A DNA stretch of 64,000 nt, taken from assembly GCF_001194135.2 (NCBI RefSeq), contig NC_068982.1:66865200-66929199 (forward strand), written 5' to 3'. Positions 1 to 64,000 of this stretch are shown in pieces. The notes beneath the pieces are model-generated. The model saw only the letters and a program-made list of their open reading frames with translations. It made no database searches and had not been told where the DNA came from. The DNA comes from Octopus bimaculoides (Eukaryota). The translations under genes and the position numbers were made by a program. How positions within the stretch are numbered: the stretch's first letter is position 1; the number at the start of each line of letters is the position of its first letter.

Positions 1-325
1 AATAGAGAGAGAGAGAGGAGAATAGAGAGAGAGAGAGGAGAATAGAGAGAGAGAGAGGAGAATAGAGAGAGAGAGAGGAGAATAGAGAGAGAGAGGAGAA
101 TAGAGAGAGAGAGAGTGAAGGGTGGGGTTGACAGAGAGAAAGAGTTTGAGAAAGTGGGAGGGAGAGAGAGAGGAGAGTCAATGAGTAAGAGAGTAAGAGA
201 GGGAGGAATGTGACAGGAGAGAGAGAATGAGCAAGTGAGTAGAAGGCAATGTGTAAAAAGAGAAAGTGAGAGAGATCGACCTACAAGAAGGAAGTGAGAG
301 AGAGAGAGTGAGACTGAGAGAGGGC
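1..325. repeat. Compound (GA)n microsatellite with a ~20-bp AATAGAGAGAGAGAGAGGAG higher-order unit at the start
   Basis: Five near-identical units in 1-115, then degenerate GA-rich sequence. Confidence 0.9.
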
Positions 326-1169
326 GGTGCTTTTTATGCTTCACTTGGGACTAAGAGGAGGAGGAGTAGTTAGGAAACACGGAACAAAGAAGGAAAGAAA
401 CAAGCATAGTAGTAATAATGTGTGTGTGTGTGTGTGTGTGTGTGAAGAGAGGATCGGGTGTATGTGTGTGTGCATAAGTGCATGTGCATGTGTATGTATA
501 TGTATTACTGTATGTTCATATGTGTGTATATGTATATGTATACATGTGTGTATGTGTGTATACATGACCACATGTGTATGTGTGTGTCAATGGAAATCTG
601 TGAGATGACAGCTAGAAAGAAGGTAGTGGCACAATGGACAGGAATTACTGAAGTATGGTGGGATAGTATCAGAGGTGAGCTAATGATCAATGAGGTAATT
701 GGATGGAGGGGGGGGGAGAAAAAGGGAGGTGGAGGGGTTAAAAGATAGTTTTAGGTGTTGATCAGTGTGTGTTTGCAGGTGACAGAGGAGGGTGGGGAAC
801 ATAAAAGTTAAGTGTCAGGAGATTTCTGAATGAATGAATGAATNNNNNNNNNNNNNNNNNNNNNNNNNNNNNNNNNNNNNNNNNNNNNNNNNNNNNNNNN
901 NNNNNNNNNNNNNNNNNNNNNNNNNNNNNNNNNNNNNNNNNNNNNNNNNNNNNNNNNNNNNNNNNNNNNNNNNNNNNNNNNNNNNNNNNNNNNNNNNNNN
1001 NNNNNNNNNNNNNNNNNNNNNNNNNNNNNNNNNNNNNNNNNNNNNNNNNNNNNNNNNNNNNNNNNNNNNNNNNNNNNNNNNNNNNNNNNNNNNNNNNNNN
1101 NNNNNNNNNNNNNNNNNNNNNNNNNNNNNNNNNNNNNNNNNNNNNNNNNNNNNNNNNNNNNNNNNNNNN

Positions 1170-1430
1170 AAGTTACAGGGACGTAAACACACCACCATCG
1201 GTTGTCAAGCGATGTTGGGGGGACAAACACAGACACACAAACATACACACACATATATATATACATATATATACGACGGGCTTCTTTCAGTTTCCGTCTA
1301 CCAAATCCACTCACAAGGCTTTGGTCGGCCCGAGGCTATAGTAGAAGACACTTGCCCAAGGTGCCACGCAGTGGGACTGAACCCAGAACCATGTGGTTGG
1401 TAAGCAAGCTACTTCCCACACAGCCACTCC
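1170..1430 (-). mobile_element. tRNA-derived SINE family A (head plus internal microsatellite; distal arm runs into gap)
   Basis: Reverse complement reads GGAGTGGCTGTGTGGGAAG..GGTTCTGGGTTCAGTCCC (A/B-box-like), then GGCAAGTGTCTTCTACTATAGCC..GAAAGAAGCCCGTCG, shared with over 12 copies in the window. Confidence 0.9.
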
Positions 1431-1599
1431 TATATATATATATATATATATATATACATACATATATATATACATATCAAAAAAAGCAACACGGATTTTA
1501 AAGATGATTGCAGTACACACGTTTCATGCTACTCCATTTATTTAAGTAATGCATGCATTACATTATATATATATATAGATAAACTCAGGCATGACTATA

Positions 1600-1950
1600 G
1601 GCATAAGCAGTGTTGTGTAGTAAGAAATTCGCTTCCAGGTCAAGTGCCTTCTACTATAGCCTTGGACTAACCAAAGCCTTGAGGGTGAATTTGGTAGATG
1701 GAAACTGAAAGAAGCCCATCATGTGTGTGTGTGTGAATGTGCTTGTTTGTCCTCATCACTGGTTGACAACCAGTGTTGGTGTGTTTACATCCTTGTAACT
1801 TAGTGGTTAGGCAAAAATGACTGATAAAATAAGCATCAGATTTAAAAAAAATAAAAGAAGTACTGAGGTCAATTCATTCTACTAAAATTCTCCAAGGTGT
1901 TGCCCCAGCATGGCTGCAGTCTAATGACAAAAACAAGTAAAAGATAAAAG
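1600..1950 (+). mobile_element. SINE family A, diverged copy
   Basis: Same left arm, (TG)n centre and right arm ending GCAGTCTAATGAC..GTAAAAGATAAAAG. Confidence 0.8.
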
Positions 1951-1979
1951 GGAAAAATGAGTTATACCTGTATTTCAAA

Positions 1980-2125
1980 AGGTCAGCCTTGTCATGCTGA
2001 ATCTCTGTAAGAATTACGTTACATTAAGGATACATGTATCCTTGGAGTGCTCTACCACTTGCATGTCAATTTCATGAGCAGACCGTTCCAGCACTCATCA
2101 CCATAGCCGACAGAGTGCCAGTATA
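1980..2125 (+). mobile_element. SINE family B 3' fragment
   Basis: Matches the tail of the complete copy at 25182-25549 (AAGGGTCAGCCTTGTCA..GGAGTGCTCAGCCACTTGCA). Confidence 0.7.
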
Positions 2126-2140
2126 ATATATACATATATA

Positions 2141-2473
2141 GGCGCAGGAGTGGCTGTGTGGTAAGAAGCTTGCTTCCCAACTACATGGTTCCAAGTTCAA
2201 TCCTACTGCTTGGCACCTCGGGCAAGTGTCTTCTACTATAGCTTTGGGCTGACCAAAGCCTTGTGAGTGGATTTGGTAGAAGGAAACTGAAAAAGCCCAT
2301 CGTATGTATGTATATATATGTATATATATATATATATTTATGTGGGTGTCTCTGTTTGTCCCCCCCCCCACCATCGCTTAACAACCGATGTCGGTATGTT
2401 TATGTCCCCATAACTTAGCAGTTTGGCAAAAGAGACCAATCAAATAAGTACCAAGCTTACAAAGAATAAGTCC
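2141..2473 (+). mobile_element. SINE family A
   Basis: Begins GGCGCAGGAGTGGCTGTGTGGTAAGAAG; internal (TA)n; right arm to AATAAGTCC. Confidence 0.9.
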
Positions 2474-2624
2474 ATCGAACTAACATGGTAAACCAACACA
2501 GTCGAACTAACACCCGTCAACAATGCCTGCCTGAGAGTTCACTCAGTTCTTATTTATTGTAACTGGTTAGTCCACCTTCAGTCAAGTGGGGGTGTTCAGG
2601 ATTCTCCCACAACACACACTTAGA

Positions 2625-3530
2625 ACTACAGTCTAAGTATGGATTTACAGTCTAAATCTGTAGTCATGTCATAGATTTATAGTAGTATCATAGCTACATA
2701 CTCATGCATATCCCTATCTATAGTTAAATCATAGGTTCATATTCATTATATAGATCTATGAGGATGTCAGATTCAAAGTCAAATCATAGATTAATAATGC
2801 TATCATAGGTTTGCAGTTCAGTCACAACCTTAGATTTATAGTCATGTCATAAATCTACAGTCATCACATAGATCATACTCATGTCACTGATTAAAAATCT
2901 TGATATAGATTCATAGTCAAATCTAAGATTCATAACCAGGTCAGGGATTTATAATAATACTGTCATAGATTCAGTCATAAAGATTCATAGTTATGATATA
3001 AATTCCAGTGGCATATGGTGGTTGTTGTATTGGGTGTGCTGCCACACTCAATGCCACCAAATTTTAAGCAGGGGTATAACAAAAGTTTTCCATTAAGATT
3101 TGTAATTAAATTTATGAGTAAAGTTAATATTTATAATGAATTTGCCATTTTTGATGGGTGCAGTGCACACCTAGCACACCTGGAATATATACTCGATAGA
3201 TTCATAGTTACAGTGTCACAGATGTATAGTCTTAATTACATCAGATTCATATTGATTTAGAACCATTTTACAGTCATAGTCATGTCATAGAGCTATAGTT
3301 ATGTCATAGATCCACCATCACATTATAGATTCATTGTGTGTATCATAGATATACAGTCACATCAGATTCATAGATCCATAACCTTCTCAAAGAACGATGT
3401 CAGATTCATAGCTATGACATATTCATAGTCATATCACAAATCCATAGTCATTTCAGAGACTCATTGACATGTCAAATTTATCACAATAACATAGATTTAT
3501 AGTTATGTTATAGTTTCAAAGTTCTCATAT
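2625..3530. repeat. Degenerate ~18-19-bp minisatellite (approx. ATAGATTYATAGTCATGTC), interrupted at 3006-3195
   Basis: Recurrent TAGTCATGTCATAGATTTAT-like units (e.g. 2661-2680, ~2830-2860, ~3275-3312, ~3490-3513). Confidence 0.7.
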
Positions 3531-3767
3531 ATATTTTGATCATGCTTCTCTTCTCTATTGCAGAAACACTATTACAGAACAATTTTATACTAAGTAAACT
3601 GAGTTATGCTATAATAAAACAAGTGAACAAATTTAATGTACTTGCTCATGGTTACATCAAACACAATCTGACTGATAATTTATATCTAATTAATAAGAAT
3701 TGACTGCTTGATGTGTCAAATGATAATAGAGACGTGGGACTAAATAATTTACAGCATCCAAACCTTT

Positions 3768-3910
3768 TTGTTAGCATATTTCAGTTGAGATACACTATTT
3801 TTGTTCAATTAAGTTTGAAAATAATGAAGACTTTAGTAAAATAATTTTGTCATCATTAAAACAGGAAGCTGGTATTATCAACTCAGAAGCAGTCTCAGGC
3901 AGGTGGGTAT
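3768..3910 (+). mobile_element. MITE family H (TTAA-CCCTT ends, piggyBac-like), internally deleted copy
   Basis: Homologous to 23062-23733 and 58785-58900 in the opposite orientation (TTTGAAAATAATGAAGA..TAGTAAAATAA). Confidence 0.6.
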
Positions 3911-4390
3911 AACAATAACAATAATAATTCTTTCTACTAAAGGTATAAGGCCTGAAATTTGGGGGAGGGGGTAAGTCAATTACATCAACTCCAATGTTTC
4001 ACTGGTACTTAATTTATCAACCCTGAAAGGCTGAAAGGCAAAGTCGACCTCAGTAGAATTTGAAATCAGAACATAGCAACAGACAAAATACCACTAAGCA
4101 ATTCGCAAGGCATGCTAACGGTTCTGCCAGCGTGCTACCTTAAAATGATAATGATAATAATAATAATAATAATCCTTTCTACTTAAGGCATAAGGCCTGA
4201 AATTTTGTGTAAGGGAAGGAGTCGATAACATCGACCCTAGTACGCAAGTGGTACTTAATTTATTGCTACCGAAACAATGAATGGCAAAGTCGACCTTGGC
4301 AGAATTTGAACTCAGAACATAGTGATGAGTGAAATACAGCTAGGCTTTTCATCCAGCGTGCTAATGATTCTGCCAGCTTGCTGCCTTAAT
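3908..4390 (-). mobile_element. Two tandem copies of tRNA-derived SINE family C
   Basis: Each has head AAGGCRGCRAGCTGGCAGAA..GAGTTCAAATTC (B box), central GACTTTGCCTTTCATCC..GATAAATTAAGTACCA and a (TTA)n tail. Confidence 0.85.
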
Positions 4391-4678
4391 AATAATAATA
4401 ATGATGATGAAGATGAACTGTATTGTATACAGTGCTTAGGTGCACAGTTTGTCAGATAATGTTAAATGAGGGGACAAAAAGCTGACATATAAATCAAGCA
4501 AAGAAGACAGCAACAATGAAAGCTAGAAGTGCAATGGAAGCAAGTAGGCTAAAAGCTAGGGTTAGCTGTCTCATGGATCTGAGTTCAAATTCTGTGGCAG
4601 ACAACTTTGACTTTCACCTCTATGGGACTATTAAAACAAACTACAGAAGTATACCGGTCTTGATAATCAATTACAATC

Positions 4679-7216
4679 ATCATCATCAATCTTTATCATC
4701 ATTTATTGTCCGCTTTCCATGCTAGCAAGGGTTGGACGATTTGACTGAGGTCTGGCGAACCAGATGGCTGCACCAACCTGCTGAGGGCCACTGACCAGAC
4801 CTGTGAATGGTGCAAAGTCCCCTCTTGGCCCAAAATAACATAGTGGTGGAACAATGCTGTTGACAGGGCTATTAGAGAAAAGAAACAGGCTTGGAAGAAC
4901 TGGAAGAATGGTGGCAGCAGGGAATTGCATCAGACTGCTAGAAGGGAAGCTAGGTGACAGGTTTATTTAGCCAGAGGGGAAGCAGATAAGAAAAAATTTG
5001 CCAATGTTCTGAGGACCAAAGACGTGAGGTATTTCGTGATGCAAGACAGTGTGTGAGAGAGAATCGTGATGTCATAGAAGAGAAATGTGTCCGCATGGAT
5101 GATGGTTCACTTGCACTAAACAAGGCTGCAAAGAGAGAGGTCTGGAGATGCCACTATGAAAGGTTGCTCAATAAAGAGAATGAATGGGAAAAAGAGAGTC
5201 TGCTAAATGTCGACCCAACAGAGGGACCAGCTATCCGAGTTGACAGTACCATGTTAGATAAAGCAATTAAGAGTATGAAGACAGGGAAAGCCCCCGGCCC
5301 ATCAGGAATCACTGCAGAGATGCTCAAAATATCTGNNNNNNNNNNCTGCGACAAAGGTAAAGGTGACGCTTTAAATACAAATAATTACAGAGGTATCAAG
5401 TTGTTAGATCAGGTAATGAAGGTCACGGCGAGGGTCATAGCCCAACTAATTAGGGAGCGAGTCAGTTTAGATGAAATGCAGTTTGGGTTCGTGCCAGGGA
5501 AAAGTACCACTGATGCTATATTTCTGGTAAGACAGCTGCAAGAGAAATACCTAGCCAAGGATAAACCTCTGTACTTGGCTTTCATTGACATGGAGAAAGC
5601 CTTTGACAGGGTCCCCCAATCCCTTATCTGGTGGTCAATGACGAAACTAGGGATAGATGAAGGGTTAGCTGTGAGAGTTGTGCAGGCCATATACAGGGAC
5701 GCTGTCAGTAAGGTGAGGGTTGGCAACAAGTACAATGAAGAATTCTGAGTAGAGGTAGGAGTGCACCAAGATTCAGTCCTCAGCCCCCTCCTATTTATCA
5801 TAGTCCTCCAGGCAATAACAGAGGAATTCAAGACAGGATGCCCCTGGGAGCTCCTCTGTGCTGACGACTATCAGACAACTAATTGCTAAGTCACTATCAG
5901 AACTAGAGGAGAAGTTTCAGGTGTGGAAACAAGGATTAGAATTGAAGGGCCGTAGAGTCAACCTAGTTAAAGCCAAAGTCCTAATAAGTAGGAATGCAGA
6001 CAAACCACAAATCTCTTCAGGTAGATAGCCCTGCTCGATCTGTAGAAAAGGCATAGGTAGAAACTCTAAAAGATGTACCCAGTGTAAGCTATGGACACAC
6101 AAGAGGTGCAGCAACATCAAAGGAAGGCTAAATGGGAAGATGGTTTTTGTATGTAGCAGATGCTCAGGAGCAATAAACACTGAAAATGTGCAGAGAACAA
6201 CTTCCATCACATTCCAGTGAGAAAAAGTAGAAGTAGTTGATAGTTTCCGTTACCTAGGTGACCAAGTCAGTAGCCGGAGAGGGGGGCACTGAAAGTGTAG
6301 CTGCTAGAATAAGACTAGCCTGGGCAAAGTTCAGAGAGCTCTTACCTCTGCTGGTGACAAGGGGCCTCTCACTCAGAGTAAAAGGCAGACTGTATGACGC
6401 ATGTGTACGAACAGCTATGCTACATGGCAGTGAAACATGGGCCGTGACTGCTGAGGACATGCGTAAGCTTGCAAGAAACAAATCCAGTAGGCTCCGATGG
6501 ATGTGTAATGTCAGTGTGCATACTCGACAGAGTGTAAGTACCTTAAGAGAAGAGTTAGACCTAAGAAGCATCAGATGTGGTGTGCAAGAGTATGGCCATG
6601 TGGTGAGAATGGATGAGGATAGGTGTGTGAAAAAGTGCCACATCTTAGCGGTTGAGGGAACCTGTGGAAGAGGTAGACCCAGGAAGACCTGGGATGAGGT
6701 GGTGAAGCATGACCTTCGAACATTAGGCCTCACCGAGGCAATGACTAGTGACCAAGACCTTAGGAAATATGCAGTGCGTGAGAAGACCCAGCAAGCCAAG
6801 TGAGACCATAACCCGTGACCTATGCCAGGGGTGTAACCAGCCCACTTATGCTTACCTTTCCTTCATTGGACACTAAACTCTGCTTGCGAAGACCTGTTGA
6901 GTCAAGTGAAATCGAAATCAAATGAAATTCGCAAATGTGATGACTGGCACCCGTGCCAATGAAGCACTAAGAGCACCATCTAAGTATGATCGCTGCCAGA
7001 ACAGCTGACTGGCTTCCATGCCAGTGGCACGTAAAAAGCACCATTCGAATGTGATCGTTACCAGCATTGCCTTACTGGCACATGAAAAAATATTCGAGCG
7101 AGGTCATTGCCAGTGCCGCTGGACTGGCTCCTGTGCAAGTGGCATATAAAAAACACCACTTGAGCGTGGCTGTTGCCAGTACTGCCTGACTGGCCCTCAT
7201 GCCGGTGGCACGTAAA
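4679..7216. mobile_element. RTE-clade non-LTR retrotransposon insertion with an inverted 5' part and 14-bp TSD
   Basis: 3' terminus plus (GAT)n tail on minus at 4679-4775; ORF2 and 3' UTR on plus at 4776-7216; AATCAATTACAATC at 4665-4678 and 7217-7230. Confidence 0.85.
4776..6803 (+). pseudogene. Disrupted RTE ORF2: reverse transcriptase, Cys-rich segment and C-terminus
   Basis: KAPGPSGI, QFGFVPGKSTTDAIF, AFIDMEKAFDRVP, GVHQDSVLSPLLF, LLCADD (5851-5868, YADD equivalent), CSICRKG..C..C..HKRC, GRGRPRKTWDEVVK; several stops and frameshifts. Confidence 0.92.
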
Positions 7217-7934
7217 AATCAATTACAATCTATAGAAAAAATAAATGGGGGACATGTGGAATTGGAAATAATCATCATTAAGTTAGTTCAGTGATTCCTA
7301 AGTATTTATAAGTCTTGTGTTTTCTTCTAATTTTCTCTTTATTTCTTTTTCTCATTTAATATTCATTGATCAATTTTTCTCTTTTGACACAATTTTCAAA
7401 TCCAAGTTTTCATGCTGGAAATGGCTAATGTGTATAATTTACAACACATACCTTATGCTCATCCATATATGCACAATGCTTGATAGTCATCCTGAAGCAC
7501 TTCTATCCACATAGAGCCAAGGACAGGCTCTTGGAATATTCCTCTTCTGATAGGATTTTATCATTTTTTTTTGTCTATTGGTTAGAGTTGTGCAATTGCC
7601 TTTGATTTACTCATTTCATGCTTGAGGTTACTCTTTGTTTTTGGTGTTACTTCACTCATAGATAATGTTTTCAAAGTGCTTATGTAGAGAGCACTATCTA
7701 GAAATCAATCCATGCCAGGCTCAGGCCCTTCTTCCTTCTATAATTTTCCTTTATGGATTTATTGGTAGGTTAACTGATCCTTTACATCCATACAAGCATT
7801 TCCATTATCCACTTTGATTTTCTAGAAGCATGTTTACCTTGAAATCCCCCACCCCACCACCATCGCTGCTGCCACCAGGTGAGCATTTACTTTTTGTAAT
7901 AATATTATCTGTGAATACTATAGGATGCCAAAAG

Positions 7935-8150
7935 GTGACAAGCTGGAAGAATCATTAGCAAACCAGGTAAAATGCTTAGTGGCATTTTATTTGTCTTCAC
8001 ATTCTTAGTTCAAATTCCATCAAGGTTGACTTTGTCTTTCATCCTTTCAAGGGTCACTAAAATAAGTACCAGTTGAGCACTGGGATCAATGTAGTCAACT
8101 TACCCATCCCCCAAAATTGCTGGCCTTGTGCCAAAATTTGGAACCAGTAT
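7935..8150 (+). mobile_element. SINE family C
   Basis: AAGCTGGAAGAATCATTAGCA..AGTTCAAATTCC..CTTTCATCCTTTCAAGGGTC..AATAAGTACCAG. Confidence 0.8.
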
Positions 8151-9022
8151 TATAGGCTATAGGTTTTAGAGTTTCATCATTGCCACTGCCACTGCTACCA
8201 CCATTGCTGTTGTTACCGCCACCACCTCCACTGCTGCTACTGTTGTGCCACTGCTTCTGCCATGGCTACCATCATTGTTTTGAATGACCACTTTTTCCAT
8301 ACTTGAATGGGTTGGACAGAATTTGTTGAGGTAGATTTTCTACAGCAAGATGTTTTTTCTGTTGCCAAACTTCTCCTGTTTCCAAGCAAGATAACATTCC
8401 TCATGATCAGATATATTTCATGGAAGAGCGAAAACAAAAGACCACTTGTAAGATGGTGGCATTTCTTCAGTTTTGAGGTTTTGAGGAATAGGATGGTCAA
8501 TGTCTTGGTGAGTTATTCAAGTGTTATTTCTCACACTTCTAGGAAATTGTTAAATAATACCTTTGTAATTATTGATAGGTATTTTTTGCAATAAGAAGAA
8601 TGCATACATCAGCAAGAAAAAAATCTGAAACAAATATTCTTTCAGTGGAGTTCTCCATGCTATATCTGTTCTGCACTGAATTACAGACACTCCCTTATCA
8701 CTCTCATTGAGAAAAATGCAGTGAATCAGTGACAGGCTCATTAGAAACCTGTAATCAACAATGCAAACTTTTCACTACTTATGATAAAATTAAATAAATA
8801 ATTAAAGCAACAGTTTGGCAGATAGTGGTGAATTGGGTAAGTTATTAGGGACATTTGTTGCGTTTATTCCAACTCTTTGTACTCTAAGTTCAAATCACAC
8901 TATGGTTGACTCTACATTTAATCCCTTCAGGATCAATAATACAAATCCAAAGCAGTAGATTGGCAGAATTGTTAGAAAATCAGATGAGTTCATCCATTTT
9001 CCCATGTTAGCATGGGTTAGAA

Positions 9023-9540
9023 CAGAAGTCACCAAACTTTTTTAACCATTGAGCCCCTTTAGCCACTTCTTCCACCCTCCTCATTTAAAATATCTTAATA
9101 CCCTACCCTACCGTACCATATCTTAAATGCATATCAGGTATTTATGCTGGAAATTAAAATGTTAACTAAAATATACATGTACGACAAATTAAGAAATTCT
9201 ACTGAAGATGACACCCTTTTTACATTTAAAACAATGTGTATGAGTATACAGCATTAAACTTTTAATTTTTATGAAATTGTTTTCACGGTTAGAAAATGTG
9301 ACAAACGCGTCATATTACTGGAATATCTTTTATTGAAATTGACAACATCAATGTGAGGGATAAGCATGGTGAGCCTGAATCAAGGCATGATATCAGGCTG
9401 AATGTTGGTCAGTTTCAGTCTCAAATTGTCTCATTCCTCCAGGTTCAGATAATTCCTCTGTTTGCTGAGGATTGCGTTTGCATGGCTGAAGCCAGCTTCC
9501 ACCATGTAAGAGCTAACCGTTAGATGAAAATATATTAGGG
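9023..9540 (-). mobile_element. hAT (Charlie/Buster-like) transposon 3' end
   Basis: Minus translation 9512-9348 SYMVEAGFSHANAILSKQRNYLNLEE*DNLRLKLTNIQPDI..HHAYPSH* resembles the Buster-type C-terminal dimerisation region; terminus CAGAAGTCACCAAACTTTTTT at 9023. Confidence 0.7.
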
Positions 9541-9999
9541 AGGTAAGGTAAATTGTTCTAGACCATTGTATTCTGAGTTCTTTGGTGGTTACCAGGCAAC
9601 TTAATCTATTGTTTGGATTAACATCATCACTTGGTCCTTAAGTGCTTTCAGCAGAGTTCACTCTGTTGCAACATTAAGGTCTCTGGCTTGAGGCTAAGTT
9701 AAACTAGAGGCCTCATCTCTAGTATAAGACTGGTAAAAGGAAGGAAGAACAACTCCACCTTTCCTCCTACCACTCTTGAAGGCCCAGAAAACATAATGAG
9801 TCATGGATGCTAAACTTTCCTCTCTGAGTAAAAAATAAAATTTTAAAAAATGCACATCACTCATCCTTCTTCAACTTCAGCAAGTATAGCTTGGTGATGA
9901 ATAAGCTCCATTACATCGCCTTGTGATTGATACTCAAACTAAAGACTTAGATAATGAATCGTCATCTGTGTTATTGTGATCGTCATCATCATGTTTTAA

Positions 10000-10876
10000 C
10001 TCTTTAAGGTTGTGTATAGATAGCAAGTCTTACCATGCATTATGCAAAAATAAAAGAGAGAAAAAATACAAGATTTTAAAATTAAATTTTAATTACTACT
10101 TATGATTATATTTCAATAATCCTTGTATCAATGGAACACACAAAAGCATGCACCTAAGCAGAGACTGACTTTGCACTCAGGACACCAAGTTGTCACATAG
10201 CTTGCTTTCTTTCACTTTTCGTCATGGATTAGCAAATGCCCCTTTTTTGACCTTTTTTCTTGTTTCTGTACTTGGGACATAATCAGAATGGTGTCTTTCC
10301 ATTAGTCTGTCAAAACTGACCTTCCTGGTGCTGTATTTGGGAGTTTGCCATATTTGGCAAGCAATTGGTGTACTGTTTCTCTATGGAAATCTTTGAACAT
10401 CATGTGGTGAGCAGTTTTCATGAGGTACATGACAACATGACAACATCCATAATGTAAAAAAATAATTTTTTTGTACTATTTTACTCTTTTTCTAGCACAC
10501 TCAAGTGTTGCCCGCTGCATGTCTGATTTATCAACTAGGCGTATGTTAGTCATATAATCAATAGTACAGTCAGGCATTTTCACAATTTCCTTGGTTTTAT
10601 AATTTACTTTAGAACTGTTTACTATGTCTCCTTTGTGGAAAGTTGTGATCATTGTCACATCGCACTTATTAGCCCAATGTAATGTAAGAATGTTTCCACA
10701 TTTTCTTCTCTCAATGTCACCTGGCTTCTTCAATTTGGAAAACTTTGGCACATTTTTCCTGTTTTCCCTGAGAGTTCCACAAGTTCCAGCTTATAACAAA
10801 AATATGGCTTATGTACCACATCTATCTTCTTCACAATTTAGCAGTGTGTCAATAAACCACACATGACCTTGAAGGG
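10000..10876 (-). mobile_element. Internally deleted piggyBac element (3' part of the transposase)
   Basis: GTCGTLRENRKN..DKSDMQ..KWYKKLFF..C-terminal TTWCPECKVSLCLGACF; TTAA at 9996-9999 and 10877-10880; termini CTCTTTAAGGTTGTGT vs CCCTTCAAGGTCATGT (12/16). Confidence 0.8.
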
Positions 10877-10908
10877 TTAATGTCCACTTTCCTGTGTTTG
10901 CCTCTCTT

Positions 10909-10948
<40 letters not shown>

Positions 10949-11200
10949 AAGAATGAGGGTTTAGTTCACTTGTGATCTAAACAAATAGGTACACAGAGTA
11001 AGTGCTATAGTTTGTCGACCGTTAGGTTCCAAGATCACAGCTAAGGCTGGATCTAGGGATCCGTCATCAGAGACAAGGTATGAATATTTTAGACAGGGGA
11101 AATTTACAGTTTACAAGGAATAAAATAGAAGAATAAAGATAGAAGAATATAGGCAAGAGAATAATAATCACAACTCATCTTTAAAGATGATTCATACTTT

Positions 11201-11276
11201 GTCTCTGATGACGGAATGCCCAGTGTGTGGACATGCTAACCTACTACTTCAGTTAACCCAGAAACAGCTGTAAGAC
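11201..11276 (+). ncRNA. Type-I hammerhead-ribozyme-like motif in a Penelope-like terminal repeat
   Basis: GTCT-CTGATGA(11205-11211)-CGG..CCA-GAAACAGCTGT-A-AGAC; stem I GTCT/AGAC; palindromic stem III ACAGCTGT; stem II degenerate. Confidence 0.6.
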
Positions 11277-11357
11277 TCCGAATTCACCTTACCCTAATTA
11301 AATTATTCTAAATGACTTGAGATATTCATTTTGCCTTGGTTTTTTGATTTTTCCTCT

Positions 11358-11395
<38 letters not shown>

Positions 11396-12025
11396 TATAT
11401 GATGCCAAATACATATGCTTCATGTGGTCACTTACATCGTACACAGCCTTAAAAGTGAAAAAGTGTACTTAAAAAAATAGTTTAGAAAAAGACAGGATGG
11501 TCATGGCTAGAATGCCTTTCATTTGAAGTTTGCTTATTCAGGAATGACTTGATAAATAAACAACAAAAAAATTATGAAAATTTGAATATTTCTGGTAGTC
11601 TGAATTTATGGGAAAATTCAAACACATCACTGCCTTTGCTACTGTTGTTCAACATCTGTTTTCCCACGGTGGCCTGGGTTGGACAGGTCATCACGGTCCA
11701 AATCAGCTTTTATTTGGACTATAGATTAAAAATAAATGAATAAGTCTGAATGTGCTTCAATTTCTATAGAATGACAGTAAAACACCATAAATTACAACAC
11801 AATTTCAAAATTGGGAATTATGAATCTTATTTTATAGAAATTGGAATAAAATTGATTTTTGTTGATTTATTAGGTAACAGCCTTTCCATAAGAGAATATT
11901 AATTTGTGTTGTTCATAGGACAAATGTACCCACATTTAAATATATGCAAGTATAAATGCACTGTACACATACCTTACACATATCACATACCCATACACAC
12001 AAACATATACATATGAGTATGTGTA

Positions 12026-12065
<40 letters not shown>

Positions 12066-13068
12066 TAAATACTAATTTCCGTGTGTGTTCCTGTGCATGT
12101 GAGAGAGTGCATTTGGCACTCTTGATATGTAGGCTGTACTAAAAGAATGTTGAAACTTTCCAGGTGCCAGCACAGGGAAAGGATGATCTATCATTCCTGT
12201 TTACCCAGACTCCAAATAGATAGTTCATTCTATACATACTTACACATACACACACAGTCATACATAAATGCATACACACATATATACATTTATACACACA
12301 CACACACACACACACATACACAGATGGATGGATGGATGGATGGACGTGCAAAAGCAGACAGTGGGGACCAACATAGCCCACAGGTTAGTTGGATTCTGTC
12401 AAACTGGCTAATGTATGCATGCATGGAACATGGACATTAAATGATGATGACGATGATATATAAATTATCAGCTAGTTGTTCATAAGTAATAAAAAGCACA
12501 CTCAAAATGTTTAATCGAGCAGTTATATATTGGTCAATATGTCTGAAGAGTCATCAATATTGTCTAGGTGTAATAGTCAGTGGAAAACCAATGCTAACAT
12601 TCTGATGAGTAATATGCCTGCTAAACAATACATGGATATATATATAATGATATGTAATTGTAAGATCCAAGGATCTAGGTGTAGGAAGTTAGTAAGCTTC
12701 AAGAAGTCTATAGTAGGTACAAAAAACAACTTTTAGGAACAATAATAGTTTATTGGTGTATAACTAGTGGAGTACATGTTGTTGAGTAATTATTACTTTC
12801 AAGGTTCTGCTAGCTAGGAAACATATGTAGCTTGGATTTTACCTGCTCTATTCCATCAATTTGGATTTATATATGTGTANNNNNNNNNNNNNNNNNNNNN
12901 NNNNNNNNNNNNNNNNNNNNNNNNNNNNNNNNNNNNNNNNNNNNNNNNNNNNNNNNNNNNNNNNNNNNNNNNNNNNNNNNNNNNNNNNNNNNNNNNNNNN
13001 NNNNNNNNNNNNNNNNNNNNNNNNNNNNNNNNNNNNNNNNNNNNNATATATATATATATATATATAAA

Positions 13069-13850
13069 CAGGGTGGGTGGAAAGTAACTACGCATTACAA
13101 ATTGCTTATAGAATTTTTGGTATCACTGAAGTCATGACAAAAATCATTTTCTAAACAGACAATACTAATGGAGATTTCTTATTTTCCAGATGACTGGTCA
13201 CTGGACTGTTCAGAAGTGAGCTAAGATAGCAGCCCACTATGAAGTGTGGAATTCCACTGTTTTGGCATGTATGGAAAGGTAAGCATGCAACACTAAGTCC
13301 AGAGACAATAAGAAGTTGTCATGCAAGCTGATGACTATGGGCTCTGTGAACAATGCAAGAAGAACTGGTTGTCCAACCACATCCTGATTAGTGGAGAATG
13401 TGGCAATAGTGCAGGAAATGTTTAACTACAGCCTGCAAAAATCAACACGTCAAGCAGTTTGTGAAAGGGGACTAGCAAGACACACAATATGTATGGTGTT
13501 GCATAAAGAATTGAATTTTCGTCCATGTGATAAGGATCTGAACATGATGATTGAGAAGATGCAAGCTTGACCAAAAGTGACAATATGGTGTGGAATAACG
13601 CTAACAAGAGTCATAGGTCCATATCTTCTGCATGACATCACGACTATAGACCACTATCTATTATGTGTGGCTCATGGTGTCTGGTTGGGATAACATTGGT
13701 GGCCTAATATTCATGTAGGATGGTGCACTACTCCATTTTGCTCTTACTGTGTGTGCATGGTGAGACCAACATTTTCCAGGACGTTGGATGGGACAATGTG
13801 GACCTCATGAATGGCCTCCAAAAAGTCCAAATCTCACTCCATGTAATTTT
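13069..13850 (+). mobile_element. Tc1/mariner-superfamily DD41D (rosa/VS-type) transposon remnant
   Basis: Left end CAGGGTGGGTGGAAAG; N-terminal HTH-like AKIAAHYEVWNS..STRQA; DGALLH (13719) to SPNLTPCNF (13845) with 41 codons between; stops and an internal deletion. Confidence 0.8.
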
Positions 13851-14642
13851 TAACTGTGTGCGTATTTGTGTATCTGTACACAAAGTCACACCCGACGTTG
13901 TCCGGGTGTGACTTAGTACGCCAGCTACAATAAGTCTTGCTAGGTGAAAATCAACTAAAGAAGAAAGCCTTACAACGAAAAAACCCTTATGATGTAAATA
14001 TGTTCATAATTCAAAAGACGAGGAAATTAATAAGGAAAGTCTGAAGGCTGTTTTGCGTAACATTATTAAGCGTACGTAAATTTCATCCGTCTAATTGGCT
14101 GTACAAATGCTTGTGCAAAACAACTTTTTGCGCTGCCTTGATTATACATAGCAGGGTAATCCCTTTTCGCAGGAGCTAGGATGGCAATTTCTGATGAAGC
14201 AATTGCTGGCGATCTGTGGCTACACAGTTCTGCCAGAATTTTATCAGATTGGGANNNNNNNNNNNNNNNNNNNNNNNNNNNNNNNNNNNNNNNNNNNNNN
14301 NNNNNNNNNNNNNNNNNNNNNNNNNNNNNNNNNNNNNNNNNNNNNNNNNNNNNNNNNNNNNNNNNNNNNNNNNNNNNNNNNNNNNNNNNNNNNNNNNNNN
14401 NNNNNNNNNNNNNNNNNNNNNNNNNNNNNNNNNNNNNNNNNNNNNNNNNNNNNNNNNNNNNNNNNNNNNNNNNNNNNNNNNNNNNNNNNNNNNNNNNNNN
14501 NNNNNNNNNNNNNNNNNNNNNNNNNNNNNNNNNNNNNNNNNNNNNNNNNNNNNNNNNNNNNNNNNNNNNNNNNNNNNNNNNNNNNNNNNNNNNNNNNNNN
14601 NNNNNNNNNNNNNNNNNNNNNNNNNNNNAGTTTTCACATTTC

Positions 14643-14805
14643 GGTAATTTTTCAGATTAACACCCACATGATTACCTAACCCTAACACTAAACCCTAACC
14701 CTAACCCTAAAACTGTAACACTAACCCTAACCTAAGCTCTAACTGTAACCCTAAAACCCTAAAACCCTAGTGAAAATCGTGCGGGTGTTAATCTGAAAAA
14801 TTACC
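14643..14805. mobile_element. MITE-like unit: 31-bp inverted repeats around a telomere-like (CCCTAA)n tract
   Basis: 14643-14673 vs 14775-14805 are 29/31 reverse-complementary; about 100 bp of degenerate CTAACC between. Confidence 0.75.
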
Positions 14806-15975
14806 CACATTTCTAATGAAGTTCACTGATTTGCAATGTGTTGACCTGTCTACATAAGCTCCGTAGTTTGTATATTTACAAAACATTGACGAACATGAGT
14901 TATATTGTAGTGAATGCTTGTGTGTACATGCGCGTGTATGTGTTTGAGAGAGCGAGAGAGAAGAGGGAGAGAGGAGGAGAAAGGAATAGAGAATGGGAGC
15001 AATGAAGAGAGAGAAAGAGAGGAAGGGAAAATGGAAGACAGTTATAAAATAGCAATGCATGCACGTGTTTATATAAGAAACACACACAAAGTAAATCTTA
15101 TATCTATAATGTTGATGTGTGTATGTGTTTATGTGTATGTTGTTGTCACAGATAATGTATGTGTGGTTGTGTGTGTTTTTACGTTTCTATGTTATGAAAA
15201 ATGGGTAAAAAAATACTAAGAGGAGACAAGGACGCTGAACATGCAGACAGACAATGGTCGAAGCAAAGAAATGGCGATAAGCCCCAGATGACCAGGTCAC
15301 GTGGATAGTTAGAGGTAGAGGGATAGAAGAAAGCTATTTAAATGGGAGAGAGGAAGAAGAACGAAATAAGAGTGAAAAGGTAGATAGAAGGAAAGAATAG
15401 TCTTAAACCAAGTTAATCTATGACTTTGTATGTATCACTTTCTCTCTCTCTCTCTCCCTCTTTTACTCTTACTCTCTATATTATATGTTGAGCGCGTGAT
15501 TGATGTGTAAGAACGCCGGTACAGGTAGAATGGAAGAAATATAAAAGTTGCTAGAAACAGCCAAATTTCNNNNNNNNNNNNNNNNNNNNNNNNNNNNNNN
15601 NNNNNNNNNNNNNNNNNNNNNNNNNNNNNNNNNNNNNNNNNNNNNNNNNNNNNNNNNNNNNNNNNNNNNNNNNNNNNNNNNNNNNNNNNNNNNNNNNNNN
15701 NNNNNNNNNNNNNNNNNNNNNNNNNNNNNNNNNNNNNNNNNNNNNNNNNNNNNNNNNNNNNNNNNNNNNNNNNNNNNNNNNNNNNNNNNNNNNNNNNNNN
15801 NNNNNNNNNNNNNNNNNNNNNNNNNNNNNNNNNNNNNNNNNNNNNNNNNNNNNNNNNNNNNNNNNNNNNNNNNNNNNNNNNNNNNNNNNNNNNNNNNNNN
15901 NNNNNNNNNNNNNNNAAGAGAGGAGGAGAGGGGGATGGGAGGGAGGGAGGGGAAGGAGAGGGAAGGGAGAGGTGA

Positions 15976-16012
<37 letters not shown>

Positions 16013-16154
16013 GTTCACATTGCAGAATCTATTCAAGAACATCAAAAGAGATTTGACAAAGAGAAGTGTGATAAAATCACACATAGTCCTAATGGTAGGT
16101 GTACAGCAATAGAGCTAACCCATACCTTACAGGCATTCACTTGTATCCTGGGAA

Positions 16155-16365
16155 ATTACCCAGGTTCTAATGCATCAAAGGATTTAACACTAACTTCTAT
16201 AGTCTGTAGTGAATTGACAACAAATTGTGTATTAAAGATGCAAGTGGTATCTTGTCAGCAAGATTACCCAGGTTCTAATGCATCAAAGGATTTAACACTA
16301 ACTTCTATAGTCTGTAGTGAATTGACAACAAATTGTGTATTAATGATGCAAGTGGTATCTTGTCA
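16155..16365. repeat. 108-bp tandem duplication
   Basis: ATTACCCAGGTTCTAATG.. starts at 16155 and 16263; one mismatch over ~100 bp. Confidence 0.9.
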
Positions 16366-16384
16366 TGGCTCACATATAGTGAAA

Positions 16385-17095
16385 TAAGCAATAGTGTTGG
16401 TGATGGTGATAGTTTTTTGTGTGGATTAGGTATTGGTGCTGGCGGGGGTCATGCTTCTAGTAGTGATGTTTGAAGTAGTGATTTGAGTTTGGAATGTGGT
16501 GATGGATGGGATTTTGTACAGGTTGTGATGGTGGTTGTGCATCTGAAATCTGGTGGTGACAGTGGCTGCCACTGTAGTGGTATTATTAGAAGAGGTAGTG
16601 GTGATAGTGATCTTGTAGATATAGTTGTTGTAGTAATGTCCATAGTAAAGGTGTTAGCAATTTGGTGGCTGCAATGGTGTAGTGATATTGATTTCAGTGG
16701 TGAGGGTGGTGGTGGTGGTGATGATGATGATGATGATGATAATGGTGGTGATAGTGGTGGTGATGATGATAATGGTGGTGATAGTGGTGGTGATGATGAT
16801 AATGGTGGTGATAGTGGTGGTGGTGATGATGATAATGGTGGTGGTGGTGATGATAATGGTGGTGGTGGTGGAAATGATGATAATGGTGGTAGTGGTAATA
16901 ATTATGATAATGGTAGTGATGATGATGATGATGATGGTGGAGGTGATAGTGGTGGTGCCGGTGGTGACGATGATGATTTGGTAGGTGTAGTGATGGTGGA
17001 GGTATTTATGTAGACTGGTGTTGGTTGGTAGTACAGTAATCACAGTGATGATTTGGTGTTGGTAGTGGTAGTAGTGGTAGAGAAGGTGATTAGAT
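16385..17095. repeat. (GGT/GAT)n trinucleotide-rich low-complexity tract with a 30-bp sub-repeat
   Basis: GGTGATGATGATAATGGTGGTGATAGTGGT about 3 times at ~16750-16830. Confidence 0.85.
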
Positions 17096-17360
17096 ATTAG
17101 CAGAATGTATACGATCTTCAGGTTATACATCTAAGACAAGTGAGCTTAGCAGACCCTATTCCTTGTCAAGCTATCTCAGCTGGTGGTACTGAACTCAATA
17201 GTGTACACTAATGAAAATCTATAACTTAATTATGCTAGAAACACTGAAATACCTAACAGCAAGTCATATGAGTGCTAACATGGCCTAATAGAAATGTTTT
17301 AATTAGGTAAATGACATACTTATGAATGGATCTGGTAGCTGGAAAGTGAAAGAGGCCAGT

Positions 17361-17404
<44 letters not shown>

Positions 17405-17489
17405 CGCACATATTTTTCACTGCGTTCACCAATGTCTCCATCTCTAACAATGCGACTGTCCTGTCATACTCTCACAAACTTATCTTCAC

Positions 17490-17828
17490 CACCCAACAGC
17501 ATGGCACCTTGGGCAAGTGTCTTCTACTATAACCTTGGGTCAACCAAAGCCTTGTGAGTAAGTTTGAAATACAGAATTTGAAAGAAGCCTGCTATATATA
17601 TATATATATATATATATAAGTGTGTTTGTGTTAGCTCCCAACCATTGCTTGACAACTAGCGTTGGTGTGTTTACATCCCCATAGCTTATAAGCAAAAGCG
17701 AGTGATACAATAAGTACCAGGCTTAAAAAAATAAGTACTGGGGTCAATTCATTTGACTAAAATTCTTCAAGGTGGTGCCCCAGCATGGCTGCAGTCTAAT
17801 GACTGAAGCAAGCAAAAGATAAAAGACG
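17490..17828 (+). mobile_element. SINE family A (5'-eroded)
   Basis: GGCACCTTGGGCAAGTGTC.. (TA)n ..GCAGTCTAATGACTGAAGC. Confidence 0.8.
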
Positions 17829-19140
17829 AACACCCTATATACGTGTGTGTGTGTTTGTGTGTGTATGTGCACGTGCGCATGTACATATGCATTTTTCACT
17901 GCATTCACATCTGTCCCCATCTCTAACTATGCCACTATCCTGTCACACTCTCACAAATTGAACTTCCCCACCCCAAATTCCTGATCCTTTGGCCTCCCCA
18001 TTCTCTCTTCTATTCACCTCCTTGTACTTTGAGTACACTTATGAATGGATCTGGTAGCTGGAAAGTGAAAGAGGCCCGTCATGTGTGTGTGTGTGTGTGC
18101 GTATATGCACACATATTCTTCTCCCTTGTTATCTGGGGTTGCCATGTATCTCCTCCATCCTCCAAAATAAGACACCTGTTCCTAGCTGCCTTCATACTTT
18201 AGCCTCTCAAGACCTGGCACAAAGTCACTTCTTTCAACAATAGACTGTCACTTAGTCAAAGGATCTTATTTTGTGAGTTACGTAGCTACCCCACTAGTGT
18301 TGGTGCCACAGAAAAAAAAAAACGCAACCAATGCACTCTATGAAGTGGTTAGTTTTAGGAAGGACATCTAGCTATAGAAACCTTGCCAGAAGTGGAAATT
18401 GTTGTTTAAAGCAGGCCTCTAGCTTCTTGGATCTTGTCAAACCATCCAACAAATGCCAGCATGAAATGGAGATGTCAAATGATGATCATGTGTGTGTGTG
18501 TGTGCGCATGTGTGTTTGTGTGTGTTTGTGTGTGTGTGCGAGAAAGAGAGAGAGAATGCAAATGATAGTGAGAGAGAGAATGAGGAAAAGTATGTGTATG
18601 TATGTGTGAGAGCACGCACATGAAAGAGAAAGAGAAAATGTGTATATGTATGTGTGTGTGTGTGTATGCATGTGAAAGAGAGAGAGAGAAAATGAGGAAA
18701 AGTATATGTAGGTGTTTGTGTGTGAGTATGTGTGAGCGTGTGCATGTTTGTGAGAGAGAGAATGAGACGGTTAGAGAGAGGGAGAGAGGAAATGAGAGAC
18801 AGTTAGAGAGAGAGAATGAAGAAAAGTGTGTGTATGTGCGAGTGAGAGAGAGAAAGAGTGTGTGTTTGTGTCTCTTTGTCTCGATATTGAAGAATAGTTG
18901 CAAACAAGCACCACTGACACAAGAAATTTTGTTTGCTTCCCATCTTTCATGGAAACATGCCTGGCTATGGATGTCACATATTACTTTGCTTGGAGACAGG
19001 TGCAGGCCGAAGACAGAAAAGGCATTTGGCCAAAGAAAAAACAACTCTGCCTCAATGAATTCTGCCTGACCCATGCAGGTAAGGAAAAATGGATGTTAAA
19101 ACGATGATGATGATGATGATGATAATGATTATATGGGTAT

Positions 19141-19331
19141 GCACATACAGGTGTGGCTGTGTGGTAAGAAGCTTGCTTCCCAACCACATGGTTCTGGGTT
19201 CAGTCTCACTGCATAACATCTTGGGCAAGTGTCTTCTCCTATAGCCTCGAGCCAACCAGAGCTTTGTGAGTTGATTTGTGGATTTGGTAGATGGAAACTG
19301 AAAGAAACCTGTCACGTGTGTGTGTGTGTCT

Positions 19332-19363
<32 letters not shown>

Positions 19364-19370
19364 CTGTGTA

Positions 19371-19414
<44 letters not shown>

Positions 19415-19630
19415 TTTGTGCTTGTGTTTGTCCCCCACAACTGCTTGACAATTGGTGTTGGTGTGTTTACATCTCCATGGCTTAACAGTTCAGCGAAAGG
19501 GCCAATAAAATAGGTACTAGACTTTTATAAAAGAAACAAGTGTTGTAGTCAATTTGTTTGACTAAAACCCTTCAAGGTAGTGCCCCAGCATGGCCACAGT
19601 TAAATGACTGAAACAAATAAAAGATATAAG
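19141..19630 (+). mobile_element. SINE family A with a long (TG)n centre
   Basis: Full left and right arms. Confidence 0.88.
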
Positions 19631-19922
19631 ATATGTATGCAGACACAACTATTACTGAAAATGACTAAGATTTAAACAAATACATGCACAAATTTATATA
19701 GGAATATACAAGAAAACATTAGAAAGTTGATGTGTAAAATTACGCATTCAATGTAGGAAAATAGATGTATTCATGTTACTGTAGGTAATAAAACCGTCTT
19801 CAACAGTGAAGAGTCAAACAAAATATGTCAGCTACAACCAAATAATAGTCTGTCTTTATATGTACAACCTTTCACATCAAATGGTCATCTGAAAGGTGAC
19901 CTTGAACAAACGCCAGTGCAGA

Positions 19923-19940
19923 CTAATGACTAGTATGTCT
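19923..19940 (-). CDS. Possible terminal coding exon (RHTSH*) of the minus-strand host gene
   Basis: Acceptor CTAATGTTTCTTGTTTCAG with a branch-like CTAAT; phase 0 matches the phase-0 end of 22850-22950; AU-rich UTR-like sequence follows. Confidence 0.3.
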   Translation of the reverse strand, partial: RHTSH

Positions 19941-21698
19941 CTGAAACAAGAAACATTAGGAGGAGTCGAAGACAGATTTTAATAAGTTTTAATAATGATT
20001 TAGGATACATCTGAAATGTGTACATATTGATACATGTGTCTCTAATGTCTTTGGGGAAAGACATAAATGCAATGATGATGATAATGATGATGATGACAGT
20101 GATGGTGACGATGATGATACAGGTTGTTTGTCTGCAAATATACATGTGTTGTGTATATCTGTGTGAGTGTGCATGTGTGTGCAATTTCATGAACATAAAC
20201 AACACACACATATTTACATGCATATGTGTATTTGTGTATGCCTGTGCAATCATACACAAACACACATATAGAAGAATGCATTTGTGAAATCACATGCACA
20301 CAAACACACATACATGCACACATACATACATACATACATACATACTCAAACATACACACACACAAAAACACATGCCAAATCTTTCAATTATTCATTTATG
20401 TTAATAAGACTAGAAAAGCCCTATTCATCAGTGAGTTTCATCAAGCACACCGTAACACATGACAAATATGTTGTATAAATTTTCAGACTTGATTTCGTAA
20501 TTTGAATACATCCTCTGCTCTTAGTCTTTGAGATGCACTGGATTATCTCATTCCATTTTGAATTCCAATTGTGTTAGATAAAATTTTATAACAGCGAGTG
20601 ACATAGAAAAAAAAACACTTGAACAGCATGAATTCACATTTTTAATTCAATTCAACATCCAGCACTTGAATGATGATCACAATGATGTGGATGACAACCA
20701 TCATCATCATCGCCACCACTGGTTTATTGTCCATTTTTTCCATGTGCGCATAGATTCACACAGAATTTATTGAGACAGATTTTCTATAGCTGGATGCCCT
20801 TCCTGCCACTAACCCTTACATGCTTCCAAGCAATGTAATAGCTCTCCCATGGCTGGATATGCTTTCAAAGAATACTGGAAATGACTGACACTGCTTGTAT
20901 GACAATGATACTCATTTAAAACTATTTTGCAATATCAAGACAAAACACTTGGTTGGTAGAGTTAAAATGGCACTTTTGACTTATTGAAATATTCAAAATG
21001 TTTAATTCTTACACATATTCACCTGATGAAAACAGTTTTTTTTTTCACATGATGTAATATTTATATTCACCAAAAAAAAAACACATCTGAAACAGCTGTA
21101 GTGAACCACAATCCATCTGTTGTTGTTTATATATTCTTTTATTCTTTTCTTTTACTTATTTCAGTCATTTCACTGCAGCCATGCTGGAGCACCGCCTTTA
21201 GTCGTGAAGCACCGTCTTTAGTCGTGGAGCACCGCCTTTAGTCGTGGAGCACTGCCTTAACAACATGGACAGGGTGTTTATTTCATGCTACCTGCATTAT
21301 TGAGGTCACTATGCAAGTTCGCAGGATCATGAGCCCTGATGGGAGGTGGGAGGAGTGTCAGTATCTTGCTAGGGGATGAGGGGACTATGGTGAGATGGCA
21401 AATGGGTGCAGAACACTCATATCTTGCAGGGAAAAGGGGAGAGAGGAATAGCAAAAGATCAATAGGAACTGTAAGAAATAAATAATAGTAATGAGGTGCT
21501 TGGGTGCCTCCACACTGTACAAACTAAGTAGAAGTGGGTGGATGGGTGGGTTGCATTTTAGGGGGAGCTAGGAATGAAGAGGCAGAATGTTAAGATTAGA
21601 AGGGTTGAAGGGTGGGTGAAGCAAGAAACATGAGCTGAGAAAGATAGAGGGATGCAGAAGAAAGGATGGGGGAAGTGAATAGCAGGAGTAGTGTATAT

Positions 21699-21737
<39 letters not shown>

Positions 21738-22019
21738 CTTTTTTTACTCTTTTAGTTGTTTCAGTCATTTGACTGCAGCCATGCTGGAGCACCAGCTTTA
21801 GTCGAACAATTCGACCCCAGGACTTATTCTTTGTAAGCCTAGTACTTATTTTATTAGTCTCTTTTGCTGAACCACTAAGTTACGGGGACGTAAACACACC
21901 AACATCGGTTGTCAAGCAATGGTGGAGGAACAAACACAGGCACACAAATACACACACACGACAGGCTTCTTTCAGTTTCCATCTACCAAATCCACTCACA
22001 AGGCTTTGGTTGGCCTGAG
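21738..22019 (-). mobile_element. SINE family A (head lost in a 10-N gap)
   Basis: Right arm, (CA)n and left arm. Confidence 0.85.
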
Positions 22020-22029
22020 NNNNNNNNNN

Positions 22030-22070
<41 letters not shown>

Positions 22071-22110
22071 AATTTATACATACATGTACATACATACTTA
22101 TATATATGTA

Positions 22111-22442
22111 TGGCTCAGTTATTAGAGCATAGGGCTTACAATCAAGAAGTAGTAAGTTCGATCACTGGACTGGGCTGTGTTGTGTTCTCAAGCAAGACAC
22201 TTTTTTTCGCCTTGCTCCCGTTCACTCAGCTGTAGAAATGAGTTGTGACGTAAATGGTGCCAAGTTGTACTGGCCTTTGCCTTTCTCTTGCATAACATCG
22301 GTGGTGTGGAGAGAGGAGGCTGGTATGCATCGGTGACTGCTGGTCTTCCATAAACAATCTTGCCTGGACTTGTGCCTAGGAGGGGAACTCTATAGGTGCA
22401 ATTCCATGATCATTCATGACCGAAGGGGGTCTTTACCTTTTT
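22111..22442 (+). mobile_element. tRNA-derived SINE with a CORE-like central domain (family E, tail 1)
   Basis: TGGCTCAGTTATTAG (A box), AAGTTCGATC (B box), TGTTGTGTTCTCAAGCAAGACACTT..CACTCAGCTGTAGAAATG. Confidence 0.7.
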
Positions 22443-22849
22443 ACACACACACACAAACACAAACACACATACATACACACAAATGACAGGTTTCTTCCAG
22501 TTTCTGACAACTAAATCCACTCACAGCTTTGTTCAGCTAAGGGCTACAACAGAAGACATTTGGCTAGTATGCCATGCAGTAGGACTGAATCTGAAGCCAC
22601 CTGATTGGAATGCAAACTTCTTAACTATACACCCATCCCTGTGTCTTACATATTCCAGATTATTAAAAAACAAAAACAAAACAAAAGAAAAAGAAAAAAA
22701 AACAGAAAAAGTAAAATAAAATAAAATTAAAATTAAAATAAAATAAAATAAAAATTAAAATAAAAAGGAACTAAGAAAGCAAAGATATTTTTAAAAGTTG
22801 CAGAGAAAATTAATAAATAAACAAACAAATAAATAAATGCATGAAGTAC

Positions 22850-22950
22850 CTGCAATGTACTTTGACTGGAGGCCGAAGTCACCAGTTGTTCATGTGATGA
22901 ACCTGAATCTTCACTGTCCAAAGATTGTTTACTTCCAACAGAACTGGAAT
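22850..22950 (-). CDS. Internal coding exon, Ser-rich: (D)SSSVGSKQSLDSEDSGSSHEQLVTSASSQSTLQ; protein not recognised
   Basis: Acceptor TATTTTCTTCCATTTCACAG, donor CAG|GTACTT, 101 nt open (phase 1 to 0), non-repetitive and more GC-rich than its flanks. Confidence 0.6.
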
Positions 22951-23061
22951 CTGTGAAATGGAAGAAAATAGTCGACTCATTTCATGAAGCTATATTGTTC
23001 AAGTTCTAGACTACCGACAAAATAACTGCAATGAGTTCAAATATTGGTCACTGACACTGCA

Positions 23062-23733
23062 TTACCCCTTTTCGTACCAACCCCCACCTGAAACTGCCCT
23101 TGGTTCTGTGATACAAATTTCCTGTTTTAGAAAGATCTAAATTAAAACCTTCCACCAAAAATCTCATATATTTGAAGCACTAGCTTAATAAAGATATTTA
23201 TTTTACTAAATTATCCATGATTTCTTGAAAAGTAATTGAAACAAAAGCAGTGTCAGTATTGTGGTTTTAGCATCCACTTTTCCATGCTTGATAAAATTTG
23301 GTCAGATGGAATTTGCCGAGGCAGATTTTTTTTATGGCTGGATGTCTTTTGTGTCACCAACCCTCACCTGTCACCAAGCAGGGCAATAGTTCTCCTTGGC
23401 TAGACATACATTTCATGGAAGGTGAAAATGAACAAAGTTGCTTTTACAGCAGTCATGCTTGTTTACATCCATCATGTGATGTCAAACATGGGTATGCACA
23501 CACACACGCATGTACACACATATATACATAATATAAAATGGGATTTTCTTCAGTTTCTGTCAATCAAATCCACTCACAAAGCTTTGGTCAACCCAGGGCT
23601 ACAGTAGAAGACATTTGCTCCAGATACCATGCAGTGGGAGTGAACCTGAAACCAAACAGGAAGCAGACTTCTGAACTACAAAGCCATGCTTGTGCTTGTT
23701 ATGCCGACAAAAATATGGTCACAAAAGGGTTAA
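23062..23733 (-). mobile_element. MITE family H split by a ~447-bp nested insertion (23254-23700)
   Basis: Homology to the 3768 copy stops at 23253 and resumes at 23701 (23/31), ending AAAAGGGTTAA. Confidence 0.65.
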
Positions 23734-25181
23734 GCTCTTCAATGCATTATTTGCTATCAATCATCATTGGTAAAAATGTTGAAACATTTCCACTTCAAGA
23801 TACAACAATTATTGTTGAGAAAGGTGTCAGATTGCAAAAACTTTTGTTCCAAGTCTTCATTGTATCAAAATTATCCAAGTTATCAATGCTAACATGAGAA
23901 CATAACTTGAACAATAGATGCAGAAACAATGGGTCATTAGTCCAAAGCCTCCCCATGAGCTTGTTTACATTTAGAATGTAAGTACAGAAGCATAAAAAAA
24001 AATGTAAATAAATCTTCTATAAACAATGTCATGAATGCCAATAGAGTTATAAATAATGGTTTCTGATTTAGGTACATGGGCTACAATTTCGATGGGTAGG
24101 GAATTAGTCAATATTTTTTACTAATACCTAATGTTTTATAAAAGGCAAAGCTGACCTTGTCAGGAATTGAACTTAAAATGCAAAGAGCTGAAACAAATAC
24201 CACAAGGTATGTGCTTCTAACTTTTCTTTTCTTTCCTCATGATGAGGATAATGCTGGAATGTATTGATTACTACATAAATTTACACTCTAACACCTCATT
24301 GCCTTAGTCCAGTTATGAATAAATGCTCATAATACAGAGCATTAGAAAAAACCCTTAAATGAAAAAAAAAAAAAGCAGAAGCCTGCCAGCTGAACTCTAA
24401 CCATGCACCTACCGTAGCCCAGACAGTCATGATGCCATTAAACTAAAGTAACTTTTCAATTTTCATCCTATGTATTAGAACTGTTTTGGCATTTGAGATA
24501 AATTGTTTATAGCTGCCGGGACACAATATTTTTCAAAACTTCCATGCTTTCTGAAATTTCCCAACACTATTCTTGATTAATTACTTGTAGAGACACTGTA
24601 TTTCCTCATGCAACCATAATATACTACAAAGTATATTAAACACTTTATAAATCAACACTATGTTCTACTGTGTTAGCAGTGCTATTATATCGCATGTAGC
24701 GATAACCTTAACATGTGATTGCACCTGATGTACCTATGTACCTTCTCTTTTAGTGACCCTTCTACTCTTCACTTTTCAGTCTTTTTATGTTTTGCTTTGC
24801 ATGCAATGCATGTACTTACAGCTATCATTACTGTTTTCTTTACTTGTCTTATTGTTTCTTTCTGTCCCCTCTTTTACCCTTTTCCAATAAGTTGTAGTGT
24901 ACCTGAACACTGGATACAATTAGCTCATTATATTTCACAACGCTTATATAATTACATTCTATATAGTTATAGTTGCATTCTATATAGTTATATAGTCACG
25001 TTATATATGTAAACTGTAAAACGTTATTTTTGTCCCACTTGTAAGATGAAAGCCTCTAATTTGAATGGATGAAAATCCTAAAGGCATTTTAGTGTAATGG
25101 TATAATACCTGTCTGGGTTATAGTAGATGTCCTATGGGTGAATTTCTCTCCTTTTTCTATCCAATGGATTTTTAACCCTAT

Positions 25182-25549
25182 TGTTGGCACTCCATCGCTT
25201 ACGATGTCGAGGGTTCCAGTTGATTCGATCAACGGAACAGCCTGCTCGTGAAATTAACATGCAAGTGGCTGAGCACTCCACAGACACGTGTACCCTTAAC
25301 GTAGTTCTCGGGGATATTCAGCGTGACACAGTGTGACAAGGCTGACCCTTTGAATTACAGGCACAACAGAAACAGGAAGTAAAAGTGAGAGAAAGTTGTA
25401 GTGAAAGAGTACAGCAGGGTTCGCCACCATCCCTTGCCGGAGCCTCGTGGAGCTTTAGGTGTTTTCGCTTGATAAACACTCACAACGCCCGGTCTGGGAA
25501 TCAAAACCGTGAGTCTGCTGCCCTAACCACTGGGGCATTGCGCCTCCAC
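25182..25549 (-). mobile_element. Full-length tRNA-derived SINE family B with an 11-bp TSD
   Basis: Head GTGGAGGCGCAATGCCCCAGTGGTTAGG..GGTTTTGATTCCC; TTTAACCCTAT at 25171-25181 and 25550-25560. Confidence 0.9.
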
Positions 25550-26144
25550 TTTAACCCTATATGAGTTATTATTTGTAATTGTTTTATCATTCAAGTACAT
25601 TATTTATAGAAGGCATGGCTGTGTGGTTAAGAAGCTCTCTTTGCAATCACATACTTTTGGGTTCAGATCCACCATGTGGCACCTTGGGCAAGCATCTTCT
25701 GACCAATGCCTTGTGAGTTTGGGAATTTGATAGACAGAAACTGTGTTGAAATTCATTGTCACCTGAAGATTGCAGTGGAGTGAAACTTGAGTCACAAGAC
25801 AAACTCTCAGCTTCAGTTTTAATAAAAACTCTGTGTGTGTGTGTGTGTGTGTAAGTGAGAGAGAGAGAGAGAGAGAGAAAGTGTGTGTTTGTGTAAATCC
25901 CTGTAACTTGGTGGTTTCAGCAAAAGAGAGTGATAGAATAAGTACCAGACTGGGGAAAAACAGAAACATAGGCACAGGCATAACTGTGTGTAAGAAGTTT
26001 GCTTCTCAAACATATAGTTCCAGGTTCAATCCTACTGTGTGGTGCCTTGGGCAAGTGGCTTCTATTATAGCCTCAGGATGACCAAAGCATTGTCAGTGCA
26101 CTTGGTAGACAGAAACTGAAAGAAGCCCATCACACACACACACA

Positions 26145-26570
26145 TTCTTTTATTCTTATACTTGTTCCAGTCATTTGACTGTGGCCATGCTGGAACACCA
26201 CTTAAGGGTTTTTAGTCAAAGAAATCAACCCCAGGCCTTATTCTTTGTAAGCCTAGTACTTATTCTATTGGTCTCTTTTGCTGAACTGCTAAGTTACGGG
26301 GATGCAAACACACCAACATCTATTTTCAGGTGATGGTGAGGGGACAAACACAGACACAAAGACACACACACACACATAAATATATACATATATATGAAGG
26401 GCTTCTTTCAGTTTCCGTCTACCAAATCCACTCACAAGGCTTTGGTCGGCCCAAGGCTATTGTAGAAGTCACTTGCCCAAGGTCTCATGCAGTGGGACTG
26501 AACCCAGGACCATGTGGTTGAGAAGCAAGCATCTTTCCACACAGCCACACATGTTTGTGTGTCTTTATGT
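26145..26570 (-). mobile_element. SINE family A
   Basis: Complete arms around a (CA/TA)n centre. Confidence 0.88.
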
Positions 26571-27289
26571 ATGTGTTTGTCCTCCACTACTACTTGACAA
26601 CTGGTGTTGATGTGTTAATGTCTCCACAATTTAATGGCTCAGCAAAAGAGATCAATAGAATAAGAAGTACTAGGCTTAAAAAAAAAGAAAAGTGGTGGGG
26701 TTGGGTCAATTCATTCAACTAAAATTCTTGAAGGTGGTGCTCCAGCATGGCTGTAATCTAAAGATAAAAGATAAAGACTTACTTTTATACTTGAATGTTT
26801 AGACATGAAACTACCTTAAATAATCGCACATCAGCTTCTGATGTCAAAGATAGTTCAGTGGTTAGTAGGAAACATTTCAAAGAATGTTACTCAATATAAA
26901 ATAAATCCAGCAGTCAATAAAAAAGCAACTGTTCAAAAGAATCTAGAGATGATTTGTGTTGGCCCCGCAAAACAATAAAATACCTTATTTTACAAATTTC
27001 AATAACACATGATCTGACTCTAGTGAAGAAGTCTCATAAAAAGGGGAAATAAATCTACTTCCTTGCAACTCGTATATTTGTGGCCCTCTGCCAAAATTAG
27101 CTATTTTTATTTGATATGCTATCTGTAAGAATCTTTTGTTTTCCTCAATCATTGAGCTTTTATACCCAAACATACGCAATTTTGAAGTAGGTTCCACTGA
27201 TTGGTTTTATGGAGAGAATTGTGAGGCTGTTAAAAAAAAATCATTTGCTCCAAGACCCGAAAGAGAAATCAATATATGCCAGTATTACT

Positions 27290-27308
27290 ATTGTTATTAC
27301 TATTATCA

Positions 27309-27339
<31 letters not shown>

Positions 27340-27367
27340 TATCATTATTATTATTATCATTATTATT

Positions 27368-27399
<32 letters not shown>

Positions 27400-27470
27400 C
27401 ATTATTATTAAGAAGAAGAAGAAGAAGAAGAAGGAGGAGGAGGTGGAGGAGGAAGTGGAGGAGATGGAGG
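27290..27470. repeat. (TTA/TCA)n then (AAG)n/(GAG)n microsatellite
   Basis: Direct reading. Confidence 0.95.
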
Positions 27471-27774
27471 CAGAGCTACAAAATGAAAACTAGAAAAATG
27501 ATATCAAAAAATCACCTTTACCATTTCTAAACATATTTAATTTTCTTTTCTTTGTGAGGAGAATAGGGGTGGGTGTTTGGGTTGTTACTTAATTATGGAA
27601 GTGAGGTCAGCAATACTGTCTAGCTACCAAATTCTTTACAATATCTGAATATAGTTTAGAAGAAAAATAAGCAATGAATTTATATTCTTTTAGATTCATT
27701 TTTCAGCAATTGAGAAATAAATCTTAATTATAATTTTATTTTTTGGTTTATGTGTGATTGCTTAAGAACTGTAT

Positions 27775-27823
<49 letters not shown>

Positions 27824-27919
27824 CAGGCATGTGTGTGTATGCATGTTCTGCATAAGGTATCTGTGCAAGTTTATAGCATGTGTGTGCTGTATGAAAATGA
27901 CTGTATGCATATGTACCCA

Positions 27920-27961
<42 letters not shown>

Positions 27962-28714
27962 AATGAGTTTGAAATACTCATTGACACACACACACACATT
28001 CAGGGAAATCTTGGACAGTGGCATTTCTTGATTATTGCTGGAGGTCCTCATGTATCAAGAGGAGCACATCAATATCATTCTTTTGTTTTCCTTTCTTCTT
28101 TCTTTTTGCGACTGTATACTATGTATACTTTTCTTCTTTGTTTTATTGTATACCATGTATACTTTCATTTCTATTTTTTAAAAATCATTTCATTACATGT
28201 AAACACTCACATTTTATGCTTGTCTTTGTATTGTACCCCTCATTCTTCATCCTGGTGGTAAATAAAAGAAATCATCATCATCATCATCATCATCACCACC
28301 ATAGTCATCATTATCATCAACATCATCATTATCATTATAACGAAAGGGGCAAGCTGGTAGAATTGTAAGTCAGACAAGATGTTTAGTGGCATTTATTCTG
28401 GATCTTTACTTTCTTGGGTTCAGATTCCACAAAGGTTGACTTTGCCTTTCATTCTTTTAGGTAAAAGTAAGTGCTAGTTGAGCACTAGTATCAGTGTAAT
28501 AGACTTATGCCAATGCCTCACAAAATTTCAGTCTTTGTGCCTATAGCAGAAAGAATTATTATTGTTCTTCTTCTTGATAGTAAAAGAATTACAAAATTCT
28601 TGAGTCCTACTTGATTTGGTATGTGATCTGATCTGAGATTGTGTTGAGGCTAAACCCAGTGCATTGTGGTTGAGTCATTATAGCCATTAAAAAAACAAAC
28701 TCATATTCATTTAT

Positions 28715-29178
<464 letters not shown>

Positions 29179-29575
29179 TTTTATTTTTATTTTACTTCTT
29201 TTACTTGTTTCAGTCTTTGGACTATGGCCATGTTGGGGCACCACCTTGAAGGGTTTAGTTGAACAGATTGATCCCAGTACTTATCTTTTAAGTTTGGTGC
29301 TTATTCTATTTGCATCTTTTGCGAAACCTCTACTTTACAGGGACCAGTTACCAAGTCGTTGTGGGAGACAAAAGTGAAGACACACATACACACACAGAGG
29401 CTTGCATACAATTGCTGTCTACCAAATTTACTCTCAAAGCATTGGTTGGCCTGGTGCTATAGTAGAAGACACTTGCTCAAGATACAGCATAGTGAGACTG
29501 AACCTGAAACCACATGGCAGCAAAATAAGCTTCTTAAACCACAGACTCATACCTACCCCTAATAATAATAATGAT

Positions 29576-29795
29576 AGCCTACAATCTAGGTGTATTGCAA
29601 AAATCAGCATTACTTGGAACTGCATGCATATTGCATAAAGTATTGTCTGTTTGAGGTCCTTGTTGTGACTTGACAGACAGTACACCCCACTTCTCCAGTA
29701 GACACAATATCTTCAATCAACAACATCATAATATTGGATACTGTGCAATGTCTTATATGATGATGGCGATAATAATAATAATAATAATAATAATG

Positions 29796-29863
<68 letters not shown>
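29576..29863 (+). mobile_element. R4/Dong-like RLE LINE 3' end with a (TAA)n tail
   Basis: AYNLGVLQKSALLGTACILHKVLSV* (stop 29652-29654), ~110-bp UTR, (TAA)n; same family as 61945-62150. Confidence 0.75.
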
Positions 29864-30920
29864 CCAAGATAAGTTAAGAAATAAAGAAGGCCAAGAAGAC
29901 AAAAATAACTACAGAAATGATAAAAAAGCAGTTAAAAAAAATTCTCGAACAGGAAGAGCCCAGGACTGGATAGGGTCCAAAGTTATTGGATGAAGAAGCT
30001 GAGCGGTCTCTATGAAAAGATAGCACAACAGCTAGATGAGAGCTTGCAGGAAGAAGTACAAAAAGGACATGAAGAAAAATTATGCAAGAAGGGACTACAC
30101 ATATAGCCACAACAGAAATTGCTGGAAAACAGGTGGCATTGGCTGATGAAAAGAACACTAAAAAAAAAAGAGACCAAGAGCACTATACTGGCAGTGCAAG
30201 ACCAAGCTTTGGCCACAAACTAGAGGGTCAACCTTAGGAATGAGCAAGTATCTCTGCTGTATTGCATATGCAAGAGAGTGAATGAAACCATTACCCATAT
30301 TATGAGCAAATGCCCTAGATTTGCCCAAAATCACTATAGGTTGTGGCAACATGACCAGGTAGCAAAAGTGCTCCATTGGAAACTGTGCAAAAAGTGGGGG
30401 CTAGAGAGAGGCAAGATGTGGTATGAGAACAAACCACAGAGAGTGACAGAGTCAGAGATTAGCAAAATCCTCTGGAATTTCCCAATCCAAACAAATCAGG
30501 TGTTACAGCATAACTGACCGGACCTAGTGGTGGACAAGGTGCACCACATATGCTACATAGTTTATGTTGTATGCCCCTTTCACCCACAAATAGTGAAGAA
30601 GGAAGGCGAAAAGATAGATAAATGCAACCCTAGTGCCAATTATTGTTGGGTCCTTGAGAACAGTATCAGAAGGCATCAAGGAGACTATAAAGGAAATTGG
30701 AATAGAGTGCCCAGTAGAACTGTTACAAAAAATTTGCCTCCTTGGCACAGCCAAAATAATCAGGAAAATATTAGATAGCTGAAAAGAATGGATAGCATCG
30801 TACCATAGGCTGCAGGTAGCAAGCCCACTACACATGCAAGACTCCAGGAGCTCCAACAAAACCTGTGGTAAAGAGAAATAATGATGATGATAATAATAAT
30901 AATAATAACAACAACAACAA
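29864..30920 (+). pseudogene. R4/Dong-like RLE LINE ORF remnant, second subfamily (RT core deleted)
   Basis: KSPGLDRVQSYW, QDQALATN, CICKRVNETITHIMSKC (zinc knuckle), HDQVAKVLHW, PDLVV, LLQKICLLGTAKIIRKIL. Confidence 0.85.
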
Positions 30921-30923
30921 TAA

Positions 30924-31550
30924 TATTGGAGAGTATCGACCACATTGTTGCCAGTTGCTCAGAATATAAAACCAGGTACAATCAAGTTGGACAATACTCG
31001 CACTGGAGCATGCGCCATCACTATGATAGCCTGCACCCTAAGAACTGGTATGGACACCATCCTGAGCAAGTCACTGAGGGAGAGAATGTTACCATCCTAT
31101 GGGATTATGGGATACATACAGACAGGCATATAAATGATAACAGACCACACATCATCATCAAAGACCAAAGACAAAAAACATGCCTGTTAATTAATATGAC
31201 AGTGCCTAATGATAGAATTTTTTTTTAGATGTTTATCTCAGCAAAACAAATTTAAAAAACTGTTGAAATATAAGGACCTGGGATTGAAATATCTAAGACG
31301 TGGCAATTAAAAATGAAAACCATCCCTGTTGTCGTAGGTGCCCTGGGAATGGTCAAGAAAGATAGCGACAAATTTTTTGACCAGATCCTTGGAAAACCAA
31401 CAATCTACGAGACTCAAAAAATTGTGTTGACATTAACAGCCCACATTCTCAGGAAGTTTCTCTCCATCTAATATATATGTGCCTTAGTTCTCTGGTCAAG
31501 ACCCAGTTGGAAGATGAAATAAAATGCAAATCAATTGGAAAATTTTAGCA
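30924..31550 (+). pseudogene. R4/Dong-like RLE LINE 3' fragment, third subfamily
   Basis: ESIDHIVASC, ILWDYGIHTDR..NRPHII, IPVVVGALG, AHILRKFLSI*. Confidence 0.85.
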
Positions 31551-31554
31551 CAAA

Positions 31555-31745
31555 GCCAACAATTTTGTGGGTGGGGGTAAGTCAGTTACATCAATCCTAG
31601 TGCTCAGGTGATACTTATTTTATCAACCTTGAAAGGATGAAAGGTAATGTTGACTTTGGCAGAGTTTGAACTCAGGACATAATGATGAATGAAATGCCGT
31701 TGAGCATTTTGCACAGTGTGCTAATGATTCTGCCAGCTCGCCACT

Positions 31746-31747
<2 letters not shown>
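31555..31747 (-). mobile_element. SINE family C
   Basis: Head adjacent to (AAT)n at 31748-31798. Confidence 0.8.
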
Positions 31748-31800
<53 letters not shown>

Positions 31801-32703
31801 ATTAACAGCCAAAATAAAGATCTCTAATATAAACACAATTAGTCTATTAGTCATCAGTCTATTGGCATTGATCTATTAGTGAATGGCTTCAACAGTTCAT
31901 AGTGTATTTTGTCACTGATGTCAATAGCCTCTGGTGTTTTAGTTAATGGTCTTTAGTCACCAGTGGATAGTCAGTCATTGGTGTATTAATTAATGGTTAT
32001 AGTCACTGGCTGTTGTACAAACATGAAAATGGAGTTGTCACAAAATGAATAGAAATCAAGCAGATAAAGTAGAATTTATGCAAAATTTAGTATAACTTCA
32101 ATTAGAGTTTTTGAAATTTAAGTTTATGCGTTGGTTGGTTTACATACGCATACAATAGGCACAGACATGGCTGTGTGGTTGTAAAGTTTGCTTCCCAACC
32201 ATGTGATCTTGGGTTCAGTCCCACTGTGTGACACCTTGTGTCCTACTACAGCACTAGGCTGACAAAAGCCTCATGGGTGGATTTTGAAATGGAAACTGAA
32301 AGAAGCTCGTCACACACACACATATATATATATATAGGTTATTTCTCTCTCTCTCACACACACATGATGAGCTTCTTTCAATTCCCATCTACCATATATA
32401 TATATATAAGCATGAATGCGTGTGTGTGTTTCTGTGTATCCTGTCTTGACATCATGTGATGGTCATGAACAAACATTACCATTATACAAGTGATGTTGTT
32501 CATATCTAATCTTCTACGAAAATATGTCCAACCATGGTTTAAATATCACCTGGGTTAGAAACAGGTGAAGGTTGACAATAGGAAGGGCATCTGGCCATGG
32601 AAAATCTGCCTCAACAAATTCCGTTTGACCCATGCAAGTATGGAAAAGTGAACATTGAATGAAGGTAATGATGATGATAACATGCACACGCTTTCAGTAT
32701 ATA

Positions 32704-32738
<35 letters not shown>

Positions 32739-33377
32739 TACTTTCAATATAACAAGAATGATATTTATAGCTGGAAGATTACTATCCATTTATCTAATTA
32801 AAAAGAAAGTTTAGATATCATCATAGATCTGTCATAATATGATAAGAAATAATGGTGTAAGAAACCAGTTATATTAAACTAGAAATAGCCAAGATCATAA
32901 CAAGAATGATATAATGAATGCTATTTGTAGAAAGAACTGTCCAAGACGTGAGAAACAGATATACAAAAGATATAAATTCATATTAATATATTAAAAAAAA
33001 AAAAAATTCCTTCTGGAACATTTCAGTTAAAATATCAATTTCTAACATTGGTCACAGCCAGAAATTAGGGGTGGAAGAGGAGAGATAGTCAATTACATTG
33101 ACTATATTAATCGAATGAATGGTACACAACTTTTTCTATACCAAAGTGAGTTGAACATTGAACATAAAGTCTTCAACAAAATACCATAAAATATTTTGTA
33201 CAATGCTCAACTAATTCTGACATCTACAACTCAATTCCAACAATAACTAAAATTTCTCAACATCAACATTACAGGACCAGGCATAACTGCATGGTTAACA
33301 AGCTCACTTTACCACATGGTTTTAGATTCAATTCCATTGGTAGTACAAACAGGATAAATAAAACTCAGTATATCATC

Positions 33378-33700
33378 ATCATCATTTAACATCCACCTTC
33401 TATGCTGGCATGGGTTGGACGGTTTGACAGAAGCTGGCCAGGTAGAAGACTACACCAGGTTACTGTGTCTGTTTTGACATGGTTTTTATGAATGAATGCC
33501 CTTCCTAACACCAACCACCCTGCAGAGTGGACTGAGTGCTTTTTATGTGGTACCAGCGCAGGTGAGGTCAGTTTTAGCATGGTTCTTAGAGCTGGATGCC
33601 CTTCCAAATGCTAACCACTTCACAGTGTGGACTGGATGCTTTTCACGTGGCAACAGCACCAACAGGGTCACCAAGTAACTTACAAGGCAAGGAATTTTTG
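33378..33700 (-). mobile_element. RTE 3'-tail fragment
   Basis: ATCATCATTTAAC..CATGGGTTGGACGG..GCTGGATGCCCTTCC. Confidence 0.75.
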
Positions 33701-34611
33701 AGAAGAGAGGGGGAATTGGAGGAGGGGGTCTTGTGTCAGATGATGAAAGGTTAGAGTGTGACAGAGGCAGAAACAGGTGTCTTGCTATAGAAGAGGAGGC
33801 ATTGGAAGATGTGATCATGTGTCAGATGATGAAAGGCTAGAGAGAGACAGAGAGGCAGTGGAAGTTACAAAGTGACTCGAGGGCCAGGAGTTTCATAGTT
33901 TCAAACAGATTCTTTTAATTCCTATGAAGTCTTCAATTTAACACTAGCAGAATTTTCTTTTTAAATTTTAGAACATAAAAAGACATAGTGACTGATAAGT
34001 ATGAATCTGTCATCTGTCTTAATCAACTTTAAGGTTATGCTTCATATATTTTAACCCAACCTCTCTGCATCTGTAGCTGGATATTCTCACCTCAGATACA
34101 TTAGCATGGCATAATTAATCTTGAACAGCAATGTAGATATAGCATTTGAATGATACTTCATAAGAGAAATTTATTAACATTTATCAGACAGATTTATTGC
34201 AAAATCAAATTTCTAGGATTTCTTCCATCCCTGCTCCAGACTTGAAGCACGTGTTATTAATCTAATAGCAGTCCCAACAAGCAATTTGTCAGATAAAAGT
34301 TTATAAAACTGTGTAAATTGATCATTTTATCAGACATGGTTATTTGTGGATTTAGTGATAAGGTTATTAAGGGTATCCTAATGATTAAGCCAGAACTAAT
34401 TAGATAACAAGAGAAATAATTAGTATGAAATATGAAATAAAATACTGCAAAGCTTCCTAATTAATTTTCACCAAAAGATGAAAATGATTACAAGGGTACA
34501 GGGAATTTCAAAAGTAAGTAGTGAGTGTGTCCATACAAAATAAATATAGCTTCAAATAGGGTTCTAGTGAAGGAAGGTATGCACTGTATAATCTAATTAT
34601 AGAATCCCAAA

Positions 34612-35002
34612 TAGGTGCAGGGGTGGCAGAGAGGTAAGATGTTTGCTTCTCAACTGCATAGTTTCAGGTTCAGTCTCATTGTGTGGTACCTTCAGCAAGT
34701 GTCTTCTACTATAGCCTTGGGCTGGCCAAAGCTTTGTGAGTAAATTTGGTTGAGGGAAACTGTAAGAATCCCATCATATATACATCTATGTGTGTGTGTG
34801 TGCCTTTGTGTTCGTACCCCACCACCACTTGACGACTGGTGTCGGTGTGCTTACATCCTTGTAACCTAGTGCTTCAACAAAAGAGATTGAAAGAATAATT
34901 ATCGGGTTGAAAAGAAAAAGTACTGAAGTCGATTCATTTTTCAAGGCTGTGCTCCAGCATGGCCACAGTCTAATGACTGAAACCAGTAAAGATAAAAGAT
35001 AA
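34612..35002 (+). mobile_element. SINE family A, diverged
   Basis: Both arms recognisable. Confidence 0.75.
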
Positions 35003-35120
35003 ATGATGAGATAGGCATGTTTGGAATGCTTTTGATCACAGGTCTGTTCAATCAGGGTTAACTTACACCTTAACAACAACAACAATACACACAGCTCGAA
35101 GAAACATACACAAAATATAT

Positions 35121-35273
35121 GTGGCTGTGTGGTAAGAAGCTTGCATTCTGACCACATGGTTCCAGGTTTAGTCCCACTGCATAACACTTCGGGCAAGTGT
35201 CTTCTACTATAGCCTTGGGCCGACCAAAGCCTTGTGACTGGATTTGGTAGATGGAAACTGGAAGAAGCCCATC

Positions 35274-35353
<80 letters not shown>

Positions 35354-35356
35354 ATA

Positions 35357-35396
<40 letters not shown>

Positions 35397-35598
35397 TCCC
35401 CCACCATTGTTTGACAACCGATGTTGGTGTGTTTACGTCCCCGTAATCTAGCAGTTTGGCAAAAGAGACCAATAGAATAAGTACTAGGCTTACAAAGAAT
35501 AAGTCCTGGGGTCGATTTCTGTGACTAACACCCTGTAAGGTGGTGATCTATCATGGCTGCAGTCAAATGGCAGAAACAAATAAAAGAATAAAAGAATA
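35121..35598 (+). mobile_element. SINE family A with a ~130-bp (TA)n(TG)n centre
   Basis: Complete arms. Confidence 0.9.
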
Positions 35599-36117
35599 CA
35601 TAGAAATCTAAACACATATGCATTTAAATGTAAGTACCTGTCTTATTTTTTACTTATAAAAATCATGAGACAGAACACTCATATACAAATATAAACTGAT
35701 ACATACACAGATACATAAACACAGAGAGCTTTTGTTACATACGTAAAATAACTAAGAAAGAGCGGGAATAGCTTTCAGATTTTTCAATGACAAAAAAAGA
35801 GAAAACGTAGCAAAAAAAACCAAAAAAAAACCTATCTTGTCCTTCTTAACCTGTTACTTAGTATTAATGGTGTACGCTAGGTATCCTGGAAACTAAGCAG
35901 TGGTGAGACAGCCCTAAATCTTGTCCCATTTACTTTAAGAGTAGGGCAGGTAGGTAATTGGGATAAGAGACAGAATGAGTGGGTGGTGAAGCAGGAAATA
36001 AGTGTGGTATGTGGCAATGTTGTCCAGAGAGTAAATCTTATTCAAGCAAAAAAGAACATTCTAAGTATGATACATACAACTGAAATATGCCAGAATATAT
36101 ATGTAAATATATATAAG

Positions 36118-36166
<49 letters not shown>

Positions 36167-36470
36167 CAAGAGATGCAATAAACTTATCAAGATTTAAAAT
36201 TTTAAGTAGAATAGATTTTAATTTAAAGTGTGTGTGTGTGTGTGCGTGTGTGTAAATCATCCAAATGCAGCCTAAATAAGTTAAAATCTGAGTATTGTAG
36301 AATTTTAGAATCTGAGTATTGTAGAATACATACATATATATATATATATATATAGGAAATGTGTCTTCTTGTGTTTTGTTTCTCCATTCTCCACATAAAT
36401 ATATATATATATATATATATACATATATATACATATATATACATACATATATATATATATATATACATAC

Positions 36471-36501
<31 letters not shown>

Positions 36502-36771
36502 CATACACATACATACATACATATACACCTAAATTTACCTATGAGAAGAATTAGAATGGGATTGCTCACCCTATGCACTCCTTGGTGCTTCTTACTACTT
36601 GATGTGGTTAGCCAGGACCTGGACTACACCTGAATGTTGTTACAGTAACCACATAGATTATTTTTCCCTGTATACTCAGTGTGTATGTGTGTGTACATAT
36701 ATATATATGTGTGCTAGACCGCTGAAATCTACTAGTTTTTCCATTCTCTCTCTGTTTATTTTCACTTATTC

Positions 36772-36807
36772 CTTTCTGTTGAAGAGCGTAGGCTTGAAAC
36801 GTAAAAG
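36772..36807 (+). ncRNA. Minimal hammerhead-like motif, CUGUUGA core variant
   Basis: CTTT-CTGTTGA-A-GAGC-GTAG-GCTT-GAAACGT-A-AAAG; stems CTTT/AAAG and GAGC/GCTT; palindromic ACGT. Confidence 0.45.
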
Positions 36808-36920
36808 ACTTTTACATTTTTCAGAGCATCATACTAATACACTTGCTTGTTGTTCATACACCTGTCTTCATCTTTTGTTTTTCTATAAATTTCAACTATA
36901 TGTATATACATACATACATA

Positions 36921-36964
<44 letters not shown>

Positions 36965-38594
36965 ACACGAACACAAAACATCCGGACAGTTAAGTGATGC
37001 AAAAATGGGACAACAAAACATCCAGATAGATGATACATAGAAAACAAGGATGGGTCATTCAGAGTTTAGATAATACACACGTACATACATATATACATAT
37101 GCACACATACAAGTGAGCACATAAGTGAAAAACAAGGTGGAAAAAATAGTACTTGAATACCAAAGGTAGAGTAATATATTTTTTATTCATCATCATTATC
37201 GTTTAACATACACTTTCCATACTGGAATGGGTTGGACGGTTTGATTGAGGCCTGGCATAGATACATACACACACGCACAGTGATTACCATCCCTTTGTGC
37301 TTCCTCATTGTCAATGGCGTTTCTGACTTTCCATCCATGACTTCTCAGATGACTATTCAGACCTGTTGCAGATCTGCATGGTTTAAAGCATAGGTGACAG
37401 ACGAAAGTTGTAATTTACTGTATGCTTCCACACACACACACACACACACAAAATGAAGGCAGTCAAGACAGGAATATGTAGTGCATAGAGAGGACTAAGG
37501 AGAAAAATTAATGAAGAGACAGAGAAAAGAAAGATAAGAAGAAACATGGGGGAAAGTTTGATATATTTAGAACAGATAGATAGATAGATCAAAAACAGTG
37601 AACCTCAATCTAAAATTGAAAGATCATCAGTATTGAGTGAACTCCTACAAAAATCACTATCATTGTAAAGAAAAAAGAAAAATACATACAAATGTTATTG
37701 ACATTTTTCCCCCGTTCCTTTAAAGGAAATTGTGTATGTGAATGAATATATATAATGAAAGAGAGAGAGAGAGTTGAAGGGAAAGGAAGAAAGAGAAACA
37801 GTTTCATGTATATTTGTGTTGAACCATCTTGCTTCATTATGTTAGTGCCTTTATTATGCAATGAATCCTTCTTCATGACAGTATTGTCAGATTTGAGTAG
37901 TGTTTGTAACAGGTTAGACAACCATATAAGCTAAATAAGCACAGCACAAAAAAACAAAGCCAAGGTAGGATACTGGGCACATTGAGGAGATATTAATGAG
38001 GCCAAAGAAAATTTTTAACTATAGGATTTGGAGAAACTGATAAATGGAAGAGATGAATCACATTGTAGACAATCATCAATATGAATGATGAGTCAGCCCT
38101 TGTCTACATGCATCAAGAGGAAAAAATGCATTATATGCAGTGAATGATAGCAAGTGATTTGAATGGTATAACTTTTGTATAAGCAAGCACAGATGTAAAC
38201 AAACACGGGTGCACACACACATACATGTACACTGGGGCTGGAGGAGATGTCCTCCTGGGGCTAAAAGCAACAGTAACATCCACCCCTAGGGGTCAGCCAC
38301 ACTTAAGTGGCAATATACTACACTATATATATATATATATAGAGAGAGAGAGATAGATAGATAGATAGATACATATATATATATAAAAATATACTATTGA
38401 GTGGACAAATGAATGAAAGGCACTCAACCTATTTATTGGGCTGATTACTAGCATCACACTTGAAACTCAAGAGTACTAATGAATTTGAATCAAACTGTTT
38501 TGATCTTATATACTAGACTACCTATGACCTGTTGAGTCACTGGGAAAGTCTGAGTTTCCCAGCAATGCAGTTTTATTTCATGGGCTTTTTTTCC

Positions 38595-38845
38595 TTTACA
38601 TTATTTACATTTGATGGATATTTGTCCTGATCTTGTTTGTTGTTAACATAACATTTCGGCAGATATACTCTCCAGCCTTCATCAGGTGTCTTAGGGAAAT
38701 TTCGAACCTGGGTTCTCATTCCTAAGGTATTTTTCTATGTTGTTGTTGTTATTATTATTATTATTATTATTCAGGTCACTGCCTCGAACTCGGAATCTTG
38801 GGGTTAGTAGCCCGCGCTCTTAGCCCTTATGCCATATGCCCGTGG
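38595..38845 (-). mobile_element. tRNA-headed SINE-like element carrying a hammerhead-like motif
   Basis: Head TGGCATAAGGGCTAAGAGCGCGGGCTAC..GAGTTCGA; (AAT)n linker; GACAC-CTGATGA-A-GGCTG..CTGCC-GAAATGT-T-ATGTT at 38690-38645. Confidence 0.65.
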
Positions 38846-39065
38846 GCCTAGTGGTTAGTGTGTTGTACTCACAATCCTGAAATTGTGGTTTCAGTTCCTA
38901 GACCAGGTGGTGTGTTGTGTTCTTGAGTAAAACACTTCATCTCATGTCACTCTGCAATCACTTCGGCACCTGATGCATGGCACACCATGCACCTGTTCAG
39001 GCAACATCAATTTGAAGGAAAGATTGAACTAATGTACAGCACATACATTTGATCACTACAAACAA
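38846..39065 (+). mobile_element. CORE-like SINE (family E, tail 3), head-to-head with the previous element
   Basis: GCCTAGTGGTTAG..GTGTTGTGTTCTTGAGTAAAACACTTCATCTCA. Confidence 0.65.
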
Positions 39066-39584
39066 AGAATTTGTGGAAGTCGTTCAACAGGAGAGTCCAT
39101 CATATATTATATATACACACACACATACATAAGCACACATGATAGGCTTCTTTTCAGCTTCCTTGTACCAAATCTGCTCACAAGATTTTGGTTGGTCTGG
39201 GGGTTTTGTAGGAGACACTTATCCATGATGCTGAGCAGTGGGACAGAAGAAACTTGCCCAAGGTGAGACTTACATCTATATCTCAAGTTATCCCTCAAAA
39301 TAATATGTAGAGTATTATCAATGAATTAACAAGTTTGTCAGCATATGTACTGTTATACAAATAAAAGGGAAAAGTTTAGCTATATCCACTATAAATAGCT
39401 TTAAGCTACTATCTCTCTCTTAACAGAAGATGGGTATTCTTTTTCTGATGAAAGTGTAATAAGTGTAGAAACTAGTCAGATCAATCATATGAGAGACAAA
39501 AACTTTTGGTGTAACCTTTTAATTCACTTCACACAATAAGGTCAAAATTCTATGTTTATCATAAAACATATATACTTACTGGCT

Positions 39585-39899
39585 CCGGTGCCGGTGGCAT
39601 GTAAAAAGCACCAACCAATCATGACCAACACCAGTACACCCGTACTGGTGGCACGTAAAAAGCACCATCCGAACGTGATTGTTGCCAGGCCCACCTTACT
39701 GGCTCCTGTGCCGGAGGCAGGTAAAAAGCACCCACTACACTCTTGGAATGGTTGGCGTTAGGAAGGGCATCCAGCTGCAGAAACTCTGCCAGACCAGACT
39801 GGAGCCTGGTGCAGCCACTGGCTCTCCAGACCTCAGTCAAACTGTTCAACCCATGCCATCATGGAAAACGGACATTAATCAATGATGATGATGATGATA
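39585..39899 (+). mobile_element. Intact-order RTE 3' UTR and tail (tandem GTGGCACGTAAAAAGCACC units to (GAT)n)
   Basis: Same units as 6940-7216; continues through GTTAGGAAGGGCATCCAGCTG to TGGTGCAGCC..GATGATGAT. Confidence 0.85.
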
Positions 39900-40837
39900 T
39901 AACATTTGTCACATTTCAAACTATACAAAAACATTGTGCATTTTAATCATATATATAGATTGTCATCGAATTACAACCATAATTGGTTCCAACTGACTAG
40001 TGAAAAGTCGGCCTATAGGCCTACATACTGTTGTTCTATATTTTTATATTCTTAAGGTACATTCGCAGGTAAAAGTCACACATAGCCAAACCCAAAGGTA
40101 TTATACTATTATACTGGTGTTAGTAAAAAAATTTCAGAGTTTCAAGCAGTTGTCTTATAAGCAAATACGAGGTTGACTCTATGTCTCTGCGACAGGATAG
40201 TCATCCAACACAGTAGCGATCGACAACGAAACCTAGGAGAAGCATTTGTTAGCTGACATCATCTGTAGATGGGTTAATTTCTAAGAAATTAAATCCATTA
40301 CATTTCAACTGGACCATTTATTATTACTGCCTGGAACTGGCATGCCAGTCATCATAAAGTCAATCGGTCTTAAGTTGGATACGTTGTAAGTCAGCGACAA
40401 CCTGTATAATATATTAGGTAATGTGAATAAAAGAAAGACACAACATGAGAAGAACAAATTTTAACAAATGCTGTGCCTGTTGTCTATCGCCACTGTGTTG
40501 GTAAGGGCTAATTAAGGTAGTATGTTATATATCCTGCTATTGTACTGGTTGTATCCTCAAGTATTATTTCTTGATGTGCATATAAATACCACAAATTTTC
40601 CATCATAAATACTCGTAATGTTCCTTTTGCATTATCTGAAATGTATATATGTATGTTTACATGTGTATAGATATATATATATATATATATAGTGTGTGTG
40701 AGTATGTGTACACGTGTGTGTGTGCGTACGTGGATGTATATGTGTGTACATGTATGCATATGCAGATTCTGTGAACAAAGTTTTACTTTCTCCACGCCTA
40801 TTGTAGTAACTCCCCTTTATTCAACGTTTTTTTTTCT

Positions 40838-40900
40838 TAATAACTGATGAAATGCCAAAGCAGGCTTCAGCCCCGACACCCAAAACTCTGAGTTTTATTA
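40838..40900 (+). ncRNA. Degenerate hammerhead-like motif
   Basis: TAATAA-CTGATGA..CCC-(A)AAACTCTGAGT-T-TTATTA; perfect 6-bp stem I; G12 replaced by A (CpG-type change). Confidence 0.45.
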
Positions 40901-40920
40901 TGACAACTAACTGATTGTCT

Positions 40921-40965
<45 letters not shown>

Positions 40966-40968
<3 letters not shown>

Positions 40969-41373
40969 TCTTTACTCTTTTACTTGTTTCAGTCATTTTG
41001 ACTGCGGCCATGCTGGAGCATCACCTTTAGTCGAGCAAATCGACCCCAGGGCTTATTCTTTGGAAGCCTAGTACTTATTCTATCGGTCTCTTTTGCCGAA
41101 CCGCTAAGTTACGGGGACGGAAACACACCAGCATCGGTTGTCAAGCGATGTTGGGGGGACAAACACAGACACACAAACATATACACATACATACATACAT
41201 ATACATATATACAACGGGCTTCTTTCAGTTTCCGTCTTCCAAATCCACTCACAAGGCTTTGGTCGGCCCGAGGCTATAGTAGAAGACACTTGCCCAAGGT
41301 GCCACGCAGTGGGACTGAACCCAGGACCATGTGGTTGGTAAGCAAGCTACTTACCACACAGCCACTCCCGTGC
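40966..41373 (-). mobile_element. Near-intact SINE family A inserted in (TA)n
   Basis: CpGs retained; (TA)n on both sides. Confidence 0.92.
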
Positions 41374-41880
41374 CTATATATATATATATATATATATATA
41401 TCATGAGACAACAGACGGAGGTTGCAAATCGCTTCAACCAACTTTCCAAAAGTAGCGAAAGGTCCCGCCTAAAAACAACACTGATGGAGATTGAAAAAAC
41501 CCTGCAACAATTCTATATACGCATATACCCGCACACACGCACACATCCACATGCACGCACAACAGATTCCATATACACGTCTATATACACACAAGAAAAA
41601 ATGCAGGGTGGAAGGTAGAATACAGAAAAAATATGTGTAAAAGATATATGAGCAATAAACCTATAAAACAATATCTCAATAAATATGTAAAAAAATATAT
41701 ATAAGACATATAAGTAAAAAGTATAGAGAGATAAAAAGCTTGTACATGGACACAATATAGAAAGCAAGTCCTATCTGTAATCTCGGGGGGGGGGGACCGA
41801 ATATGTAACAAATATTTAGCCACATGTGGACATAATCCGAAAAGTTCAGTTCTTGAATTTAGACATATCTAAATGGTCTG

Positions 41881-41939
41881 ATAACTGAAGAGATGGCGGC
41901 GTGAGTTTCCGCCCCCAACATCCGAAACTTAGGAGTTTT
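41881..41939 (+). ncRNA. Type-I hammerhead-like motif with a canonical core, cut off by an assembly gap
   Basis: ATAA-CTGAAGA-GATG-GCGG..CCGC..CATC-C-GAAACT-TAGG-AGT-T-TT[N]. Confidence 0.6.
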
Positions 41940-41949
41940 NNNNNNNNNN

Positions 41950-41989
<40 letters not shown>

Positions 41990-41993
41990 GTTA

Positions 41994-42400
41994 TACTCTT
42001 TACTCTTACTCATTTACTTGTTTCAGTCATCTGACTGTGGCCATGCTGGACCACCGCTGTTTAGTCAAGCTAATCAACCATAGGACTTATTCTTTGTAGG
42101 CCTAGTACTTATTCTATCGGTGTCTTTTGCTGAACCACTAAGTTACGGGGACGTAAACACACCAGCATCGGTTGTCAAGTGATGGTGGGGGGACAAACAT
42201 AGACATACAAACATATACACACACACATACATATATATACATATATATATATATACATATATATGATGGGCTTCTTTCAGTTTCCGTGTACCAAATCCAC
42301 TCACAAGGTTTTCTTCGGCCTGAAGTTATAGGAGAAGACACTTGCCCAAGGTGCCACACAGCGGGACTGAACCCGGAACCATGTGGTTTGTAGGCAAGCT
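41994..42400 (-). mobile_element. SINE family A
   Basis: Complete arms. Confidence 0.88.
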
Positions 42401-42406
42401 ACTTAT

Positions 42407-42409
<3 letters not shown>

Positions 42410-42449
<40 letters not shown>

Positions 42450-42916
42450 CGTACATATACATATATATATAGAAAGACTGAGAGACAGAGAGAGAGAGAG
42501 AGACAGAGAGAGAGAGAGACAGAGAGACAGAGAGTAAGAGAGAGAGAAACAGGCTAGAGGAAGAAATGGCAATCTTGAACAAATAAAGATGCTTGAGATT
42601 ATAAAACTAAACATTTGAAAGTCTATTGATTAAAACACATAATATCTCTAATATAATCCTGCAAGCTAGAATGTTTCCATACATCTGTGTTTTGGTATAT
42701 ATAAGTGTGCGTGTTTTGTTGTGATTATATATATATTATATAAATATATTTATATCCATATATATGCATGTGTGTATGTGTGCATATATATATATATATA
42801 TGTATGTATACCACGCATACATGCCTATATATATATATACATATACATATATATACATACATGTATACATGCATATACATATATATATATATATATACAT
42901 GTATACATGCATATAC

Positions 42917-42974
<58 letters not shown>

Positions 42975-43025
42975 ATATATATATATATGTGTGTGTGTAT
43001 GTATGTATATATATATATATACAGC
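42410..43025. repeat. Compound (TA)/(GA)/(TG)/(TACA) microsatellite block
   Basis: Direct reading. Confidence 0.9.
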
Positions 43026-44190
43026 ATATGTGCATCTGCGCTTAAAAATACATTTGTTTGTGAGTACACCTATATTCTGTGAGTATTTATATTCTCTAAA
43101 CATATAAATACATTTCCAACACATTATCTATACAATTTCTACTATGTAAAACTTCATGTGTTAAGGTAAGCAGTTTTCTTCAATCATCTATTTACAAACA
43201 TGACAGCTCATTCATTTCCCAAAATAAATTAAAATCCAAACCCAGCGTTAAGTTAAGCTTTTATAACATACCAAATAGCCTTTGACCACCAGTCCTCTCC
43301 TCTTTCTTACTTCTTTCTGTTTATTTGAAGCCAAAAATAAAGCTAGGGAGCTTGCAGGTCAGCAAGGTGAAGCTACAGTGGTTAAAGTACTAATATCAGA
43401 ACACCTGTCTATTTTACCACCACTACTTCTACCTAAAACGCACATACAGATAATAAGTGTGGAATGAACTAATGACAAACAAGGTCATCAGTTAGTACAG
43501 TCAACCTGACTTTGTAGTGGACAATTCTCGGTCAATGGACACCCAGGTCTTCTACTCCTGATATCTGCTAACTAATTCTAAATCATAAACCAGATTATGG
43601 GATACAAGTAAATGCTTTTAAGTTGTCAAACTGATGCGGACTAATTGGAAATAGAAATAAGGAGCAACATTTTCGGAGCCTTAGAATAGAATATTTCTGA
43701 GGAAAATTACAGCAATTTAAAGATAAATGTTCACCAGATCTTGTTTTTCTCTTTCACCTCTTTGATAGTTTACACACACACACACACTTATACACATACA
43801 TCTCTCTTTCTCTACACACACATATACACACACAAACGTTATCTAATAAGAAATTCTATCCTGTAATCTTTGATGTACCATATTAAAAATAGCCTTAACT
43901 ATTTGTTGTAACTTATCTTCAAATCATTTTTCATAACCAAGCCATTTATTGGAAATGCTTACATACATATGAAAATACATACACATACATATACATAGTC
44001 ACATACACTCACAAAAAGTTAGCAACAGACACACATAGTAATACACACACATGTAATCACAAGCAGATAATGAAGGTGCATCTTCATCATTTCTGTGCCT
44101 GCTAAAAATAGCAGCCAAATTTAATCAAATTTGATAAGATAAATTTTGTGGATGTACAAATCTCTATATTCTTTATTATTATTATTATTA

Positions 44191-44222
<32 letters not shown>

Positions 44223-44528
44223 TTGTGTGTATTTTTATATATATATATATATATATATACACGCTACTGAGTGTTTGGTGTTAGGAAGGGCATCCAGCTG
44301 TAAAGATCTTGCGAAAACAGTTACAAAAGTCTGGTGCAGGCTTCTGCCTGGCTGGCTCTTGTCAAACTGTCCTGTCCTACCCATGCTAACATGGTAGGTG
44401 GACATTAAATGATAATGATGATGATATATATATCATCATCATTATCATCATTTAATGTCCGTTTTCCATGCTAGCATGGGTTGGACAGTTTAACAGGTGT
44501 TGACCACCCAAGGAGGTGTTCATGTACA

Positions 44529-44590
<62 letters not shown>

Positions 44591-44599
44591 TATATATAA

Positions 44600-44732
44600 A
44601 TACTGGCACTCTGTTGGTAACGATGACAAGGGTTCCAGTTGATCCAATCAATGAAACAGCTTGCTTATGAAATTAATGTGCAAGTGGCTGAGCATTCCCC
44701 AGACACATGTACCCTTAACATAGTTCTCAGGG
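44600..44732 (-). mobile_element. SINE family B 3' fragment
   Basis: Matches 25182-25320. Confidence 0.75.
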
Positions 44733-45939
44733 TTAGTGAAAGGACCCTGGAGAATTACTGACTTGCCAAAATAGGTGGTGATGTTAGAAAGTAGGATGAT
44801 TGCTTGGCCAAAACTAAGTGAGTCATATGCATAAATACAATGACGTAACATAAAATGGAACCTATTGGAGTCTTTTTAAAACTGTCATGAAAGAAACAAT
44901 AAATCACCCTTAATTGGTAGTCAAGGAAAGAGCCTCTATTGTACAGCTTTTTGACCTGCTGGAAGTAGCACACAAACCCCATACCTGACTATCTCTTGCA
45001 TGTTATTAAAATAGTATGGATATCTCATATTTCAGAAAGTGATAAACATTGCACTGCTTATTAAACAGCTAGCTTTTTCTTTTTTTAAAATGTTGGTAAG
45101 AAACCAAATGCTAAGAAATGAAAGAACTAATGTTGTCAACTAAATCTGATAGAAATAGTCGCCAAATCTCTCATAATTACACTATTAACCTTTTAAAAGG
45201 AAGAATACATTTAGCCTTAGATTAGTTATGTCTGGAAAATAAAAACAGGGTCACAACAACAATCTATTTAGCAATCTGAACATATGACAGTTTAAAAAAA
45301 AAACTGGTCTCAAGTTTTGACACAAGGTCAGCAATTTTGTGGGCGGGATTACATCAATAACATTGACCCCAGTGCTTAACTGATACTTATTTTATCGACC
45401 CTGAAAGGATGAAAGGCAAAGTCAATCATGCCGAAATTTGAACTCAGAATGTAAAGACAGATGAAATACTACTAAGCATTTTGCCTGATGTGCTAATGAT
45501 TCAGCCAGCTCACCACTCTAGTTTAAAAAAAAATATTAAAGATAAATATTTCTGGTGTTCCTAAAATGTACAATTTATATAAAACCAGAGAATTTGACCA
45601 GCTTACAAGGTAAACAGAGTAAGTGGTGGTGCTGCAATCTTGATCAATATGTTTCTCTGGCTCTTGTTATTTTTGTTGTATCCTATCTACCTTCTAGGTC
45701 CAGTACTAACTACTATTCCAGTCCTTCATCCTTAGAATGTTATTGCTCTGGAATCTCCTCCTCATCAATGTCTTTCCTGCAGGTGTTTACTAGCAGCAGC
45801 TTAAATGGAACACTAATGACATCAAGCTTATCAACCTACAAAAGTCTGCCCTTTTGTCTAAATAAAAGAGGAAAGGAAGGATGAAAAATTAAGCTTATCT
45901 CTTCAAGGTCTGTGATTTTGTCCCTGTAGGTGATCAAGA

Positions 45940-46130
45940 ATGAGACGTGTAGGTCATGTTTTCCAATTGCCAGAACAAATACCCAAGATAGAAGGAAGAG
46001 AGAAAGACCCAAGAAAACACAGTGTGCCATCTTCAAAGAGGATCTAAAGAACTTAATATTACTTACTAAAATGCCTGTGACTATACTAAAAATTGGGATA
46101 ATTGGTGGAGGAATTTCAACCATGTTTCGT
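45940..46130 (+). pseudogene. Non-LTR (RTE-like) ORF2 C-terminal remnant
   Basis: RMRRVGHVFQLPEQIPKI..RKRERPKKT..FKEDLK across frameshifts. Confidence 0.5.
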
Positions 46131-46375
46131 GGTCTGCTACCACAACAGCTCCTTCATAGGATCCAGTTAGCTCAAGACATCATCAGGAGGAACCACGTCC
46201 GGTTTCGGCCCCTACTCCTCTACCGTTTTGCCTAATATATAGGAGAGACTACAACTAGAATAAAGACTTCAGGGTTTGAACTCATAATGTAAAGGAACTT
46301 AACAAAATATCACTCTGCTTTCTATAGCCACTATCTGTAGTATGCTAACAGTGTCTGCACCATTTTTTCACAACT

Positions 46376-46413
<38 letters not shown>

Positions 46414-47699
46414 ACTTTATAGCTGAGCAGATAACATTATGAAAGGGGGTCTAGCTAAAAGTGAATAAGGTTATCTCTACATGGGTGCTTGACCTCTAGA
46501 AATAGCAGTAAAATCTCTCTTAAATCAGATTCTATGGTCTTAATAAGAAAAGGAACTTTAAAAAATAGACAGGATGATCACATCCATAACACCTTTGATC
46601 ATAGGTGTGTTCACTCAGGATTGACCTGGAGTTTAAATAACAACTACTACTGCAATTGCTGCTGCTGCAATTGATCCGATAAATAAAAGAAATCTCACTA
46701 AAGTAAGCATGTAAAAAGAGTAAAACCAGGAAAAAAATTAAATAATATATAAATCAAAATTCATACATCAGATTCAAACCTTTAGTTTTCCATGAATCTG
46801 CCAACCCTACTTAAAATATTTTCTCTATTTCAATCTAAAGCATAACAAAATGGCCACTCTCTTTTATGTTGTTATAACAATATTCTGCACATAGAAATAT
46901 CTTGATTGTTTTTAAAATGTTTACTTTGTTTTCTTTACAAAAGATTGTAAAACTTTTGTTGAGTTCAAGAGAATACATAAAGTTTCTACATGTTCCTTAA
47001 AAAAAACTATTTCTAGCTTATAAAATCTTTAGTATTTGCTGATGCTTACAAATAACAAATAGCAAAAAATATCTTACAAGCTTTATATTGCTGAATACGT
47101 TTTATTTTAACCAATGACCTTGCTTTGCTTTAAATAGCTTCTCAGCAGAAAATACAAAGCAGATTTTTTGGTGTTCTCTTTACGAACCTCACAAATAAAA
47201 CAATCAGCAGAGCAGAATATTGATGTTTGATTCCTGATCAATTTACTTATCGTGTCAGATTACATTGCCTCTGAAGTTGTTTTTGCTTTTTGCTTTTTTT
47301 TTTCCCCTCTTGTTTCTTCCCCCCACCCAAATAGCCATATCTTCTTTAACAATATATATATTCTGTCAATGTTCTCTCTTCATAAATGTTAGATAAATCA
47401 ATAGCATACACAGAATCATTATAACATATACAACAAATGGTAATTTATTAAATTGTTATGCTATGTCACAATGCTATACAATGCAATTCTTACTGCTGTC
47501 ATCAGCACTGCCATCTCCAAACCACAACCACCAATGACACCATTATCTATTCTCCCTTGTTTGTAGGGGTTGGGCAGGTCTTCATCAACACAATGTTTTG
47601 TCACTTGTTGCAGACTTTTATCACTTCTTTCGTAAGGTTCACCCAACAAATGTGTGTTTGTGAGTGTGCATGCGCATGCATGCATGTACACATCATATA

Positions 47700-48465
47700 T
47701 GAGGATAAACCTTAAAGTAAGGTCTCCAAAACGCTGGGGACATGAGAAAACTGTGCATGCAGCTATTGGCAACACTGTTGTGTTTGTTGTGTATGCATCT
47801 GCCCCTGCGCACATCTCATTGCCATGCTCAATCTTGGTTTGGCAGCTCTCAATTGATGCTACCACCAAGTGTGTAGTTCATGCAGTTATTTGGTTTTTGA
47901 AGGCAAAAGGCAGTAAACTAATTAAAATTCATCGCCAATTAATGGAAGTGTATGGAGAGTCGTGCGTGGATGTCAAAAATGTCCGCAAGTGGTGTAGGGA
48001 GTTTGCAGCTAGTCATACTGAAATTCATCATGAAGAAAGAAGCAGGTAACCATCAATTTCCGATGAGACAGTCGCGAAGGTTGAGCAAATCCTGCATGAA
48101 AATCAGCGGATCACTCTGGATGATCTCCGCATTTTGGTTCCTGAAGTTTCCTGAAGCACCATTCAAAGTGTGAAAAGTTGCAATATTGGAAGGTGTGCGC
48201 AAGATGGGTCCCACGAATGCTCACAGAAGACCATAAATGGCAACCCACCTTATAGTCTGGACTTGACACCCAGTGACTACCACCTGTTCCTTAAGTTGAA
48301 AGAACATTTGGCTGGAATGCATTTCAGCAATGACGATGAGGTGAAAGATGAGGTTCAACACTTCCTCAACGACATGGCGGTGAGCTGGTATGACATGGAC
48401 ATACAAAAACTGCCCCAGCAACTACAAAAATGCATCGACTGAAATGGCAAATATGTAGAAAAACA
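47700..48465 (+). mobile_element. Mariner-type transposon remnant with the catalytic core deleted
   Basis: TA|TGAGGATAAACC left end; HTH (IHRQLMEVYGE..VRKWCREF), RWVPRMLTEDHK joined directly to PPYSLDLTPSDYHLF. Confidence 0.88.
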
Positions 48466-48473
48466 AAGGGACC

Positions 48474-48679
48474 TTGAAACACCAGTGTTTCAACCTGGTT
48501 TTGTTTCTTCAGTCAAAGCTACCCCCAGATCAATGAACTAAACAAGAGTGGTGGCTCTTGTTTAATGAATTAAGTAAATTATTTGCTGACGCATGCTGCA
48601 GTCTGCCAAATAGATAATTATCATATGCACACAGAACAGTGAGAAGAGACACAATCAAGTTGAAACTCTGGTGTTTCAA
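48474..48679. mobile_element. Small MITE-like foldback
   Basis: 21-bp inverted repeats 48474-48494 and 48659-48679 (20/21); internal 10-bp hairpin 48539-48564. Confidence 0.5.
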
Positions 48680-48824
48680 AGTTTTCTTACATCTATGAAT
48701 CGAGTGCAAGGAGAAGTTATTCTACAAAGGTGAAATATGACAGTGTTTAAATATTCATGTTTTATACACATACATATGTATGTATGTATGTATGTATGTG
48801 TATACACATACACACATAATGTGT

Positions 48825-49080
48825 GTGAAGGCACGTGGGTTAATGGTTAGGGTGTTGCACTCATGACAGCTAGATCATAGGTTTGATTCCCAGACCAGGA
48901 GGTTTGTTGTGTTCTTGAGCAAAACACTTCATTTCATGTTGCTCCACTCCATTCAGCTGTAAATAGGTAACCCTGTAATGAAATAGGGTGGCATCATTTG
49001 AAAGCTAAACCAATGCAAAGTGCACTGTGACCAGCAATGTATAACAAGATCTGATAGGCTGGTCAATACCATGACAGACA
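48825..49080 (+). mobile_element. CORE-like SINE (family E, tail 2)
   Basis: GGTTAATGGTTAGG..GGTTTGATTCCC..TTGTGTTCTTGAGCAAAACACTTCATTTCATGTTGCTCC. Confidence 0.7.
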
Positions 49081-50692
49081 CACACATACACATATCAGAG
49101 TTAAAAAGAGAAAGGTAATCTACTTTGAAGTCCATTCAATCAAGGTGTTTCCACTAATATAGTTAGAAGCTTGTGAAGCTAATTAGAAGGCATTTCTCAA
49201 GAATCCATAGATATCATAAACTCTTTAATTTCTATAACATCAAGGTTAGCTATTCATGCATAGATAATATGACTGCCAATACTGCATGCTACAACAGAAA
49301 CAAACAAGCACCCACAAAATCTTCATGCCACGCTCCATTCTATAACTGTTGAAATCTTACCAGGTATCTAGTAAAAGGAAGCTGCCTCTCAAAGGCTGTT
49401 ATCTAAAGAATCAACCTCAGACCGTACACTAGAATGGCAGCCTAGATTTTAAGGGAAGCTATACACAACACCTCATTAAACACTCCTATCTGAACATCCT
49501 ATTACTGTGTTCAGTATTAACATGGTTACTGATTTAGTATTATGGTAGAGACATCTATTTACTGACTTTTAATATTATGCACTTTGCTACTGTTACAAAG
49601 CTTGTGTTTGTGGATTTTGGGAAATTACTTTAAAAATTGCTCTCATTCTCTATAATATACCTTTCTTTTCACTATTGTTAACTCATGCAAAGGAACTCAA
49701 CAACTCCTCACTCTAGAACTGAAATATGAAGTATTAAACCCTGACCAGCTACAAAGTCACAAGAAAATGATTTCCAGTAGCTTTTTAGCCCAGACATGAT
49801 AATATAGTTCAGAATGACCAGTGTATATGAATCAGTTCAGTAGAGATGACCTAGATGAAAATAGAGCTATGATAGATTGAAGAAATATGATATGGGATGG
49901 AGCTGGGCAGAGTAGACTATGAACAGGAAATAATCAAATATATCACTTTGTATAAATTGGTCGCAAGGTGGTGGTGGGATTTGCTTCCAGAAAAAACAAA
50001 AAAGAAAACAAAAGATTATTTTAAGTTACAGGATCGATATTTCTATATAATTCAGAAATATGGATAGTAACAATGTAACTTGGGGAAAATATGTTGTACT
50101 ATTCATTGTAGGGAATCTAAAATATTCTCAGATATAATGGAAAGGCTAAAGTGTTTGAACCGGGTTTATGGGTTCTGTATGAAAGTTGATATGAATGAAG
50201 AGTGAATGAATGAGAAAGAAATACATGAGAAAGAAGTGGTTCACTGTAAGATTTGAGCATATAACAAGAGATTGTCAACATTTTATGATGTGTATAAGAT
50301 TGAATTACCTTAAATTATGCAGTTTATGATATGAGTGAGAGTAACATTAGTTGAATTCTTTGTTTTATGGTGTGGAAACTAATAAAGAAATGATTTGTGG
50401 GTGTTAATCCTTTTGGTACCAACCTGCCTAAGAGCACCTCCAATTCTTTTACACAAAACCATCATCAACACCTCTACCATCATCATCATCTCTCCCACAA
50501 TCATTGTCATCGTCTATTTAATGTCTACTTTTCCATGCTTGCATGGGTCAAATGAGAGTATGTTGTGGCAGAGTTATCTATGCCAGAGGCCCTTCCTGTC
50601 ACTAATCCCCACTTGAATTTAGACTGTCAAGACAGACAAAATACTGCTAAGCATTTTACCCAGTGTGCTAACGATTCTACCAGCTCACCACC

Positions 50693-50726
<34 letters not shown>

Positions 50727-51324
50727 GCTGATGCAGTACCAGGCAGTGGCTCTCATGGCTTCTGGCCATAACTGATTGGAAGTATTATCATGTTTTGTTT
50801 TTATCGTGGTATAAAAGATGGGCTACAGCAAATATTCTGCTCAATACCACAGATTTACTTAGCTGTTTGACCTTAACCAGTTGAGCATGTCCCTTAGTGG
50901 CTGACGATATGTGCAACTCTTATCAGAAGCAGAAGAAGTNNNNNNNNNNNNNNNNNNNNNNNNNNNNNNNNNNNNNNNNNNNNNNNNNNGGGGGGGGGGG
51001 TACCATGTGTTGAGAGAAATTCTTTGGGGTTTAAATAATTCACCTCTGGAAATATGGGTGTTTTGTTCAACATCCTTAAACACACCTTATTCAGGGACCT
51101 TTTGAGTGGGATGGGCCACTTGACCTGAAGAAAATTCTAACTGGGCCCCACCTGCAAGGTCATGCGCTGTTTATCTTGATATGAGATCACCATGTCGTGC
51201 ACATATGGTTGTGATGCATGTGACTGGTGTACCCTTATCAGATGGGTAGTCATGATGGGTATATTGGGCTTCGTATATTTTACTCCTGTGTCACTTTGAT
51301 GGCATGCACTGCTCTTTCACTCAA

Positions 51325-51442
51325 TAAGAAGAAGAAGAAGAAGAAGAAAAAAAGAAGAAGAAGAAGAAGAAGAAGAAGAAGAAGAAGAAGAAGAAGAAGA
51401 AGAAGAAGAAGAAGAAGAAGAAGCAGCAGCAGCAGCAGCAGC
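51325..51442. repeat. (AAG)n of about 30 units then (CAG)n
   Basis: Direct reading. Confidence 0.95.
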
Positions 51443-53609
51443 TTATTGCATATAGTGCTCAGGTGCACTACAATTTACAAATTATCTCGTCTTGACGTTT
51501 CTAAATTCTTATGACATAACAACATAAAATTTTTGCTGGTAAGTATCAAAGCTTTTTAAATGGATGGAGAAATCTGAAGGATTGCTTTAGTACAATGGTA
51601 GAACATCTTTCACATTTACAGAAGATGTAGGCTTGTGTCCCACAATTAGCCTTCAAATTTTCCCATCAAAGGTGTTTTTAACCCAATATTTTATACATGC
51701 TGTTGTTTACAGCTTTATCTATTTCAAGTTCTACAATTGAAAATGATTTATTTCTTGCATTTTACTAAAGTAAATATATTAAATTACTGTTTTGGTTTAA
51801 AGCCTAAATGACTTTCATTCCTTCAGTTTCCAAAGGCTTTATTAGCAGACAATTTTAAATCTAATGGTAGGTAGGAGGGAAGAATTCCCTATGCCTGATG
51901 TCAAGAAGCTCCCTCAAAACCTTAAAGCACCCTAAAGTTGCTATCAAAATAGATTATTGCTTCTCCAGTCATGTCCTGGTGATAGTTCAGAAAAATAGGA
52001 AACAGTCAGTCAGTCAATTTATACACATTTAGGTTCTTGCTGAAAGATTATGGAATTGGAACATCAAGGAAATACCAAGAGAAAGAATAAATAAATAAAT
52101 AAGTAAAGAAAGAAAGAAAGAAAGACAGAAAGAAAGAAAGAACAAAGTAAAAGTAGATTCCAGTAGATTCCATCTGAAAACATCTTGTTTACTGAAATCT
52201 ATTTCTATATTATATGAACTGTTAAGATAAGATAAAAAATAAAATGCATGCTACTAGACATAATCAAGGTTAACCACTCTGTTATTGTTGCTGTTGTTTT
52301 TACTGTTAGTTAGTCCCAACACTGCTCTGATAAAGTAGACCTGTGGTCAAATGTATCCTAGCCATGACCATCTCGTCTTTGTTTTTTGCTTTGACTTTTT
52401 TTTTAGATATCTGTATCTAGGATTCAATTTTCCAATGTGTTCTTCCTATTATATTTCAAATGGTCGGGTATTGTATTAGAGAGATTTGGCAGTTATTTCT
52501 AGCAAGTTGAGTGACTACATAGAGTCTACCATATTAACTTGCTCTAGCCATGTTGGTTGCTTTGGCTAAAGTATAATTAGTAATTTTCTTTATGGGCTTA
52601 GATAAGTATCATTGAAGAAATAGAAGGTCATTTGATAATTACTATTAGAGAAATGATAAATAAGTTTCTGTAGGTTGTCTCATTATCATTATTATATATT
52701 TGTGATTTCAGTGTCGCCTCAAAAGCTGAAATTCTTCTAGGTGAAAAAAAGAAAAAAGAAAAGAAAAAGCTTATTCAAACCAAACCAAAAATATAAATCA
52801 GGAGAAACCAAAATAACTATGCAACTAAACATAAGAAAGAAAAATAATACAAAGAAAGAGAAAAAAAAACTTGCAATTCATAAATAACATGCTGGTTTTA
52901 TTAGGAAGATATCTTAAATCTAATTATTTATATTCAAAACGTAATAGATGATTAGATTTTTCACTTTTTAATAGAAATAGATTTTCATCCAATGAGATTT
53001 GAAATTAAACAAAATCAAATTAATGAATGTTATCATTTACATAAACTACTTATAAACATACTACTACATACACATATACCTTCATAAGCACGCGTGCACA
53101 ATTTTACTTTCCTGTCTATTGAAGGTTGATTAAATAAGGATCAAATACAAATATTAGTAGGCAAATATAATCGACTGAAACTCTAAAAGGTAGTGTTCCA
53201 GGAATTACATGCTCATTTCAAATTCCACTAAGGTCAACTTTGCCTTTCATCCTTTTCTAGGTCAATAAAGTAAAGTATCAGTATAATGGACTATACTCTT
53301 TCCATTCAAATTTCTGACCTTGGATTCAAAAAGCAATAGTGCTGGTGTCACATAAGAGTGTTCATGCCAATGCCACATTAAAAACACCCAGCACAGGCTG
53401 TAAAGTGTTTGGAATTAGGAAGGACATCCAACTATAGAAACCAAGCCAAATCAGACTGGGACCTAGTGCAGCTATCCAGTTTCCCAGCTCTGGTTAAACC
53501 ATCCTACCCATGCCAACATGGAAAACAGATGTTAAAAGAAGAAGAAGAAGACGACGACGACGGCGCCACAATCACCACCACCACCACCACCATCATCATT
53601 ATTATTATT

Positions 53610-53830
53610 CTTCAGGTAGCAAGCTGGCAGAATCATTAGCATGTTGGGCAAAATGCTTAGCAGTATTTCGCTTGTCATTATTGTTCTGAGTTCAAATTCT
53701 GCTGATGTTAACTTAGTCATTCATCCTTTCAGGGTTGATAAATTAAGTACCAGTGAAACACTGGGATTGATGTAATCAACAAGTTCCCTCCCCAAAATGG
53801 CTGCCTTTGTAGCAAAATTTGAAACCATTA
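53610..53830 (+). mobile_element. SINE family C
   Basis: Head, central domain and (TTA)n-like tail. Confidence 0.85.
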
Positions 53831-53992
53831 TTATTATCATTATCACTATTATGTTGTTTTTTTTCTTCTTTCTTCAAATTTTCTTCCATTTCTCGCCAAG
53901 TGTTTTTCCGTACACTTAGGGCAGAGAAGCTCATTGTATGCATTCCCAGTTTACATATGCAAATTCACAGGTAAAATATGTATTTAAAAAAA

Positions 53993-54040
<48 letters not shown>

Positions 54041-54074
54041 CATATATAGGATTGAGGTAACTCCTCCAGAAGAT

Positions 54075-54268
54075 ATAGAGTCAAAATTAAAAGAAGTGTG
54101 CCATTGTCATCTAATGAATAATATTTCGACATCTTGTGTGTCTTCAACAGGTTCAAAAAATAATAATAGATTGACAAAATTATTTTTTGAACCTGTTGAA
54201 GACACACAAGATGTCGAAATATCATTCACTAGATGACAATGGCACTCTTCTTTTAATTTTGACTCTAT
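54075..54268. repeat. 194-bp palindrome (90-bp arms, 87/90 identical, 14-nt spacer); each arm holds a hammerhead-like motif
   Basis: 54075-54164 is the reverse complement of 54179-54268; CTGTTGA-A-GACA..TGTC-GAAATAT-C. Confidence 0.9.
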
Positions 54269-54485
54269 TATTATTATTATTATTATTATTAAGGCAGCAA
54301 ACTGGCAGAATTGTTATCACACTGGACAAAATGCTGCTGAGGTCAACTTTTGCCTTTTGTCCTTTTGGGGTCAATAAAATAAGTACCAATTGAACATGGG
54401 GGTTATTGAATCTGACTAGGCCCCACTTTGCAAATTTTGGGCCTTGTGCCTATAGCAGAAAGAATTATTATTATTATTATTATTA

Positions 54486-54862
54486 TTACCTCCGCCAAGG
54501 AAGGAGGTTATGTTTTCATCGGCGTTGGCCTGTCCATCTGTGTGCAAAATAACTCAAAATGTTGTGAACAGTATTTGATGAAACTTACAGGAAAAGTTGG
54601 TAATGACACAAGGAACAGATGATGAAATTTTGGTAGTGATCCCGGAATTTTTATGGATTCTTGAAGGATTTTTCATTTGTTATATTTACTTTACATGAAG
54701 TATTACAATGTTACGTTCTTTGATTATCTCCCTTGAAAACATGTTCATCATTTCTACTTAACCTATGGTGGCGTTGTTGTTTCCAAAGTTTATTTTTGTT
54801 TCTCTATTAGTAATTTTACTCACATATCTATCTTAAAATGTGCTGCTTGGTGGAGGTCTGTG
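54486..54862 (+). mobile_element. Helentron/HINE-like non-autonomous element (3' end eroded)
   Basis: TTACCTCCGCCAAGG..GGTTATGTTTTC start; inverted copy CTTGGTGGAGGT near the end. Confidence 0.65.
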
Positions 54863-55048
54863 GAGAATGACATGACAGGCCTTGACTATTGAGATTGACT
54901 AAAAAATCTCAGGCCTTGCTCCCTCCACTGCCACTGTGAAACTAGCTTGCTGTTGTCATTGATGTATTATAACTGCTTCAGATGATTCCTGTTTTTAAAG
55001 GGCTTTTTTTTTTCTTTAATTCATATGGCTGCGTGTTTTTTTTAAAAA

Positions 55049-55173
55049 TCCGCCAAGGAGGCTATGTTTTTGCTGGCATTGGTTTGGGAAATTGGGTGAT
55101 TTTCAGCATGCGTGTATATGGGTGGAAATGAGTTGCTTGGCGGAGGTCTGCGCTCTCCGAGTGCTTTTCTAGT
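55049..55173 (+). mobile_element. Short HINE-like copy with an intact 3' end
   Basis: TCCGCCAAG..CTTGGCGGAGGTCTGCGCTCTCCGAGTGCTTTTCTAGT. Confidence 0.7.
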
Positions 55174-56331
55174 CATCGTCGTCGTTGTCATCATCATCAA
55201 GGCAGCAAGCTATCAGAATTGTTAGCACACTGAGCAAAATGCTTAGTGGCATTTTGTCTGTCTTTGCATTCTGAGTTCAAATTCCACCAAGGTTAATTTT
55301 GCCCTTCATTTTTTTGCAGGTTGATAAAAAAAAAGTACCTGTTGAGCATTGGAGCTAATGTAATGACTGAAGTGAGTAAAAGAACAACAGATTCTCTGCT
55401 AGCTTCAATGATGAACATTTAGTTGTTCAATTAAATGAACTACATCTCTGCAAAATTTACATATAAGTGGTTGAATATACCATAGTAATTTATACAATCA
55501 GGCTGAATCAGCATGACAGAATGTGATAGTGCTGGACCTTTGAATTACAGCTACAATCCATACAACTAGCCTTCACACATTTTCCATCTATTTCAATGAC
55601 AAGGCTTGTGAAAAGGGAATATAAGAATGGAACATCTTTTAACTTATATTTGATCCAGTTATTAGACTGTGGCCATGCTGGGGCACTGCTTGGAAGGGTT
55701 TAGTCTAAAAAAAATTAACCCTAGTATTTGTCTTTAAGTGTGGCTCTTTTGCTGAAATGTTAAGTTACCGGGAGGGGACAAATACACACACACACACTAC
55801 AGGCTTCCAAACAATTTCCATTAACTAAATTCACTCACAAAGCTTTGGTTGACCCAGGGGCTATATTATAAGATACTTGCTAAGGTGTCTTGCAGTGGGA
55901 CTGAACCAGAGACTGCATGGTTTGATTACTGTGTCCATTTATATTAATTTACCTTACACTATGGATTCTATTAAGTTTTTTGTTTTTGCCAATGCTGACC
56001 AACTCTATGGATTTTAATGTTTTTGGCTATGGTTCTATGCCATTGGTAGCAATGGTTTTGGTGATTCTAATGTTATTTTTAACAGCTCACACTGGAAATG
56101 ATGATGACAAAAATTAAAGAAATTTAGAGATAAAGAGAAAAGAAGATGTAAACAAAAAAAAAATAGAAATTACACTCTTACCACAATAACAAATAACTAA
56201 GATTTAGAGAGTTAGTTATTTATTTTAGCATGAAGTCTTGTCAAAGATGGCTGAGAAATAATAATGTTTCGTTGCTGTAATAACAATGAATTGTGTAAGA
56301 AAAGCAATTAGGAAACCCCAGAAATGAAATT

Positions 56332-56548
56332 CGAGGGGGTTCTGAAAAGTTCCTGGCTGTGGGTAAAAGAAAATACAAAGGAAGATCAGTTAAATATGAT
56401 TTTATTCAACATTTTCCCCTCTCAGATTCACACACTTATTGAAGCAGTCCTTCAGTTTTTCTAAGCCTTGTAAAAGAACTTGGAAGGTAGACTTCCAACC
56501 AGGTCTTTTGCAACACCCTTAAGCCAGGAACTTTGCAGCACCCACTCA
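56332..56548 (-). mobile_element. Mariner-derived MITE
   Basis: 27-bp terminal inverted repeats (23/27), TA at 56549-56550; internal minus frame LQGLEKLKDCFNKCVNLRGENVE* is a mariner C-terminus. Confidence 0.85.
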
Positions 56549-58924
56549 TATATTCATCCAATGGATAGAAACAAGATTTATCTGACAAGAATGAATGTGT
56601 GGCTGAGAGAGAGATGGTTAATAAGTTAGTTAGAGAACAATAGGTTCTCCTCTTCATACTTTCCCATTATTTATAGAAAATGACTGCAGAGGAAGAACAG
56701 TGTCACATTTGTGAGTGGCTTCAAGGCTAACAGACTATTGAATTACAGACAGACATTATTAAACTGGGTTACATATTTATTTATTTAGAAACATTAGTAA
56801 GATATTTGGTGCAATGGTACTTGATTGGTCACAAACATTTGTTCAAAGAAAATATATATATATATAAATAAATGAAAATTAGAGCATTCAAGTGAAAATA
56901 ACAAAACTAATAAATTACATATCATTATAGTTTCATTTATTGCTCACCATTACTGCACAGAAAAAAGATACATACACTAAACAGAAGAATATAATGGTAT
57001 AAATGATTTGATAATGCTGATTAACCCAATGTGACCTTCCTTCTTTTGTAATATATGCATAATTAACATAATTACTTTTGTCCCACTTTTAGGACCTACA
57101 CATTCATTATCTACTTTATATATCTTATCATTTAATTTCAATGTTACTGTCCTTCATCTTCGTCTTTGAAATGTCAATCATTCTTTTAATGCACTGGTAG
57201 CAATGAAAGAAATAGTGAAGTATGGGACCAAATACTTAGCAGAATTTGTTTTGATTACTTTGTAAGTTATTTCAAATCCTACCAGGCTGTACAGTTTCTG
57301 TCTACAAATTCTATACAAAATGCACAGGTCAACCTAGGACGATAGTAAAACACATTTGCCCAAGATAACATGCATTGAAATTAAGTACATGGGTGCAAAG
57401 TGAACTTCTTAACTACACAACCATACCAGCACCTATGGTTCTTACTTCAATGGAATGTTTCTCATCATTCTGGTGACAATAAAATAAGAGTCAAATACCA
57501 GTGTTGATGTAATAATTTGTTTCCTGTTTTCAGAAACATCTGGCCTTGTGCTAGTGTCAGAAATCATTATTAAAGAAAACATTTAAACCTGACTCAAGTT
57601 GGAATTGTCGTTTTAACGGGATTAATCAATAATAAAATGGTATTGCAACAGGTTTTGTGCATTAGCATGTCTACACAAGTAGCTAAGTTTCAATTCTCAC
57701 TCAGAAGGAAGGAATAAATGGTGTTCTGGTGGACATAAAAGCTGACAAATGACTACAAGGTAGAGTTGGAAGGAACATACAGACAGACTGATGTGTAAAT
57801 AGACAAACAGATAGATAGATAACAGGCCCGCAGACAGACAGGAGTGCAGGAAGATAGAAAGTTTGATAAATAAAGAATTAAATCAATAGATGATTAGTGG
57901 ATGGATGGATGGACGGACGGACGGATGAATGGACGGACGAACAGACAGATAAATATGGATAGATATATAGATATTGACGGGTAGTTATACATAGACAAAT
58001 GGATAGGTTAAAGAAAGTGTGCAGATAGAAGAGAAAAAGGTAAAAAGAAAGGCGAATAGAAAGATAGATACATTTTTTTATAGTTAGATAAGTAAACATC
58101 CAGACTGACACACAGACTAATAACCAACCAGATAGATAGATAAATAGCTTCATAAATATAGAGATGTAAACATTTCTTGGAAATTTTTCAATTACATACA
58201 TACCTACATATGAATACATACATACACATATACATAAAGATAATACGCACACATATACATTCATATATATACACATACATACACACATCTACACATGCAT
58301 ACACTCATATATATATACATACACACACATATATACATTTACCAAACACTCATGATATTTCTCCATTACTTCACAATTAACTTTAACACTATCAACACTA
58401 TAAACATCAAATCAACCGTTTGTTTTCTGATGCTTGCATCAGTCTACAGATTCTGTCTGGTTATAACAGTTACCACAGCAACAATATGATGGCTTTCTCT
58501 GCATCACATACACAATACTTATTTGCAGATATTTTTCTAGCAACAGATTTACTTACTGTCATTTCTGTTGCTGTTGTTGTTGTAGTTGTCATTACTTCCT
58601 GTCATTTTTGTTATTGTTGTTAAGCCCCAAGCAGGTCTATGATCAAGGGCATTTTACCTGAACCATCCTGATTTTTTAGAATTACATTATCTTAAGTGGG
58701 GTCTGAGGAATCCTAGGGTTCAATGAAAAACTTCTGGGATTCCATGATATATCTTTTAATAAAATTTAACCAACCTGCCTGATGGTACAAACTTCCTGTT
58801 TCAAAACTATCTAAATTAAAATCTTTCATGTTAATTTATGTTCCAAACATCAGTTAAATAACAACTGTTATTTTACTAAATTCTTCATTATTTTCAAATG
58901 TTCAGGAAGCTTCTTCAGTTATGT

Positions 58925-59085
58925 TCTTACATGCAGGAACTAAATACCACATAATAAGGAGTCAAGGAGTCTTGGTCCCACTCCATTCATTGATATTGTC
59001 AGTCCACAAATATTTTGACAACTTCTTGCTCTTTTCCCTTCCACACTTCCTGTGCAGATGGTCTTTAGCAATGATTCATAACCCA
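58925..59085 (-). pseudogene. RTE/BovB-like LINE C-terminal remnant
   Basis: SLLKTICTGSVEGKRAR..WTDNINEWSG across a frameshift. Confidence 0.45.
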
Positions 59086-59094
59086 TCGTCATCA

Positions 59095-59300
59095 TCACCA
59101 TCATCATCATCATCATTTAACGTCCGCTTTCCATGCTAGCATGGGTTGGACGATTTGACTGAGGACTGGTGAACCAGATGGCTACACCAGGCTCCAATCT
59201 GATTTGGCAGAGTTTCTACAGCTGGATGCCCTTCCTAACGCCAACCACTCCGAGAGTGTAGTAGGTGCTTTTACGTGCCACCAGCACGAAGGCCAGTCTA
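59095..59300 (-). mobile_element. Well-preserved RTE 3'-tail fragment
   Basis: (ATC)n-TTTAACGTCCGCTTTCCATGCTAGCATGGG..TTTTACGTGCCACC. Confidence 0.88.
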
Positions 59301-60417
59301 AAATATTATAGCTTAGTGGACTTGATTCTCAGCAACAGGTATATTGGGACAAGTTTTCTAGTGCATCGTTTGTTACTCTCAGATAACATCACTCTATGAC
59401 GAAGAGTGCAGTCTAAAATGTTTGACTTTATCTCTTCCTCATAGGAAACTAATATATTTCACTTTGGGACTTTTTATATTTATTAATTGCCTATGTAAGC
59501 CATCACTAATTTTCTTGGATCTTATTGTTTACTTTATTAAAGGTTAAAAGTTTGCTGTAGCCATTCTGTACATAACTATACTTGCCTCACTCTACTAGGG
59601 TGACAATAGGTTCAAGTTTCACTGCTAATTCATAGGTGATGGTAGTCAGCAATATATAGGGCCCCTAGTATTTAAAAACCATTTGCTCTAACAACAGAAA
59701 CATATCCAAATTTGTTAAAACTGTCTCTCCAATAGATGTAAATTATTAATAAATATAGAATGTCTCTGATAAAGCATCCAACCTAAATCACTAAGATAAC
59801 AAGCAACATAATAAACACCATAGAGTGACTTCCCACCAGTCAGTGATGTCAGCCGCATATACCTCTGCCGTGAAATGGTTTCCTATTTGGAAATGTATCT
59901 CAATATCTTTCAGAAACTGGAAATTAGAAGAAAGTGCTTCTAATTTGGCACTGAAATTAAAACTAAGACTTGCCAAATAACTCACTAATGTTCCAAACTG
60001 CCCACCAACTTTTTAATAATTCTCTCTAATTTTGGTACAAGGCCAGCAATTTTAGTGAAGGAGATTTGTTGATTACATCAAATCCATTGCTCAACTGGTA
60101 CATTACTTTATCAACCTCGAAAGAATGAAAAGCAAAGTCAAATTTTAATTCAGAATGTACAGAGCCAGAAGAAATGCCACTAAACATTTTGAATGACATG
60201 CTAACAATTCTGTCAGCTTGAATGATAGCTAAAAGATATAAGGCCACAAATTTGGTAGAGGCTACAGTTGACTACATCGATCTTACTATTTGACTTATAC
60301 TTATTTTATTTAGCCCAGGATAATGAAATGAATAGTCAACCCAAAAGGTCTGAAGCTCAAAATAGAGACACCACAAGACCTTTTCTCACCTACATTATTG
60401 ATTCTCCCATAATCTTT

Positions 60418-60607
60418 TATCTTTTACTTGTTTCAGTCATTGGACTGTGGCCATACTGGGGCACCTCCTTGAATGGCTTAATCACACAAATCATCAGTCA
60501 TACTTATTTTTAAGTCTGATATTTATTTTATTAGTCTTTTTTGCTGAACTGCTAAGTTACAAAGGTATATAAACAAACTAAAACTGATTGTCAAGAGACA
60601 GTGGGAG

Positions 60608-60639
<32 letters not shown>

Positions 60640-60828
60640 GCAAACACATATAATGGGCTTCCATACAGTTTCTGCTAACCAAATTTACTCGCAAGACTGA
60701 TTGACTTATGGGCGGAGGGGAAGGGGACATAAATAGAAGACACTTGCCCAAGGTACAATGCAGTGCAACTAAACCACAAACCATGTGGTTGCGAAGCAAG
60801 TTTTTTAACCACATAGCCATGCCTGCAC
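60418..60828 (-). mobile_element. SINE family A, diverged
   Basis: Both arms around (CA)n. Confidence 0.75.
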
Positions 60829-60832
60829 CTAA

Positions 60833-60890
<58 letters not shown>

Positions 60891-60911
60891 ATAATAATAA
60901 TAATAATAAAA

Positions 60912-61375
60912 TGGCCAAACTCTGAGACATGTCAGTTTATACAGATTGGGAGGATAGAGTAAAAAAAGAAAAAGATGTCCAGAGATTATTTTCAAAAGAA
61001 TATTGTATATAAAAACCAAAAATATCTTCTAATCAACATATCAATTCCAACAAATGACAATATCTGTCTGGGAGAGAAGGAGAAATTATCCACATTTCAA
61101 GAAATGGAAAAAGAGATAACCAGAAATGTGGAGATTGAAAGCAAAAACAATCCCCATCATAATAGTTAACTTGGGAATGATAAAGAAAGAGATGCAGACA
61201 AATATCTAACTGAAACTCTAATAACTATACACATAAACAACAAAGGGAAAAAATATCTCAAGTAGACATTGTAGAAGAGTTTCAATACACAAGAAAACAC
61301 ACACAGAAAAAAAGAGCAATAACACTGTGCTTGGTTGTATAGCAAAAGTAAATGTGCAATAAAAAAAAAAAACTC
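60912..61375 (+). pseudogene. R4/Dong-like RLE LINE 3' fragment between TAA tracts
   Basis: YLLINISIPTNDNI..KEKLSTFQEMEKEITR..TIPIIIVNLGMIKK. Confidence 0.6.
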
Positions 61376-61399
61376 CTCAATAATAATAATAACAATAAT

Positions 61400-61631
61400 A
61401 ATAATAATCCTTTCTACTACAGGCACAAGTCCTGAAATTTGAGGGGTGTGGGGTTAGTCGATCACACCGACCTCAGTATGTTGACTGGTACCTAATTTAT
61501 TGACCCCAAAAGAATGAAAGGCAAAGTCAACCTTAGCAAAATTTGAACTCAGAACATAGCAACGGGCGAAAAACTGCTAAGCACTTCGTCCAGTGTGCTA
61601 ATGATTCTGCCAGCTCACTACCTTAATAATG

Positions 61632-61662
<31 letters not shown>

Positions 61663-61882
61663 TAATAATCCTTTCTACTATAGGCACAAGGCCAGTTTTA
61701 GGAAAAAGGATTAAATCAATTATATTAACCCCAATATTCAATTGGAACTTATTTTATCGACCTCGAAAGGGTGAAAGGTAAATTTGACCTCAGCGGAATT
61801 TGAACTCAGAACATAAGACAGATGAAATGCTGCTCAGCATTTTGCCTGGTGTGCTAACTATTCTGCCAGCTTGCCACCTTAA
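61400..61882 (-). mobile_element. Two tandem SINE family C copies
   Basis: Each preceded by (AAT)n CCTTTCTACTA. Confidence 0.85.
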
Positions 61883-61944
61883 TAATAATGGTTTCATTGG
61901 GTTCAATACCACCCAATATGAAAAACCATCTGAAAACTTTAGAG

Positions 61945-62118
61945 ATACCTTACAATCTAGATGTATTGCAAAAGTTGGCATTATTTGGAACCGCACGCAT
62001 ATTGCGTAAAGTACTGTCTGTCTGAGGTCCTTGTTGTGACTTGACAAACAGTACAAACTCCCGGTAGATACAATATCGTCAATCAACAACCTCATGATAT
62101 TGTATACTATGCAATGTC

Positions 62119-62150
<32 letters not shown>
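61945..62150 (+). mobile_element. R4/Dong-like LINE 3' end with a (TAA)n tail
   Basis: PYNLDVLQKLALFGTARILRKVLSV*; matches 29576-29760. Confidence 0.8.
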
Positions 62151-62151
<1 letters not shown>

Positions 62152-62419
62152 TAATGATGACGATGATTTAAAATTTTGGCAGAAGTCTAGTAATTTCAGA
62201 GGGAGTGGGATAAATTAATTCCATCAAGCCTAGTACCAAACTGATACTTAATTTCAAAAGGACGAAATGCAAAGTCAACCCTTTTGAACTCAGAAATGCA
62301 AAGTCAACCCAATTTGGACTCAGAACATAAAATCAGAAGAAATGCTGCTAAGCATTTTTCCTGGCGTGGTATTGATTTTGCCAGCTCGCCACCCACTCTC
62401 CTACTTCCGCCTTCACCAC

Positions 62420-63543
62420 AGCTTCAGCTCAATACTACACATCCCCTCCCCAATCTAACAATCACTATCACTTACATCCCTTTTATAGTCTTCCAGCCAT
62501 TTAGGTAGATGATGCTCTATTTGGGATTGTTGCAAGGATGCAGTGCCAGCCTCTTCCTCTCTTTGTTTTTTGTCATTGGAGGAGCTCACAACCCTCTTGA
62601 TGTCTAGGATGCAATGCAGCATTCCTTCCACTGATACATTGTTACGAGAGTTCACTGCTGTCACTCTTCTTTTCCCTAATCAGTTGATGGGGAAGCTACT
62701 GGGACAGTAGCTCCCCTCCATCCGTTTCCCTGTTTACACTGGTTAGCAATGTGTCCTGGTTCATCACACCAGTAGCACACCACTTCCAATCTCGGTGCCG
62801 TGTAGTCTCTGACTATATGAGGACCCCGACACCTGAAACATGGTCCCGTCATCGTTCGCCCAGCTTCTCTTGCCTCGTTCTTCTTCCTGTTAGTTTCGAT
62901 TTGCCTCTTCGTTGTTTTCGTCTCCATCATCATACAAACTACATTGTATTGTTCTGAGTCATGATGCGAGTATGCTCTATCAACTTTCTCACCAGCATGG
63001 TGTGGATACCTGGCAGTTGCTGCAAACTTATTGAGATGTGATTGGGAAATCCGGTCACAAAAGTCAACCTCACAACACTCTCCATTGCCTCGCCAGAAGT
63101 CCCTGCTAAAGCCACTAATCTCCTAATCTCACTCACATAGTCCTCGACCTGTTCTATGGTCCCCCCTCATGCTTCTGAGCTTACTATATGCCTTAAAACT
63201 CCCTCTGTATAAGCAACTTTCAGCTGTTCCTTGAGCTTTTTGACCTTTTGCTGCTCGTCTTGACATCTCTAGATACAGGCTCAGCGCACTACCTTCTAAA
63301 TACAATGGTAGGAGGCTGGCTATGTCCTGTATCCCCTGTAATTAAGCTACTAGCTTCGCCTTCTTTATCCAGGCCACTACATCGCCTTCTTTATCCAGGC
63401 CACTACATCGCCTCGGCCAGAGAATGGTCTCAACATGTCGTTGCCGAGTCTAATTTTCGATGGCATATTTTACCATGGACAGATTTTTCTTTTTTTTTTG
63501 AGCACTACACAATGAGCCAAAATAGCTTCAGCTCAATACCACA
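62420..63543 (-). mobile_element. Pol-deleted Gypsy-like LTR retrotransposon
   Basis: LTR-start stubs TGT(G/A)GTATTGAGCTGAAGCT at 63543-63524 and 62439-62420 (19/20); polypurine tract GGGGAGGGGA at 62451-62442; integrase-tail-like HLPKWLEDY. Confidence 0.75.
62676..63466 (-). pseudogene. Gypsy gag, full span but disabled, with two CCHC knuckles
   Basis: MLRPFSGRGDVVAWIKK..LPLYLEGSALSLYLEM..EIRRLVALAG..LTFVTGFP..CFRCRGPHIVRDY..CYWCDEPGHIANQC; 26-bp tandem duplication at 63356-63407, a stop and frameshifts. Confidence 0.85.
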
Positions 63544-63859
63544 GATACCCAAGGATACAGGTAGTGACATAAATTCTACCGGGAATAAGAATGAATCTGA
63601 ATCAAATCAGAAATAATAATAATGGTTTCATTAAGACACAAGACCAGTATTTTCTTGAATGGAGAGGGTTGGTCAAAACCCCTGACTCAGTACTTGGCTG
63701 CACTGGAATTTACTTTTTTTTTTTTGCCAGAGGTTCTGCATTGTATACACAGAAAAGATTGAGGAAATAGAAATGGAAGTCCTCAAATATGACAAAGCAA
63801 GGTGATTATAACACTTTCCTACATAAACTAAAGGGAGAATAAATGTACAAGTGTGGTAT

Positions 63860-64000
63860 TATAATTATTAAGAAGAAAGCATACATTTCTTGGAATGCCT
63901 ATTTGATACCAAAATCAAGAAAATGGTGAAGAAAAAGTAGAGTATTATACCAATTTGAAGCATGAAATTCTGAAATGTTGCAAAAAATGAAGCTAACATG
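63860..64000 (+). pseudogene. Probable RLE LINE fragment running off the window
   Basis: CLFDTKI..EEKVEYYTNLKHEILKC across a frameshift. Confidence 0.45.

What the first reader, a model, noticed from the sequence alone, without database searches (positions are those of the whole stretch)
4665..7230. RTE LINE insertion with twin-priming (5' inversion) architecture and a perfect 14-bp TSD
Seen: AATCAATTACAATC at 4665-4678 and 7217-7230. Between them, the last ~95 nt of the element plus its (GAT)n tail lie on minus (4679-4775), joined directly to 2.4 kb of ORF2 and 3' UTR on plus (4776-7216). The intact tail at 39585-39899 shows that the inverted part stops about 80 nt upstream of where the non-inverted part starts. 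The right TSD overlaps the element's GTAAAAA, and the left TSD's ATC merges with the tail, giving microhomology at both priming points. Established: this geometry is the twin-priming product described for mammalian L1 and, to my knowledge, seldom reported for other LINE clades. Inference: an invertebrate RTE can twin-prime. A later inversion would need one breakpoint exactly at the TSD.
Basis: partly seen in the sequence, partly recalled or inferred. Interest (0 to 1): 0.78.

Follow-up and report, generated by a model that had tools for sequence, protein, structure and literature searches.

The report
Inverted RTE retrotransposon insertion, twin-priming type
An old, broken copy of an RTE-type jumping gene lies between two identical 14-base target copies, with its last 97 bases flipped relative to the remaining 2.4 kb; this is the layout that "twin priming" gives in mammalian L1 elements, but it is one locus that could not be checked against reads.

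Summary
AATCAATTACAATC occurs exactly twice in the window, at 4665-4678 and 7217-7230. These are the two outer edges of one retrotransposon copy.

- **Flipped part (minus strand):** 4679-4775 is the element's 22-nt (GAT)n-like tail plus its last 75 nt.
- **Forward part (plus strand):** 4776-7216 is a decayed ORF2 (from residue 362 of a 1071-aa relative to the stop at 6801-6803) plus 413 nt of 3' UTR. It ends in the last GGCACGTAAAAA unit.
- **Missing between them:** 79-80 nt of the element.
- **Microhomology:** AA at the internal priming edge and ATC at the tail edge.
- **N gap (5336-5345):** it lies inside the RT domain. Both sides are collinear on the same strand, and 32 codons (about 96 nt) are missing.

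This geometry is what twin priming predicts: a very short tail-primed cDNA and a long internally primed one. Two independent insertions, a later inversion and a misassembly each need more coincidences.

Not tested:
- The empty site.
- The host organism.
- Phylogenetic placement in the RTE clade.

In the papers searched, 5' inversion outside L1 appeared once. This is a modestly interesting new member of a known kind.

The parts
4665..4678 (.). Left target-site duplication, AATCAATTACAATC. Its last ATC could equally be the first unit of the inverted tail.
   Evidence: Exact match to 7217-7230 and the only two copies in the window. Sequence read.
4679..4700 (-). Degenerate (GAT)n tail of the element, read on the minus strand as GATGATAAAGATTGATGATGAT. 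It lies directly against the left duplication.
   Evidence: Other copies and the relative L001 end in (GAT)n.
4701..4775 (-). The last 75 nt of the element's 3' UTR, inverted. It includes the conserved terminal hairpin. This is taken to be the tail-primed (first-strand) cDNA.
   Evidence: 90% identical to 59091-59189 and 82% to 39807-39898. Hairpin from RNAalifold.
4775..4777 (.). Inversion junction. Homology to the element's 3' end stops at 4775. Protein homology to ORF2 is clear from 4778. The 1-3 nt between cannot be assigned.
4776..6803 (+). ORF2 remnant: the linker after the endonuclease, the reverse transcriptase, a PHD-like zinc finger and the C-terminus. It corresponds to residues 362-1068 of P0001 and ends at the stop codon 6801-6803. 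It is decayed, with 3 frame changes and 5 in-frame stops. No endonuclease-coding part is present.
   Evidence: Pfam RVT_1, E=5e-21. BLASTP at 50% identity over 708 columns. tblastn pieces in three reading frames. Translation.
5336..5345 (.). Assembly gap of 10 Ns inside the RT domain. It hides or replaces about 96 nt (32 codons). The two sides are collinear.
   Evidence: a 32-residue gap in the query between MLK and ISC, in an otherwise continuous alignment.
6804..7216 (+). Forward-oriented 3' UTR with five degenerate GGCACGTAAAAAGCACC-type units. It is cut off after GTAAAAA of the last unit, which is the internal priming site X.
   Evidence: L001 has the same unit structure. Alignments.
7217..7230 (.). 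Right target-site duplication, AATCAATTACAATC. Its first AA overlaps the element's run of A, giving 2 nt of microhomology.

Best explanation
This is a single retrotransposition event of an RTE-like LINE that was primed from both ends of a 14-nt staggered break, that is, twin priming.

Inferred sequence of steps:
1. The element's endonuclease nicked the window's plus strand after ...AATCAATTACAATC. The 3' ATC of that strand paired with the (GAU)n tail of the element RNA.
2. Reverse transcription from that primer copied only the tail and the last 75 nt of the RNA.
3. The minus strand was nicked 14 nt away. Its 3' end, ...GATT, paired with the AA of an A-rich GUAAAAA unit that is predicted to be unpaired, 79-80 nt further upstream on the RNA.
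4. A second reverse transcription from there ran about 2.5 kb into ORF2 and stopped just after the endonuclease-coding part.
5. The two cDNA ends were then joined. The 79-80 nt between the two start points was never copied.

What is shown is the geometry, the duplication, the microhomologies, the 79-80 nt loss and the collinearity across the N gap. What is inferred is the order of nicks, the use of one RNA, and the joining pathway.

The copy is old and dead, with 5 stops, 3 frameshifts and no endonuclease domain. It has no function today.
For: - The 14/14 duplication lies exactly at both outer edges and is rare by chance.
- The tail and 75 nt are inverted against the left duplication.
- There is a single collinear ORF2 and 3' UTR on the plus strand, and no other ORF2 piece in the window.
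- The forward part ends at the fifth and last GTAAAAA unit, as in the normal layout of L001. The loss is therefore 79-80 nt and not more.
- AA and ATC give microhomology at the two outer junctions. In inverted L1, 95% of copies have such microhomology and 70% have 2-5 bp (PMC2912911).
- A duplication of 9-14 bp fits the RTE range of 7-15 (PMC6007223). It also fits the idea that inversion needs a long overhang of 10-20 nt (PMC4245944).
- The duplication begins with GAT, like the tail unit, on the tail side. Several sister copies are also followed by GAT/ATA-type sequence. This fits first-strand priming on that side.
- Both pieces are 90% identical to the same sister copy at 59091-59305: for the inverted piece, and my count of 27/30 over the last unit of the forward piece.
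- Site X is predicted to be unpaired. It is among the top 1.3% of sites on the RNA for matching the 14-nt overhang.
- Gaps between the two cDNAs are common in L1. Only 46% of inverted L1 insertions have the two cDNA ends within 20 bp of each other (PMC12016303).
- Very short tail-primed parts are a described variant (PMC2837659).
Against:
- No independent contig carrying either junction was found.
- No empty site could be examined. The flanks are unique in the window.
- A scaffold gap lies between the two junction-bearing contigs.
- It is one locus, so nothing can be said about how often this happens.
- Microhomology at the internal junction cannot be scored without a full-length copy of the same family.
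- Sites matching the overhang better than X existed on the RNA, for example 10/14 near 6916, and were not used.
- The terminal module is very abundant, with at least 14 copies in 64 kb. Chance adjacency of a tail fragment is therefore not rare in itself. Only the shared duplication argues against it.
Confidence: 0.7

Rival explanations
1. Dual priming. The break and both priming events are the same, but two different RNA molecules were used. One was an RTE or a short SINE-like RNA that shares the 3' module, primed at its tail. The other was an RTE RNA primed internally.
For: This rival was proposed for L1 and could not be told apart from twin priming there (PMC2837659). RNAs carrying the same terminal module should be plentiful, since there are at least 14 copies in 64 kb.
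Against: The two start points lie only 79-80 nt apart on the element, as expected if one RNA bridges both DNA ends. Both pieces are equally close (90%) to the same RTE-type sister copy (and my count). The inverted piece is closer to RTE-3'UTR-type copies (82-90%) than to the more diverged short copies (68-76%).
Confidence: 0.12
2. Assembly artefact. Either a contig is chimeric, or two contigs from different loci or orientations were wrongly scaffolded across the N gap.
For: This is a draft assembly with eight N runs in 64 kb. One of them lies inside the element. The element family is highly repeated. No reads could be checked.
Against: The two junction-bearing contigs carry the same non-repetitive 14-mer exactly at their element edges. 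A wrong join would not produce that. Turning a collinear element into this layout needs two separate false joins, at 4775/4776 and at 7216/7217, with at most 2 nt of shared sequence each. Overlap- or k-mer-based assemblers do not make such joins. ORF2 is collinear across the gap with a clean 32-codon loss.
Confidence: 0.08
3. A normal 5'-truncated insertion on the minus strand, followed later by an inversion of the 2.4-kb inner part together with loss of 79-80 nt.
For: It would give the same final sequence.
Against: One breakpoint would have to fall exactly (+-2 nt) at the boundary between element and duplication, with the duplication left intact. No inverted repeats are present that could drive such an inversion.
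Confidence: 0.04
4. Two unrelated insertions that happen to abut, with the 14-mer repeat arising by chance or belonging to only one of them.
For: Tail fragments are very dense, and tail-to-tail neighbours do occur, for example at 44258-44510.
Against: The forward piece lacks its own last 154 nt and its tail. A target-primed insertion would not lack these. There is no second duplication between the pieces. The chance of a repeat of 10 nt or more at fixed boundaries is below 1e-3.
Confidence: 0.03

Closest known systems
5'-inverted mammalian L1 insertions made by twin priming (Ostertag and Kazazian 2001; statistics in PMC2912911 and PMC12016303)
   Same: One pair of long target-site duplications encloses two oppositely oriented pieces of one element. 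The tail lies against one duplication and an internal site against the other. There is a short gap between the two cDNA start points and microhomology at the internally primed edge.
   Different: The element here is RTE-like. It has a single ORF, a (GAT)n microsatellite tail and a structured 3' end, where L1 has a poly(A) tail. The host is apparently not a mammal. The tail-primed piece is only 97 nt, against medians of 253-571 bp in human L1. How often this happens in this family is unknown, whereas in L1 it is 18-31% of insertions.
L1 insertions with a 5' poly(T) stretch: twin priming with an unusually short non-inverted part (Meyer et al. 2010, PMC2837659)
   Same: The tail-primed cDNA is extremely short and the internally primed cDNA makes up nearly the whole insert. 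Seen in the sense of the long piece, the insert starts with the inverted tail and lacks its own 3' end.
   Different: In those loci only the poly(A) tail was copied. Here 75 nt of element body was copied too, which makes the origin of the short piece unambiguous.
The single 5'-inverted Nimb-2_DR (zebrafish) insert recovered in chicken DT40 cells (Yamaguchi et al. 2014, PMC4245944)
   Same: It is a non-L1 LINE with duplications of about 12 bp that gave a 5' inversion. This supports the idea that a long overhang, and not L1 itself, is what matters.
   Different: That was an experimental de novo event in a vertebrate cell line. This is an old genomic copy of a different clade.
Octopus RTE-clade elements such as RTE-2_OV (Petrosino et al. 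2022, PMC9115989)
   Same: The element plan is similar: one ORF of about 3.3 kb with endonuclease and RT, and UTRs of about 600 nt. Here the reconstructed 3' UTR is 413+79+75 = 567 nt.
   Different: No sequence comparison was possible. The motifs of this element were not found in the 400 kb of the O. vulgaris transcriptome that is held. RTE-2_OV is described with a C2H2 finger, whereas relatives of this element carry a PHD finger.

Membership tests
Twin-priming (5'-inverted) LINE insertion | Two segments of one element in opposite orientation inside a single pair of target-site duplications | tested here: met
   14/14 duplication at 4665-4678 and 7217-7230. Minus-strand 3' end at 4679-4775. 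Plus-strand ORF2 and 3' UTR at 4776-7216.
Twin-priming (5'-inverted) LINE insertion | The tail lies at the outer edge of one segment. The outer edge of the other segment is an internal site close to, and upstream of, the inner end of the tail segment, giving a small deletion or duplication at the inversion point. | tested here: met
   The tail abuts the left duplication. The forward segment ends at GTAAAAA, 79-80 nt upstream of where the inverted segment starts. The layout was checked against the normal copy L001.
Twin-priming (5'-inverted) LINE insertion | Microhomology between the target overhang and the internal priming site | tested here: met
   AA is shared by the duplication and the element at 7217-7218. 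Over all 14 nt the match is 8/14, in the top 1.3% of sites, though better sites exist.
Twin-priming (5'-inverted) LINE insertion | Microhomology at the inversion junction (frequent in L1 but not obligatory) | tested here: inconclusive
   The junction can only be placed at 4775-4777. No full-length copy of the same family was available to assign the 1-3 ambiguous bases.
Twin-priming (5'-inverted) LINE insertion | Long, endonuclease-type target-site duplication (about 10-20 bp) | tested here: met
   9-14 bp, depending on how the ambiguous ATC and AA are assigned. Compared with PMC4245944 and PMC6007223.
Twin-priming (5'-inverted) LINE insertion | Both segments copied from the same RNA molecule | tested here: inconclusive
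   Both are 90% identical to sister copy 59091-59305 (27/30 by my count for the last unit). The overlap with reference copies is too short to prove one template.
Twin-priming (5'-inverted) LINE insertion | Single insertion event shown by an empty site with one copy of the target, and junctions confirmed in reads | not testable with these tools
Exact look-ups and a metagenome scan found nothing. The flanks are unique in the window.
RTE-clade LINE | One ORF encoding an N-terminal AP-type endonuclease and a reverse transcriptase, with no ORF1, in a compact element of about 3-4 kb | tested here: inconclusive
   This copy keeps only the RT half. Its relatives of about 1050 aa carry PF03372 and PF00078 (and often a PHD finger) on contigs of 3.3-4.3 kb, which leaves no room for an ORF1. 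Those contigs may be incomplete.
RTE-clade LINE | 3' end is a short microsatellite, not poly(A) | tested here: met
   (GAT)n on this copy, on sister copies and on L001.
RTE-clade LINE | Target-site duplications of 7-15 bp whose first bases echo the tail repeat | tested here: met
   9-14 bp. Read in the tail's orientation, the duplication starts with GAT. Rule taken from PMC6007223.
RTE-clade LINE | 3' module shared with abundant short (SINE-like or truncated) copies | tested here: met
   At least 14 copies of the terminal module in the window. The terminal hairpin is conserved.
RTE-clade LINE | RT groups with RTE reference elements in a phylogeny of LINE clades | not tested
   No named reference set of LINE clades was available. 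The database hits carried no informative names.

The most novel reading that the evidence does not exclude
Twin priming is not peculiar to L1 or to mammalian cells. It is a general outcome for AP-endonuclease LINEs that make long staggered breaks. In this RTE family it recurs, with the second primer landing preferentially on the unpaired A-rich GUAAAAA linkers of the 3' UTR. A genome-wide census would then show many inverted copies with shared duplications and clustered internal priming sites.
Probability: 0.3. Interest if true: 0.55.

Novelty: new member of a known kind. Interest (0 to 1): 0.4.

Why it matters
The cell-culture study I read (PMC4245944) found 5' inversions almost only for human L1 in human cells. 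It proposed that a long 3' overhang is needed for the second priming.

A clean RTE example with a 9-14 bp duplication fits that rule in another clade and in a host that is apparently not a mammal. It gives a concrete family in which the rule could be tested genome-wide.

There are also two practical points. Inverted copies like this one are easily annotated as two unrelated fragments. And they show that 3'-truncated, tail-less LINE pieces need not come from deletions.

Tried and rejected
1. **Read-level check.** No junction, and not the N gap either, was checked against reads.
2. **Independent assemblies.** Exact look-ups of ORFs spanning the left junction and the inversion junction, and of two other window ORFs, were not on record. 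The best protein relatives are only 50-67% identical. The source genome's own copies therefore seem to be absent from that collection, and I ran no further search on a junction ORF.
3. **Empty site.** A metagenome scan for the left flank plus the 14-mer found nothing. The flanks next to the insert are unique in the window, so no other copy of a host repeat could stand in for the empty site.
4. **Wider sample of the family.** A scan with a conserved 28-mer returned six contigs. These are two loci that share only a 42-nt core and have no ORF2, so they were useless for counting inversions.
5. **Organism.** There were no Rfam hits and no names in the protein clusters. Motifs of the element and of the window's commonest SINE-like repeat were absent from the held part of an Octopus vulgaris transcriptome. 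My recollection that this repeat is octopus-like stays unverified.
6. **Extended pairing of the overhang.** The idea that the right duplication is really diverged element sequence, or that the whole 14-nt overhang paired with the RNA, was not supported. The gapped resemblance to the element's continuation is weak. The ungapped match is 8/14 and better sites exist.
7. **Literature.** A search for '5 inversion' together with RTE gave only irrelevant papers. Ostertag and Kazazian 2001 and Ichiyanagi and Okada 2008 are not held.
Full report
**Observation.** The 14-mer AATCAATTACAATC is present exactly twice in the 64-kb window, at 4665-4678 and 7217-7230, even with one mismatch allowed. Shuffled sequence gives 0.08 matches on average. 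To ask how often such a repeat appears at two fixed boundaries, I drew 200,000 random boundary pairs at the same spacing, with +-3 nt of slop. An exact repeat of 10 nt or more appeared 165 times, or 8e-4. I suspect, but did not check, that most of these fall in the window's many microsatellites. The observed 14-mer is not low-complexity sequence.

**What lies between the repeats.**
- **Inverted piece.** 4679-4775, read on the minus strand, is the end of a repeated element...TGGTGCAGCCATCTGGTTCGCCAGACCTCAGTCAAATCGTCCAACCCTTGCTAGCATGGAAAGCGGACAATAAAT, followed by GATGATAAAGATTGATGATGAT. It is 90% identical to the end of the copy at 59091-59305 and 82% identical to the copy at 39585-39899. The piece is therefore 75 nt of element body (4701-4775) plus a 22-nt degenerate (GAT)n tail (4679-4700), and the tail touches the left 14-mer.
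- **Forward piece.** From 4776 the plus strand encodes a reverse transcriptase (Pfam RVT_1, E=5e-21). A read-through translation aligns over its whole length with residues 362-1068 of P0001, a 1071-residue endonuclease-RT-PHD protein, at 50% identity.
- **Only one ORF2 copy.** tblastn finds this single ORF2 copy and no other in the window. It is collinear on the plus strand and lies in three different reading frames. It also has five in-frame stops. No endonuclease-coding sequence is present anywhere in the window.
- **3' UTR.** The stop codon is at 6801-6803. 6804-7216 is 3' UTR containing five degenerate GGCACGTAAAAAGCACC-type units, and it ends after GTAAAAA of the last unit, directly against the right 14-mer.

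**Normal layout of the family.** A 67%-identical relative recovered from a metagenome scaffold (L001) shows the uninterrupted order:
1. ORF2 stop.
2. About 370 nt containing the same GGTGGCACGTAAAA units.
3. A terminal module of about 170 nt that includes GGTTGGCGTTAGGAAGGGCATCCAGCTG and a terminal hairpin.
4. (GAT)n.

The 5'-truncated copies at 59091-59305 and 39585-39899 have the same order. Measured on the 59091-59305 copy, the sequence between GTAAAAA and TGGTG is 79 nt. In this locus that stretch is absent. In the element's own coordinates, the forward piece ends 79-80 nt upstream of where the inverted piece begins. Five units in both L001 and this copy show that the break is in the last unit, so nothing more is missing.

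**The assembly gap.** The 10 Ns at 5336-5345 lie in the N-terminal part of the RT domain. The protein alignment is continuous on both sides, on the same strand and in the same order. It shows one clean gap of 32 residues exactly there (...AEMLK / ISCDKGKGDAL...). About 96 nt are therefore hidden or deleted. The stated length of 10 is a placeholder, and the apparent continuity of the reading frame across it means nothing. The gap separates the contig that carries the left duplication and the inversion junction from the contig that carries the right duplication. Both contigs carry the same non-repetitive 14-mer exactly at their element edges, which is independent evidence that they belong together.

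**Fit to twin priming.** Read in the orientation of the tail (window minus strand), the locus is: duplication - [antisense copy running from internal site X back to Y in ORF2] - [sense copy from Z to the tail] - duplication. X lies 79-80 nt upstream of Z. This is the layout described for twin priming (PMC2912911; PMC2837659; PMC12016303).
- The plus-strand 3' end ...CAATC can pair with the (GAU)n tail.
- The minus-strand 3' end ...TGATT can pair with the AA of GUAAAAA. Extending it gives exactly the observed minus-strand sequence GATTGTAATTGATT-TTTACGTGCC.
- In human and chimpanzee L1, 95% of inverted copies have microhomology at this junction, and about 70% have 2-5 bp.
- Gaps between the two cDNAs are common. 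Only 46% of inverted L1 insertions have the two cDNA ends within 20 bp.
- Cases in which the tail-primed cDNA is extremely short are a described variant.
- The duplication is 9-14 bp once the ambiguous ATC and AA are allowed for. That fits the RTE range of 7-15 bp with a peak at 10-12. It also fits the proposal that 5' inversion needs a long overhang of 10-20 nt.
- On the tail side the duplication begins with GAT. Several sister copies are also followed by GAT/ATA-type sequence. This agrees with the reported echo between the RTE tail repeat and the first bases of the duplication, and it suggests that the tail side was nicked first.

**Weaker mechanistic hints.**
- An RNAalifold consensus of five terminal modules predicts a conserved terminal hairpin and a second hairpin. 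It puts X in an unpaired A-rich linker and Z in the 5' arm of the second hairpin. With five sequences this is only suggestive.
- The 14-nt overhang matches the RNA at X in 8 of 14 positions. That is in the top 1.3% of all positions on the reconstructed RNA. Better sites existed, for example 10/14 near 6916, so pairing alone did not choose the site.
- The gapped resemblance between the right duplication and the element's continuation is not significant by my rough estimate.

**Rivals.**
- **Dual priming with two RNAs** cannot be excluded. The terminal module is very abundant, with at least 14 copies in 64 kb, so such RNAs may have been plentiful. Against it, the two start points are only 79-80 nt apart, and both pieces are equally similar (90%) to the same sister copy.
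- **Misassembly** would need two separate false joins with at most 2 nt of overlap each, plus a coincidental 14-mer. I rate it unlikely, but it is untested.
- **A later inversion** needs a breakpoint exactly at the boundary between element and duplication.
- **Two independent insertions** do not explain why the forward piece lacks its last 154 nt and its tail, or why no second duplication lies between the pieces.

**What could not be done.**
- Exact look-ups of junction-spanning ORFs, and a metagenome scan for the flank plus the 14-mer, found nothing.
- The flanks are unique in the window, so no stand-in empty site exists there.
- The organism was not identified.
- RTE membership rests on hallmarks: the architecture and size of relatives, the microsatellite tail, the duplication length, and the 3' module shared with short copies. 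It does not rest on a phylogeny.

**Novelty.** Of 106 papers in the searchable library that mention twin priming, the 40 listed are almost all about mammalian L1 and the RNAs it mobilises. Combining the term with RTE or with 'clade' added no report for RTE elements. The one non-L1 5' inversion I found is a single Nimb-2_DR insert in DT40 cells, in a study that saw none for ZfL2-1. The library is incomplete, and two key papers were not held. I therefore class the locus as a new member of a known kind: a textbook-geometry twin-priming product from an RTE-like element. It is of moderate interest, mainly as a lead for a genome-wide census.

Noticed in passing
window 44258-44510: Two copies of the element's 3' end lie tail to tail: ...GATGATGAT ATATATA ATCATCATC.... 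The tails face inward, which is the opposite of what twin or dual priming would give. A likely cause is that one copy inserted into the GAT/ATA-type sequence right after the other's tail.
   Followed up: partly
window 8270-8332, 12347-12458, 18319-18490, 19050-19126, 20776-20820, 32570-32676, 33372-33662, 37187-37260, 39579-39899, 44258-44510, 50496-50548, 53361-53560, 59091-59305: The terminal module of about 200 nt from this element's 3' UTR occurs at least 14 times in 64 kb, at 65-90% identity. These copies are 5'-truncated or SINE-like. The one at 33372-33662 carries two modules in tandem.
   Followed up: partly
window 59212-59245 and 39744-39777; L002-L007: A core of about 42 nt, GGTTGGCGTTAGGAAGGGCATCCAGCTGTAGAAA, in the 3' UTR is nearly identical in two unrelated loci from JGI metagenome contigs that share nothing else with this element. 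It may be a deeply conserved SINE/LINE central domain.
   Followed up: partly
window: downstream edges of the copies ending at 39899, 33372, 12458, 37187, 44432, 44427, 32676: Several copies have (GAT)n followed directly by ATA or TATA-type sequence. This suggests a target preference for GAT/ATA-rich sites. The duplications of these old copies could not be delimited.
   Followed up: partly
window 47654-48049 (+): This ORF contains an HTH_48 domain of Mos1/mariner-type transposases (Pfam, E=9e-6). It is a fragment of a mariner-like DNA transposon.
   Followed up: partly
window 4000-4417, with copies at 61379-61889, 53591-53755, 31588-31780, 45354-45510 and others: The sequence just left of the insertion's unique flank belongs to another abundant repeat family, at 72-82% identity. 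A further SINE-like repeat...CACAAGGCTTTGGTCGGCCCGAGGCTATAGTAGAAGACACTTGCCCAAGGTGCCACGCAGTGGGACTGAACC..., recurs next to microsatellites, for example at 1280-1420.
   Followed up: no
window 6029-6125: The ORF2 remnant carries a PHD-like zinc finger (CSICRKGIGRNSKRCTQCKLWTHKRCSNIKG) between the RT core and the C-terminal region. Many relatives have the matching PF00628.
   Followed up: partly
window 844-1169, 12880-13045, 14255-14628, 15570-15915, 22020-22029, 41940-41949, 50940-50989: There are seven further assembly gaps of 10 to 374 Ns. The window is a scaffolded draft, rich in TA, TG and CA microsatellites.
   Followed up: no
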